The notes beneath the pieces were generated by a model. The model was not told the origin of the DNA, made no database searches, and saw nothing but the letters and a program-made list of their open reading frames with translations. A stretch of 33,876 nucleotides of DNA from a virus, in the IMG/VR virus record IMGVR_UViG_3300025112_000081. The stretch is one strand, 5' to 3'. Positions 1 to 33,876 of the stretch are shown here, piece by piece. The position numbers and the translations under genes are program-made. Numbering within the stretch: position 1 is the first letter of the stretch; each line of letters starts with the position of its first letter.

Positions 1-29
1 ATGCCTTCTTTTTCTATTAGCGCGTCTGC
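1..29. repeat. Terminal direct repeat (circular-assembly overlap), copy 1; identical to 33848..33876
   Basis: 29/29 nt identical (atgccttctttttctattagcgcgtctgc) at both ends of the window; a minus-strand ORF stays in frame across the join. Confidence 0.9.
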
Positions 30-827
30 CATTCGCTCGGCTTTAGCTATTGAAGTTTTATCGTTAGTTACGGATGTTGATTTCCCGATTTCAGTGGTTA
101 GCCCATTGGCTGCAATCATCTCATTGCTAGACCGTAAAAGACCAAGAACGAAATCAGCATCATTCATCCCATCAAGTGACTTAATGAATGAGCCTAGTTT
201 CTCAGCCTTCACAGGCAATGCACCGAATTCAGCTTTTGCGATGGCGACACATTCAGAGAGCCGCTTTTCGTCTTCGGCTTTCTTGATCTTGGCTTCAAGC
301 TCTTCGGCTTTTGTGATTGCTGATTTGTTAGATTTCCAAAGTTGCTCGACCATCGAGCGCATATTCTTAGGCAAGGCAGCAAGGCGCTTTTGCATTTCCT
401 CTTCATCCTCTTCTTCATCCTCTTGCTTTTCTGCCTCTTCCTCTTCATCAGCTTCGGGGGTCTCACCTTCGGGGGCGGCTTCCTCTGCTACTTCGGGCTT
501 CTCTTCTTCTTCTTCTTCTTCTTGCTTGGAAAAGCCACCGAGGGCCATAAGGTCTTTTAGAAGATTCGCTGGAACCTCTTCTTGAAAAGCGCTTAGGATT
601 TGAACAGCGCTCTTGATTCCTTCAACCGCTTGCTCGCTCAGTTCTGCCTTCTTTAGCCGCTCAATGATGGCCTCACCCTTTTCAAAGGGGGCCGCCAGAA
701 TTGCTTCAATCACATCCATTTCTTTTTTCTCCGATTTTTTGATTGCAAAAGTGCGCTTGTTCGCGCCTTTATCAACGAGACTAACCTCAACGGTTTCAAG
801 TTCTCGCAGTTCAGTTTTTTTCGACAT
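1..827 (-). CDS. Scaffolding protein, N-terminal 275 codons (gene is cut by the linearisation point and continues at 33847..33766)
   Basis: Hand translation from ATG 827..825 is open to position 1: MSKKTELRELETVEVSLVDKGANKRTFAIKK... with an acidic tract (QEEEEEEKPEVAEEAAPEGETPEADEEEEAEKQEDEEEDEEE). It is missing from the ORF track because there is no stop inside the window. It lies between the protease and the decoration/capsid genes. The plus-strand ORF 1..585 is its antisense shadow. Confidence 0.75.
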   Translation of the reverse strand, partial: MSKKTELRELETVEVSLVDKGANKRTFAIKKSEKKEMDVIEAILAAPFEKGEAIIERLKKAELSEQAVEGIKSAVQILSAFQEEVPANLLKDLMALGGFSKQEEEEEEEKPEVAEEAAPEGETPEADEEEEAEKQEDEEEDEEEMQKRLAALPKNMRSMVEQLWKSNKSAITKAEELEAKIKKAEDEKRLSECVAIAKAEFGALPVKAEKLGSFIKSLDGMNDADFVLGLLRSSNEMIAANGLTTEIGKSTSVTNDKTSIAKAERMADALIEKEG

Positions 828-1827
828 TCTCAGCCTCTATGAATTCCACTTGGGGAGCATCACTAGCAGCTAGCTCGCTCCTCTTGCCAAAGCCGCCGAT
901 TGAATACGCATTCAACTCGCCGCTTTTGACTGCCGCCCATTCTTCTTTTCCTAGTCGCGTGCCAAGAATCCAGGTTCCCGAATGCACAACATCAGAGCCG
1001 AAGGCGGCTTTGTTCGCTTTGTGGGGCTTGCCAGCCATCGCGGCCTTGTAATCTTCCTTGGATGGGTAAGGCACAAGCCATGACTCAACCGGGACCGCGT
1101 TTGCCATTTCCGAATGCTGTAGACCCACGATACGGCTTTTCGCCATCCAACCATGAGCGGTTTTTTCCACTTCGGCAGGAGGTATCAAATCCCCGTGGGC
1201 GTCTACTTTATAAGGATCAAGCACCACACCATAAACGATGCGCTTCTCATCATCGGCTTTTGCAATCTCAACCGTGAGTGCCCCATTGGACTCGGGGCGC
1301 TTATCCGCATCTTGACATTGTAAAGGGGGTTTAGTCAATAAGTTCCTAATGGCCTTAGCCTTCCGCGCTACCTCGCCACTGTCGCCGAGCTTTCTAATCG
1401 CTGTCGGATGGGGCATTGATACCGTTGCGCGGTCACCTAAACCCGCTTTAGCTCCCTTGCCTAAAGCAACTAGGGTTGTATTCCCTACTGACTGAGGCAG
1501 CTCATCAAGGGTGAACACGCCCACATCACTCCTAGAGAGGTCCAGAGCTTTAAGATAAACATCGTTAAACGTAACACCATCGGCACCGACCAAGAGTTTC
1601 CCTCTTGCGGCCTCTAGCTCGTTAGACTCAGAAACAACGAAAACAACTTCTAGCCCGTCGATGCTCTTCGCTTTGGATTGTTCAGGGGCCTTCTTTACTA
1701 GCCCCCCTTTTCCTCCTGCGTAACCTCTAGCGGCTTGGTGAATCATGGCCCAAGCCCACCCAGGGAGTTGCTGTTTTGCAAGCGTTAGCGCTTGCTCCAA
1801 ATAATCACGGCTTTTCTCTTTAGACAT
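811..1827 (-). CDS. Prohead protease, XkdF-like C-terminal domain, with an N-terminal degenerate uracil-DNA-glycosylase-like domain
   Basis: RIVYGVVLDPYKVDAHGDLIPPAEVEKTAHGWM resembles the B. subtilis XkdF core as I remember it (LVYGIVYEPD..D.HGD....EIEKAAHGFM). Sits between portal and scaffold. The N-terminal half resembles family-4 UDG (see findings). Confidence 0.6.
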   Translation of the reverse strand: MSKEKSRDYLEQALTLAKQQLPGWAWAMIHQAARGYAGGKGGLVKKAPEQSKAKSIDGLEVVFVVSESNELEAARGKLLVGADGVTFNDVYLKALDLSRSDVGVFTLDELPQSVGNTTLVALGKGAKAGLGDRATVSMPHPTAIRKLGDSGEVARKAKAIRNLLTKPPLQCQDADKRPESNGALTVEIAKADDEKRIVYGVVLDPYKVDAHGDLIPPAEVEKTAHGWMAKSRIVGLQHSEMANAVPVESWLVPYPSKEDYKAAMAGKPHKANKAAFGSDVVHSGTWILGTRLGKEEWAAVKSGELNAYSIGGFGKRSELAASDAPQVEFIEAENVEKN

Positions 1828-3187
1828 TTTGAGCCTCTCCCTCTTCTTCTAGCGGCAACTCTGCCTCGTCTTGAAATTCTTCTGATTCTCTACCAGTTGA
1901 AACGTCGGGCATGGGCATATTCCCAAAATCCCGAACCCATTTCTCAAGCTCATCGTCCGGTGTAAGAACCCCAGCTGAAGAAAGAGTGCCAATAGCCCCC
2001 GCCAATTCATTCAAATCAGGGGTTTCGATATCCTCGAAAGCTAGCCTTGGGAAATATTCAGGGGGTACGCCGTTGTATTTAAGCAGCTTAGGTATTGCGA
2101 ATTGGGTGAACACTTCAGAGATTTGTTGCAAATAACTGCCAATTGCTTGGCTGAAAAGGTGCGTTTTATTACTACTAAGGGAAAAGCTCCCAACGCTATC
2201 CATCCCCAGAAGAACAAACTCCCCGAGAACGCTCATGGCGATTCTTGATTCGTAGCGTTTGACAATCTCGTTCACGTCAATAGGGCGCCTTCCGCCGCTT
2301 GCTAGAAGTGAGAACTTGAAGCCGCTCGGGTTCCCGTCAACATCAGTCTCAGCGGGGAATACTACGCCCTCGAATTCGTTTCGTTTAACCTTTCGGACCA
2401 TTTCAAAGATATTGGCTAGAGATGCTTTTTGTGCAGAGCTAGCGCTTGGACTTAACATCTCAAGAGGGACGTGAGCGACTGGCAAGCCTGCTAAATCACG
2501 CTCGATCCCGATGGCCTCGATCTCCTGAATTCGCTTAAGGTAGAACCACGAGCGATAAGCATTTCTAAGAATGCTCCGGCCTTCGGGGTTTGCCTTGTGC
2601 GTTTCGGTTCTGAATAATAGCGCTTTCTCAATCGGAATATATCTCAGTCGATAATCTGGCGGGGGTTGTTGCCACATGCCAGCCGGGGAGCCGTCCTCGT
2701 CCAGCTCCCACTTGCAAAGGGTTTCCTGAGCCCGGATTGAAATCTTCCTCCAACCGATTTTACCGTCGTTATGCTTAGAGCGCTCTGAGCCATCTTTTGC
2801 GTCGGGTCCGCGTCTATACTTGTAGACACATTCAAAATAAGCCCAGCCAAATGTCAACATCGACAAGATTTCAGAAAGCAGGTCATGCCATGAGTGGGCC
2901 ATGTCTTGACGACATTCCTCCACAAAATCAGCCGCCGCTTTATGTTCTGGGGTATCGCCGCTAGGTTCTATTCTCCACTCAGTTTGTCTAACAAGGGTCT
3001 TGATTGCATAAAGGATTGCACCGACAACCGGGTCGTTGTCGCGCATCTCCTGGAATGCCTTGATTGACTTCTCACCTTTGAGTTGTCTTAACCATTCCTC
3101 GTCAACCTTGCCCCCGTATTCCTTTAAGCCCGGTTTCCCAAGCGTGTCTAAAATTCCGAATTCTTCTAGCTCTTCATTCTCTGGCAT
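1820..3187 (-). CDS. Portal protein
   Basis: 455 aa, acidic C-terminus, located in the terminase/MuF/protease block; overlaps the protease start by 8 nt. Confidence 0.7.
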   Translation of the reverse strand: MPENEELEEFGILDTLGKPGLKEYGGKVDEEWLRQLKGEKSIKAFQEMRDNDPVVGAILYAIKTLVRQTEWRIEPSGDTPEHKAAADFVEECRQDMAHSWHDLLSEILSMLTFGWAYFECVYKYRRGPDAKDGSERSKHNDGKIGWRKISIRAQETLCKWELDEDGSPAGMWQQPPPDYRLRYIPIEKALLFRTETHKANPEGRSILRNAYRSWFYLKRIQEIEAIGIERDLAGLPVAHVPLEMLSPSASSAQKASLANIFEMVRKVKRNEFEGVVFPAETDVDGNPSGFKFSLLASGGRRPIDVNEIVKRYESRIAMSVLGEFVLLGMDSVGSFSLSSNKTHLFSQAIGSYLQQISEVFTQFAIPKLLKYNGVPPEYFPRLAFEDIETPDLNELAGAIGTLSSAGVLTPDDELEKWVRDFGNMPMPDVSTGRESEEFQDEAELPLEEEGEAQNV

Positions 3188-3199
3188 AACTCGCCTTTC

Positions 3200-4033
3200 T
3201 TAAGTTTCCCCATTGGGGCCGCGTCTAGTTGCTACAACTCGACATCTGCAGTTTGCTATTTGATGTATTGGGCCAATTTTAGGGGAGGACATCGGGGTTC
3301 CATCGGGGAGAATAAACTTAGCATCAATCGGGACGGTGACGCCGTTCATTTTCCAGTGTTTCCGGTTTCCTGATTTCTTATCATCTATGACCGCAACCCA
3401 TTTTTTCCATCTGATTCCCGCTGATTTCATACCCTCAACCCGACCTTGTGCCCTGGCATTCCCTATCTCTGTTCGAGCTATTAACTCAGCTCTCCCGTGA
3501 ACAGTCCGCACCAAGCCCACACCGCCGGGAATTTCTTCTAGCCTTTCCCTTCCCTCTTGCTCTGGTTTAATGAAAAAATTCGTTCTGATTCTTCTGGCAA
3601 CTTCGCCCATGCTCGGGGTTGGCTTTTCTCCGAGCCATTTAGACATCGCTCCCGATAACGACCTTTTAAACTCCCAAGAGATGCTCCGAGTTATCCCAGT
3701 GACAAGAATCTCTTTCTCGCGAATATAAGCCTCAACTCTTCTTTGCGGAATTCTAAAGGCCTTATTCTCTTCCTTGCCTGCGTCCTCCATTTGCCTTAGG
3801 CCGTGACGCTGCAGAATTGCTAGGAGCTGTCTTTGCTTATCAGTCAAAACTGCTTTGGTGATTCGATTCCTGACGCCCTTACCTCTTAAATCAGAGACTG
3901 CCTCTCTGATAAGCTCATCCCCGTAGGATGCCAACCAGCTAGAAATATCATTGGTAGCGGCCTTGGCTCTAGCGTCTTCTTTGCCTAAGAGTCTTCTCTC
4001 TCTTCTGCTTACTCGTCTTTTTCGTTGGGGCAT
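3200..4033 (-). CDS. Minor head protein, Mu F / SPP1 gp7-like
   Basis: C-terminal WKKWVAVIDDKKSGNRKHWKMNGVTVPIDAKF...PIHQIANCRCRVV fits the Phage_Mu_F signature (W...D.r....H..m.G.......pP.H.nCRC); TAATG junction with terL. Confidence 0.65.
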   Translation of the reverse strand: MPQRKRRVSRRERRLLGKEDARAKAATNDISSWLASYGDELIREAVSDLRGKGVRNRITKAVLTDKQRQLLAILQRHGLRQMEDAGKEENKAFRIPQRRVEAYIREKEILVTGITRSISWEFKRSLSGAMSKWLGEKPTPSMGEVARRIRTNFFIKPEQEGRERLEEIPGGVGLVRTVHGRAELIARTEIGNARAQGRVEGMKSAGIRWKKWVAVIDDKKSGNRKHWKMNGVTVPIDAKFILPDGTPMSSPKIGPIHQIANCRCRVVATRRGPNGET

Positions 4034-5376
4034 TAAAAGAACACCTGAGGGGAATAGTTCTCACCTGGGTTTATAGTTATCTCCCGGCATGACTTTGAAT
4101 CAAGTTCAGAGATTGCCCAAACCAAAGCATCCATACGGTCGGGTGAATCTGAATTGCTACCGGGGAGAAAATTACACATTTGATCTTCAAGGTCACTAAA
4201 TACCCCAACATGATGAACCCGGCCTTGCTCATATCTTGCGGCGACCGGTTCCGACCTTGAAAATTTCCCGCGAGATGCATGAACGTTCTTGGTCGCGGCT
4301 TGGGGATTTATTCCGTTGATAATTGTTCGCCAAGTATCGCCGCCCTGATTTGCTTCAAAAACGATACGGTCTGCCATGTGCTCCTGGTAAGCCATTATTG
4401 CTTTCCGACACACCGCATCAGGAGAGCCCCTAAAAGAATAATCGGCAAGGACATAAAAATCCTTTGCAGCTCTTCCGACGACGACAACCCCGCTCTCATC
4501 GCTTGTTGCCTTGCTCGTGGTTGCCGGGTCCACTGCAACCACTATCCTATCAAGAGGAGGGTGGTCCTTAACTCTTGCAGCCTCTATTAAATTTCTCGTG
4601 AATAGAGCGCCGGGGATTTCATCCAGAAGCTCACCTTCTAGCTCTTGTCTTCCTAAGTGCGTGTCACCGTATCGGTCAAAAATAGTTTGGATAAATACCG
4701 GGGATAAATTGCTCTTATTTTCCATCGTCGAACCGGTGGTCGTGATGGTGGACTCTAGCTCGGCGAGGTCCCTAAGGAACCTCCTCGGCCTCGGTGTCGT
4801 TGTTACAATCACGCGGGGATGAATCCCAAGCCGGAGTCCGAAAAGGAGCATATCCCAGGCCTCGGTATATCTCCAAGAAGCGAGTTCATCACACCATGCA
4901 AAATCACATTGAGGCCCCCGGAGCTGGTCAGGTTGTTCACTTGAAAAGGTCGTAGCCGTTGCCCCGTTGGGCCAAGTCAACCGGCGCTTAGATGGTTCAT
5001 ATTCGGGGCGGAAGTCTGGAGGGGATACGGACAAGATTCCGCTCTCGCCCTCAACCATGACATCCCGAACATCAGAAGCCGCACGGGCCACAAGATGCAC
5101 CCTCTTGGCTACTCCAGAACGCACCGCATCAATCACGCTCTCTGCACCTGTTCTAGTCTTGCCCCATCCTCGTCCAGTTTGAATCAACCAGCAATTCCAA
5201 TCCCCCACCGGCAGAATTTGTTCAGGTCTTGCCTTAAAGCACCATTCATTTTCAAGCGCTTCTAGCTCATCGGGGGCCATCTCATTAACTATCTTCATCC
5301 TCTGCAATTCGTTTAGCCTGCACAGCCAGCTTGTCCAAGACTCGTTCTCTCGCATCCTTGACTTCAACTCTTGCAT
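4033..5376 (-). CDS. terL: Terminase large subunit
   Basis: P-loop GRGWGKTRTGAE (as in GTA/Terminase_6-type TerL GGRGAGKTRAGAEW), then a nuclease half (VAVDPA...DESGVVVVG). GGAGG lies 9 nt upstream of ATG 5376. In-frame alternative starts at 5298 and 5280. Confidence 0.85.
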   Translation of the reverse strand: MQELKSRMRENESWTSWLCRLNELQRMKIVNEMAPDELEALENEWCFKARPEQILPVGDWNCWLIQTGRGWGKTRTGAESVIDAVRSGVAKRVHLVARAASDVRDVMVEGESGILSVSPPDFRPEYEPSKRRLTWPNGATATTFSSEQPDQLRGPQCDFAWCDELASWRYTEAWDMLLFGLRLGIHPRVIVTTTPRPRRFLRDLAELESTITTTGSTMENKSNLSPVFIQTIFDRYGDTHLGRQELEGELLDEIPGALFTRNLIEAARVKDHPPLDRIVVAVDPATTSKATSDESGVVVVGRAAKDFYVLADYSFRGSPDAVCRKAIMAYQEHMADRIVFEANQGGDTWRTIINGINPQAATKNVHASRGKFSRSEPVAARYEQGRVHHVGVFSDLEDQMCNFLPGSNSDSPDRMDALVWAISELDSKSCREITINPGENYSPQVFF

Positions 5377-5740
5377 CTATGGTTGCCTCCACCTCTGCTT
5401 TAACCTTTGGGATAAACATGGCCCGACGCCGCTCTAGCTTCCATGCCGCCGCTTGCCACTGGCCACCCTGGGCCGCTTTCTCGATTATTGCCAACCACCT
5501 TTGAGTTGCTAAGCCTTCAGCTTCTTTTATGCGCTCCCGGAATTTCTGATAGACTGCCGCGTCCTTGCGGTCTGAATCAGCCCATTCCATCCATTTGTAG
5601 AAGGTCGTTTCCCCTATACCAGCACACCCACAAGCGTCTTTTTTGGGGCACCCTAGCTTGATTGCCTGGACAAAAGCGTCCTCGATTTCTTTGTTTAGCT
5701 TAACCTTTCGGCCTACTCTTTTCTTCGGACTCTTAGCCAT
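5285..5740 (-). CDS. terS: Terminase small subunit (HTH)
   Basis: 151 aa, basic N-terminus, HTH-like GCAGIGETTFYKWM, immediately upstream of and overlapping terL. Confidence 0.6.
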   Translation of the reverse strand: MAKSPKKRVGRKVKLNKEIEDAFVQAIKLGCPKKDACGCAGIGETTFYKWMEWADSDRKDAAVYQKFRERIKEAEGLATQRWLAIIEKAAQGGQWQAAAWKLERRRAMFIPKVKAEVEATIDARVEVKDARERVLDKLAVQAKRIAEDEDS

Positions 5741-6938
5741 TCACCAGCTCGGCAGTCTTCCCCGTGAAGTCTTCCCAACGCTTGATCACCACATCGCAAT
5801 AGACCGGATCGATCTCCATCCCGTAACAGTCTCGATCCAGTTGCTCACACGCGATCAGGGTGGAGCCGCTACCCATGAACAGATCCGCAACCAACTGACC
5901 CGCGCCACTGCTATGGCTGATCGCATGGGCGGGAACATGAACGGGCTTTTGTGTTGGGTGTAAATCGTTCTTTGGATTAGGGGCCAAACCCCAAACGCTC
6001 AAGGCGTGACCTTCGGGCGGAAAATTAAAGGTGTGTTTCCCTCGGGTGGCATAACAGATCATTTCGGCGCACCATGTCCAATGCCTCTTAGTCAAGGAGG
6101 GCATCGGGTTAGGTTTCGACCAAACGCACCAACTAAAATGATCGGCCCATTGGTCCATCCACTCCCAAATGCTCCCCGCCAGATGGTGAGAGGTGCAAAC
6201 ATAAACAGAACAGTTTTCAGCCATAGCCAAGGCGAACGACTCCTCGACGCTTTGAAAACTAAAGTCCCGATCCCACTCACTCCTCATTAGCGCGGCGTGT
6301 GTCTCCCTCACCGAAGCGGCGACCCCCTTGTTTTTCTCCGCTATGTTATAAGGCGGATCAGTGAATACCAGATCGGCCCGTTGCCCGTTCATGAGCGCAG
6401 CCACATCCTCGGCCTTGGTCGCATCTCCGCACATAAGCCGGTGATCTCCCATCGCCCAGATCTGGCCAGGCTGGACCGTTGGATCCTCGGGTGCTTCGGG
6501 TACTTCGTCGGGGTCCGTTTGCCCCTCATTGATCCCGGTCGTGTCATCGACAAGCGCCGCAAGTTCATCAGAGCTAAACCCGGTCGAAGTCAAAAGCGCC
6601 TCATCTTCGATTTGAAGAGCCGAGAGAATTTCAGCAAGTGCGCCATCATCCCACTCGGCGAGGTCAGCCGTGCGGTTGTCTGCTATTGCATAGGCCGTCG
6701 CATCTGAACCCTCAAGCTCTGTTCTAACGACGTTGAGTGTTCTCCAGCCCAAAGCTTTGGCCGCTGCAAGTGTACCATTGCCAGCAACCACGATACCCTC
6801 TGAATTAATGACAATCGGCTTTTGCTGGCCAAACTTGGCAAGGCTCCCTTTGATAGCATCGAGGTTCTTATTGTCGTGCGTTCTTACGTTCGCCGGGTCA
6901 AAGATTAGTTTATCAATGTGTACAGATTCGATTTGCAT
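5733..6938 (-). CDS. ParB-like nuclease domain fused to a beta-class N6-adenine (or N4-cytosine) DNA methyltransferase
   Basis: N-terminal ParB/Srx-like domain (IDKLIFDPANVRTH...GNGTLAAAKALGW). Motif IV VFTDPPYN lies upstream of motif I FMGSGSTLIACEQLDRDCYGMEID, which is the beta-class order. Confidence 0.8.
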   Translation of the reverse strand: MQIESVHIDKLIFDPANVRTHDNKNLDAIKGSLAKFGQQKPIVINSEGIVVAGNGTLAAAKALGWRTLNVVRTELEGSDATAYAIADNRTADLAEWDDGALAEILSALQIEDEALLTSTGFSSDELAALVDDTTGINEGQTDPDEVPEAPEDPTVQPGQIWAMGDHRLMCGDATKAEDVAALMNGQRADLVFTDPPYNIAEKNKGVAASVRETHAALMRSEWDRDFSFQSVEESFALAMAENCSVYVCTSHHLAGSIWEWMDQWADHFSWCVWSKPNPMPSLTKRHWTWCAEMICYATRGKHTFNFPPEGHALSVWGLAPNPKNDLHPTQKPVHVPAHAISHSSGAGQLVADLFMGSGSTLIACEQLDRDCYGMEIDPVYCDVVIKRWEDFTGKTAELVNG

Positions 6939-6941
6939 ATT

Positions 6942-6974
6942 GCCCCCAAAAGAAAAGGGGGCCTTAAGCCCCCC
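6942..6974 (-). terminator. Intrinsic terminator with a third, competing arm
   Basis: Minus-strand RNA: GGGGGC(6973..6968) UUAAG GCCCCC(6962..6957) UUUUCUUUU GGGGGC(6947..6942) AAU AUG(6938). Arms 1+2 form a GC hairpin followed by a U tract. Arm 3 is the SD-like element of the methyltransferase gene and can also pair with arm 2. Confidence 0.6.
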
Positions 6975-6979
6975 GTTCT

Positions 6980-7007
6980 AGTTTAACCGATATTAGAAAA
7001 AAACCAA
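6980..7007 (-). promoter_or_regulatory. Weak sigma70-like promoter candidate (TTGGTT-16-TAAACT)
   Basis: Read on the minus strand. It shares both hexamer types with the candidate at 7352..7380. The expected start falls at the first base of the terminator hairpin. Confidence 0.2.
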
Positions 7008-7014
7008 GAGGCCA

Positions 7015-7314
7015 TTAGAACAGGTCCTGAGCTGGTTCTCTTTGCTGCCGATAACCAGATGATTCTTCCTGCTTTGGCTTTTGACGGGATACGCATAAGC
7101 GGTGAGTAGGTTGTTTTGAGCCTTCTTCTCTCCGGTCATTCTTAAAGACCCAGTATTTCATAGCACCCGCCGAACCGCTCATGTAGCTAGTTCCTGGTTC
7201 ATGCCAAAGCCCACAAACCTCGTGCGCTGAGTGTCTGGCTTTGGTGATTACTTCCTGAACTTCTGGAATTTGTAAAACATCCTCGACGGTCCATCCTTGA
7301 GGTAAACGTTTCAT
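7015..7314 (-). CDS. Hypothetical protein (99 aa)
   Basis: ORF-track entry 7015..7380 trimmed to ATG 7314, which is preceded by AAAGGAGAG and the ATTCAACC leader motif; followed by the strong terminator. Confidence 0.55.
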   Translation of the reverse strand: MKRLPQGWTVEDVLQIPEVQEVITKARHSAHEVCGLWHEPGTSYMSGSAGAMKYWVFKNDRREEGSKQPTHRLCVSRQKPKQEESSGYRQQREPAQDLF

Positions 7315-7322
7315 TTTAGTCT

Positions 7323-7341
7323 CTCCTTTAAGAGGTTGAAT
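7323..7341 (-). promoter_or_regulatory. Start-associated leader motif (ATTCAACC-TCTT-AAAGGAG), minus-strand copy
   Basis: Reverse complement of 7323..7341; ends 8 nt before ATG 7314. Confidence 0.5.
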
Positions 7342-7351
7342 TGGTAAAGCC

Positions 7352-7380
7352 ACTTTATCCCAGGTATGAGCCGCAACCAA
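7352..7380 (-). promoter_or_regulatory. Sigma70-like promoter candidate (TTGGTT-17-TAAAGT)
   Basis: Read on the minus strand upstream of gene 7314..7015. Confidence 0.25.
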
Positions 7381-7511
7381 TAAATTTGACTAACATGGGG
7401 AAAAAGAACCCCGAAATGGGGACAATTAAACCCATGTGATTTTTGCGGGTGGATGTGTCTTCGCCAAGATGGGCCGGTTGGGCCGGAAAAAGAAACAAGG
7501 CAGGCTGGGTA

Positions 7512-7558
7512 GTTTGTAGTGTTTGTAGTGTTTGTAGTGTTTGTAGTGTTTGTAGTGT
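7512..7558. repeat. Tandem iteron array: GTTTGTAGT x5 perfect copies plus a partial GT
   Basis: Perfect 9-nt units at 7512, 7521, 7530, 7539, 7548. Confidence 0.95.
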
Positions 7559-7659
7559 AATTTCCGGATTTCATTTATACTTTTTTTCTCGTATCTAAGC
7601 CCCCTAATATCATTACGCTTTTCCGTATTATATATTTTAACTCTTATGAATTAGTAAAA

Positions 7660-7680
7660 TACACTACAAACACTACAAGA
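7660..7680. repeat. 21-nt repeat TACACTACAAACACTACAAGA (two iterons in inverted orientation), copy 1
   Basis: ACTACAAAC is the reverse complement of GTTTGTAGT; identical to 7745..7765. Confidence 0.9.
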
Positions 7681-7715
7681 AATGAGTTTATCTAACAATA
7701 TCAAATGGTTAGCTT

Positions 7716-7741
7716 GTAGCGGAAGGAATCGCTTACGCTAC
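7716..7741. repeat. 26-nt perfect direct repeat GTAGCGGAAGGAATCGCTTACGCTAC, copy 1 (internal dyad GTAGCG...CGCTAC)
   Basis: Identical to 7802..7827. Confidence 0.9.
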
Positions 7742-7744
7742 TTT

Positions 7745-7774
7745 TACACTACAAACACTACAAGATTTGTAGCG
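7745..7774. repeat. 21-nt repeat copy 2 plus an abutting forward degenerate iteron (TTTGTAGCG), giving the dyad CTACAA-GAT-TTGTAG
   Basis: 7745..7765 is identical to 7660..7680; 7766..7774 has one mismatch to TTTGTAGTG. Confidence 0.85.
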
Positions 7775-7801
7775 TTAGACACACCGCGTTAGAGCGTAAA
7801 A

Positions 7802-7827
7802 GTAGCGGAAGGAATCGCTTACGCTAC
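7802..7827. repeat. 26-nt perfect direct repeat, copy 2
   Basis: Identical to 7716..7741; followed by AAAA, giving GCTACAAAA (a degenerate inverted iteron). Confidence 0.9.
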
Positions 7828-7899
7828 AAAATAAAAGTTCTAATAAAGGGGGGGGGTTATTGTAAGAACCGACCCAATCGCCTCAACTGGCCAAAACGC

Positions 7900-7939
7900 A
7901 TGGCCATTAATGGGGCAGATTGGTCCCATTTAAGGCCAT
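7900..7939. repeat. Imperfect 40-nt palindrome ATGGCC-ATT-AATGGG-(10 nt)-CCCATT-TAA-GGCCAT
   Basis: Two 6-bp stems separated by a 3x3 internal loop, read by eye. Confidence 0.5.
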
Positions 7940-8312
7940 GATCCACCGCCGGTTTCTCTCTGTTAGTGCTAGTTTCTTACCCCGTAAAATTTACCCATTT
8001 CATAACCAAAGGGTTAGTCATATTCTGCCCCCCCTTTAATGTTAAGCTGTCAAGTCAAAAGCCCACCCCCCTTTTGACTCGCTTGATATTATTAGGCTTT
8101 TCTCATGTGTACAAAAGTAGTCAAATTATTGACACCGAAAAGTTTACTTTAGTTCCCCAGCAATTTAAATTGAATCTGTGGACATAGGAGAGCGAAAAAT
8201 TAATCGAAAATAAGTTAGAGGACCGCCGCTACCATTTGCGCACCCGCGCTCTCCCTTTGTCCACCCAAAGCGGTGGCGGTGGTTCTCTCTTTTCACTCGG
8301 GAGGGTAATGCG

Positions 8313-10067
8313 ATGGGCCATGCGACGGGGCCAAGGTCGGGGAATTCAGAAAGAAAAATAAGAAACAACCTTCGGGGGCTCAACCACATCCCTGAAGATG
8401 ATTGGGTTGAACACGAGCTACTCGACGACCCAGGATTCAATTGTCCCCCGCAATGGGGGCAGCTTGAGAAGGAAACCGGGCCAGCTCACCCAGTCCCAGC
8501 GCTTGGGGATTGGAGCAAAGATGGTGCTCTTCTTATTCAACTCAAAGCATTCTTCTCCGAATATATCAACGAGACCGATAATAGCGGCAATCCTTGCCGG
8601 ATGGTCAAACACAACGATGAGGTTGACTTGTGGGGGGTTATCAAAGCCGGGTGGAAAAGACAGAACGGGGCTGAGCCAGTCATCACCGAGGGGCAGATGT
8701 GGCTCTACCAGAGGAATATTGGAATCTGGGCAAAAGCAGACACACCGGAGAGGCTTTATTTGTTCAGGCTCCTGCATGGCTTAAGCGCTGGCGATGGCTA
8801 CCAAGATTTTGATGGCAAAACGATTATGATGAACAAGAGAAATCTCTTGGCCCTCGATTTCATGGCGATGCATGACCACGCAATTATCCATAAGAAAAGC
8901 CCTTTTGCTGATGAAGTCCCTGGAGTTGTGCTTCTTACAAATTTACAGCCTGAGAGAAACCCGGCTTATTCAGTCAAGCAAACCCTTATTCACATGCCCG
9001 ACAAGGATGGCCACGTCCATTACATGGCTCCCGGTTTTGAAGAATTCAAACGCCACACGTATAACGAGCCGACGCCACGCCCCAAGCTCTCGGAAGTTGT
9101 TAATCTTAGATCTGAAAAAAACAACCCGGCGGCCTGGCACCATTACATGAAATCACTCTTTGCGGGGGATGAAGATGCAAAGGCAAAGGTGCAAACGATT
9201 GAAGAGCACTTGGGTGCCTCCCTATGCGGGCTTGCTACTAAATTTCAGCGCGTGGTGGTTCTAGAAGGCTCAGGGGCCAACGGGAAATCGCTCTTCATGG
9301 AAATAGCCCGCCGCCTATTTAATGCTGAAGATGTGACCGTGACGAGTCCCGACACTTGGGGCCGTTTTGGAACAGTTGACCTTATGGGGAAGAAAATCAA
9401 TCTAGTCACTGAGCTAGATGAGGGTTCAGTCTTTAAAAGTGATACCTTCAAAAGTGCAGTTACTGGGGATTTAATACGCGGGGAGTACAAGGGAGGGGCA
9501 AGTTTCTCGTTCAGGCCGGTGGCCGGGCATATTCTATCATGCAACTCTTTACCACCAGCAGCGGACCAGTCCCCCGGATTTTATCGGAGATTCATCTTGG
9601 TAAAGTTTGGGCGGCGATGGAGCCACTCAGACCCCGGATATCGAGAAGCGGACCAAATCCTAGATTCTATTATGGAAGTAAGGCACGAGATAGTTCAGCG
9701 CCTTGTTTGGTCTTGTGCTGAGTTGATGAAGCGGGGGCAATATCCGAACCTTTCAAGTCACAATTCAGCAATGAAAGACTGGGCTCAGAATTCTGATTCA
9801 GTGACTGACTTTGCGAATTCATGCCTTAAGAAAGATGATGAAGGAGACTTTATTAAGGGAATCGAAAAGCAACCAGACTTACATGGGGCCTTTCTGGTGT
9901 TTACCAAGAACACCGGGAGGAAGGGCATGGGGAATCGAAATTTCTACAGAAGGCTTGCAGCGATTGAAGGGGTAGACAAAAGAGAAAAGCACTACAACGG
10001 GAGTGCCTGTTTTAATGTCAAGCTAAACTATCAGGCGGACTGGTTAGAGGGCTCAAAGGATATATAA
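8313..10067 (+). CDS. DNA primase/helicase, D5 / P4-family SF3 NTPase
   Basis: Walker A VVVLEGSGANGKSLFMEI preceded by a D5_N-like segment (WHHYMKSLFAGDEDAKAKVQTIEEHLGASL). GGGAGGG lies 7 nt upstream of the ATG. The N-terminal ~270 aa are unassigned. Confidence 0.75.
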   Translation: MGHATGPRSGNSERKIRNNLRGLNHIPEDDWVEHELLDDPGFNCPPQWGQLEKETGPAHPVPALGDWSKDGALLIQLKAFFSEYINETDNSGNPCRMVKHNDEVDLWGVIKAGWKRQNGAEPVITEGQMWLYQRNIGIWAKADTPERLYLFRLLHGLSAGDGYQDFDGKTIMMNKRNLLALDFMAMHDHAIIHKKSPFADEVPGVVLLTNLQPERNPAYSVKQTLIHMPDKDGHVHYMAPGFEEFKRHTYNEPTPRPKLSEVVNLRSEKNNPAAWHHYMKSLFAGDEDAKAKVQTIEEHLGASLCGLATKFQRVVVLEGSGANGKSLFMEIARRLFNAEDVTVTSPDTWGRFGTVDLMGKKINLVTELDEGSVFKSDTFKSAVTGDLIRGEYKGGASFSFRPVAGHILSCNSLPPAADQSPGFYRRFILVKFGRRWSHSDPGYREADQILDSIMEVRHEIVQRLVWSCAELMKRGQYPNLSSHNSAMKDWAQNSDSVTDFANSCLKKDDEGDFIKGIEKQPDLHGAFLVFTKNTGRKGMGNRNFYRRLAAIEGVDKREKHYNGSACFNVKLNYQADWLEGSKDI

Positions 10068-10075
10068 CCAAGGGA

Positions 10076-10112
10076 GGCAGCGGGGCCGTGATTAGCAGCC
10101 CCGCTGCCGTTT
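10076..10112 (+). terminator. Hairpin, probable terminator after the primase-helicase gene
   Basis: GGCAGCGGGGC (10076..10086), 11-nt loop, GCCCCGCTGCC (10098..10108), then GTTT; the U tract is short. Confidence 0.45.
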
Positions 10113-10117
10113 CAGCA

Positions 10118-10133
10118 ACTCAACCAAAAGAAG
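10118..10133 (+). promoter_or_regulatory. Start-associated leader motif ACTCAACC-AAAAGAAG
   Basis: Ends immediately before GTG 10134. Confidence 0.5.
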
Positions 10134-10724
10134 GTGAAACAGGCATTAGCCGGAGGCACAATGACTAAGAAAAGACAGAGCATAGAATTTGATCGCGGTC
10201 AAGAAACCGAACAAATAGCACGATTCAGAAACGCATTGAGATTTGCAGGGCACGCACTCAACTGCGATGAAGGCTCCTATTGTCGGTGCGGTTTCGGGGA
10301 GTTAGAGAAGGCGCTAGCTCGAGCACAACGAGAAAACAAACCACCGACCGAGGATGCTTTTTATTTGTTTCGAGAATGCGCCGCAGAGATAACAGGGCAC
10401 AGAGGGGAATCATGTGCTGACAGGCGGTGTAAGTGCGGCGCAAAAAAAGCACTGAGAAAGCTAAACATCAAGAGCCCTGACGCAGACCAATTCGTTTCGT
10501 ACTGGTGCTCTCGGTGTTCAAGGGAGCACCATCAAGAGGACCTTGAATCATTCTGGAAAGAAAAAGACGCTTTAAACGTCCCTTTGGATTCAACCATTGA
10601 AGCGCTAAAAGAATCAAATAGAGAAAAGTGTAGGATGGGCAACTGCCCCACTAAAAACTGTGCTGGGCCTGTTAGACGGTCAATTTTATCATTAAAAAGA
10701 ATGATTCCGGATGTCCCATTTTAG
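10134..10724 (+). CDS. Cys-rich hypothetical protein (196 aa)
   Basis: GTG start supported by the leader motif. Internal duplication C-x4/5-C-x-C-G (CDEGSYCRCGFGELEKAL / CADRRCKCGAKKALRKL), plus CSRC and CPTKNC. Confidence 0.55.
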   Translation: MKQALAGGTMTKKRQSIEFDRGQETEQIARFRNALRFAGHALNCDEGSYCRCGFGELEKALARAQRENKPPTEDAFYLFRECAAEITGHRGESCADRRCKCGAKKALRKLNIKSPDADQFVSYWCSRCSREHHQEDLESFWKEKDALNVPLDSTIEALKESNREKCRMGNCPTKNCAGPVRRSILSLKRMIPDVPF

Positions 10725-10756
10725 GAATATTGTCAGGGATGAATAATAATAAACAA

Positions 10757-10770
10757 ACTCAACCAAAGGA
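10757..10770 (+). promoter_or_regulatory. Start-associated leader motif ACTCAACCAAAGGA
   Basis: 8 nt upstream of ATG 10779. Confidence 0.55.
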
Positions 10771-10778
10771 TTAAAACC

Positions 10779-11933
10779 ATGAAATCATTATTTATCAGGT
10801 GCTCTTCTCTCAAAGGGGTTCTTAGCTGCCCCTCTTACGGGCTAACGGATAAACCCTGGAACCCCGAAAGCGTATATAGCCAACAAGGTTCGGCCGGACA
10901 CCTGGGGGCTCAGTATTACATTGATCCTCTTCTCGGCATGGCGGGAGAGGTCCCTGATTTCCCAGAGGTCCAACTCAAGTACCCGCTAATTGATATTAAG
11001 GACCTCGAAATCTGCTTCTGGCTTTTTAAACGAATGTGGGACGAACACCTTGCGCCATTTATGGGGGAAAACATTAGTTGTGAGGTTAAGATGAAGGCTC
11101 GTCTTGGTGTTGTTGAAATAGACGGAGAAGAGACTGAGGTTTTTCTAACTGGCCACGCTGACATTATAGCCCAAACGGCCATGGATTTAATCGTCTATGA
11201 TTGGAAGTTTGGAAGAGCCCTTGGCGCTTCTCACTTTTCACAAACTGCAGGTTATGCAGCTCTAGCGGTGACTGTGTACGGGTGGCCAGAGTCCGGAGTG
11301 GTAACCGCTGGTGAGGCCTACCCCCGCTTTGGGAAATGGAAAGACCACACTCAGAAAATCGATAAGGTTTATCTGGGACAGTTCAAAGAAACGGTTCTTG
11401 AGACTTTAAAGCATAGGGGCAAAGTAAGAAACCCATCACCCGACGGTTGCAAGTTTTGCTCAGCCCGGCTTGACTGCCCAGAATACCCGCGAATGTTTCA
11501 GGATAGTTTTATCGCTGTGAAGGGGATGGTAGACGGAGATTCTAGCGTTGTTGACCCTGAAGAACTGGCTCATCTTCATTCAGCGTTTAAAACCCTCGAA
11601 TATGCTTGCAGCTCTTTCAAAAAGCTATTTGCAACAACCCTCGAAACAGCCAACGCTGTAGGGAAAGACAACGCAATAGAAGGTTTTTATCTTCAAGAGA
11701 AAACTAGGCGAAGTGTAGAGCCCCAAGCGGCATGGCCTCACCTTGCTAAAGTTCTTAATCAGGATGAAATTGCATCAGTTCTTTCTATGCCGCTAGCCAA
11801 GGTGAAAAGCGCGGTTATGAGCAAGACACCAGAAGGAATGAAGAAAAAAGAATTTTGGGCAGAGTTTGAGAAAGCCCTCTATGAATCAACCGCTATCATC
11901 GAAAGCTCTTCTTTGACCGTAGCAAAAAAATAA
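10779..11933 (+). CDS. Cas4-like / RecB-family PD-(D/E)XK exonuclease with Fe-S cluster cysteines
   Basis: GHADII...LIVYDWKFG (D...D-x-K), SQTAGY (QxxxY), an N-terminal Cys (RCSSLKGVLSC) plus C-terminal CKFCSARLDC (C-x2-C-x5-C); adjacent to recT. Confidence 0.75.
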   Translation: MKSLFIRCSSLKGVLSCPSYGLTDKPWNPESVYSQQGSAGHLGAQYYIDPLLGMAGEVPDFPEVQLKYPLIDIKDLEICFWLFKRMWDEHLAPFMGENISCEVKMKARLGVVEIDGEETEVFLTGHADIIAQTAMDLIVYDWKFGRALGASHFSQTAGYAALAVTVYGWPESGVVTAGEAYPRFGKWKDHTQKIDKVYLGQFKETVLETLKHRGKVRNPSPDGCKFCSARLDCPEYPRMFQDSFIAVKGMVDGDSSVVDPEELAHLHSAFKTLEYACSSFKKLFATTLETANAVGKDNAIEGFYLQEKTRRSVEPQAAWPHLAKVLNQDEIASVLSMPLAKVKSAVMSKTPEGMKKKEFWAEFEKALYESTAIIESSSLTVAKK

Positions 11934-11978
11934 GAAAACTTTACACGCTCTGGGGTTGTATATACTTTGGAGTCACTA

Positions 11979-11992
11979 ACTCAACCAAAGGA
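11979..11992 (+). promoter_or_regulatory. Start-associated leader motif ACTCAACCAAAGGA
   Basis: 6 nt upstream of ATG 11999; TTGTATATAC element 14 nt further upstream. Confidence 0.55.
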
Positions 11993-11998
11993 TTTGAA

Positions 11999-12364
11999 AT
12001 GATTAAAACCACAGAAGACATTCTAGGTGGCGGTATCGCCACAAAAACAACTATCAGCACAGGGTATTTCACCCCAGGCGGTGGAAGGTACCACCTCATC
12101 TGGGGGCACGTTCCAGACATTAACGACCCGGACGGGCCTCTTAAGTTCATCGGTACATGGATGAACAGAGGCGGCGGCGGTGTCACAGTTATGCACCAAA
12201 TTGGGACATTCTGTCATTGGACTTACGTTGATGAAAAAATGGGCATTGGAGAAGAGAACGCAAAGGCAATCGCCCACTTTATCAACTCAGTAAACTTTTT
12301 TGACTACAAGCCAGAGAACTACCTGGCCGATTTGCCACGAGGCGTCAAAGGGGCTCTGTCATGA
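11999..12364 (+). CDS. Hypothetical protein (121 aa)
   Basis: ORF with leader motif; Gly-rich; no recognisable domain. Confidence 0.55.
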   Translation: MIKTTEDILGGGIATKTTISTGYFTPGGGRYHLIWGHVPDINDPDGPLKFIGTWMNRGGGGVTVMHQIGTFCHWTYVDEKMGIGEENAKAIAHFINSVNFFDYKPENYLADLPRGVKGALS

Positions 12365-12525
12365 GATTAAAAACGGGGGATAGCGTTACAATTGACCACC
12401 AGGTTTTTGGCGCAAAGGTGATAGCTCAAAGCAAAGACGGAAAAAGAATCAAGGTAAAATACCACTGCCCTCGAGAGGGGCAGATTGTTAAATGTGTACA
12501 ACTCAACCAAATTACAAAGGATTAA
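12361..12525 (+). CDS. Small hypothetical protein (54 aa), not in the ORF track
   Basis: ATGA overlap with the upstream gene. MRLKTGDSVTIDHQVFGAKVIAQSKDGKRIKVKYHCPREGQIVKCVQLNQITKD fills the gap to recT. Its 3' end carries the recT leader motif. Confidence 0.45.
   Translation: MRLKTGDSVTIDHQVFGAKVIAQSKDGKRIKVKYHCPREGQIVKCVQLNQITKD
12501..12521 (+). promoter_or_regulatory. Start-associated leader motif, split variant ACTCAACC-AAATTAC-AAAGGA
   Basis: 7 nt upstream of ATG 12529. Confidence 0.5.
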
Positions 12526-12528
12526 AAA

Positions 12529-13431
12529 ATGGGTAATTTATCAGAAGCTCAGATGGCGATAGTAACGCTAATGGATAGAAAGTTTGAGGTGCTAAAAAAA
12601 GCACTTCCGGCGAACGTCAACCCGACACGATTTAAACAAGCCGCAATCATGGCCGCAACGGAAAACCCTAAAATCGTTTTAGAATGCACGCCCGTCTCAG
12701 TATTCACAGCCATCTTGCAAGCGGCCCAGCTTGGTTACAATCTCGGCTCTGCTTATAACGAGGCATATTTAATCCCATATAGGGACAAGCGCCGAGGCGT
12801 TACAGAGTGCAAACTAACTCCCGGCTATGTTGGAATGAGGCGAGCCCTAATTCGTTCCGGAGCTGCTGATGTAGTTCACGCGTCTATCGTGCATCAAAAC
12901 GACATTTGCACAATCTCTCACCACCCACCAAGCGTTAAACATGAGATTGACTTAAAAGGGGATAGGGGGGAATGGCTGGGGGTTCTTGCCTGTGCTTATC
13001 GCCTTAATGACGGGGTTCACCAGCTCATTGACTTTGAGTATTTGAGCGAAGAAAGAATCCTCGCAGCTAAGGCCCAGGCGAGGGATAAATCGCTATGGAA
13101 CAAGCACCCCGAACAATTCTGGAAAAAGACCGGAGTGCGGGCATTGGTTAAACTCTTTCCCCTGGTCAACGATGAACTCGTCACAATGGTTTCGTGGGAC
13201 AATGAGAGCAACATCCCTTTGGAAGAGCAAGCCCCCACAATCCACCAGGACACCGCTACAGCGGTCGCGGCTGTAAAGGAGCTACCACAAGCGGAAGTTC
13301 TACCACCGCCACCAGAGAGCCCACAGGCAGCTGAGGCGAAGAAAAAGACCAAGCCGCGCAAAAAGCGCACAACTAAGAAACAAAAAGAAGACAACGGGCT
13401 TAATGTGCCTGTGCCTTTCGGGTTTGCGTGA
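12529..13431 (+). CDS. recT: RecT-family single-strand annealing recombinase
   Basis: SVFTAILQAAQLGYNLGSAYNEAYLIPYRDKRRGVTECKLTPGYVGM matches the RecT core pattern; basic K/R tail; next to the exonuclease. Confidence 0.8.
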   Translation: MGNLSEAQMAIVTLMDRKFEVLKKALPANVNPTRFKQAAIMAATENPKIVLECTPVSVFTAILQAAQLGYNLGSAYNEAYLIPYRDKRRGVTECKLTPGYVGMRRALIRSGAADVVHASIVHQNDICTISHHPPSVKHEIDLKGDRGEWLGVLACAYRLNDGVHQLIDFEYLSEERILAAKAQARDKSLWNKHPEQFWKKTGVRALVKLFPLVNDELVTMVSWDNESNIPLEEQAPTIHQDTATAVAAVKELPQAEVLPPPPESPQAAEAKKKTKPRKKRTTKKQKEDNGLNVPVPFGFA

Positions 13432-13661
13432 TGAGAAGCAAAGAACAAGACTCTAACTCGAGACTAGCTAAAGCCATCAAGACCTATCTCCGGTGGGTTA
13501 ATAGGACGGTAGCTCTTGAATACCTTGGGGGAGAATATCACCCGCTCGGTGAGGGGGAAAGGGTGTTTAGAGTGGACACAATGAGAGACCTGGCAAGCAG
13601 TATAGGAAAAGAGGCTCGAAATGTTGCGGAAGAAAACCACATAGAGGGGGGAGCAAAATGA
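13431..13661 (+). CDS. Hypothetical protein (76 aa)
   Basis: TGATG junction with recT (GTG 13428 is an alternative start). Confidence 0.5.
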   Translation: MRSKEQDSNSRLAKAIKTYLRWVNRTVALEYLGGEYHPLGEGERVFRVDTMRDLASSIGKEARNVAEENHIEGGAK

Positions 13662-13855
13662 AGACAGAGAAAGAAATTCTAAAAGAAGGAAACGCGGATT
13701 CTTGGAACCGTGACGTTTTGCAATTCTTGCTTGCAGAAACAGAAGAGCGCCAGGCAAGAGAACGGGCAGAGGAAACAGCAACTAGGAAGTTTTACCGGTG
13801 GGTGCTTTCTACGCTCTTACTCACTGGATTAGTTTGGGTGGGGTTGGTGCTATGA
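13658..13855 (+). CDS. Small membrane protein (65 aa, C-terminal TM)
   Basis: ATGA overlaps at both ends; hydrophobic FYRWVLSTLLLTGLVWVGLVL. Confidence 0.5.
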   Translation: MKTEKEILKEGNADSWNRDVLQFLLAETEERQARERAEETATRKFYRWVLSTLLLTGLVWVGLVL

Positions 13856-14010
13856 AAAACCAATATTTAAGAAGAAAGCAAAAGCAATCTTTCAGAATAC
13901 CTTTTGAGCGATTCGGTCCAACTGAATGGATTGGTTTGGCTCTTGCTTCTTCGCTCTTGTTGTCTTGTTCTACGATATTTCTTTTTGAAGTTTTGGGGGG
14001 GTTATCATGA
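13852..14010 (+). CDS. Small membrane protein (52 aa)
   Basis: Track ORF 13798..14010 trimmed to the ATGA-coupled ATG 13852; TM WIGLALASSLLLSCSTIFLFEVL. Confidence 0.45.
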   Translation: MKNQYLRRKQKQSFRIPFERFGPTEWIGLALASSLLLSCSTIFLFEVLGGLS

Positions 14011-14279
14011 AAAATTTACCAGAGAGAGGCGGCTCTTTATCTTATGGCCTATTTGACGAGAGGCCCCCAATCGGTCGGTGGCTTATGATGGGTATAGTCT
14101 TCGGCGCGGTCGGCTTAGTCTGTTACGGTGGATACCATCACGGAGTAAAGCTTGAGCAGGCAGCATTGGGGAGCCCAAAGCCAGAGGCTCGTGCCACTAA
14201 GAAGCAGGAGAAGAAAGCCAGCCAGATAACAGAAGGCAATCGTGAATGGCTCACAAGCATAGCAAAAGGGGGTGAGTGA
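14007..14279 (+). CDS. Membrane protein (90 aa, one TM)
   Basis: ATGA coupling; TM WLMMGIVFGAVGLVCYGGY. Confidence 0.5.
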   Translation: MKNLPERGGSLSYGLFDERPPIGRWLMMGIVFGAVGLVCYGGYHHGVKLEQAALGSPKPEARATKKQEKKASQITEGNREWLTSIAKGGE

Positions 14280-14548
14280 TGGGATTCTGGGGAAAGAAGA
14301 AAACAAGAAAGAATTTAGTCAAGCATGACATTCAACAAACTCATGATGTTCTTGATTACATCAACCACACAGCATTAAAAACGGCTGGGATGGGTGCAGA
14401 GTACAAGAAGCGGTTAATAATGGAGGGGGATGAGAATGACAAAGTAAGCATGGACATTTGCGACGCTGTGACTATTCAACTCAAAGGGGCGTATGAGACT
14501 ATGTTCGAGCTGGTAAAAGAAAAGCAAAGCCAGCCGGAGATAAAATAA
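14279..14548 (+). CDS. Hypothetical protein (89 aa)
   Basis: TGATG junction (GTG 14276 is an alternative start). Confidence 0.5.
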   Translation: MGFWGKKKTRKNLVKHDIQQTHDVLDYINHTALKTAGMGAEYKKRLIMEGDENDKVSMDICDAVTIQLKGAYETMFELVKEKQSQPEIK

Positions 14549-14563
14549 CAAAAGGGAGGGGAT

Positions 14564-14737
14564 ATGAATTTATTGCTAGAGAGTTTTCATTCACTGAGTC
14601 CAGGAGGGATTGCAATTTTAATTAGCTCTTCTGTGATTTTTGCTTCAGTTAGTATCAGGGCTTCCGGGATGTGGAGGGCAAATAGGCGGCTAAAAAAAGC
14701 CATCAACGCGATAAACATCGGGTTGCCTTATGGATGA
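14564..14737 (+). CDS. Small membrane protein (57 aa), not in the ORF track
   Basis: GGGAGGGG lies 4 nt upstream of the ATG; MNLLLESFHSLSPGGIAILISSSVIFASVSIRASGMWRANRRLKKAINAINIGLPYG; overlaps the next gene by 8 nt. Confidence 0.5.
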   Translation: MNLLLESFHSLSPGGIAILISSSVIFASVSIRASGMWRANRRLKKAINAINIGLPYG

Positions 14738-15185
14738 GCAGACCCCCGAAGAGAAGCGGAAGGAGAGCACCAAGCGTGCGATCCTCCGCTTCTATAAAGG
14801 GCAAGAGCCCAAGAAAAGAAACAAGCGCCTAGACGTTCCTTATGAATGGCAAGAGGCACGGGACTTCGTTCAATGGATGCGGTCCATGAACATCCTGCAT
14901 ACGCATATTCCGAACGAGGGTAAGCGCAGCGGTCAACGCGGTAAAGCAATGGTTGAGGGCGGCTTAAGCAAAGGGTTTCCGGATTTCATTATCCTTGGCC
15001 CCCGCCCCCCGTGTGGCGCTCCAGGGATAGCCATCGAATTGAAGCGGACGAAATACTATTCTCACCCACGTGAGCAAAAAGCTTGGCTTGCAAAGCTGCG
15101 CCAATACGGCTGGAAAGCTGATTTTGCCCACGGAGCTGATGAAGCCATCGAGCTGGTGTCGAAATGGCTTAATCTACCAAAATAG
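14730..15185 (+). CDS. VRR-NUC domain nuclease
   Basis: HIPNEGKRSGQRGKAMVEGGLSKGFPDFIILG...IAIELKRTKYYSHPREQKAWLAKLRQYGW fits the VRR-NUC pattern (G.PD...iE.K....s..Q..w...l...G). Confidence 0.75.
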   Translation: MDEQTPEEKRKESTKRAILRFYKGQEPKKRNKRLDVPYEWQEARDFVQWMRSMNILHTHIPNEGKRSGQRGKAMVEGGLSKGFPDFIILGPRPPCGAPGIAIELKRTKYYSHPREQKAWLAKLRQYGWKADFAHGADEAIELVSKWLNLPK

Positions 15186-15253
15186 ATCGAGCAAAGTACA
15201 TTTATTTTTTCTTATGATTTCAAGGGCTTAGATGCAAGACGTGAGTCCCCCCT

Positions 15254-15295
15254 GCTTTATTGTATATACATCTACTGAGCTTTATTGTATATACA
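15254..15295. repeat. Two perfect 17-nt direct repeats GCTTTATTGTATATACA, each containing the palindrome GTATATAC
   Basis: Copies at 15254..15270 and 15279..15295, 25 nt centre to centre. The 10-mer TTGTATATAC also occurs at 11956..11965. Confidence 0.85.
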
Positions 15296-15324
15296 AGGGG
15301 TGCCCCGCGATGGGGCGCACGAAA

Positions 15325-15338
15325 ACTCAACTAAAGGA
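15325..15338 (+). promoter_or_regulatory. Start-associated leader motif ACTCAACTAAAGGA
   Basis: 7 nt upstream of ATG 15346. Confidence 0.5.
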
Positions 15339-15345
15339 TTTTAAA

Positions 15346-15681
15346 ATGACATTTTCAGCAACAATTATAAAAGCAGTCAGCACTCTTGGAGGTGATCTCC
15401 AGACCGTCTTAGAAAGCATGGTTTCGTCGGCCGATATTAACGCTATTGACACAAACGGCGACTATGAGGAAATCTTCACGGGTACATGGAACGGAATCGA
15501 CACGGCCGATCATGTCGAAGATATCGACGAAGACAAGCGGGAGGCCATGGCGGATCTAGCCCGTGCTTGGATGGACGCTTGGCCAGATGCATCTAAGCTT
15601 TCAGAAATCGAATCGGTAGCCGCCAAGCTCGCAGCGCAGGCGGCTGAGATTGAATTATTAAAAGCGCAATTAAACAATTAA
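15346..15681 (+). CDS. Acidic hypothetical protein (111 aa)
   Basis: Track ORF 15232..15681 trimmed to ATG 15346, because the upstream part overlaps the repeats and the leader motif. By my count, about 22 D/E versus 7 K/R. Confidence 0.55.
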   Translation: MTFSATIIKAVSTLGGDLQTVLESMVSSADINAIDTNGDYEEIFTGTWNGIDTADHVEDIDEDKREAMADLARAWMDAWPDASKLSEIESVAAKLAAQAAEIELLKAQLNN

Positions 15682-15682
15682 A

Positions 15683-15700
15683 AATCAACCAAAATTAGGA
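15683..15700 (+). promoter_or_regulatory. Start-associated leader motif variant AATCAACC-AAAATT-AGGA
   Basis: 9 nt upstream of ATG 15710. Confidence 0.4.
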
Positions 15701-15709
15701 GCAACTAAA

Positions 15710-16072
15710 ATGGAAGACCTGGATATTTTACGACAAAACGTCGAAGACCTCGTCTGTGACCCGCCAGTTCGGGGCACTATGGAATATGCCCAAATGGTGC
15801 TTATCAATGCACTTGAAGCCGGGCTAACTAAGACGCGGAAAGCCCTAGCCGTCGCCCTTGACATTAAAACAGGCACTCCCGTTCCTGTTCACGCCCCTAT
15901 TGAAGCCGCCCCTGATCGTAAGCTTTCGGCGTTGGATAAATTGTCCAAAATCAATATGCACCGCAACGAACGCATCGCCGAACTTGAAGCCGAAGTTGCC
16001 GAGCTTAATGCCGAACTTAAAGACTGCAAGGAAGCCTGCGGCATAGCTATCCGCTTGTCCGCTTCTAGCTGA
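15710..16072 (+). CDS. Hypothetical coiled-coil protein (120 aa)
   Basis: ORF with leader motif; C-terminal heptad-like IAELEAEVAELNAELKD; followed by a terminator. Confidence 0.55.
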   Translation: MEDLDILRQNVEDLVCDPPVRGTMEYAQMVLINALEAGLTKTRKALAVALDIKTGTPVPVHAPIEAAPDRKLSALDKLSKINMHRNERIAELEAEVAELNAELKDCKEACGIAIRLSASS

Positions 16073-16131
16073 AATCAGGGAAACGGAATCGTCTGGAGAA
16101 GGAGCAACCAATAACTAACCAATGCCTAAGA

Positions 16132-16153
16132 GCCCGCCTAGTGCGGGTTTTTT
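16132..16153 (+). terminator. Rho-independent terminator
   Basis: GCCCGC (16132..16137), loop CTAGT, GCGGG(T), then a T6 run at 16148..16153. Confidence 0.7.
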
Positions 16154-16177
16154 GCGTGTAGCTTAGACAAGTAAACA

Positions 16178-16190
16178 ACTCAACCAGAGG
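16178..16190 (+). promoter_or_regulatory. Start-associated leader motif ACTCAACCAGAGG
   Basis: 7 nt upstream of ATG 16198. Confidence 0.5.
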
Positions 16191-16197
16191 TAAGACA

Positions 16198-16521
16198 ATG
16201 GAATTCAAGATCTACAAGGCATACGACATCGAAACGCAACTCGCTAATATCGAGGATTTTATCAAGCAAGTACCTAACTTTAGAGCCACTGCAAAATATA
16301 TCATCAACAATTCCAGCGAGAAAATTGTTGATTTACAAGAGCTGGTAGACGGTGAGACTACGCTGTCTAAATATTGGACGTCATCTGACAAGCAGTCAAG
16401 CATCGGCTTCTGGTCAATCGAGACTCCAGACGATGAAATCTGGGAAATTCTAAAATCAGAAGGCCACGATGGCACGGGCGAAATCGAAAACTGTCTCGTT
16501 GAGCCTCACGAAATCGCATAA
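16198..16521 (+). CDS. Acidic hypothetical protein (107 aa)
   Basis: ORF with leader motif; D/E-rich. Confidence 0.55.
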   Translation: MEFKIYKAYDIETQLANIEDFIKQVPNFRATAKYIINNSSEKIVDLQELVDGETTLSKYWTSSDKQSSIGFWSIETPDDEIWEILKSEGHDGTGEIENCLVEPHEIA

Positions 16522-16525
16522 GACA

Positions 16526-16539
16526 ATTCAACCAAAGGA
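16526..16539 (+). promoter_or_regulatory. Start-associated leader motif ATTCAACCAAAGGA
   Basis: 7 nt upstream of ATG 16547. Confidence 0.5.
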
Positions 16540-16546
16540 AAACAAA

Positions 16547-17053
16547 ATGAAGATTAAATCAATAGAGATGGACGCGGACCCACAAGTATTCAACCCCGAG
16601 GGTGTCCCTTATATCAAAATTAGTTTCGAGATAAACGGGGCAGATTTTCAGTGGTGCGAGTGGACGGATGGGGACGTTTTAGAAGTGACGGATTCAATGG
16701 AATCGGCAGGCGGGAATGATTGGATGTGGGGAGAACTTGAAAACGCAGGAGAGGAAAAAGATGTCATTCTTGAGCATCTTAGATTCATCGCAAAATCTTT
16801 TCTTGCAAACTCAACGTTAAATCAAATCCAACGATGTGAAGAGCATTTCAAAAATCTTCCTCTGGGAATGAAGTCTGATACCTACAGGCTAGAGCCAGAC
16901 CCAAGGGTCACCGAAGAAGTGGACGCCGAGCGGCTTGATAGAGAGAGCGAGCGAGAAGAATTTAAGAGGGCTCTCCGTGTTAGGCAAGCAATGCCTACGA
17001 ACGATTCTTGCTATGAAGTGGACGCCGAGCGGCTAGAAGAGGAGGTAGCGTAA
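16547..17053 (+). CDS. Acidic hypothetical protein (168 aa) with an internal EVDAERL duplication
   Basis: Track ORF 16469..17053 trimmed to ATG 16547 on the basis of the leader motif. 20-nt perfect direct repeat at 16916..16935 and 17015..17034. Confidence 0.55.
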   Translation: MKIKSIEMDADPQVFNPEGVPYIKISFEINGADFQWCEWTDGDVLEVTDSMESAGGNDWMWGELENAGEEKDVILEHLRFIAKSFLANSTLNQIQRCEEHFKNLPLGMKSDTYRLEPDPRVTEEVDAERLDRESEREEFKRALRVRQAMPTNDSCYEVDAERLEEEVA

Positions 17054-17418
17054 TGGCCTCTGAACCATGCCTTTGCGGCGCTCTTGATTGCAAATTCTGC
17101 AACCCCAGCGGGTGGCGGGAAGTTCTTAATCCGCCATCGGGGGATTGCTACTGGTGCAAAGATACCGTTGAAGCAACGCCCGGAGATGATGCCATCTGCA
17201 GCGGTTGCCTTTACCCATTCACCGACAATCCCGATGTGATTATTGAATTTTCAATCAACCAAAAAGACGAAGACGAGAAGAAAATCAAAGAGCTATCTGA
17301 AAAAATTGACGAAATAACGATTATCACTCGGCACTTGAATCAGCAAAATATGCGTTTCAGAGAAGAGCGAGAAGCTGATTCTAAACCCAAGCCACTCAAC
17401 GGAGAGGCTACACTATGA
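17053..17418 (+). CDS. Cys-rich (zinc-ribbon-like) protein with a coiled-coil tail (121 aa)
   Basis: CLCGALDCKFC...CYWC...CSGC, then a K/E-rich helix; TAATG junction. Confidence 0.5.
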   Translation: MASEPCLCGALDCKFCNPSGWREVLNPPSGDCYWCKDTVEATPGDDAICSGCLYPFTDNPDVIIEFSINQKDEDEKKIKELSEKIDEITIITRHLNQQNMRFREEREADSKPKPLNGEATL

Positions 17419-17570
17419 GCAACAACGAACAGCTCTCAGAAACGATTCTGATAAGGATTTCCCCAGAGATGAAGGCAAGCATCAGGAAAGAAGCAAAAGC
17501 CCGTGGGAAGGCGTCCTCGGCGCTCATACGCGATGCAATCAGTAAAGCAGTTACCCAGAAGAAAAAATAA
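17415..17570 (+). CDS. Ribbon-helix-helix (CopG/Arc-like) DNA-binding protein (51 aa), not in the ORF track
   Basis: ATGA overlap; MSNNEQLSETILIRISPEMKASIRKEAKARGKASSALIRDAISKAVTQKKK shows the strand-helix-helix pattern typical of RHH proteins. Confidence 0.6.
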   Translation: MSNNEQLSETILIRISPEMKASIRKEAKARGKASSALIRDAISKAVTQKKK

Positions 17571-17576
17571 AGGAAC

Positions 17577-17594
17577 GGGGCTCGCGCAAGCCCC
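17577..17594 (+). terminator. Hairpin GGGGCT-CGCGCA-AGCCCC after the RHH gene (weak terminator candidate)
   Basis: 6-bp GC stem; the downstream CGCCCTTTACC is a poor U tract. Confidence 0.3.
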
Positions 17595-17747
17595 CGCCCT
17601 TTACCCTCCGCAAGTCTGCATAAATTGGCAGATGGCAATCAAGACAATCGCAGCAACAAACCATTCGTCTTTATCAATTGCAAACCGCCCGCGTCGATTC
17701 TTCATGTATGCTATTGTAAGCGGTTTCCCCTGACAAAAGCCAGAAGC

Positions 17748-17776
17748 TTGCCGCTGTGCTCCATGTAAGCTATCAT
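17748..17776 (+). promoter_or_regulatory. Sigma70-like promoter candidate TTGCCG-17-TATCAT
   Basis: In the 286-nt gap upstream of the phosphoesterase/lysis gene block. Confidence 0.35.
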
Positions 17777-17856
17777 AGAAGCAGGTAGGCACGCGGTTGT
17801 TCATGTGTGAATCTACCCACATTTACCGACAGTTTCCCCAGGAGGGCGGGGCAACG

Positions 17857-18600
17857 ATGGCAAGCAAGGCTTTTAAGAAGGTTCTTTTTATACCGGACGT
17901 CCATGTCCCGTACCATGACCGGTGCGCCTGGAGGATTCTTATTAAGTCAATAAAGCGGTTTCAGCCAGACATACTGGTTATTCTCGGAGACTTCGCCGAC
18001 TGCTTCTCAGTCTCAAAACACGACAAATCCCCCGATAGAAAAACACTTCTACATCAAGAAATTGATTCAGTAAGAGACCACCTCGAGCAACTCGAGGGGC
18101 TAGAAATAAAGCGCAAAATCTATGTTGCTGGGAACCATGAGTACCGGCTTGAGCGTTACATCACTCAAAAAGCCCCCGAGCTGTTTGGCCTTGTTGATAT
18201 TCCTACCCTACTGCACCTCAAAAAAAATAAGTGGGAATATGTGGAATATAAGAACCATATAAGCATCGGCAATCTCGCCGTAGCGCACGACTATGGCTCC
18301 GCAGGTCAAACAGCTCACAGAGTTGCCTCACAGCGTTTTGGAGTGCCGGTTGTTATTGGGCACACTCATAGGGCCGCTTCTTTATCCCGCAGAACGTTTA
18401 ACGGGAAACATATCCAATCGGCCATGTTTGGCTGGCTCGGGGATATCAAGGAAATCGATTACATGCACCAAGCCGCAGCTAAGACCAATTGGACGCTGGG
18501 CTTTGGTATTGGCTACCTTCTCAGAACTGGTGAAGTAATTCTTCATCATATTCCAATCGTTAACAATTCGGTGATTTTAGAAGGGAAGATAATCAAGTGA
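17857..18600 (+). CDS. Calcineurin-like metallophosphoesterase
   Basis: Motifs IPDVHVPYHD, LGDFAD, GNHE, GHTH. Track ORF trimmed to ATG 17857, which has AGGAGG upstream. Confidence 0.8.
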   Translation: MASKAFKKVLFIPDVHVPYHDRCAWRILIKSIKRFQPDILVILGDFADCFSVSKHDKSPDRKTLLHQEIDSVRDHLEQLEGLEIKRKIYVAGNHEYRLERYITQKAPELFGLVDIPTLLHLKKNKWEYVEYKNHISIGNLAVAHDYGSAGQTAHRVASQRFGVPVVIGHTHRAASLSRRTFNGKHIQSAMFGWLGDIKEIDYMHQAAAKTNWTLGFGIGYLLRTGEVILHHIPIVNNSVILEGKIIK

Positions 18601-18620
18601 AAATCCCGAAAGAGGTAAAA

Positions 18621-18878
18621 ATGGGGGGTCACAAGCTGAAGGTAATAATGAGAAACTTAGACAAAGAAAAGATTGATGATGCTGTGGGGGTCTTCGGATA
18701 TTTTGATTCTGAAAGGCTAGAAATCCACATCAGCACAACAGCCCCCGAGAGTATTCAATGGGAGACCTTCATCCATGAAATAATCGAAGCAACCTGTTTT
18801 TTCACTGAGACCAGTCTACCCCACCCAACAATTCAAGCCTTCGGGCTTCTCATCTCCCAGGCGGTTGCTGATGTTTAA
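18621..18878 (+). CDS. Hypothetical protein (85 aa; GTG 18597 is an alternative start)
   Basis: AAGAGG upstream of ATG 18621. HEIIE is not a true HExxH motif. Confidence 0.45.
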   Translation: MGGHKLKVIMRNLDKEKIDDAVGVFGYFDSERLEIHISTTAPESIQWETFIHEIIEATCFFTETSLPHPTIQAFGLLISQAVADV

Positions 18879-19452
18879 GTTTGAAAACGTCCTTTTGTTT
18901 ATCATTTTCATCGTTTTATGGACGGCTACCTTCCTAACTATCTCCGCCTTGATTTCAGGTTGTGGGAAGCCCCATTTTTACGGTGAAAATACTGGGCAAG
19001 AAACCCCAGCTCCCGACGCTACAAAATGGATTCACATCTCACCGGAAGAAATGAATGAGCCATTGGAAGCGGGCACCTATAAAGTAGGCACCTACGTAGA
19101 GCAGCCGGGGTGCGGCGTGCCATACGGGCCAGCCGGGATGGACACTTGGCAGCTATGGAGCCAAGATGGGCAACGATATCTCGCGCAAGTTGGGCAGCCT
19201 CATGTAGTTGGAGCGGTGGCTATAGCAGAAGCTGGGCAGCCGAATACATACACCCACCGAGCGCATCACTATAGCGCTGGATGCGTTTACGAATACGTCA
19301 CTCAGATAAAATTACGGAAGCATTTCCCATATCAATTCCAGGGTGACTGGGCGCAGCTTGTGAACGTCGCCGATTATGAAGGCGCAGGAGGGTGCAGTCT
19401 ATCAGGGGCCGTCTGTCAATATTCTATGAAAGTAGCGGGCAATGGCGAATAG
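18871..19452 (+). CDS. Predicted lipoprotein (193 aa)
   Basis: N-terminal hydrophobic segment ending in the lipobox-like LISGC. Confidence 0.55.
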   Translation: MFKFENVLLFIIFIVLWTATFLTISALISGCGKPHFYGENTGQETPAPDATKWIHISPEEMNEPLEAGTYKVGTYVEQPGCGVPYGPAGMDTWQLWSQDGQRYLAQVGQPHVVGAVAIAEAGQPNTYTHRAHHYSAGCVYEYVTQIKLRKHFPYQFQGDWAQLVNVADYEGAGGCSLSGAVCQYSMKVAGNGE

Positions 19453-19714
19453 AATAAACCAGAAAAGCCGAATTTTCTTCAGCCTGGCCTTGTGCTCGTC
19501 TATCGTGCTAACAGCGTGCAACGGCTGTGCCCTTAGACCTCTTGGTGTGTCTTGTAAATCGATAGCGGTGGGGCAAGTTAAGAATAGAGGAGTGACAAGA
19601 GAAGAGATTTCTCTTTCTGAATCTCACGGGGCCCAAGAATCAAGAACGGTTTGCAGGATCATCTATTCACTAGAGGACATCGAAGAAGAGCTGGCGGGAG
19701 AGGCTGACTTATAG
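19442..19714 (+). CDS. Predicted small lipoprotein (90 aa); o-spanin or exclusion-protein candidate
   Basis: Signal peptide FFSLALCSSIVLTAC with lipobox LTAC; immediately upstream of the endolysin. Confidence 0.5.
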   Translation: MANRINQKSRIFFSLALCSSIVLTACNGCALRPLGVSCKSIAVGQVKNRGVTREEISLSESHGAQESRTVCRIIYSLEDIEEELAGEADL

Positions 19715-20121
19715 TGCCAAAACGATACACTAAAAATTTCTTAGTGAATGAATTTTCGTGTAATTGCGGCTGCCCTCATGGGACGATGGACCAGAGGCAC
19801 ATGGACCTTCTCCAACGGTTGCGTGATGTAGCTGGCCCTTTAAAAGTAACATCTGGAATAAGGTGCGCCACTTACAATAAGCTAATCGGTGGGGCTAAAA
19901 GGTCACAACACATCCCAGATGCAAACGGGGTTTGCTGTGCTTGTGATATTACTTTTATCACTGGTTTAAAAAGCAATAGACAAATGCTTAAGCTATATAC
20001 CTTAGCAGATCAAATACACTTCAAAGGAATTGGCCTTTATAGGGGTCGCATTCATGTTGACAGCCGTCCAGGTAGACGCGCCAGGTGGATTGATCACTTT
20101 TGGAATTGGAAAGACACCTAG
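19714..20121 (+). CDS. Endolysin, peptidase M15A (zinc D-Ala-D-Ala carboxypeptidase-like) family
   Basis: FLVNEFSCNCG...VTSGIRCATYNKLIGGAKRSQH...ACDI...IGLYRGRIHVDSRP fits the M15 H-x6-D...H zinc site pattern; GTG start overlaps the upstream stop (TAGTG). Confidence 0.75.
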   Translation: MPKRYTKNFLVNEFSCNCGCPHGTMDQRHMDLLQRLRDVAGPLKVTSGIRCATYNKLIGGAKRSQHIPDANGVCCACDITFITGLKSNRQMLKLYTLADQIHFKGIGLYRGRIHVDSRPGRRARWIDHFWNWKDT

Positions 20122-20315
20122 TCACCAAGTGACCTTAATACCAGCCATCCCTGCTAATCTCTCGGCGGTGGCTGTGACTTCAGCAAACACTCTAGTGTTT
20201 TCTCTAATGCTAGAATCAATTCTAATAAAGCCTTCCGGCTTGATGCTTCCGCCAGAAATAAGCCAGTCATAATCCCCCCGTATGCCAGCAGTAAGCATAC
20301 GAGAAGACGGTCCAT

Positions 20316-20567
20316 CTAATCCGATGAGCTTTTTTTTAGAAGGGTCTCGGCAATTGTCTTGGCATTAACCGCCGCTGAATCTGCCTTGCCCTTGGCCCAA
20401 CTTCTTCCAATTGTATAAGACGCCCCGCATACTGCTGACAAGATGCCCCCAACTATATTTGCCCATGGGCTTTCTGGCATTACAGAGAGCACAAGGCCCC
20501 CAACAAGGCCCACGCAACTGAGCCAAAATTCTGTGCTTTTGTATCCCGGCTTTGAATTATTGCTCAT
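20316..20567 (-). CDS. Holin candidate (83 aa, two TM segments, charged C-terminus)
   Basis: FWLSCVGLVGGLVLSVM and WANIVGGILSAVCGASYTI; last gene of the late arm; ATGA coupling. Confidence 0.5.
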   Translation of the reverse strand: MSNNSKPGYKSTEFWLSCVGLVGGLVLSVMPESPWANIVGGILSAVCGASYTIGRSWAKGKADSAAVNAKTIAETLLKKSSSD

Positions 20568-20815
20568 TTCTCGTTCTCCTCTTTCGCTTTTTGAACGCTA
20601 GATTCTATCCTATATTCTTCTCTGAACTCATAAAAGCACCGGGAGAAATCAGCTAGTTTATCCCTCATTTCAATGATCTGAGTTTCGAGTAAACCCAGGC
20701 GATATTCTATTGAGCCCCCGGATGATTTTTGCATCCCCTTTTCAACGAGCTTAACCAGCGCCATCACAACGCCAACCAATGCGGCCGTGGTGTAAGCGCT
20801 ATCTTCCATTACCAA
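20564..20815 (-). CDS. Small N-terminal-TM protein with a coiled coil (83 aa); holin partner or i-spanin-like candidate
   Basis: TM AALVGVVMALVKLV, then a helical E/R-rich region; overlaps the fibre gene end. Confidence 0.4.
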   Translation of the reverse strand: MVMEDSAYTTAALVGVVMALVKLVEKGMQKSSGGSIEYRLGLLETQIIEMRDKLADFSRCFYEFREEYRIESSVQKAKEENEK

Positions 20816-22653
20816 TTGCGCCCGAGTTTGTACGTACCCCCGTTGCTGTCGACAATGCAGATATTGGTCACCGGGTACGCCGAATGGGAAGGGGTAAAAT
20901 TTGAAGTGTAGCGACCGACCCCTTTAACTATCGTGAATTCGTCAATGTAACCGTAAAATGAATCGCTGTTATCTGCGGCCCACGTACCAATTTTAAGCAG
21001 CGGGCTAGTGTAGCCCGAAAAGCTCAAGCTTGGCATCGCGTTGCTGGATGCGTCCACAACAAACTTTCTCTCGATTCCGTTCACAAATAACCGAGGATCG
21101 CCTGATGCCTCCGTTCTCGATAATGCTAGGTGTACCCAAACGTCAGTTTCCATGTCTGAAGCATCCGCCGCGAGCAGTCGTCCCGTGGTCTGCCAGCTTC
21201 CCCCATTGTAAACGACGAATTCAAATTTAGTGCCGCTTGGCTGATAAGCGAAAGTCCAGTAACGGTCATCGGTGATGCTTCCGAAAGAAACAATTCTGTC
21301 AAAGCTGTTAACGGCACTAAACCGCGCCCAAAATTCGACAGTAAATGCCGCAGTTCCGAAGTCAAAATCCGTTGAGTTTGCGACGGTTAGATAATCTCCG
21401 GTTCCGTCAAAATATGCGCTTGCAGTGCCAAAAACTTTTTGCCCAGTCTTGGTTACAGCATTGGTTGGGGTGACTGTGTGGGTGCTAGCAGAAGAGTCAG
21501 TAAACGTGGTCCCGTCGTCTGAACCATCCATGTGGAGCAGAAGTTTAACATCGGAACTATTGCCGTATTCCTCCGTGTAAATCTTTGCATAGTCGGCAGT
21601 CGCGGAAGGTGCAGAAGACTGTTCTTTGATCGCCATTGCCCCATCAACGTCGATCATTTCTGCCGGTGCGGTGACCCCGCCGAAGCCGACATTGCCGGTT
21701 GTTTTCTGGACTACAATCCTCGGATTTCCGCTGAGAACGCCGGAACTTCCCTCTGTGATCTTGAACGAGTCGCCGTCGTCGTTGTCGATGCCCATGCCGT
21801 AGCTGGTCGCCCCGCTGACATGAAACCACATTCGAGGATCTGCGGCGCTCTCACCCCCCGTCTCTAAATGAATAGCTGCCGTTGATTCGTCCGGTGCCCA
21901 AACATGCAAAAGACTGTCGGGGTCTGTCCCAGTGGTTCCAATCCCAACGTGCCCGGTCGATTCAACTTGGAGCCCTTGATAGTGAATCTTGTAAGCTTGA
22001 GAAGAGACGGTTTGGCTAGTCGTTACGGTGATTGACGTATTGCTCCCACGAGCCGTGATAGCGCCGGAGGTTGTTCCGTCAGCGTAGACAAATTCTGAGC
22101 CGACCATCGCATCAGTCCAGGTTGTGCCTGACCCGGTGACAGTTGTTCCTGACTGGCTCGCGGTCCCCGTCTCATACTGAACTGGGGATGCTGAAAAGAA
22201 TTTCGGTGGAGTCTTGATCCCAATGCCAACACGATCGGCGCTACCATCAACGAGGAGCATGTGATCGTTCCCGTTTGACTCAACGCGAAAATCGAAAGAA
22301 TCTGAATCGTCGTTCACGCATATTTCAGAGTCCGTTATGGTAAGCTGATCATCGTTGCTCGAACTCTGATCATCGATGCCTGTCAACGCGCTACCGCTAG
22401 AAGCCGCAATTGTTAGTGTTCCCGCGGCATCGTCGTATGTCTTTGTAACGTTAGAACCTGCAACGATCACCCCATTAACAAAGTCTTCTACCTGCTCTTG
22501 AGTTAGCTGCGTGTTAGTATCAGTTTCAGCACCAGGTTCCCATTCCTCAGAAGAAGAGTTATATTTTAAAACCTGCCCGTTTGTGGGCGCTGTTTCGGAA
22601 ACAGCTTTGCTTGATATCTCCGAGGCATTTTGCCCGACTTCTTTGATTGCCAT
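20809..22653 (-). CDS. Tail fibre protein with a C-terminal LamG / concanavalin-A-like lectin domain
   Basis: LLLHMDGSDDGTTFTDSSASTHTVTPTNAVTKTGQKVFGTASAYFDGTGDYLTV...FTVEFWARF is typical of Laminin_G_3 domains in phage fibres. Recurrent (T)G(H/N)VG(I/F)G motifs lie upstream. Confidence 0.65.
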   Translation of the reverse strand: MAIKEVGQNASEISSKAVSETAPTNGQVLKYNSSSEEWEPGAETDTNTQLTQEQVEDFVNGVIVAGSNVTKTYDDAAGTLTIAASSGSALTGIDDQSSSNDDQLTITDSEICVNDDSDSFDFRVESNGNDHMLLVDGSADRVGIGIKTPPKFFSASPVQYETGTASQSGTTVTGSGTTWTDAMVGSEFVYADGTTSGAITARGSNTSITVTTSQTVSSQAYKIHYQGLQVESTGHVGIGTTGTDPDSLLHVWAPDESTAAIHLETGGESAADPRMWFHVSGATSYGMGIDNDDGDSFKITEGSSGVLSGNPRIVVQKTTGNVGFGGVTAPAEMIDVDGAMAIKEQSSAPSATADYAKIYTEEYGNSSDVKLLLHMDGSDDGTTFTDSSASTHTVTPTNAVTKTGQKVFGTASAYFDGTGDYLTVANSTDFDFGTAAFTVEFWARFSAVNSFDRIVSFGSITDDRYWTFAYQPSGTKFEFVVYNGGSWQTTGRLLAADASDMETDVWVHLALSRTEASGDPRLFVNGIERKFVVDASSNAMPSLSFSGYTSPLLKIGTWAADNSDSFYGYIDEFTIVKGVGRYTSNFTPSHSAYPVTNICIVDSNGGTYKLGRNW

Positions 22654-22664
22654 TTTAAAGCTCC

Positions 22665-22988
22665 TTAGTAGATCATGCCTTCAGCGGTAACGGTCGAAGC
22701 AGATGATGATCCCATCGTTACATAAAGTTTAGCTTGAGGCACTGAGAAATCAATATCAATAACGGTTGCATCAGTACCACCAGCAGCGACGGAGGCAGTC
22801 GTAAGGATGCGCTCCCCGCCACCGGGCTCAACATATTTGACGGTTGCAGTCGCAGCCACCACAGAAGAATAAACGATGAAAGTCATTCCTCTGTGCCCGC
22901 CTGAAGCAGAAGAATACACTTCTAGAATCTCAGTTTCTGCTGTAGAACTCATCGCTGTGCTTGAGTTTGGCCATTCTAATCTTACCAT
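22665..22988 (-). CDS. Hypothetical small beta-rich protein (107 aa)
   Basis: ORF between the two fibre genes, with AGGAGAG upstream. Confidence 0.5.
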   Translation of the reverse strand: MVRLEWPNSSTAMSSTAETEILEVYSSASGGHRGMTFIVYSSVVAATATVKYVEPGGGERILTTASVAAGGTDATVIDIDFSVPQAKLYVTMGSSSASTVTAEGMIY

Positions 22989-23010
22989 TTTTTTTCTCTC
23001 CTAAATTTGT

Positions 23011-23053
23011 GCCACCGGCTAACCTAGCCGGGGGGATACGATCAACCGGTGGC
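23011..23053 (-). other. Mutually exclusive hairpins in the 94-nt gap between the tail tip gene and the next gene
   Basis: GCCACCGG (23011..18) pairs with CCGGTGGC (23046..53). CCGGCTA (23015..21) pairs with TAGCCGG (23025..31). The two structures share the CCGG at 23015..18. Confidence 0.4.
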
Positions 23054-23082
23054 TGAGAGACTAAAGCCCCCCATTTTCGTTT

Positions 23083-26000
23083 TTACTGAATTTGAGCCCC
23101 CGAAAAGTAGTTTTGAGTGGTGGAACCGGTACAAGCTGAATCACTAGCGTGGCCGCTATAATAAACCACTTGAATATAATCGGCGGCAGCAAGTTTTATT
23201 GGCCCCGTCTCTATGCGATAATCATATTCGTCACTTGTGCCGGTATAAGATTTTGCGCCCCTCAAAAGCTCACCCCCGTTCTTGGCTAGCCATAGGTAAG
23301 AATCCGCGTGGCCGTTAGTCACGTTACCCCCCAACAGCTGAGCCGAAAAAGTGTAAACTCCATCAAATGGCGCGGTGAATTTGTTTTGCCCTAAAGTTGA
23401 ATTGAAGTTGTCGCCGTCATCATGAGCTTCGGTGTCAAAATCGACTAAAGTATTCGCGCCCTTACCCAATGTTTGAGAAGTGTTTGTGACGAAAAAAGAA
23501 GGCATAGCACGAACCATGCGGATCGCATCAAAAATACCGTTCTCAGGAGAAGCGTCGGACCACTTTGAAAGAAGAACTCTAGCATAAGCGGCGGTAGCTG
23601 GTGCGGTGGTAAAGACATCATAACGGGTCATATCGGTAGTATCAGCGCTTGCGTTATGATTCACCAAGATCGGCGCAGAAACTTGAGCCTTTGCCTCGGT
23701 TAGCCATTCGATTTGAGCCATGCACTGAGCGGTGGTTGAGGACCCTTTCACAGAAATGCCAAACTGATAAACCCTATCTCGCTCAATCCTAAAGGGGTGG
23801 CTCTGAACATACGATCCGGCAAGAGAACTTAAATTTATGTTTAGGGCATAATTCCCTGAGTAGGCTGTAGTCTCCTCCCTTGCAGCATCAGTGCCCCACG
23901 TAACAACGGCGGTGTTTCGTACTTCCCAATTGTCTGGGGGATACCCTGGGCCACGGGACCACGTTTCAAAATCTGGATTAGGCACCAGATTGCCCCCCGC
24001 CTCAAAATCAGTTGTGCTTATGTTTCGGGGCCTAACCGCGCCGAATTTTCTTAAGTCTGTTATTGTACAAGATGAGCCACCGGCAACAACTTTTGCAATC
24101 ACGACCGAGGACCTCCCTAAGTCAGGCTGCGCTGCTCCGGTCGTGACGGTTTGAACAGCTATCTGACCCGTTTTTAAATCGGCTGAAAAATAGTGGTCTC
24201 TGCTTGCGACAACTGTGATTACTTCATCAGTCTTAAAAGGAACAACTTTGGAGCCGCAACCAGCGGTTCCCCTTTTAATTGTAACATTCAAGCCTGAAGA
24301 TGTAGCACCGAGTCCCATCACGGTATGTCTTGAAACCCCAACCTCAACTTCGTTCGCGTAACGGATTCCTGGGATGGTATCTAACGGACCCCTCACACCA
24401 GCAGCGGGCCAAGTATAAGTAGCATTGATTGCTGGCGGACTTGATTTTGTTGCGTAGGCAAGCTTCCACTTTATGTGTGCGGAGTTATCATCAAGGCTTA
24501 GCTCTTTTCCAATTACTTCCCACTTGTGTCCTGAGTCAATTCCATCAAAGCCATAGCTCAAAAAGCTCTCATTGGTAACGGTTACAAAATCAGCAAGCTG
24601 AACAGCCCATTGCGAAAGGTTCGTTGTTACTTCGATTATCTCACAACCGTTTGAAAATCTTTGCAACTGAGTGAGTGCGAAATCTCGGTGCATTGTTACA
24701 TCGAAAGCTTTTGCGGCTGGCTCTAGAACATCAACATCACCGCCGGGCTCGAAAGGGTCTCGATGCTGTGCTGCCGTAGTATTGAGAGCCCCCCTGTTCA
24801 TCGATGCTATTGTTAGATCTGCGAACATTGGTTTATGGGAATCCCCTGGAGAGCCTAAGATAAAATGATCAGGAATAATAAGTTTCGAGCCTTCAACAAG
24901 GTCTAAAGAAATGCACTTCATCACCTCATCGTTAACAAGGATGTAAAGGGGCTTGGACCCGCTCAACTGGGCCTCTGAATCCTGCATGTTTTCCCAAGGA
25001 TTTGAATAAACAGCATCATTGACACGAGTACCAGAAAGCCCAAAAGGATAAGCAACCCGCAAGGGGCTCAGCGCTCCGGTGGTTGTTACTTCCGACTGAA
25101 TATCCGCGTGCCAATTAATCCCCAAAAAATTATCAGAACGGACGAACAGTCCCACCGATTCACCAGGGTATGCGTAGTTTGATTGGCTAGTTGTGTCTTT
25201 AAGCGTAACTGAACCCTTGTAGGGTTCGCCATGAGTTGGGCGTTCCCCCGTGACTGACATCTCTATTTGGTTAGCGATGATTGTTTGGACTTGAGTCATC
25301 TCATTAATATCGTTGTCAGTCCAAGCCACTGAGGCCGCTGTAGTCGTGTCGAATCTCACAAATCGGACTTGGCCATCCTCCCCAAAATAAAGACACCCGA
25401 CAAGAATTTTGACAAAATCTTGAATGGTGATGTTATAGTCAACCGTCACGCCGTAGGGGATGATGTGATTGTAGGCGGCAACATCGATCCGGTCCCACCC
25501 ATTCCACCGCTCAAGGTAGATATATTCCGGCCCATGAATTCCCCCCGTATGATGTCCTGAATGAGTGACGCAATAATGACCTATCGTGCTCGCGTAGTCT
25601 GCATGCGTCGGGTCAAACATATCATCATCGACATACTCTGAAGGAATACCCTGAGCCAAAAGAAGTTGCTTAATTACTTGCAAAGGGTGCTTATTCATCC
25701 ACATGTCAGTTACCGCCTGACCTCCCCAGCGATAAAAATCCTGGCATTCTAAATCGATTCCATCATCTCTAGGGTTTATCTCTTCGATTACTCCAGAAAA
25801 AGCGTGGGCCCAATGAAGCTCCGTTGTTAAACCCCTGGTGCCAAGCTTCACCGTTATGGCTCGGCCTTTTAACCGATTATCTTTTATAAATGTCCGAATC
25901 ATCGGGTGATTTGCCAGGGTGACGGTTGTGCTATTCTTGACGACTGTTCTATCGTAAGGGTCCATCGCTTGATTGATTGGAGTACATGCAATCACTAAGG

Positions 26001-26193
26001 GGTAAACGTCTCTAGCTCCGGTGGTGCCCCCTGTGAATGGGTTATAAATCCCAGAGAAAACCATTCCTTTATTGCCTGTGCAAAATGCGTAGGGGTTCGG
26101 GTCAGCGGTCCCTGCATATATTTGGACTAAAAAAACCGCTTCAACTTCAGCCTTGGCGAATTCTTCTGTGAATGCTGCGTTAAGGGTTAGCAC
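23083..26193 (-). CDS. Tail tip / host-specificity protein (1036 aa) with CBM4_9-like and C1q/TNF-like C-terminal domains
   Basis: Largest gene, two genes downstream of the TMP. NLVPNPDFETWSRG...W (galactose-binding-like CBM pattern). C-terminal FNSTLGQNKFTAPFDGVYTFSAQL...LAKNG...AADYIQVVYY...NYFSGAQIQ fits the gC1q pattern. GTG start. Confidence 0.65.
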   Translation of the reverse strand: MLTLNAAFTEEFAKAEVEAVFLVQIYAGTADPNPYAFCTGNKGMVFSGIYNPFTGGTTGARDVYPLVIACTPINQAMDPYDRTVVKNSTTVTLANHPMIRTFIKDNRLKGRAITVKLGTRGLTTELHWAHAFSGVIEEINPRDDGIDLECQDFYRWGGQAVTDMWMNKHPLQVIKQLLLAQGIPSEYVDDDMFDPTHADYASTIGHYCVTHSGHHTGGIHGPEYIYLERWNGWDRIDVAAYNHIIPYGVTVDYNITIQDFVKILVGCLYFGEDGQVRFVRFDTTTAASVAWTDNDINEMTQVQTIIANQIEMSVTGERPTHGEPYKGSVTLKDTTSQSNYAYPGESVGLFVRSDNFLGINWHADIQSEVTTTGALSPLRVAYPFGLSGTRVNDAVYSNPWENMQDSEAQLSGSKPLYILVNDEVMKCISLDLVEGSKLIIPDHFILGSPGDSHKPMFADLTIASMNRGALNTTAAQHRDPFEPGGDVDVLEPAAKAFDVTMHRDFALTQLQRFSNGCEIIEVTTNLSQWAVQLADFVTVTNESFLSYGFDGIDSGHKWEVIGKELSLDDNSAHIKWKLAYATKSSPPAINATYTWPAAGVRGPLDTIPGIRYANEVEVGVSRHTVMGLGATSSGLNVTIKRGTAGCGSKVVPFKTDEVITVVASRDHYFSADLKTGQIAVQTVTTGAAQPDLGRSSVVIAKVVAGGSSCTITDLRKFGAVRPRNISTTDFEAGGNLVPNPDFETWSRGPGYPPDNWEVRNTAVVTWGTDAAREETTAYSGNYALNINLSSLAGSYVQSHPFRIERDRVYQFGISVKGSSTTAQCMAQIEWLTEAKAQVSAPILVNHNASADTTDMTRYDVFTTAPATAAYARVLLSKWSDASPENGIFDAIRMVRAMPSFFVTNTSQTLGKGANTLVDFDTEAHDDGDNFNSTLGQNKFTAPFDGVYTFSAQLLGGNVTNGHADSYLWLAKNGGELLRGAKSYTGTSDEYDYRIETGPIKLAAADYIQVVYYSGHASDSACTGSTTQNYFSGAQIQ

Positions 26194-27086
26194 TAACTTT
26201 CCCCCGTTAGATATGGAGCGCTTTCTCTCATGTCTAATTGAAGCATTCGACTAGACGGGCCAGTCAAATCAAAATCAAGTTCAGGAGGGCACGTCATAAC
26301 ATGGCAATCACTGGGGCTAGTCCCTGGATTTTCTATCCAAAGGAAAGGCTTAGACCCATAGTCACACTCATCCCACCAGCTTGTCACGTCGGAGATATGG
26401 GTAGCATTGTCCATCTCGATAGAGCCGGACCTAAACGCCCTACCTTTAGAGCGCGTGTACGTCGTTGTTAGGCCGCTGCGCGATTCAAAGCGCACAACTT
26501 CTGAGCCTGTTCTTTTCTCCTGAGCAGCGATGTTGAATTTGTAGGGAAGATGCCGCCGCTGGCCTAGCCAGACCTCACCGATTTTAGGGGTTCCACTTGT
26601 GCCGGTGATATTTATTCTCACATGAGGAGTGGTTGTCCAGCTCTTAGCCGTTGATGTGTCACTCAAGACAAGGGAAACGAGTCTCTTGTTACTTGAACCA
26701 GGGGACCAGGTTGAGAGGTCAGTCACGCTCCCAAAAGTTGCGTCGGTAGCTTTTTGAAACTTTACAGTCAAACCGCCAATTGTCCCGAAGTTATGCCCCC
26801 CGATCATAATCATATCAAAGGGCTCATGGGTTCCCAGGTTCATAGAAAGATTCCATGTTGCCCCGGTAGTGTCTGGCCTAGTGTCCACATTGAGAAAACG
26901 GTCCCAAGCATTTGAGGCGGGAAAGCTCGTATGCGTATCGCTGGTATCTGTCAGATCATTAGTAGGTAACCACTTGATGTTAGAAGTGCTGGGAGAAGAG
27001 TCTTCTAGGATGTTTCTCCCTACAAGAATCGGTTTATCTGCAGTGACCAGAGCAAGCTGGGCCGTTGATAAGTTTGAGCCGCCCAT
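26193..27086 (-). CDS. Minor tail protein (distal tail protein candidate, 297 aa)
   Basis: Position directly after the TMP; TAATG junction; no motif recognised. Confidence 0.4.
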   Translation of the reverse strand: MGGSNLSTAQLALVTADKPILVGRNILEDSSPSTSNIKWLPTNDLTDTSDTHTSFPASNAWDRFLNVDTRPDTTGATWNLSMNLGTHEPFDMIMIGGHNFGTIGGLTVKFQKATDATFGSVTDLSTWSPGSSNKRLVSLVLSDTSTAKSWTTTPHVRINITGTSGTPKIGEVWLGQRRHLPYKFNIAAQEKRTGSEVVRFESRSGLTTTYTRSKGRAFRSGSIEMDNATHISDVTSWWDECDYGSKPFLWIENPGTSPSDCHVMTCPPELDFDLTGPSSRMLQLDMRESAPYLTGES

Positions 27087-28621
27087 TAGACCATTATCCC
27101 TTTTCTCTTCAATCTACCCAGAGAAGGCAGTAGTCGATCCTTGATCCATTTGTCCTGCTCTGCCGGTGTTCTTGACACAATTGAGGAATCGTTGAAATTA
27201 ATTGTGACCCCTCCACCGCCTTGAGCACGGACAACACCCCCGCTTGAAAAGCCCTGTTCGCCCCTCGGGGATTGCTTCGCAACCGCTAGGAGTTTCTTTG
27301 TCATGTCTTTTGGTATGATAAGCTCTCCGGGAGTCAATAAACTTGGAACCATATCCGAATCACCGACACCCGGCACAATTCCGCCCCTATTAAATTTAGC
27401 TGATTTAGGAACGTCTTCTTTCATCGCTAAAACCATGGCAGACATTGCAACGGCCGCAGCGGCGGCAAGATAAGGACCGGCACCGGGGATCCAGGATTGA
27501 GAGGCAGCAGCCCCCGAGGAGGCGACCGCAGCATTTGCACCAATCTGGGCAATAGCAGCCTGAACAACTGCGTTCATCGTACTCACGACGACATCCATTA
27601 TCTTGTCACCCATCTCATCAGCAGCAGCCCCACCGCTAGCAAAAGCACCGACCACTGAGGTTCCAATCGTACCAGCGGCGGAAGCCCAGGCCGCGTGAGA
27701 ATTGGTTGCCGCTGTAGTGGTTTTCTTCCCCGCTTTCTCTGCCGCTTCCTCTGTTTCTGCAAGAGTGATGTTTAGGCCTTCTGTGCCCTCTGCCAAACCA
27801 TCAATCGCCGTTTTTGCGACATCCCCGATTCCCTTCTTGAACTTGGTGCTGATTCTATCGACACGGGCCTCAAGTTCCTCTTGTTTCTTTATTAGGGGGT
27901 CAATAGACCTCCCGGCCTCAGTCGCTGATGCTTTGAATGTTTTAGCAAGACCTCTTGCAGCCCCGCCGAGCCGGGCAAACTTGGCAGCAAAATCTATCCG
28001 CCCCCACTCTGCCTCAATTTCAGCCATGTATAGCATAAACTCGCTCAGCCCCGTGAGAAGGCCCCCGAACATTGTTTCAACCGCTCCCCTTAATTTCAAC
28101 CAGATCAGCCGCCAGCCGAAAGTGGCTCTTGTAGCAAACAAAATTGACTTAGAAACGCCCGTTGTTAATACTTGCGCCGTCTTTTTTAAAAAATTGATAA
28201 TCCCAGACGCAAGCATCTTTTGATTTTCAACTAACCAAAGCCTTGTATTTTTTATAACTGGCCCAAGGGCTTTTGTGGCTTGGCTAAAAGCACTCACAAG
28301 AACATCTCCAACCCTAGCAGCAAGGGAGCCCACCAGGTTTCTTGATTCCTTGAATTGCTCGATTAATGCGTCGTTCTCTTTTCGATATTGCATTGACATT
28401 TCAGAAGCCAGCACCATCACATCCTTGAACTTTTTGACGATTTCAACGGCCTGATTCACGGCGATAGCTGCAAACCCTAATGACTTCAAAGCAGCGGCTC
28501 CACTAGTGCCGAGAGTTCTCACTGCTTTGCTAGAGTGCCCAGCCGCATCACCAACCCCTTTGATTGCTTTGCTTGCCTTGTCTTTGGCTGTAAGGATAAT
28601 CCCGTATTTTTTATCAGCCAT
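27086..28621 (-). CDS. Tape measure protein (511 aa)
   Basis: Ala-rich helical protein directly downstream of the G/GT chaperone pair; hydrophobic AAAAAVAMSAMVLA segment. Confidence 0.8.
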   Translation of the reverse strand: MADKKYGIILTAKDKASKAIKGVGDAAGHSSKAVRTLGTSGAAALKSLGFAAIAVNQAVEIVKKFKDVMVLASEMSMQYRKENDALIEQFKESRNLVGSLAARVGDVLVSAFSQATKALGPVIKNTRLWLVENQKMLASGIINFLKKTAQVLTTGVSKSILFATRATFGWRLIWLKLRGAVETMFGGLLTGLSEFMLYMAEIEAEWGRIDFAAKFARLGGAARGLAKTFKASATEAGRSIDPLIKKQEELEARVDRISTKFKKGIGDVAKTAIDGLAEGTEGLNITLAETEEAAEKAGKKTTTAATNSHAAWASAAGTIGTSVVGAFASGGAAADEMGDKIMDVVVSTMNAVVQAAIAQIGANAAVASSGAAASQSWIPGAGPYLAAAAAVAMSAMVLAMKEDVPKSAKFNRGGIVPGVGDSDMVPSLLTPGELIIPKDMTKKLLAVAKQSPRGEQGFSSGGVVRAQGGGGVTINFNDSSIVSRTPAEQDKWIKDRLLPSLGRLKRKGIMV

Positions 28622-28633
28622 CCTTAGCCCCTT

Positions 28634-29352
28634 TTACGTTTTTTCGTTGTTCTTTTTCTCAAGCTCATTCTTTTCACCTTCACAAATTTCAAAGGCTTCA
28701 AGAACCACTGAAGGCTGCGACATAATATCTGAACCGCCCCAAGGAAGAATTTTAAGAGAGCGCCAATTGAGCCACCACGAAAGAAGCTCCCACGTTTCGC
28801 TTTTAATCTGCGACCACGGACAGCGGCGTAGTGAATGGTCGAAGGCAAAGCCGAGATTAGAGGTCGGTTTACCGTCGCAACCCCTCGCCTTTCTCTTTGA
28901 ATCGCCATGCTCCCAACCTTCCCCTTTGCATTTGGAACAGCCCCAATTAAAGGAGGGGTCGCCACTAAGCACAAACTTAGCAGCGAGAATTAGTTTTTTC
29001 TTTGACCTGCCTTTAGCTTTGAAATGCTCGATAGAGCCTCATAGACCTCATCAACCAGTGCAGTCTCACCGCGCTCAAAAAGTTCTTCACCGTTTAAGAT
29101 TGGCTCGCCTTTTATGTCTTCGTAGTTCTCAATATTCACAACCCGCTCAGTGATAATTCTCTTAACAACAGCCTCAGCTTTACGCATCGCTTGTGGCGAG
29201 GATGGCTTAGTCCCGACCATCGCCCTTTGGTATGCCCTAACCTCTTCACCTGTCATTGGCAGCAAGTCACAGCTAACTTGATTCCCTTCTTCAAGTTCTC
29301 GATTATCTCCCAGCTCTGGAATGTAAAGAATAATATCTTCCTCGTTGTACAT
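28634..29352 (-). CDS. Tail assembly chaperone GT-type fusion made by a programmed -1 frameshift (G part 29352..28993, T part 28993..28634)
   Basis: The -1 frame is open from the slippery heptamer straight into the 112-aa ORF 28634..28972 (KKLILAAKFVLSGDPSFNWGCSKCKGEGW...). Confidence 0.6.
28990..29352 (-). CDS. Tail assembly chaperone (gpG-like, 120 aa)
   Basis: Acidic small protein between the tube protein and the TMP; ends ...GGT CAA AGA AAA AAC TAA. Confidence 0.65.
   Translation of the reverse strand: MYNEEDIILYIPELGDNRELEEGNQVSCDLLPMTGEEVRAYQRAMVGTKPSSPQAMRKAEAVVKRIITERVVNIENYEDIKGEPILNGEELFERGETALVDEVYEALSSISKLKAGQRKN
28993..28999 (-). other. Slippery heptanucleotide A_AAA_AAC (-1 frameshift site)
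   Basis: In the zero frame AGA AAA AAC TAA. X_XXY_YYZ phasing is correct, and the site is the last two sense codons of G. Confidence 0.6.
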
Positions 29353-29373
29353 AATAGCCCCCGGCCTTAAATG

Positions 29374-30498
29374 TTATGAAAATGTAATTGTTAGCTCATC
29401 ATTAGATGCGGCGTCTTGAGCAAGCGCTCTGAATGGTAAATCAATAATAACTTCTTCGGACTCTGGAACGTTTAAAGCTGAGAATTCAAACTCAACTTGA
29501 TCAAGGTCAATGGTGCAGACATTACCCGTACCGCTACCGCTCACGATTTGTAAATCTCTTGCGCCGAACCCCTTGCGCTTCCCTATTTCGAGCGCTTGGT
29601 CCTTTGCACATCTCACGCTCAAGCTTCCGGTAACATCTCGAAAGCCTGGGATAAAATCCGTAACAGTTGAAGCAAAAGCCTCGTCAGAAATTGCTTTGAT
29701 ATTGTTAACAAGGGACAACTCAAAAGAAACGATTTCTAACCCACTGTTCCCGGCCAAAGTCACCGAGCCGGTGATCCCTGGGCTTGGGGATCCTGCGGTT
29801 GTTTCTGAGGGCGTAAAAGGGATCACAGCATCACCATCAGACCAGCTTGAAGCAGATTCCAGCGTGATGGCTGTTCCATTCTTTGCTGTAACTTTGATGT
29901 TGTCGGCACTGGACCCAACTTTGATAACTGAACCTACTTCGATGGCATCAGCATCGTCGACAACCAAAGCAGTGGTGGAGGACCCAGCCCCGTCTGCGGT
30001 TGTTGTGCTTGTATGAATATGAGTTGAAGCTCCACCGCTGAAAGATACCTTGGGGTCATCGCCGCCACTCATCGAAATGGTCATGGTGTCAACATAAGCG
30101 CCGGTTACTGATTCCATCACAACATTGTTCATTTGCTGGATTAGCGACAACGAATCCAAGGCTTGCCCTGAGGTTAAGCTGAAAACCTGGCTAGAGCTGG
30201 CACCCATCGCGGCCTTGAATAAAGGCGCAAGATCGGGATCAGTAGAACCGGAGCCCGAAGGAATAAGATAGGAATCAACCGACCAAGAGACCTCTTTACG
30301 CCCGGTAATCCGCTCATAATGCGCCCGCACCGCTCTCGAATCCATTCTGTTCTTGCGCTCTTGCTTGAAATCAAAAGAGCAGTTTAGGACCTTGGCCGCA
30401 TCAGTAGCGGCTGGCTTAACAAATGTCCCATAAGTTGATTCTACTTTTGCAAAAAATGCCCTATTTCTTCCTAGTGCGTGGTCTTGAGTGCTTCCCAT
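29374..30498 (-). CDS. Major tail (tube) protein (374 aa)
   Basis: Immediately upstream of the G/GT pair; T/S/G-rich central insertion suggests a surface Ig-like domain. Confidence 0.6.
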   Translation of the reverse strand: MGSTQDHALGRNRAFFAKVESTYGTFVKPAATDAAKVLNCSFDFKQERKNRMDSRAVRAHYERITGRKEVSWSVDSYLIPSGSGSTDPDLAPLFKAAMGASSSQVFSLTSGQALDSLSLIQQMNNVVMESVTGAYVDTMTISMSGGDDPKVSFSGGASTHIHTSTTTADGAGSSTTALVVDDADAIEVGSVIKVGSSADNIKVTAKNGTAITLESASSWSDGDAVIPFTPSETTAGSPSPGITGSVTLAGNSGLEIVSFELSLVNNIKAISDEAFASTVTDFIPGFRDVTGSLSVRCAKDQALEIGKRKGFGARDLQIVSGSGTGNVCTIDLDQVEFEFSALNVPESEEVIIDLPFRALAQDAASNDELTITFS

Positions 30499-30672
30499 TT
30501 ATTCAGTCTCCTCTTGCGATTCTTTTTTCGATTCTTTTTTTGGTGCTTTTTTTACGGGCTCAAAGTCACCGCGCTTTGCTAAAGCCTCGGTTCCTTTAAT
30601 CACCTCGCCGTGCTTTAACCCACGACCTCCGATTTTCAGGTTTCCGTCTTCGCCTATATATTTTAATTTCAT
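30499..30672 (-). CDS. Small basic protein (57 aa), not in the ORF track
   Basis: ATGA overlap upstream and TAAATG junction downstream; MKLKYIGEDGNLKIGGRGLKHGEVIKGTEALAKRGDFEPVKKAPKKESKKESQEETE. Confidence 0.5.
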   Translation of the reverse strand: MKLKYIGEDGNLKIGGRGLKHGEVIKGTEALAKRGDFEPVKKAPKKESKKESQEETE

Positions 30673-31121
30673 GAACTCCCTACCCCTCTGAAGTATGCAA
30701 CGTTGGTTGTGATAACCATAGAGCCATCCCCATCACCATCAGGGGCACCCTCATCCGTTTCCACTGATGTGATTGTTGTTGATATTGCGTTATTGTCTCT
30801 CGTCGTATCAGTATTGAGGGCCGCAATCACGTCATCAAGTAGATCGTTCAACTTGCTTGCCCTATCGTCTTGGGTTGTTCCTGCGACGTGTCCAATAACG
30901 AGAAGAGTCAACACAACTCTAATATTGCTATACTCAAAACTTAGGCTCTCTCTTTGTGGGACGATACCGAGCCAAGGCTTTTGGCCTGGCTTCACCGTTG
31001 CCCAGGATTTCCCTAAGGCCTCCACCGTGTCGATCGTGGTTTTGTAACCGTTGCCGGTAGTTATTGTTTCAAGGACTGTTTTAATATTTTGGAGAACGAG
31101 CCGCCTGGTAGGGGTAGCCAT
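30669..31121 (-). CDS. Tail completion / terminator protein candidate (150 aa)
   Basis: Gene order (before the tube protein); N-terminus resembles DUF3168/gpU-like proteins. Confidence 0.4.
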   Translation of the reverse strand: MATPTRRLVLQNIKTVLETITTGNGYKTTIDTVEALGKSWATVKPGQKPWLGIVPQRESLSFEYSNIRVVLTLLVIGHVAGTTQDDRASKLNDLLDDVIAALNTDTTRDNNAISTTITSVETDEGAPDGDGDGSMVITTNVAYFRGVGSS

Positions 31122-31708
31122 CAGAATCCACCCTTCTCAAATACAAGGCCCACGTTTTTGTCAAAAGCCTTCTCAACATCCTTATCAAAGGTAGAGAGTG
31201 CCTTGTCTAAATATCTAAGGCCGGGGATTTTCACTTTTTTCTTCAAGATAAAGACAGGTTTCTCTCTGCCCTTTTCAAATAGATACGCGGTCCCGCTTGG
31301 GTCGTGGCTGCTTAGTGCAAAGTGTAATTTGCCATCATGGAAATCTCTTGGCCATCTTATTCCAACGTAGCTCTTTGCGCTTCTGTGAGGGTAGGCCATC
31401 CACTTAAGCGGGGCATTTGGCGTAAGTGTTTTACCCTCATCTTGTACCTTCGCATAGATTAAATCACTAAAAACACCGAAAGCAACTTCTTCGCCCGTAT
31501 CCAACAGCTCCGGCTCATAGCTATCAGCAAGGCCACCTTTTGGATTCTTGGCTAAACTGTAGATTGCTTCAACAATTGACTCGGTGAGAAAATGGGCGCT
31601 TTGCTCCATTGCTTTTAGTACACCCTCTTCAGGCATTCTCTCGGCAATGTCATCAAGAATTTCCCCTAGTAACGGGGTTTCTTCGATAACGTCAAAATCA
31701 CCAGCCAT
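31121..31708 (-). CDS. Head-tail joining protein candidate (HK97 gp10-like, 195 aa)
   Basis: Gene order; weak resemblance only. Confidence 0.35.
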   Translation of the reverse strand: MAGDFDVIEETPLLGEILDDIAERMPEEGVLKAMEQSAHFLTESIVEAIYSLAKNPKGGLADSYEPELLDTGEEVAFGVFSDLIYAKVQDEGKTLTPNAPLKWMAYPHRSAKSYVGIRWPRDFHDGKLHFALSSHDPSGTAYLFEKGREKPVFILKKKVKIPGLRYLDKALSTFDKDVEKAFDKNVGLVFEKGGF

Positions 31709-31712
31709 CTAA

Positions 31713-32141
31713 TCAACACCAATCCCCATTTGAGCCGCCGCTACTGTTCACGCGGTCATTCATCCCAACTGTAAACGTAGGCTTTTCAAAATCGGAATCG
31801 TCGTTTAGCGTATCGTTATCGCTCTTCGATATGCCTCCAACCTTAACCCGAGTTTCTCCGCCGGATTCCTTAACAAGATTTGCGAGAATGTCTTTATAAT
31901 GCTGTGTCTTTTGAGACCGAGAGCCAGACATACCTGCCGCGCTTCTATCAATATCTCTTGCAAGCTTCGCAAGAATGGCGCGGCAAGCATCAATTGAGCA
32001 GAGAATAACATCGGCTCGGATATCAAGTAAGGCGTCAATCGTTTCATTGCTTAGCAGCTGGTCGTCTGTGTCGGTATCGCCTATCTTAAGACGCACCTTA
32101 TCACGATCGGTTGCAATGCTATCTGAGAAACTCCAGGTCAT
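31713..32141 (-). CDS. Head-tail connector / adaptor candidate (gp6-like, 142 aa)
   Basis: DRDKVRLKIGDTDTDDQLLSNETIDALL resembles the N-terminal signature of gp6-like connectors; gene order. Confidence 0.45.
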   Translation of the reverse strand: MTWSFSDSIATDRDKVRLKIGDTDTDDQLLSNETIDALLDIRADVILCSIDACRAILAKLARDIDRSAAGMSGSRSQKTQHYKDILANLVKESGGETRVKVGGISKSDNDTLNDDSDFEKPTFTVGMNDRVNSSGGSNGDWC

Positions 32142-32386
32142 TTGTGAGCCCTTGTGTTGTGACGCTTAAGCCCAGGCCCATCCTTGAAATCCCTTTCACA
32201 CTTATTACAGCGAAACCTCGGGATTTCTACTTTTTCAATATGGCCCCACTTTAGCAGTGACTTAAATTGCGCCCATTCCTCTGGATGATCAAGGACATCT
32301 CCTGGCGAGATGTCCCCGATCTTACGTCCAGGAAGAGCCACTTTTAAATACCTCTTTGCAATATAGGTTGCCCCCGGCATGATCAT
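32138..32386 (-). CDS. Small protein with a classical C2H2 zinc finger (82 aa)
   Basis: FRCNKCERDFKDGPGLKRHNTRAH = F-x-C-x2-C-x3-F-x5-L-x2-H-x4-H. ATGA-coupled to the connector gene; fills the MCP-connector gap. Confidence 0.6.
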   Translation of the reverse strand: MIMPGATYIAKRYLKVALPGRKIGDISPGDVLDHPEEWAQFKSLLKWGHIEKVEIPRFRCNKCERDFKDGPGLKRHNTRAHK

Positions 32387-32390
32387 CCTA

Positions 32391-33350
32391 TTACGCTAGA
32401 AGGTCAGTGAATAGAGCACCGAAATCGGCGCCGGTTCTAACGAAATCATAGGAAGTAACCCCCACGATTCTGTCACTGAACTTGGTGTCTAACCGCATCT
32501 TTTGAATCTGAACACCGCCAGCGCTAACGCCTTCAAGCCCAGTCCATGCGAAAAGATAACCCGCTGAAGGCGTCATCAATCCAGGCGATGGAGCAACATA
32601 CCCCAACCACGCGGTATCAGCACCGACGAACGCCATGGAAGTAGTTCCACCTTCTGGCCCGCTATTCTTAATGGCAGAAGCTACAATTACCCGCTCAACA
32701 CCAAACAATGGAGCCAAGAGGTCTTCAGTAACAATGCCTCGCTGAGTGTAGCGAATCCTATCTAGGATATCGGTGTTCTTGTTGAGCGATGCGAATACAT
32801 CGCCACCGAGGACGAGCACATTTGGCCGCCGTCCAGTATTTTTCAAGATGGCGTCAGACTGAGCTTGAACATCAGCAATAGGCGTAGAGCTAACGGTGCT
32901 CCATTGAGTACCGACTGTGATATCGCTGCCCGTGCTGGAGCCAGTCCAAGAACTAGTTTCAAACACCATGCTAAAACAATCAATTTCACGCTTAAGGAGA
33001 ACGTTGTCTGTAACATATTCCGTGGCGCTTGTGTCGATGTTTAAAGCTTCGTCGGCATTACCACGCAACTGGTCGGCAACGTCCATATGAACGCCCACAA
33101 CGTCGCAATAGTAACTTGAATTGCTAAGGGTAAAGTTAGCCCCTCTGGTTTCAGCACCAGGAGCCAGCAAGCCAGCCTCGGAACGATGCCAAGCGGCTTT
33201 GTCGAAGGTAAAATATTTATCAGATTGTTTCTGAACAGGAACTACCGGGAAAATCTTCTCAGCCTTAAAGGCATCACGATCTTGTTGGTAATTGACGGAA
33301 ATACTAGTTAGTGCGGCGTCTAAATGCACCGCTGAACTTGCAATTGGCAT
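32391..33350 (-). CDS. Major capsid protein (HK97 fold, gpE-like family)
   Basis: 319 aa. The N-terminal ALTSISVNYQQDRDAFKAEKIFPVVPVQKQSDKYFTFDK pattern is typical of this capsid family. Preceded by scaffold and decoration genes. Confidence 0.75.
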   Translation of the reverse strand: MPIASSAVHLDAALTSISVNYQQDRDAFKAEKIFPVVPVQKQSDKYFTFDKAAWHRSEAGLLAPGAETRGANFTLSNSSYYCDVVGVHMDVADQLRGNADEALNIDTSATEYVTDNVLLKREIDCFSMVFETSSWTGSSTGSDITVGTQWSTVSSTPIADVQAQSDAILKNTGRRPNVLVLGGDVFASLNKNTDILDRIRYTQRGIVTEDLLAPLFGVERVIVASAIKNSGPEGGTTSMAFVGADTAWLGYVAPSPGLMTPSAGYLFAWTGLEGVSAGGVQIQKMRLDTKFSDRIVGVTSYDFVRTGADFGALFTDLLA

Positions 33351-33363
33351 TTTCTATTCTCCT

Positions 33364-33762
33364 TTAAGCCGCACGAGCGGGTGAAGCGCAATTGATTGCG
33401 GCTGAACCGATTTCACCAGCTCCAGCTGTAGCCGTGAGCATAGTGCCGCAAATATATTCGCTGGTATCAGTTCCTGGGATTTTCGCGTCAGCTTGGCCAT
33501 CGGCACTAGGGCCAATCAAGTTGCCTTCATTTAGTGCAGCGTCGCAATTGATTTTAGAGATTCCCATCACAAGAACGGTTGCAGCCTTGCCGCTTGCGTC
33601 CGGTGCGTTTTGTAAGACTCCAATGGGATGGTCAGTGGCAGCGTTACACGCTCCAACCTTCCCATTGGCATCCAGCTCAACGAAATAGTATTGTTTTGAG
33701 GATAGATCTGCATTCGCTTCAAGCGTAATTGTAACAGACTGCCCATTTGATTCATAAGCCAT
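33364..33762 (-). CDS. DUF2190-like head decoration / cement protein (132 aa)
   Basis: FVELDANGKVGACNAATDHPIGVLQNAPDASGKAATVLVMGISK fits the DUF2190 pattern; directly upstream of the MCP. Confidence 0.6.
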   Translation of the reverse strand: MAYESNGQSVTITLEANADLSSKQYYFVELDANGKVGACNAATDHPIGVLQNAPDASGKAATVLVMGISKINCDAALNEGNLIGPSADGQADAKIPGTDTSEYICGTMLTATAGAGEIGSAAINCASPARAA

Positions 33763-33765
33763 GGC

Positions 33766-33876
33766 TTATCGTCCTTTCTCTTGCTGATATTCGGCATAGA
33801 GGCTTGGGTTATTTTTCCAGACATTCGCCAAAGCTTTTGCTTTTGTGATGCCTTCTTTTTCTATTAGCGCGTCTGC
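33766..33876 (-). CDS. Scaffolding protein, C-terminal part (continuation of 827..1 across the circular join)
   Basis: ...ADALIEKEGITKAKALANVWKNNPSLYAEYQQEKGR-TAA (stop at 33768..33766). 827 + 82 unique nt = 909 nt = 302 aa plus stop. Confidence 0.75.
   Translation of the reverse strand, partial: ADALIEKEGITKAKALANVWKNNPSLYAEYQQEKGR
33848..33876. repeat. Terminal direct repeat (circular-assembly overlap), copy 2
   Basis: Identical to 1..29. Confidence 0.9.

Follow-up and report, generated by a model that had tools for sequence, protein, structure and literature searches.

The phage protein P0001 carries, in front of a predicted prohead protease, a domain with the fold of the uracil-DNA glycosylase (UDG) superfamily, which is closest to family 4 and UdgX. 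Its gene is located on a 33,876-nt stretch of viral DNA (IMG/VR record IMGVR_UViG_3300025112_000081), which we refer to as the window. The protein has three parts, namely a helical hairpin (aa 3-36), the UDG-fold domain (aa 55-168) and an XkdF/assemblin-type protease (aa 187-331). The UDG-fold domain is a trimmed short form without the Fe-S region, motif A, the stacking Phe and both Asn, and, judging from its sequence, it is probably non-cutting. With a probability of roughly 55%, we propose that it is a non-excising nucleic-acid-binding or adaptor module, which a "polyvalent" protease brings into the procapsid. The fusion of a UDG-like domain to a head protease is common in uncultured phages and apparently undescribed.

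The P0001 gene and its genomic context

The ORF list and the translation place the gene for P0001, a head-maturation protease with N-terminal accessory modules, at positions 811..1827 of the minus strand (ATG at 1827, TGA at 811-813; 338 aa). The ORF of the original prediction is thus real, and the peptides quoted there were located at aa 59-106, 118-131 and 137-148. The Shine-Dalgarno sequence GAGGGAGAGG is present upstream of the start, which overlaps by 8 nt with the stop of a Mu-type portal gene (1820..3187, minus strand; PF06074, E 2.8e-35). The gene order is terminase, portal, MuF, P0001, scaffold, a gene of 132 aa and capsid; P0001 is encoded within the head-morphogenesis block, where it adjoins the portal/MuF side and the scaffold. 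The order portal-MuF-protease-scaffold was also found in relatives, including the loci L001 and L002, and 111 full-length homologues of P0001 were detected. The genome harboring the gene is that of an uncultured marine phage.

The scaffold gene (1..827, minus strand) crosses the circular junction: the ORF 3..827 is open at the edge of the window and is completed by positions 33766..33876. A terminal repeat of 29 nt shows that the assembly is circular. The scaffold and protease genes share an overlap of 17 nt, which contains an A7 run and the heptamer A_AAA_AAC. We considered that programmed frameshifting or transcriptional slippage could join the two products at this site, but the motif is probably incidental. 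The scaffold is in the +1 frame and therefore a -1 slip yields just 34 residues followed by a stop; further, neither a conserved frame relation nor a conserved A-run was found across 54 related protease/scaffold junctions.

The protease domain and the scaffold motif

The C-terminal domain (aa 187-338; 814..1269, minus strand) was recognized by two profiles. PF14550 (XkdF, Peptidase_S78_2) matched aa 187-317 with E 2.5e-22 and 79.7 bits, compared to a cutoff of 24, and the match spans positions 4-125 of the 126 profile positions. The head maturation protease profile phrog_3017 matched with E 8.6e-25. The modelled domain superposes on T4 gp21 (5JBL) with Z 6.9 over 104 aa and on the VZV protease with Z 4.7, similarities that are modest and specific to this domain. 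At E<=0.001, 55 viral models of BFVD were matched, and the listed matches include many XkdF or prohead proteases. The residues D209, H238, H269, S283, G284, W286, W297 and S309 are invariant. Based on these sequence and model comparisons, P0001 is predicted to be a phage prohead protease of the XkdF/assemblin-like type, in agreement with what had been proposed for its C-terminal half.

It had also been pointed out that the motif SLVDKGANK, known from the N-terminus of XkdF, is found in the scaffold rather than in the protease. The motif is indeed located at aa 16-24 of the scaffold, in the sequence E14-V-S-L-V-D-K-G-A-N-K-R-T-F-A-I-K-K31 (735..788, minus strand), which corresponds to positions 2-33 of phrog_3017. 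However, this arrangement is the norm in related loci and no oddity of this phage: in about 50 of them, SLVD-GAN opens the ORF following the XkdF domain, with S, V, A, N and K being invariant, and at every related locus checked the domain and the motif are in separate ORFs.

An N-terminal domain with the UDG fold

The UDG-fold domain occupies aa 55-168 (1324..1665, minus strand). When the N-terminal half of P0001 (aa 1-190) was used alone, no match was obtained in Pfam (including PF03167), PHROG, NCBIfam or PDB sequences. In sequence searches, the homology to UDGs emerges only via the relatives of P0001. A profile of 148 homologous domains matched family-4 UDG structures with E 4e-15 to 3e-10, the best being S. 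tokodaii 4ZBX (4e-15), and reached 1e-10 to 1e-12 with TM0511, T. thermophilus (Tth) UDGa and UdgX. The Pfam check suggested in the original prediction was therefore negative for P0001 alone, but 115 of the 148 homologous domains match PF03167 singly, and P0001 shares 35-45% identity with homologues carrying this domain.

In the AF2 model, the domain has a pLDDT of 91-98, while the pTM of the whole protein is 0.56 and thus the geometry between domains is unreliable. It shows the alpha/beta/alpha arrangement with a four-stranded parallel sheet that defines the superfamily and is superposable on solved UDGs. Residues 55-167 align with T. maritima UDG (1L9G) with Z 11.1 and an rmsd of 2.3 Å over 112 residues, and the Z-scores to UdgX and to the family-5 enzyme 2D3Y are 9.1 and 8.9, respectively. 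The structure matches ranked 1-11 all belong to the UDG superfamily (families 1-5, SMUG, MUG, TDG), and the best Foldseek matches are all family-4 UDGs or UdgX with a probability of 1.00. The lack of any UDG match in profile or structure searches had been named as the outcome speaking against a UDG-like domain; both kinds of searches returned UDG matches, and the resemblance is far beyond chance.

Loss of the catalytic equipment

According to the profile-to-4ZBX register and the column tallies, the sequence V65-S66-E67-S68-N69 (1621..1635, minus strand) is the remnant of motif A, G-E-(A/G)-P-G. The original prediction correctly recognized that this motif is replaced, but the proposed equivalent SESNE is one residue off. 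Across the family, the consensus of this motif is G-A-S-P-S, and at the E41 position the five most frequent residues do not include Glu, neither in long nor in short forms. In P0001 the motif-A position is drifting, because a 96%-identical relative reads VSEPN.

The pocket of Tth UDGa is formed by E41, G42, E47, F54, N80 and H155, plus N89 (PMC5387724). The equivalents of the first six in P0001 are S66, E67, E72, L79, T106 and H140, which means that only E47 and H155 are kept. The equivalent of N89 falls inside a deleted segment of about 25-30 aa following strand 2, about 30 core residues are absent from the domain, and G40 and P43 are also not kept. Single substitutions at three of the pocket positions were shown to lower k2/Km, by about 7-fold for N89A, about 17-fold for F54A and about 900-fold for E41Q (PMC5387724). 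Thus, the column tallies and the alignment show that the uracil-pocket residues are lost. The absence of the Fe-S cysteines, which had been noted in the original prediction, was confirmed: aa 55-168 contain not a single Cys and hence no four-Cys ligand set for a 4Fe-4S cluster, and 162 of the 180 family domains have two Cys or less.

Across the family, the pocket residues vary freely. P0001 gives no match to the family-4 models of NCBIfam (TIGR00758 / NF040953), and the highest score among long-form relatives is 73 bits, compared to cutoffs of 125-250. The long-form relative P0133 keeps the motifs GSSPG, EPFVG, TNVVP and PHPSAVRR, and the long form superposes on UdgX with Z 18.1 over 144 aa.

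Conserved elements of the N-terminal half

Two elements of the domain stand out in the tallies over 180 domains. The first is motif B, the DNA-intercalation loop P139-H140-P141-T-A-I-R145-K146 (1390..1413, minus strand), the His of which is the main catalytic residue in family-4 UDGs. Its PHP is invariant or nearly so (His in 176/180), position 145 is R in 134/180 and position 146 is K or R in 157/180. Compared to the family-4 sequence H-P-S-(S/A)-(L/V)-(L/V)-R, the H-P-T-A-I-R-K of P0001 retains the His-Pro and a basic residue at position 7, but as a whole it is non-canonical. In family-4 UDGs and UdgX, the Arg of HPS(S/A)(L/V)(L/V)R contacts DNA phosphates (PMC10359453). Since K or R is retained at this place in the large majority of the domains, a DNA-binding surface seems to be kept.

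The second element is G148-D-S-G-E-V-A-R155-K156 (1360..1386, minus strand) in the helix following motif B. It is conserved at G148 (139/180), D149 (141/180), G151 (155/180), E152 (160/180), R155 (179/180) and K156 (176/180), and the last two residues are invariant in the alignments A1, A6 and A7. We call this motif clade-specific without a comparison to canonical UDGs, as the profile-to-PDB alignments end before it.

In close relatives, the identity of the UDG-like domain is 61-96%, compared to 28-78% for linkers, and the domain is nearly as conserved as the protease domain. Such a pattern of sequence conservation points to purifying selection. Because the domain is conserved above the linkers, and because PHP, R155 and K156 are invariant, a function of some kind appears to be retained. 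With a pI of 6.5, the domain of P0001 is nearly neutral; the family median is 8.7.

In the model, the hairpin at the N-terminus (aa 3-36; 1720..1821, minus strand) consists of the helices H3-20 and H23-36; it has the consensus ...YLE.AL..A...LP.W..A.IH..A. It is present in 90 of 138 representatives with both UDG and XkdF domains and in 66 of these 90 it starts within the first 25 residues, whatever the size of the insert behind it; its identity in close relatives is 68-100%. Between the UDG-like and the protease domains, a disordered linker (aa 169-186; 1270..1323, minus strand) is suggested by the pLDDT of the model, which is below 50 across aa 170-181, and by low identity (28-78% in close relatives, compared to 61-97% for the domains). 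The median length of the corresponding gap in relatives is 40 aa, and the longest gap comprises 289 aa.

Distribution and domain architectures

The N-terminal region of P0001 is matched by at least 244 protein clusters, formed at the 50% identity level. Of the best 150 representatives, 147 carry the UDG-like domain, and in 138 of these 147 XkdF follows downstream, nearly always directly; among the representatives examined, no free-standing UDG-like protein was found. Relatives of up to 1551 aa additionally contain LigT (2H phosphoesterase), ATP-dependent ligase, methyltransferase or kinase-like AAA_33 domains. P0001 is thus the smallest version within a large protein family from uncultured phages, in which a C-terminal assemblin-like protease is combined with N-terminal nucleic-acid enzymes.

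The UDG-like module is an alternative rather than an obligatory accessory, because it is not detectable in the group of relatives represented by P0057. A hidden degenerate UDG in this group was considered and rejected: hhalign against A1 gave a probability of 0.2%, and Pfam shows other weak domains.

The original prediction regarded the fusion as undescribed, and in the open-access literature searched we found no description of it. However, it is a feature of a large clade rather than of a single phage, and for some members the annotation "uracil-DNA glycosylase family 4" is already given by the JGI pipeline. A cultured phage with the UDG-XkdF architecture was not found, which sets a practical limit; a profile search of genome contigs with the alignment A2 matched only three short MAG contigs.

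Proposed function and alternative explanations

Prohead proteases are usually regarded as self-destructing assembly tools. In the reading we prefer, the protease domain would carry the whole of P0001 into the procapsid, and the N-terminal part would likely be released at the disordered linker. The UDG-like module would no longer excise uracil and, by its preserved DNA-intercalation-loop surface, could act as a nucleic-acid-binding or adaptor module; binding of DNA or uracil had been among the roles proposed originally. The released part may then be held on the packaged DNA and possibly be delivered with it.

A possible alternative, which we hold to be rather doubtful, is that the module acts at the protein level only, as a spacer, as an oligomerisation or docking domain in the procapsid, or as a regulator or substrate of the protease, with no DNA role. 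It is in line with this that the best-conserved element is the clade-specific GDSGEVxRK helix, which lies outside the coverage of the profile-to-PDB alignments. This surface has no known role in DNA binding and may serve as an interface with proteins or be cleaved. Further, the domain is found almost only together with XkdF, the pocket residues are free to vary, the domain of P0001 is not basic, and its minimal fold also resembles Pol III psi (3SXU_B, Z 7.5), a purely protein adaptor. On the other hand, the other invariant element is the DNA-contacting loop of motif B with PHP and R/K, and all of the accompanying modules in larger relatives are enzymes acting on nucleic acids. Moreover, since other relatives of the protease have unrelated N-terminal domains, the UDG fold is dispensable for the protease itself, which also speaks against this alternative.

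The near-invariance of the motif-B His could equally mean that chemistry on some substrate is retained. It is nevertheless unlikely that the domain is a working glycosylase for uracil or a modified or damaged base, which would belong to a kit for repair or counter-defence and be packaged or act at packaging. In favour of this, the position of E47 stays E or D in the family, the long forms exemplified by P0133 have kept their motifs and occur in one chain with repair modules of the ligase, 2H and kinase-like types, active UDG fusions are known in phage polymerases (PMC13697223), and family-5 UDGs function without the polar residue of motif A (PMC5387724). However, P0001 itself is without G40, E41, P43, F54, N80 and the entire N89 segment, its closest relative varies at the Pro position of motif A, Glu is uncommon at the E41 position throughout the family, and all members remain far under the family-4 cutoffs of NCBIfam.

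That the domain serves as a decoy, as considered in the original prediction, or as an inhibitor of host uracil-repair proteins or uracil-DNA-sensing defences seems to us very improbable. The idea draws on the general logic of phage-host conflicts, in which a partner could be titrated by an enzyme fold without activity, but no decoy with a UDG fold is known. In addition, the domain is linked to a virion-assembly protease and not to early genes, and DNA metabolism involving uracil or modified bases was not evident in the ten non-structural ORFs scanned in the genome. Finally, the lack of a significant Pfam, NCBIfam or PDB sequence match of the P0001 domain alone might suggest an artefact, either a Rossmann-like similarity arisen by chance or a fusion of two genes through an error of assembly or a frameshift. 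This is refuted by the same continuous architecture in over 200 clusters that are independent and come from many assemblies, by the profile E-values and by the UDG folds in the top 11 rows of the structure matches.

The joining of a UDG-derived domain to a prohead protease, often alongside ligase, 2H-phosphoesterase and methyltransferase modules, suggests that virions of abundant uncultured phages use the protease as a handle to deliver cargo that acts on nucleic acids, and the idea of polyvalent proteins would be extended to a fold absent from its list. It would also be the second phage case, after the N4-like polymerases, of a UDG fold that is under selection without its catalytic residues. 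The family forms a graded series from long forms with a near-complete pocket (Z 18 to UdgX) to stripped short forms like P0001, and therefore the loss or change of UDG function is directly testable. More tentatively, and with considerable reservation, one may speculate that many tailed phages of a broad, uncultured and largely aquatic clade use the prohead protease to fill their capsids with a kit for nucleic-acid repair or counter-defence, in which a dedicated UDG-fold module is the near-constant component. In full-size versions it would act beside ligase, 2H phosphoesterase, kinase-like domain and methyltransferase, while in P0001 the module would be reduced to a non-catalytic DNA clamp, by which the N-terminal fragment, once released, stays bound to the genome and is ejected with it. 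If true, this would represent a new class of encapsidated DNA-bound proteins and a new, exapted use of the UDG fold.

Comparison with known systems

With family-4 UDGs and UdgX (TM0511, 1L9G; T. thermophilus UDGa, 1UI0; 4ZBX; M. smegmatis UdgX, 6AIL), the domain of P0001 shares the four-stranded alpha/beta/alpha fold and the order of strands and helices, the His-Pro loop of motif B with its basic residue, and the acidic equivalent of E47. It differs from them in its length (about 115 aa instead of about 190 aa), in the addition of GDSGEVxRK and in being fused upstream of a protease.

Compared to the XkdF-type prohead proteases (PF14550, with XkdF of PBSX and the fold of T4 gp21 and herpesvirus assemblin), the C-terminal 150 aa of P0001 are those of a clear PF14550 member with the invariant residues conserved and in the same gene neighbourhood. 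In the phrog_3017 profile (402 positions), SLVD-GAN is located at positions 2-33, ahead of the XkdF match, whereas in the P0001 system the motif is in the scaffold gene, and the N-terminus of P0001 consists of the hairpin and the UDG fold instead.

UDG domains are also fused to A-family DNA polymerases of phages. They are active in SPO1-, SP15-, phiLo- and YerA41-like phages, while the N4-like polymerases carry a catalytically dead UDG, which is a precedent for an inactive fused UDG in phages (PMC13697223). As in P0001, a family-4-like fold without a gene of its own is joined to another phage enzyme, and the UDG domain of phiLo was matched with Z 8.8 by P0001 and Z 13.3 by the long form. However, the partner of P0001 is a head protease in a structural operon, while that of the polymerase-fused UDGs is a replicase, and their role in template scanning or strand displacement is not transferable to P0001.

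In the polyvalent proteins of phages, which are virion-associated and have several domains, assemblin-like peptidases are always C-terminal, and head packaging was predicted for these proteins (Iyer, Burroughs, Anand, de Souza and Aravind, 2017; PMC5512222). P0001 has this architecture, since hairpin, UDG-like domain and C-terminal peptidase are combined in one polypeptide, and its relatives share with the polyvalent proteins the 2H phosphoesterase and methylase partners. The survey of polyvalent proteins (PMC5512222) names no UDG domain, the word uracil being confined to a reference in it, and P0001 is a minimal, two-domain version of this architecture.

Genomic setting of P0001 and its protease half

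The ORF encoding P0001 (338 aa) extends on the minus strand from the ATG at 1827 to the TGA at 811, as given by the ORF list and its translation, and GAGGGAGAGG is present as ribosome-binding site upstream of the start. On the same strand it is preceded by genes for the terminase large subunit (4033-5376), a MuF-like protein (3200-4033; PF04233, with an E of 1.2e-5 that is under the Pfam cutoff) and a Mu-type portal (1820-3187; PF06074, E 2.8e-35), and is followed by the genes of the scaffold, of a 132-aa product and of the capsid protein. The start of P0001 overlaps the portal stop by 8 nt, and its stop overlaps the scaffold start by 17 nt. A perfect direct repeat of 29 nt occupies both ends of the window (1-29 and 33848-33876), which shows that the assembly is circular, with a length of about 33,847 bp. 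At the circular junction the scaffold ORF is split: it is open at the window start, and its remainder lies at 33766-33876.

Elsewhere in the window, a 401-aa ORF (5733-6938, minus) upstream of a small-terminase-like gene has a ParB-like N-terminus followed by a putative methyltransferase motif, TDPPYN. The plus-strand ORFs in 8313-20121 include a DUF5906/D5-like helicase-primase, a PD-(D/E)XK nuclease (DUF2800), RecT, VRR-NUC, a calcineurin-like phosphoesterase and an M15 peptidase; in the ten ORFs of this region scanned with Pfam, no dUTPase, thymidylate-synthase or base-modification genes were found.

The C-terminal half of P0001 is clearly an XkdF-type prohead protease, in agreement with the original prediction. 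PF14550 matches aa 187-317 with an E of 2.5e-22 (79.7 bits; gathering score 24), and the PHROG head-maturation-protease families match at 8.6e-25. Structural comparison of aa 190-324 from the AF2 model gave matches to the T4 gp21 assembly protease (5JBL; Z 6.9 over 104 aa) and the varicella-zoster protease (Z 4.7). Invariant in 46-70 relatives are D209, H238, H269, S283, G284, W286, W297 and S309.

The motif SLVDKGANK, otherwise expected at the N-terminus of XkdF, had been placed on the next ORF, the scaffold. It is indeed located there: the motif, which includes EVSLVDKGANK, lies at 735-788 (minus), and positions 2-33 of the protease profile phrog_3017 align with scaffold aa 4-36. In about 50 related IMG/VR loci (from L001-L083) the motif opens the ORF directly after the protease, always as a separate ORF and often coupled by an ATGA overlap. 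Its consensus is L.D...EVSLVD+.AN++F...K with invariant S, V, A, N and K, or in another form EVSLVD(K/R)(G/P/A)AN..F..K. A similar strand, P-x-V-E-F-(I/V)-(D/E), forms the C-terminal end of the protease. A possible role of the scaffold motif is docking to the protease in trans.

The P0001 gene ends in GAA AAA AAC TGA, so that the 17-nt overlap (811-827, minus) contains seven consecutive A and the heptamer A_AAA_AAC. The scaffold frame is +1 relative to the protease, and a -1 slip would add only 34 aa. Since conservation of the heptamer was not seen among 54 related protease-scaffold junctions, it is probably incidental, and functional slippage was rejected on this ground.

A uracil-DNA-glycosylase fold in the N-terminal half

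Alone, the N-terminal 190 residues of P0001 gave no match in Pfam, PHROGs, NCBIfam or PDB sequences. Three independent routes show that this half has the fold of a uracil-DNA glycosylase (UDG). First, full-length relatives with 35-45% identity match PF03167 and PF14550 together, several of them being labelled 'uracil-DNA glycosylase family 4' by the JGI pipeline, and PF03167 is matched singly by 115 of 148 aligned copies of the domain (best E 3.4e-23). Second, a profile built from these 148 domains and searched against solved structures matched the S. tokodaii UDG 4ZBX (E 4.2e-15), T. maritima TM0511 (4e-12), T. thermophilus (Tth) UDGa (1.9e-10) and UdgX (about 2.5e-10). Third, the AF2 model (mean pLDDT 85.6; 91-98 for aa 61-160) was compared with known structures. 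Residues 55-167 superpose on the T. maritima UDG 1L9G with Z 11.1 (rmsd 2.3 A, 112 aa, 22% identity), followed by UdgX (Z 9.1), the family-5 UDG 2D3Y (Z 8.9) and the UDG domain of the phiLo polymerase (Z 8.8); MUG, TDG and SMUG rank next, and the about 30 best Foldseek matches are all family-4 UDG or UdgX. UDG matches were thus returned by both the profile and the structure searches on which the original prediction had made itself depend, and the resemblance it had proposed to family 4 is confirmed. The trimmed fold (aa 55-167) also aligns with E. coli Pol III psi, a small adaptor protein (3SXU_B; Z 7.5, 96/102 aa, 20% identity).

Erosion of the pocket and conservation of the motif-B loop

The pocket of Tth UDGa consists of E41, G42, E47, F54, N80 and H155, plus N89 in motif 3 (Xia et al., PMC5387724). 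With the register set by the profile-to-4ZBX alignment, the residues G40, E41, G42, P43 and G44 of Tth UDGa correspond to V65, S66, E67, S68 and N69 of P0001, F54 to L79 and N80 to T106, while N89 falls in a segment deleted in P0001; only E47 (E72) and H155 (H140) are kept. In Tth UDGa, E41Q, G42D, F54A and N80A lower k2/Km about 17- to 900-fold, and N89A about 7-fold (PMC5387724). The replacement of GE(G/A)PG and the absence of the Fe-S cysteines, both noticed in the original prediction, are borne out: the UDG-like domain contains no cysteine at all, so that a 4Fe-4S cluster like that in families 4 and 5 cannot be accommodated.

Among 180 UDG-like domains, 125 are of a long form, in which a segment of 29-51 aa follows strand 2 and motif A has the pattern G-(A/S)-S-P-(S/G), and 54, including P0001, are of a short form with 15-24 aa and V-(S/A)-E-x-(N/S). 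The long-form domain of the homologous protein P0133 (aa 846-1006) retains GSSPG, EPFVG, TNVVP and PHPSAVRR, and its model (pLDDT 94.8) matches UdgX with Z 18.1 (144 aa, 28% identity) and TM0511 with Z 17.7. Compared with its own relatives, the P0001 copy has thus been deprived of some 30 core residues and of most of the pocket. The Glu at the E41 position is missing even from the long forms (in the column tally it is not among the five commonest residues), which reach at most 73 bits against NCBIfam family-4 cutoffs of 125-250. Although family 4 and UdgX are its relatives, the clade does not qualify as a member under the curated criteria.

The domain is not decaying but under purifying selection, as judged by part-by-part identity. 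Between P0001 and 12 relatives (63-96% overall identity), the UDG-like domain is 61-96% identical, the N-terminal hairpin 68-100%, the protease domain 70-97% and the two linkers 28-100% and 28-78%. Over the 180 domains the conservation peak is the motif-B loop with the following helix, not the pocket: P139 is present in all 180, H140 in 176 and P141 in 179, R145 in 134, K/R146 in 157, G148, D149, G151 and E152 each in 139-160, R155 in 179 and K156 in 176. In UDGs, motif B forms the loop that intercalates into DNA, and its terminal Arg (R184 in UdgX), conserved in family 4, binds DNA backbone phosphates (PMC10359453).

Distribution and architectures

Homologues of P0001 stem from sources such as Tara and JGI metagenomes, in keeping with an uncultured marine phage. 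An exhaustive HMMER search with aa 1-190 against 1.84 billion cluster representatives revealed 244 proteins at E <= 1e-3 (132 at E <= 1e-10). Among the best 150 of these, 147 have the UDG-like domain, and in 138 it is followed by XkdF, the gap having a median length of 40 aa. Of the nine exceptions, most stop soon past the UDG, and all nine appear to be truncated at contig ends. None of the 147 is clearly a member without protease, so the clade appears confined to the XkdF protease. Of the 138 proteins, 90 show the helical hairpin, which in 66 of them begins within the first 25 residues.

Inserts between hairpin and UDG reach about 790 aa. In the 54 longest relatives they comprise 2H/LigT phosphoesterases (14), ATP-dependent ligase (10), SAM methyltransferases (about 5), and an AAA_33 kinase-like and an Acb1-like domain (one each). 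The homologue P0179 (locus L002, 6001-10656; 1551 aa) unites LigT/2H phosphoesterase, ATP-dependent ligase, UDG-like domain and XkdF in one chain, an arrangement suggestive of an encapsidated kit for nucleic-acid repair. It occupies the same slot between MuF and scaffold, where a 389-aa relative of the long form is also located. Upstream of P0179, the MuF-like gene (L002, 4301-5995) carries an intein-splicing domain (PF14890). On locus L001, which encodes the long-form homologue P0021, a radical-SAM gene (405-1712) lies directly upstream of the terminase/portal block.

Close protease relatives without UDG bear other N-terminal modules; a hidden degenerate UDG in them was rejected (hhalign probability 0.2%). 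In the homologues P0057, P0069, P0071, P0082, P0083 and P0088 the same hairpin is present, and the UDG fold is replaced by a Cys-rich CGACRFY...C...C module and a conserved 'IQTI.FPK..WTL.RAR.WL..HDF' module.

Possible role of the UDG-like module

The observation and the core interpretation of the original prediction are correct. The analysis establishes the fold of the module, its descent and pocket loss, the purifying selection, the linkage to the protease, the gene position and the accessory domains of the relatives; what follows on its function is inferred. As with other prohead proteases, the protease domain would bring the whole polypeptide into the procapsid, where the linker at aa 169-186, predicted to be disordered (pLDDT < 50), is a plausible self-cleavage site. 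The UDG-like module would no longer excise uracil and, having kept the DNA-facing surface of motif B, would serve to bind DNA or as an adaptor; the N-terminal fragment might in this way stay on the packaged genome. We assign this reading as a whole a probability of roughly 55%.

A role purely at the protein level seems less likely, but it deserves weight because the P0001 domain is not basic (pI 6.5) and the most conserved motif, the GDSGEVxRK element situated past the stretch spanned by the profile-to-PDB alignments, is apparently clade-specific. Residual glycosylase activity on some base is improbable, and would sooner be expected of the long forms than of P0001. The decoy role raised in the original prediction is very improbable, and an artefact can practically be dismissed.

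Relation to known systems

When P0001 and a long-form UDG domain were searched by tblastn against 50,697 GenBank phage records, cultured phages were matched in the XkdF part only, and the matches to the UDG part were five faecal contigs without annotation. Three short MAG contigs were matched among 185,579 species (one genome each). In BFVD, two unnamed viral proteins from UniProt (892 and 789 aa) align over 280-288 columns, which exceeds the span of either domain alone. In the open-access full texts searched we found no description of a UDG domain on a prohead protease, a fusion that is widespread among uncultured phages. Two concepts come near to it: the polyvalent proteins of Iyer et al. 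2017 (PMC5512222), a survey from which the UDG domain is absent, and the phage A-family polymerases, which also bear fused UDG domains (PMC13697223). P0001 is a variant of both themes, the polyvalent proteins with an assemblin-like peptidase and the catalytically eroded UDG folds on phage enzymes.

Follow-up and report, generated by a model that had tools for sequence, protein, structure and literature searches.

Short sequences repeated in front of gene starts, the start-associated sequences (SAS), have so far been described only for the Cluster K mycobacteriophages (Pope et al., 2011, PMC3203893; Freeman et al., 2024, PMC11373665), and 14 years on, as of 2025, their function was still unknown (PMC12699233). 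The SAS repeat, of consensus GGGATAGGAGCCC with up to two mismatches, ends 3-7 bp before the start (PMC3203893), and some copies have in front of them a longer element (ESAS) that combines an inverted repeat with promoter-like hexamers. Here we describe a similar arrangement in an uncultured marine phage. The window, i.e., the whole stretch of DNA that was analyzed (33,876 nucleotides, IMG/VR record IMGVR_UViG_3300025112_000081), has a 29-nt direct repeat common to both ends and is therefore a complete circular genome, so that the motif counts given below are genome-wide. The phage has no nucleotide match among deposited phages, belongs to a marine metagenomic lineage of ca. 34 kb and probably infects a Gram-negative host.

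The parallel with SAS, already drawn in an earlier note on this DNA, holds feature by feature against the published descriptions (PMC3203893, PMC11373665) and extends to a putative ESAS-like palindromic promoter element. In both systems a short asymmetric repeat is present in roughly 10-20 copies, on the coding strand and immediately before starts, and is limited to the non-structural arm and to genes that follow an intergenic gap, with a strong preference for ATG. Both repeats contain or abut the Shine-Dalgarno (SD) core, hold conserved positions apparently unable to pair with 16S rRNA and are conserved across sub-lineages before different gene families; the part of ESAS may be taken here by GCTTTATTGTATATACA, promoter-like by sequence. 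However, the sequence itself is unrelated (AAYTCAACC-AAAGGA here), the conserved non-SD part is placed entirely 5' of the SD whereas in SAS it flanks it, 1-7 nt (once ca. 25 nt) may intervene between motif and SD and there are fewer copies (9-10), in a phage of ca. 34 kb in which no integrase was found. On this comparison the motif is best read as a functional analogue of the Cluster K SAS, and is not a member by sequence or by descent. It represents an independent example, with another sequence and in another phage lineage with a probably Gram-negative host, of the same positional rules, with a seemingly ESAS-like companion element, and this argues that start-associated sequences are a strategy general to phages and not an oddity of the mycobacteriophages. 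A second system adds comparative leverage and, since the conserved block can here be told cleanly apart from the SD, mutations would readily distinguish sequence-specific from SD-mediated effects.

Other repeated phage elements share part of this description. Asymmetric, multi-copy, short intergenic sites oriented with transcription are the hallmarks of the Cluster A stoperators (the L5 gp71 sites, ca. 13 bp), and the motif resembles them in each of these traits. Stoperators, however, occupy both arms including the structural genes, are DNA sites used by the immunity repressor of a temperate phage and stand in no constant relation to the SD (PMC9283540), whereas the motif marks one gene class, abuts the SD and comes from a genome in which neither repressor nor integrase was found. 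Membership among the stoperators was rejected, as the orientation fits but the genome-wide spread and the cognate repressor do not. The promoter-early stem-loop (PeSL) elements of T4-type phages are also small repeated regulatory cassettes of hyperplastic regions, sometimes with a stem-loop or terminator; among related phages they adjoin genes that are unrelated, and they may promote the shuffling of modules (PMC2839356, PMC4122927). PeSL elements consist of a sigma-70 early promoter plus a stem-loop, though, and the conserved block of 9-12 nt beside the SD is neither; with a nearby -10-like hexamer in only ca. 10 of 27 copies and a hairpin in about half, this membership was rejected as well. 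There is also some likeness to the T4 RegA/RegB targets and to the T7 epsilon, in that the motif could be an initiation-region signal of a temporal mRNA class or an upstream enhancer beside the SD. RegB cleaves at GGAG, RegA acts on loosely conserved sites overlapping the AUG, and the epsilon of T7 gene 10 has been proposed to pair with 16S rRNA. The motif, in contrast, has no GGAG requirement, is strongly conserved, lies upstream of the SD and shows no complementarity to the E. coli 16S rRNA beyond chance.

Occurrence of the motif along the genome

The occurrence of the motif is non-random. Six exact copies of the 8-mer ACTCAACC were found in the window against 0.83 expected, and none of 100 shuffles reached this number. 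They lie at 1083-1090, 10118, 10757, 11979, 12501 and 16178, on the + strand in every case. The earlier note had recognized this excess and placed the copies correctly, except that the stray one, which is indeed antisense to the protease gene (811-1827, minus strand), had been put at 1082-1089. Matches with one mismatch are by themselves unspecific (43 in the window versus 23 expected). Those listed in the note, at 15325, 15683, 16526 and, on the minus strand, at 7341..7334, do exist as described, but further + strand copies of this kind within genes (10256, 10588, 11884, 16588 and 17253) were left out of its list, from which we gather that the variants had been chosen by position. We have removed this bias by scanning the window with a 12-nt matrix trained only on the relatives L003 and L004. 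The scan gave nine matches of at least 14 bits, when 0.41 were expected, and eight of them fall 10-35 nt before a gene start, on the + (coding) strand and between 10117 and 16536, although such positions make up only ca. 2-3% of both strands. These eight are the + strand sites of the earlier note, and the ninth (17252) is intragenic.

No match of at least 12 bits was found outside 10117-17263 in the whole window, and the genome-wide scan confirmed the absence of the motif from the structural genes (ca. 20 kb, major capsid gene included) and from overlapping or coupled genes. Apart from the one at the first leftward gene, all copies fall within 10.1-16.6 kb; this minus-strand copy scores lower solely because TCT stands in place of AAA after the core. 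The structural genes, that of the major capsid protein among them, have ordinary SD sites without the motif, which argues for a class-specific signal and not for a general enhancer.

The consensus is A-A-(C/T)-T-C-A-A-C-C-A-A-A, and after it there usually come AAAGGA, a spacer rich in A/T and the ATG. Its 5' edge is sharp, with the information content falling from 1.7 to ca. 0.1 bit, and in ca. 20 of 23 copies the SD follows the motif after 0-7 nt. Four copies (10757, 11979, 15325 and 16526) are directly fused to AAAGGA, as had been claimed, and the distances of 8-20 nt to the start codons named in the note are also right. The composite of motif and SD ends 6-8 nt before the ATG, and in long intergenic gaps, of 160, 125, 65 and 54 nt, the motif is always found at the 3' end, adjoining the SD block.

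Individual copies and their start codons

The copy AACTCAACCAAA (10117..10128, +) lies 9 nt past a conserved hairpin with an 11-bp GC-rich stem (10076..10108, +), located between the primase gene and this copy, in which five base pairs stay paired through two-sided changes across lineages and which is followed by a weak T run. Here the gene start proposed before, GTG 10134, which is one of the nine counted in the earlier note, is contradicted by the relatives. A GTG (ATG in L003 and L004) is found 7-8 nt downstream of the copy in all lineages, but in L003, L006, L007 and L008 (three lineages) the codon equivalent to GTG 10134 is out of frame, and the frame that it opens stops just past the ATG matching position 10161 of the window. 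ATG 10161 has a GGAGG block 4 nt upstream and is used by the gene calls in L003, L005 and L252; this being the conserved start, the copy stands 35 nt before its gene.

The next copies are more compact. In front of the DUF2800/PD-(D/E)XK exonuclease gene (10756..10781, +) the order is AACTCAACC, AAAGGA, TTAAAACC and ATG 10779, and in front of a gene for a 121-aa protein (11978..12001, +) it is AACTCAACC, AAAGGA, TTTGAA and ATG 11999. Upstream of the latter a promoter-like TTTACA-N15-TATACT with TGTATATAC (11957-11965) spans 11940..11970 on the + strand and is conserved in L004; the promoter-like element ends 11 nt upstream of the copy. At the RecT gene (12500..12531, +) AAATTAC is inserted between AACTCAACC and AAAGGA, with TTAAAAA leading to ATG 12529; these 7 nt are kept in L003 and L004, and the copy is located within the last codons of a 54-aa ORF (12361-12525). 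The copy at 15324..15348 (+; AACTCAACT, AAAGGA, TTTTAAA, ATG 15346, 111 aa) has upstream of it a hairpin (15300-15320) and two direct repeats of GCTTTATTGTATATACA (15254-15270 and 15279-15295, +), each bearing the palindrome TGTATATACA. These repeats look like a promoter or operator element and would be the analogue of the Cluster K ESAS. The palindrome, within GCTYTTNTTGTATATACA, is found upstream of three copies in the window, and copies in L003 and L004 likewise have it upstream; it is promoter-like by sequence.

Farther along, the copy at 15682..15712 (+) begins 1 nt past the stop codon of the upstream gene and reads AAATCAACC, AAAATT, AGGAG, CAACTAAA and ATG 15710 (120 aa). That at 16177..16200 (+; AACTCAACC, AGAGG, TAAGACA, ATG 16198, 107 aa) stands 23 nt past an intrinsic-terminator-like hairpin (CCCGC/GCGGG) with a T6 run (16131..16153, +) that separates it from the gene 15710-16072, and at 16525..16549 (+) AATTCAACC is followed by AAAGGA, AAACAAA and ATG 16547 (168 aa). 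The minus-strand copy (7312..7342; AATTCAACC, TCTT, AAAGGAG, AGACTAAA, ATG 7314) serves the first gene of the leftward arm, coding for 99 aa, and every lineage examined retains its T variant.

In the window the motif is linked to ATG starts only, whereas coupled genes of the same arm often use GTG or TTG. Of the starts corrected in the earlier note, those at 15346 and 16547 are plausible and so is 7314, which in addition matches independent gene calls in L003 and L004. In this lineage the motif is an aid in choosing start codons, supporting these three and misleading at 10134.

Conservation and upstream context

At orthologous sites in five lineages the 12 nt of the motif are 93% identical, against 50% for the 20 nt upstream, and this comparison establishes purifying selection on the motif. 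The formal scan and the conservation among relatives, named in the earlier note as checks that might refute it, have thus both come out in its favor. In the relatives it also precedes non-homologous accessory genes: the window genes 15346-17053 are unrelated to the L003 genes 16739-18939 and both sets carry the motif, while L003 has two identical terminator plus motif cassettes of ca. 45 nt. Placed before nearly every stand-alone early/middle gene, the motif is, by these comparisons, a real, selected gene-expression signal.

What lies upstream is much less uniform. A -10-like hexamer is found 5-11 nt upstream in ca. 10 of 27 copies, and at least 12 of the 27 instead follow directly on a hairpin, a terminator or coding sequence; from these mixed contexts it appears that the motif occurs near mRNA 5' ends and also within operons. 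The same sequence evidence establishes that the motif is independent of the position of sigma-70-type promoters. In L003, terminator-like hairpins (17325-17350 and 17675-17700) directly precede copies, with no visible promoter. The motif has a predicted unpaired probability of 0.66, versus 0.42 for the 40 nt upstream, and it matches no Rfam family. Against the E. coli 16S rRNA the best duplex has -9.0 kcal/mol, and 28 of 60 shuffled 12-mers do as well. The variant AAUUCAACC finds a match solely in the 3' strand of helix 45, a segment that is engaged in base pairing and situated on the wrong side of the anti-SD.

Possible roles of the motif

We infer that the motif acts on RNA and not on DNA, affects translation and is read by a specific factor. 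In our estimation the chances are about evenly balanced that it works at the mRNA level as a start-associated element, a mark of stand-alone early/middle cistrons that forms the upstream half of a composite translation-initiation region. The order on the mRNA would be AAYUCAACC(AAA), the A-rich SD block AAAGGA, an A/U-rich spacer of 6-8 nt and the AUG, with AAAGGA pairing with the UCCUUU tail of the 16S rRNA. The cistrons served would be those early/middle ones that start after an intergenic gap and hence are unable to use translational coupling. A G-free and mostly single-stranded motif may be recognized sequence-specifically by a trans-acting factor, which its restriction to one gene class makes the likelier partner, or else by the 30S subunit (S1 or the platform). 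The outcome would be strong, co-regulated initiation on the motif-bearing cistrons, by means of a portable expression signal that may move along with the accessory genes of the plastic genome region. Ribosome display, in which AC-rich sequences were co-selected with GGAGG as enhancers (PMC3310771), provides a precedent for reading at the mRNA level. Some observations speak against this reading. The copy that stands 35 nt from its true start indicates that tight SD spacing is not obligatory, and motif-to-ATG distances of 8-35 nt are unlike those of a ribosome-positioning element. Complementarity to the E. coli 16S rRNA does not exceed chance, and the conserved small proteins yielded no RNA-binding protein. 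Moreover, an asymmetric DNA site with a monomeric regulator gives the same strand bias (PMC9283540).

Such a stoperator-like operator, in which a monomeric phage regulator on the duplex motif would block or modulate RNA polymerase that passes in one direction and so turn the early/middle genes off together, would account for a multi-copy, asymmetric site of 9-12 bp in short intergenic regions, oriented with transcription on both arms. The phage also encodes a 51-aa ribbon-helix-helix protein (17415-17570), the sole DNA-binding match. Nevertheless, we consider it unlikely, as SD adjacency and ATG preference have no role in a roadblock, stoperators are spread genome-wide while the motif is confined to 10.1-16.6 kb and one leftward copy, no integrase or immunity-repressor-like domain was found in Pfam and PHROGs scans of the ORFs, and the ribbon-helix-helix gene has no tblastn match in L003, although L003 keeps the motif. 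The late promoters of T4 are a single 8-bp element, and the motif could similarly be a compact phage promoter or initial transcribed sequence, read by the host RNA polymerase with a phage specificity factor, each gene being its own transcription unit. The sharp 5' boundary would fit, the -10-like hexamers would put the 5' end of the mRNA at the motif or immediately before it, and the terminator-like hairpins with T runs 7-23 nt upstream and no sigma-70-type promoter between (16131-16153 and the two hairpins of L003) fit a compact promoter equally well. Yet transcription starting 5-8 nt downstream of the motif would truncate or remove AAAGGA from the mRNA, the SD spacing of 0-7 nt would be without reason and the search of the proteins turned up neither an RNA polymerase nor a sigma-like or gp55-like protein. 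Promoter and motif also appear separable, the RecT site being inside coding sequence and a promoter-like element lying 29 nt upstream of another copy (15286 to 15325), and we give this explanation little credence.

RNase III cuts between the T7 early genes and RegB cuts T4 early leaders. An RNA processing or stability site, with an endoribonuclease cutting at or beside the motif so that a hairpin protects the upstream 3' end and the downstream cistron gains a defined 5' end, would agree with the predicted single-strandedness, the sharply bounded conservation and the hairpin or terminator just upstream of about half of the copies, with compensatory changes in that near 10117. The other half have no such hairpin, though, the motif has neither the U-rich signature of RNase E nor the GGAG target of RegB, the only nucleases found were the DUF2800 exonuclease and a VRR-NUC protein, and cleavage would leave the fixed SD adjacency unexplained, making processing very unlikely in our view. 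Equally improbable is that the motif is merely a good unstructured ribosome-binding cassette spread by duplication and recombination, and mainly a junction for module exchange. PeSL elements offer a precedent (PMC2839356, PMC4122927), the plastic region of different relatives has the motif beside non-homologous genes, L003 carries its two identical cassettes, and the phage encodes RecT and an exonuclease. But lack of structure alone would not keep an exact 9-12-mer at 93% identity next to flanks at 50%, nor the site-specific AATTCAACC variant at the leftward gene in all lineages, and 9-12 nt is very short for homologous exchange. In any case, such a cassette can coexist with the mRNA-level reading and does not replace it.

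The earlier note had offered an enhancer, a repressor target, RegB-like cleavage and a processing site as roles, which sequence data cannot tell apart. Within the mRNA-level reading, a more speculative version, which we regard as possible but rather doubtful, is that the motif serves as the address label for a translation regulon peculiar to the phage: a phage-encoded RNA-binding factor or phage-modified ribosome component would read AAYUCAACC beside the SD and turn a whole class of early/middle cistrons on or off regardless of transcription. In that case the first leftward gene would be tuned differently by its conserved C-to-T variant and, together with the Cluster K SAS, it would mean that private translation-initiation codes arose repeatedly in unrelated phages. 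Pfam and PHROGs scans revealed no RegA/RegB-like protein, and several conserved small proteins belong to no detectable family. As a minor observation, a possible degenerate tenth copy with a low matrix score (ACTCAACG, GAGAGG, CTACACT, ATG 17415; 17394..17417, +) is contained in the 3' end of the gene before it, in front of the ribbon-helix-helix gene.

The genome and its relatives

The window begins and ends with the same 29 nt (1-29 and 33848-33876), a direct repeat from which we take it to be a complete circular genome of ~33.85 kb, with a G+C content of 48% and a scaffold-like minus-strand gene of at least 282 aa crossing the circular junction. Two divergent arms flank a 0.9-kb non-coding region (7.4-8.3 kb). 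On the + strand, the rightward arm (8313-20121) codes for a primase-helicase of the DUF5906/D5 type, a DUF2800/PD-(D/E)XK exonuclease, RecT and a VRR-NUC protein; among its products are also a ribbon-helix-helix protein, a phosphoesterase, an M15 peptidase and numerous small proteins with no known function, and two of its ORFs bear a lipobox. On the minus strand, the leftward genes run from 7314 (a 99-aa protein, a DNA methylase, the small and large terminase, a MuF-like protein, a Mu-type portal and a protease) and continue beyond the wrap-around to 20316 with the major head protein and the tail genes. Searches of the window turned up no RNA polymerase, no sigma-like protein, no integrase and no tRNA.

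None of 50,697 deposited phages matched the window at the nucleotide level. Among cultured phages, those with the most similar large terminases (45-53% identical) infect Microcystis, Brevundimonas, Pseudanabaena and Roseobacter; the closest terminase, that of Microcystis phage Mae-JY09 (53%), was uninformative as a guide, as the layout of its genome differs and is tightly coupled. Protein-guided searches gave few relatives, in IMG/VR a single contig, and it was from metagenomes and assemblies that the loci L003-L008, L252-L254 and L258 were obtained. The sources of the relatives were IMG/VR and assemblies of ENA, TARA and JGI, with JGI 3300025122 and 3300002518 among the samples that contain such contigs. 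The primases of L001-L003 and of L004 are 78% identical to that of the window and those of L006-L008 ca. 90%; L005 and L252-L254 are near-identical to the window, and L258 is an additional lineage. L003 is present both in ENA (ERZ11848503 NODE_1096) and in IMG/VR (IMGVR_UViG_2811995110_000316).

A scan with the primase against 185,579 species genomes gave no match. Among the matches listed for an 18-base pattern of motif plus ATG there were only scattered single ones in unrelated taxa, and those listed for a 15-mer scan of IMG/VR were mostly single chance matches, e.g., in collagen-like repeats. NCBI lists the capsid protein of L003 as belonging to a Candidatus Pacearchaeota archaeon MAG. We rejected this host, since the M15 (peptidoglycan) peptidase and the lipobox ORFs argue otherwise, and the contig has probably been mis-binned. 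Directly before the M15 peptidase gene (19714-20121) there are two ORFs (18865-19452 and 19442-19714) with lipoprotein-box-like N-termini (LISGC, LTAC), an arrangement suggestive of a spanin/endolysin lysis module and hence of a Gram-negative host.

Recurrence and conservation of the leader motif

The motif described in the earlier note, AAYTCAACC(AAA), usually followed by an AAAGGA Shine-Dalgarno (SD) block, is found before stand-alone early and middle genes. Its exact form, ACTCAACC, has six copies, all on the plus strand, against 0.83 expected. Five of them (10118, 10757, 11979, 12501 and 16178) are where the earlier note had located them, and the stray sixth, placed there one base off, is at 1083-1090, antisense within the protease gene. 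AACTCAAC and CAACCAAA, with 8 copies each, are among the five most frequent plus-strand 8-mers. The one-mismatch variants that had been named (15325, 15683, 16526 and, on the minus strand, 7341..7334) are all present, but the class as a whole is only twofold enriched (43 vs. 23 expected) and includes several intragenic copies absent from the original list, so that this list was in effect selected by position.

To avoid this circularity, we scanned the window with a 12-nt matrix built from 14 sites of the relatives L003 and L004 only. Nine matches of at least 14 bits were found, against 0.41 expected, and eight of them are precisely the plus-strand sites of the earlier note. The ninth (CAATCAACCAAA, 17252-17263) is a good match inside the gene at 17053-17418, away from any start, and nothing above 12 bits was detected elsewhere on either strand of the window. 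Neither this intragenic match nor the stray copy at 1083-1090 has a counterpart among the motif-like matches listed for the loci L003 and L256, and both are probably due to chance. A degenerate copy, ACTCAACG, precedes the ribbon-helix-helix gene (17415-17570). Aligning 23 copies from three genomes gave the consensus A-A-(C/T)-T-C-A-A-C-C-a-a-a, in which TCAAC is invariant and at whose 5' edge the information content falls from 1.7 to ~0.1 bit. The typical order downstream is motif, AAAGGA, 6-8 A/T-rich nucleotides and ATG. No Rfam family matched the motif at E values up to 1, and its exact sequence was not found in full-text literature searches.

The conservation in relatives that the earlier note had proposed as a check is evident at orthologous sites. 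The positions after the primase gene and before those for the exonuclease, the 121-aa protein, RecT and the first leftward protein are kept, and between lineages the 12-nt motif is 93% identical there, vs. 50% for the adjoining 20 nt upstream. The motif is a real, selected feature. In every lineage the leftward gene carries the variant AATTCAACC, so that the third position is probably tuned and not subject to drift.

Beyond the VRR-NUC gene the genomes diverge. The window genes at 15346-17053 have no homologues in L003, and the motif-bearing genes of L003 (16739-18939) differ from the window's set; as unrelated genes in both genomes carry it, the motif appears to be a portable signal of accessory genes in a plastic region. 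L003 also contains two near-identical cassettes of ~45 nt (17325-17375 and 17675-17722) before consecutive small genes, each made up of a GC-rich hairpin, T5, GGGTGTA, the motif and AAAGGAAAAAC. The pair may have arisen by recent duplication or exchange of a unit of terminator plus leader.

Start codons and the possible role of the motif

The motif had been used to correct gene starts. The start at 7314 is plausible and agrees with independent gene calls in L003 and L004. Those at 15346 and 16547 are also plausible from the motif, although the automatic calls in L253 retain longer ORFs. The pairing of copy 10118 (10117-10128, + strand) with GTG 10134, on the other hand, did not hold, as the equivalent codon is out of frame in L003, L006, L007 and L008, where the stop codon (TAA) of that frame overlaps codons two and three past the equivalent of ATG 10161. 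This ATG has GGAGG 4 nt upstream and is the start chosen by the gene calls in L003, L005 and L252, which leaves the motif copy 35 nt from its gene. Even so, a GTG or ATG is found 7-8 nt past this copy in every lineage (10134-10163 in the window; L003, L004, L006-L008 and L258), opening a frame of 9-14 codons, which in some cases runs into the gene in frame and in others ends at a TAA that overlaps the codons directly following the real ATG. It could be a coupled leader frame ending at the real start; the leader peptide and its frame are not conserved across lineages.

In intergenic gaps, which reach 160 nt, the motif is always at the end next to the SD block; it is on the coding strand, is linked to an ATG and does not occur at coupled genes. 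This combination is best fitted by an mRNA element in the translation-initiation region, and to an RNA-level, translation-linked function we would give an even chance. AAAGGA is complementary to the UCCUUU tail of 16S rRNA (the anti-SD region). Pairing of the upstream block with the E. coli 16S rRNA was no better than that of shuffles. The motif has a predicted unpaired probability of 0.66 vs. 0.42 for the 40 nt upstream, and its exact conservation points to sequence-specific recognition and not to a mere lack of structure. The capsid and other late genes lack it despite having ordinary SD sites, and this speaks for a signal specific to one gene class and against a general enhancer. On the reading that we favour, the motif would be recognised by the 30S subunit or, more likely, by a trans-acting factor, which would co-regulate the stand-alone early and middle cistrons.

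Some of these features would also be explained by a compact phage-specific promoter. The -10-like hexamers are 3-29 nt from the motif, and no such hexamer is present within 30 nt of at least 12 of the 27 copies; with hexamers so variable or absent, promoter and motif are separable, the motif lying both near predicted mRNA 5' ends and within operons. A resemblance to a MotA-box-like -30 element, judged by eye, was dismissed as coincidence because the implied -10 would overlap the start codon. An RNA processing site, a recombination junction with no function of its own and a stoperator-like DNA site each explain part of the observations as well, and stoperators (PMC9283540), like the PeSL cassettes (PMC4122927), have fewer features in common with the motif than the start-associated sequences (SAS) of Cluster K mycobacteriophages. 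The SAS is an asymmetric, multi-copy sequence on the coding strand, a few nucleotides before ATG starts; it occurs only in the non-structural arm and at genes that follow a gap, includes an SD core plus conserved positions unable to pair with rRNA, and is conserved before different gene families (PMC3203893). SAS are the closest system, the same kind of element in organisation, but our motif differs in sequence and descent. The role of SAS itself still lacks an experimental test (PMC12699233). The motif is a fresh variant of a known, as yet unexplained type of phage signal.

As candidate factors, the conserved small proteins of 99 aa (7015-7314), 187 aa (10161-10724), 121 aa (11999-12364) and 54 aa (12361-12525) have no Pfam or PDB relatives, and the single-sequence AlphaFold model of the 54-aa protein (pLDDT 56) was too poor for use. 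The only recognisable DNA-binding protein is the CopG-type ribbon-helix-helix protein (51 aa, 17415-17570, Pfam E = 7e-7), for whose gene tblastn gave no match in L003. Judged by eye, resemblances to the integron inverse core site RYYYAAC (which ACTCAAC fits, with neither a partner site nor an integrase), 16S segments in the same sense (GGGCUCAACC, AACUCAAAGGAAUU), the initiator-tRNA anticodon loop, CsrA/RsmE GGA sites and IHF sites were considered coincidental.

Hairpins, palindromes and the region between the arms

About half of the copies have a hairpin upstream. The one before copy 10118, just after the primase gene (10076-10108), has an 11-bp GC-rich stem kept in all lineages, with five pairs maintained by double (compensatory) changes, and CGTTTCAKC separates it from the motif. 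This hairpin may act as a weak terminator, attenuator or mRNA 3' stabiliser. Copy 16178 is preceded by a terminator-like hairpin with a T6 run. Within the leftward arm, between the 99-aa and methylase genes, the perfect GC-rich hairpin GGGGGCCTTAAGCCCCC (6955-6974), with T runs on the minus strand, is a terminator-like site.

Upstream of three window copies there is a separate element with the palindrome TGTATATACA, located at 11957-11965 within TTTACA-N15-TATACT (11940-11970) and in the direct repeats GCTTTATTGTATATACA at 15254-15270 and 15279-15295. The palindrome is part of a longer repeat, GCTYTTNTTGTATATACA, found before a subset of the motif-bearing genes, and the element recurs in L003 (9202-9211, both strands, and 16695-16704) and L004 (10086-10094), one of the L003 copies facing leftward in the control region. 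It parallels the extended form of the Cluster K sequences (ESAS), which precedes a subset of SAS and is now read as a SigA-like promoter with an inverted repeat (PMC11373665); by this analogy, the element is a candidate regulated promoter/operator.

The non-coding region between the arms contains a perfect tandem repeat of GTTTGTAGT (5.2 copies, 7512-7558), two inverted double copies (ACACTACAAACACTACAAG; 7661-7678 and 7746-7763) and two copies of the 26-nt repeat GTAGCGGAAGGAATCGCTTACGCTAC (7716-7741 and 7802-7827). The relatives have a gene-free stretch of 0.9-1.2 kb at the same place, and the region resembles a replication origin of the iteron type or a dense array of operators.

Follow-up and report, generated by a model that had tools for sequence, protein, structure and literature searches.

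We analysed a stretch of 33,876 nt of viral DNA (IMG/VR record IMGVR_UViG_3300025112_000081), here called the window, and its sequence suggests that positions 7506-7830 are probably the replication origin of the phage. The origin would be of the DnaA-independent type that relies on a self-loading helicase, like the SaPI/PICI Rep and P4 alpha proteins. The predicted origin and its initiator are a new instance of a familiar type of element.

The assembly is circular (about 33.85 kb) and carries terS, terL, portal, protease, major head, tail and endolysin genes; among its genes none was recognised as an integrase. No DNA-level match was found among deposited phage genomes, and the protein similarity of the lineage to these genomes is remote only. 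The module lies in a non-coding gap of 998 nt, and the runner-up gap in the whole window has 194 nt. The leftward gene next to it most likely starts at an ATG (7314-7312) with a GGAGAG ribosome-binding site rather than at a TTG at 7380, so the gap was taken as 7315-8312. The four ORFs of the gap (51-91 aa) gave no Pfam match, and tRNA and Rfam searches of the gap found nothing. An earlier sequence-only reading was therefore right that a gene-free region stands out here. It had also presented 0.93 kb as a single control region, and this part did not stand: only about 7506-7830 is the iteron module, and about 40% of the gap is made up of palindromic cassettes that vary between lineages and of a structured leader, terminator-like in form, that precedes the helicase gene. 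One relative, L003, does without two blocks of the gap. The frame of the module is as follows.

7015-7314, minus strand: first gene of the leftward operon, 99 aa, with a Cys/His motif.
7315-8312, no strand: non-coding gap, separating the leftward late/packaging operon from the rightward early/replication operon.
8313-10067, plus strand: SF3 (D5/P4-alpha/SaPI-Rep-like) helicase, the proposed initiator (Pfam DUF5906, PDB 7OLA).

Within the gap, the iteron module was resolved into seven elements.

7512-7558, plus strand: left iteron array, 5.2 contiguous perfect copies of GTTTGTAGT, core TGTAGY.
7559-7660, no strand: AT-rich spacer, a candidate DNA-unwinding element.
7660-7680, minus strand: right inverted iteron doublet 1, TACACTACAAACACTACAAGA.
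7714-7741, no strand: head-to-head iteron pair 1, TTGTAGCGGAAGGAATCGCTTACGCTAC, with GTAGC and GCTAC cores 21 bp apart.
7745-7765, minus strand: right inverted iteron doublet 2, identical to doublet 1.
7766-7774, plus strand: single iteron, TTTGTAGCG.
7802-7829, no strand: head-to-head iteron pair 2.

Tandem Repeats Finder reported the left array with period 9, 5.2 copies and 100% matches, and each of the two identical 21-nt blocks is the reverse complement of two array units. The five tandem copies and two inverted blocks of the sequence-only reading were thus confirmed, as were its degenerate variants (TGTAGC at 7715 and 7768, GCTACA at 7823). That reading had overlooked a 26-nt sequence, GTAGCGGAAGGAATCGCTTACGCTAC, which occurs twice in direct orientation without a mismatch (7716-7741 and 7802-7827). 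Both copies consist of GTAGC and GCTAC placed head to head, and counting them raises the site total to 14 (GTAGY/RCTAC cores in 7509-7829), 12 of them with the full TGTAG core. The claimed count of about 12 TGTAG/CTACA cores agreed with ours, 12 in the 336 bp of 7500-7835 against 0.38 expected from the density elsewhere in the window (Poisson, about 1e-14). Similarly, the window has 19 TTGTAGY sites, compared with 5.5 ± 2.3 in shuffled sequences, and 12 of the 19 lie in 7514-7829. A search across the whole window for a second cluster found none, only scattered single copies outside 7500-7835. The two head-to-head pairs form 42-nt imperfect inverted arms (7709-7750 and 7793-7834). What failed was the statement that the repeats lie directly upstream of the helicase gene, since the last of the repeats ends about 480 bp before its start.

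The A+T content of the spacer was 73.5% compared with 51.8% for the window, which bears out the AT-rich stretch of about 100 nt described after the array. The AT-richest 100 nt of the whole window (7607-7706, 77%) overlap it. Two conserved sequence blocks, TATACTTTTT and TCTTATGAATTAGTAAAATAC, lie inside the spacer, and they suggest specific sites (promoters or sites for host factors) rather than meltability alone. A search for the DnaA box TTATCCACA with at most one mismatch gave 5 matches against 6.5 expected, and none in the iteron region. Cumulative GC skew had been proposed as a check. Its minimum did fall at about 7-8.5 kb, but the coding strand changes at the same point as the skew, so the minimum is uninformative about an origin.

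A comparison with related phages, also proposed earlier, found the iteron module in every relative. The spacing from the last left site to the first right site was exactly 111 bp in the window, L006, L003, L005 and the L026 type, and that from doublet 1 to pair 1 was 53 bp in all four lineages measured. Pair 1 to pair 2 was 86 bp, and 76 bp in L005, these 10 bp being the sole deviation among lineages whose helicases are as low as 78% identical. The sequence of the spacer diverges between lineages although its length stays fixed. Doublet 1 was 100% conserved in L006, L003 and L005; in the L026 type it reads GCTACAAACGCTACAAG, matching the TGTAGC left array of that lineage. Left and right motifs thus change jointly, TGTAGT with ACTACA and TGTAGC with GCTACA. 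In L001/L004 a single left-array unit was kept and the doublets were absent. Co-variation of protein and iterons was uninformative in these close relatives, the TGTAG core being the same in all. A scan of IMG/VR with the 19-nt iteron doublet gave 11 matches, and only L019 was a relative; the others were rejected as coincidences in coding sequence without a motif cluster.

The rest of the gap behaves differently, and it raises the question of whether the repeats have a function at all. The following elements lie outside the iteron module.

7394-7436, minus strand: cassette A, a 43-nt palindromic terminator-like hairpin (match in a terminator-like scan; fold z-score -3.2).
7845-8040, no strand: lineage-specific block with G9TTATTGTAA (7848-7865), the 42-nt palindrome D (7899-7940) and CATATTCTGC7TTT (8019-8037).
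8053-8105, plus strand: two hairpins, one with a 9-bp stem (8053-8079) and one at 8081-8097 followed by TTTTCTC.
8120-8133, no strand: palindrome GTCAAATTATTGAC with TTGACA, read from the sequence.
8178-8305, plus strand: structured leader of the helicase gene, with a hairpin and U-rich tail, an interleaved helix and a ribosome-binding site.

Cassette A was missing from L003, and in L001 and L005 it had moved next to the helicase gene in inverted orientation; whichever side it occupies, it is always oriented toward the flanking operon. L003 and the L026 type had no block at 7845-8040, L001 and L005 had it in rearranged form, L006 had palindrome D with its centre flipped, and the gap of L001 held a 27-copy array of a 10-bp unit. 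Scans with G8TTATTGTAA and cassette A gave chance-level matches or an unrelated repeat family in rabbit-gut Bacilli MAGs. In an unrelated viral contig (L024), the motif of the G8TTATTGTAA scan was placed after about 35 nt of poly-G.

Given such cassettes, which come, go and invert, the repeats might be mainly non-functional or selfish, a slippage-prone satellite and palindromic cassettes in a tolerant gap, or they might act as a structured non-coding RNA. The left array does vary in copy number (5, 4, 3, 3, 3, 2 or 1 in relatives), and 7705-7835 folds strongly (z = -6.1). Unlike the nearby cassettes, however, the iteron module is found in every relative, with indel-free spacing and cores conserved on both strands. 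The sites occur in both orientations, as expected of an element acting at the DNA level, and Rfam gave no match. We therefore consider this explanation highly improbable.

Nearer the helicase gene the gap was more stable. The two hairpins at 8053-8105 were kept in L003 and the L026 type, and palindrome GTCAAATTATTGAC was conserved in L006, L003, L005 and the L026 type. From its sequence the latter is possibly the -35 box or an operator of the early promoter; a sigma-70 consensus scan called no promoter at 8120-8133. In the leader, the long hairpin (8217-8233 paired with 8272-8288) showed compensatory double changes in 6 of 15 pairs across 4 sequences, with 98% of cells paired. The interleaved helix joins 8178-8194 with 8247-8264, and the ribosome-binding site of the helicase gene, GGGAGGG, is at 8299-8305.

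The helicase provides further evidence for the replication origin reading. It matched Pfam DUF5906 (E 2.8e-16) and has an invariant Walker A motif, GxGxNGKS. Its closest solved relative, and the sole one in the PDB at the sequence level, was SaPI5 PriRep5 (PDB 7OLA), with a phmmer E of 7.5e-6 and a family-profile E of 1.9e-53; chains of 7OLA were also the top Foldseek matches (E 4e-18). The family-profile match spans the N-terminal, ATPase and C-terminal domains of PriRep5 and reaches residue 746 of 797. The DUF5906 and 7OLA matches thus place the protein among the SF3 (D5/P4-like) hexameric helicases, the class of the SaPI/PICI initiator. Its C-terminal part adds one further feature.

9753-10025, plus strand: predicted winged-helix C-terminal domain of the helicase (about residues 481-571; profile and AF2 model).

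Its profile matched the winged-helix DNA-binding domains of RFX5 (3.9e-5) and RFX1 (9e-4), and the AF2 model of the helicase (pTM 0.74) ends in four helices and a beta-hairpin. A winged-helix fold of the C-terminus is supported by these profile matches and the model. RFX is the fold family that has been aligned with the P4-alpha origin-binding domain and the C-terminus of pRN1 ORF904 (PMC2777425). The family profile was needed for the RFX match; the C-terminal domain alone gave only spurious matches against PDB sequences, and the P4-alpha origin-binding domain 1KA8 was not matched directly.

The gene had been labelled a primase-helicase. The helicase half of this label stood and the primase half did not, as Pfam, PHROG and PDB profiles detected no primase domain. 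Pfam found no DnaG/Toprim primase domain in the first 260 residues, PHROG 'primase' matches cover only residues about 230-577, and the PDB profile match starts in the collar region of PriRep5. No other recognisable initiator was found among the phage genes, no polymerase domain is encoded in the phage genome, and a scan of a genome collection found no prophage relatives of the helicase.

Origins of SaPIs have 6-12 penta- or hexanucleotide iterons and an AT-rich centre with at least two opposed iterons on each side, and the iterons are read by the winged-helix domain of Rep with no need for a loader (PMC9371898). For SaPIs and PICIs the published origin layout has two opposed iteron sets around an AT-rich centre (PMC9371898, PMC6092414). 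The phage shares this layout: five rightward units (7512-7558), a 102-nt AT tract and two leftward units (7660-7680), with short iterons (a core of 5-6 nt) in numbers that reach 12 full TGTAG cores or 14 GTAGY/RCTAC cores. It also shares the absence of DnaA boxes and a proposed SF3 initiator whose best sequence and structure match is PriRep5, with a predicted C-terminal winged helix. The two differ in placement, the SaPI/PICI origin lying immediately 3' of rep and the phage cluster 5' of the helicase gene, ending 480 bp short of its start; no repeats occur in the 66-nt gap that follows the helicase gene. The 14 phage sites include two head-to-head pairs, not described for SaPIs, and with its 42-nt inverted arms the right half is more elaborate than described SaPI origins. 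Moreover, SaPIs and PICIs are satellite islands with a Rep or Pri-Rep helicase, an integrase and a repressor but an incomplete set of virion genes, whereas the carrier here is a complete tailed phage with head, tail and lysis genes, no detected integrase and a helicase without a detected primase domain. In the SaPI/PICI module, Rep needs no ATP to bind and melt its cognate ori, and it can sustain a plasmid bearing that ori.

Other replicons resemble the module less fully. P4 alpha has the same domain order, an SF3 helicase followed by a winged-helix origin-binding domain (PMC2777425). Its N-terminal DnaG/Toprim primase domain was not found in the phage helicase, and the window has no second, distant repeat cluster comparable to P4 crr. 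Like the phage module, the P4 origin has short iterons of octamer scale, direct and inverted. Lambda ori with O, pPS10, RK2 and F also combine repeated initiator sites with an adjacent AT-rich unwinding element. Classical iterons are, however, 17-22 bp long and phased at about 22 bp, their Rep or O proteins recruit the host DnaB, and DnaA boxes are usual, whereas the phage units are contiguous and 9 bp long, the helicase would itself act as initiator, and the region has no DnaA boxes.

Similar clusters were found at five distant helicase homologues (L007-L011, 17-31% identity). Each locus has its own motif of 6-7 nt, which occurs in both orientations immediately 3' of the gene, within 250-330 bp of its stop codon, and each cluster encloses a segment whose A+T content exceeds that of the locus. 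The motifs of L008 and L010 were picked by eye, so their P values are optimistic. The L007 cluster lies between convergent genes, hence not in a promoter region.

The clusters of L007 and L011 lie between replication and packaging modules, and this position also suits a pac site like that of P1, at which the small terminase would recognise the DNA for packaging. In the phage, the module heads the operon with terS (5285-5740) and terL (4033-5376), and its Terminase_6N TerL and Mu-like portal are of types commonly associated with headful packaging. In P1 pac, which lies inside the pacA gene, clusters of short repeats with Dam sites flank a central cleavage region of about 100 bp; the two repeat sets here around a centre of about 100 bp recall that arrangement. 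The phage site differs from P1 pac, however, in that terS is 1.8 kb away with two genes between and that the repeat units contain no GATC-type methylation site. Nothing connects TerS with the motif, and the clusters of L008 and L010 abut the stop codon of the helicase gene, with about 4 kb around them free of terminase genes. A pac site thus appears very unlikely.

The rival with most to be said for it is an operator array, bound by the ribbon-helix-helix (RHH) protein, by another small phage protein or by the helicase acting only as a repressor, in which cooperative binding and looping would set the early/late switch. It is a minor possibility. The promoters of the two divergent operons must lie in the region between them, where the module is found, and the rigid, helically phased spacing would fit a looped repression complex. 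Contiguous short repeats, direct and inverted, are the binding sites of RHH proteins such as omega, MetJ and CopG, and the layout here suits them. The RHH gene that the sequence-only reading placed at 17415-17570 is real (PF01402, 29.4 bits), and in L003 a -10-like box, TGTTATAAG, read from the sequence, follows the end of the array at about 24 nt. The proposal that this RHH protein binds the array nevertheless gained no support: its gene is 9.6 kb from the array, the genes called in L004, a 17.7-kb locus that retains the motif cluster, include no RHH homologue or Pfam RHH domain (L004 being the one relative on which co-conservation was judged, the contigs of the others being too short), and a scan of viral contigs found no close RHH relative. 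As for other binders, the 99-aa first protein of the late operon gave an unusable structure model (pLDDT 53).

The operators of omega (pSM19035), MetJ (met-boxes) and CopG share its contiguous units of 7-9 bp, direct and inverted, but a fixed-length AT-rich spacer of 102 bp between opposed sets is not their feature. Between the array and the late-gene start codon there are about 70 nt in L003 and about 200 nt, including an inserted cassette, in the window; this variation speaks against a promoter element that depends on its position. No other intergenic site carries the motif, the analogous clusters at distant homologues lie in non-promoter contexts, and a scan of the gap for sigma-70 promoters and terminators showed no excess over chance or shuffled sequence.

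A ParB_N-methyltransferase fusion (5733-6938) is encoded two genes away, and relatives keep ParB_N genes at the same position; the module could on this ground be a centromere-like site for genome positioning or nucleation. Yet the ParB_N cassette is swapped or rearranged in relatives with identical iterons, the L003 protein retaining only 33% identity over 132 residues, and no partition ATPase, lysogeny or plasmid-maintenance genes were seen in the phage. No phage ParB_N-methyltransferase fusion is known to bind a centromere, and we regard this role as extremely improbable.

The origin proposed by the sequence-only reading is thus supported in part, by the Rep-like helicase, the SaPI/PICI layout, the conserved geometry and the homologue clusters, and not in its placement directly upstream of the helicase gene. 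At this origin the winged-helix domain of the helicase would read the TGTAGY sites, helicase rings would assemble on both iteron sets, and the AT-rich tract would melt without DnaA. Synthesis would fall to the host polymerase, and probably the host primase as well, since the phage encodes no polymerase or primase domain. More speculatively, the initiator, when bound between the divergent early and late operons, may also influence the promoters of both. The region must also hold the early and late promoters, and by sequence alone an operator role is inseparable from that of an origin. A more far-reaching version, which we consider unlikely, is that a PICI/SaPI-type Rep with its opposed-iteron origin has moved into the divergent early/late control region of a bona fide tailed phage, where loading of the helicase would both fire replication and gate the early-to-late switch; cassette A and the pseudoknotted, terminator-like leader would then be part of an attenuation or antitermination circuit coupled to firing.

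The general understanding of origins is unchanged by this module. It does provide a concrete prediction of an origin and initiator for an uncultured marine phage lineage without a deposited DNA match. The motif cluster, found at 5 of 5 distant DUF5906 loci, could become a rule for annotating origins in metagenomic phages. The combination of opposed short iterons, an AT-rich centre and a self-loading SF3 helicase appears not to be confined to SaPI/PICI satellites, and its wider spread bears on the source of satellite replication modules.

Because the two ends of the window share a 29-nt overlap (1-29 = 33848-33876), the contig is a circular assembly, and at ~33.85 kb it represents the complete genome of a tailed phage. 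Its genes form two arms:

Leftward arm, from the ATG at 7314, - strand: 99-aa protein, ParB_N-methyltransferase fusion, TerS, TerL, MuF-like protein, Mu-like portal, protease
Rightward arm, from 8313, + strand: SF3 'primase-helicase', DUF2800/PD-(D/E)XK exonuclease, RecT, resolvase-like protein, RHH protein, phosphoesterase, endolysin

The leftward arm runs on past the contig junction, where the major head and tail genes follow; an ORF at 1-585 (+) probably arose only because the contig was cut inside a leftward gene. The window genes showed no integrase, no DNA polymerase and no recognisable primase domain. Deposited phages gave no DNA match and only remote protein matches, and the relatives came from marine metagenomes, a TARA scaffold included.

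The arms are separated by a gap of 998 nt (7315-8312), five times any other gap, with ORFs lacking a family match and with no tRNA or Rfam match. The sequence-only reading had described this region as gene-free and as a candidate origin or master control region, and its description of the repeats was borne out. An array of 5.2 perfect GTTTGTAGT units (7512-7558) is followed by a 102-nt tract of 73.5% A+T, which overlaps the 100-nt stretch of highest A+T in the genome, and two identical inverted doublets are present at 7660-7680 and 7745-7765. The TGTAG/CTACA core occurs 12 times in 336 bp versus 0.38 expected. We also found a perfect 26-nt direct repeat (7716-7741 and 7802-7827) that had been missed, each copy being a head-to-head GTAGC...GCTAC pair. 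TTGTAGY was counted 19 times in the window versus 5.5 in shuffles, 12 of the 19 inside the repeat region, and no second motif cluster was present in the window. The repeat feature itself is real.

The module was then compared among close relatives, listed by protein identity to the window:

L006: helicase 98% identical
L003: helicase 89% identical
L019: without the helicase gene, placed by TerL (98%) and grouped with L003
L026-L035 group: recovered via the 99-aa late protein, 85% identical
L005: helicase 78% identical
L001 = L004: helicase 78% identical

The iteron module was present in every relative whose intergenic region was recovered. Left-array copies numbered 5, 3, 3, 4, 2, 3 or 1 across lineages. 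Rightward of the last left unit the geometry was fixed: the first inverted unit follows at 111 bp, then the two head-to-head pairs at further spacings of 53 and 86 bp. L005 has 76 bp in place of the 86, shorter by one helical turn. Spacer sequence diverges while these spacings stay fixed. The sixth iteron base matches on both sides, as TGTAGT/ACTACA in the window and TGTAGC/GCTACA in the L026 type, and is mixed in L003. The conserved module is limited to ~7506-7830 of the gap; blocks 7381-7500 and ~7835-8050 do not occur in L003, and in L001 and L005 they have been rearranged or inverted. At 7700-7712, after the right doublet and before the first head-to-head pair, TATCAAATGGTTA fits the degenerate IHF consensus WATCAANNNNTTR; L003 and the L026 type share this site, and L006, L005 and L001 lack it.

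The main rival explanation, a transcription-factor operator array at divergent promoters, appears rather unlikely: the distance from array to late gene is unconserved (~70 nt in L003, ~200 nt in the window), the motif is absent elsewhere, and the RHH gene (17415-17570) is remote from the array and was not detected in the 17.7-kb L004 locus. Operator array and origin are not mutually exclusive. A pac site is improbable, selfish or RNA-level repeats rank just behind it, and a ParB centromere is very improbable.

Outside the module, the gap carries variable cassettes:

Cassette A, window 7394-7436, L001 5740-5785, L005 ~6247-6288: 43-nt palindromic element CATGGGGAAAAAGAACCCCGAAATGGGGACAATTAAACCCATG
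Palindrome D, window 7899-7940, L006 ~440-481, L001 5528-5571: 42 nt, CATGGCC...GGCCATG
Poly-G(9-10)+TTATTGTAA motif, window 7848-7865, L001 5623-5640 and 5702-5720, L024 ~6712-6760

Cassette A scores as a terminator-like hairpin. In the window, the L026 type and L032 it is on the left side of the iterons; L003 and L019 lack it. L001 and L005 have it relocated beside the helicase gene and in inverted orientation, and it therefore keeps a constant polarity toward the flanking operon. Palindrome D has its central ~10 nt in opposite orientations in the window and L006, two lineages with 98% helicase identity. L001 has the whole palindrome inverted, and L005 has the centre of the 26-nt head-to-head iteron pairs flipped. 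On sequence comparison these flips look like hairpin-loop inversions. The window and L006 each have a single copy of the poly-G motif and L001 has two, with 100% conservation, and L005 carries a TTATCGTAA variant. TTATTGTAA also follows a ~35-nt poly-G in L024, an otherwise unrelated viral contig, and a scan of the genome collection for the motif gave chance-level or unrelated matches only. The same intergenic region of L001 (5226-5500 = L004 7226-7500) holds ~27 tandem copies of a 10-bp unit, GGACTATCTT, in which ATCCAGACACCGCTC marks off a super-period of 60 nt, an array that no other lineage has; its ACTATC core resembles the iteron AACTATCCGC of L007, a distant helicase-homologue locus.

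On the late side, three motifs are invariant in the 99-aa protein (7015-7314, -): HEVCGLWH, YMSGSAG and PTHRLCVSRQ. They may represent a Cys/His metal site. The protein had no family match and only five homologues among 5.8 billion proteins, and its AF2 model was unusable (pLDDT 53). Close relatives differ in the cassette between this gene and terS, which has been swapped:

Window, 5733-6938: ParB_N-N6/N4 methyltransferase fusion
L026 type, L026 2884-5070: ParB_N, TAGT and Tet_JBP
L004, 4760-6347: methyltransferase and AdoMet_dc
L005, 1916-5133: methyltransferase, 272-aa protein and TAGT

The interval appears to be a DNA-modification gene hot spot.

Upstream of the helicase gene, a structured leader spans 8178-8305. 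It contains a long, conserved hairpin (8217-8233 with 8272-8288), 6 of whose 15 pairs show compensatory double changes among four sequences; after it come a U-rich tail and, directly, the RBS GGGAGGG. The pairing of this hairpin interleaves with that of a second helix (8178-8194 with 8247-8264), which makes the whole pseudoknot-like. No Rfam family matched the leader, which is possibly a transcription attenuator or translational control element for helicase expression.

The protein annotated 'primase-helicase' (8313..10067, +) matches DUF5906 and, below threshold, Pox_D5, and its sole PDB sequence relative is PriRep5 of SaPI5 (7OLA). A 29-sequence family profile matched PriRep5 from the collar through the C-terminal domain (E 1.9e-53), and PriRep5 chains were the top structural matches of the AlphaFold model (pTM 0.74; E 4e-18). 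No primase family matched residues 1-260 (window 8313-9100), of which 1-64 are predicted disordered and 65-260 an alpha/beta domain, so the primase label is only putative; the phage may rely on host primase. The modelled C-terminal end is a helical bundle plus beta-hairpin, and the C-terminal profile positions also match RFX5 and RFX1 winged-helix DNA-binding domains. An RFX-type winged helix has been aligned with the P4 alpha origin-binding domain and the pRN1 ORF904 C-terminus (PMC2777425).

SaPI Reps are self-loading helicase-initiators whose C-terminal winged helix reads penta- or hexanucleotide iterons, and the SaPI ori has six to twelve iterons with an AT-rich region at the centre and at least two iterons per side in opposite directions (PMC9371898). 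This layout has been described as unique to SaPI/PICI-type elements. The window module fits the published description feature by feature except in position: it lies 5' of the helicase gene, whereas the SaPI ori is immediately 3'. The proposed origin has comparative and structural support, unproven as it is, and a replication origin is the best-supported mechanism for the module and a fairly probable one; it is read as DnaA-independent because no DnaA boxes were found. The helicase would use its winged helix to bind the TGTAGY sites flanking the AT-rich tract; once bound, it would melt the tract and load itself there.

Five distant loci (L007-L011) with helicases 17-31% identical to that of the window were also compared. 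When these loci were scanned without bias for 7-mer clusters, the one ranking first in each of L007, L009 and L011 lay directly after the helicase stop codon, and L008 and L010 had a GGTGTA/TACACC set at the stop codon too. Each motif was locus-specific and in both orientations, and the enclosed stretch exceeded its locus in A+T by 5-14 points. L007 has three GCGGATAGTT units opposite three AACTATCCGC units ~200 bp apart; the flanking genes are convergent, which excludes a promoter role. Since each distant locus has such a cluster, short opposed iterons of its own beside the helicase gene follow the protein family. The window origin would be one more example of an already known kind.
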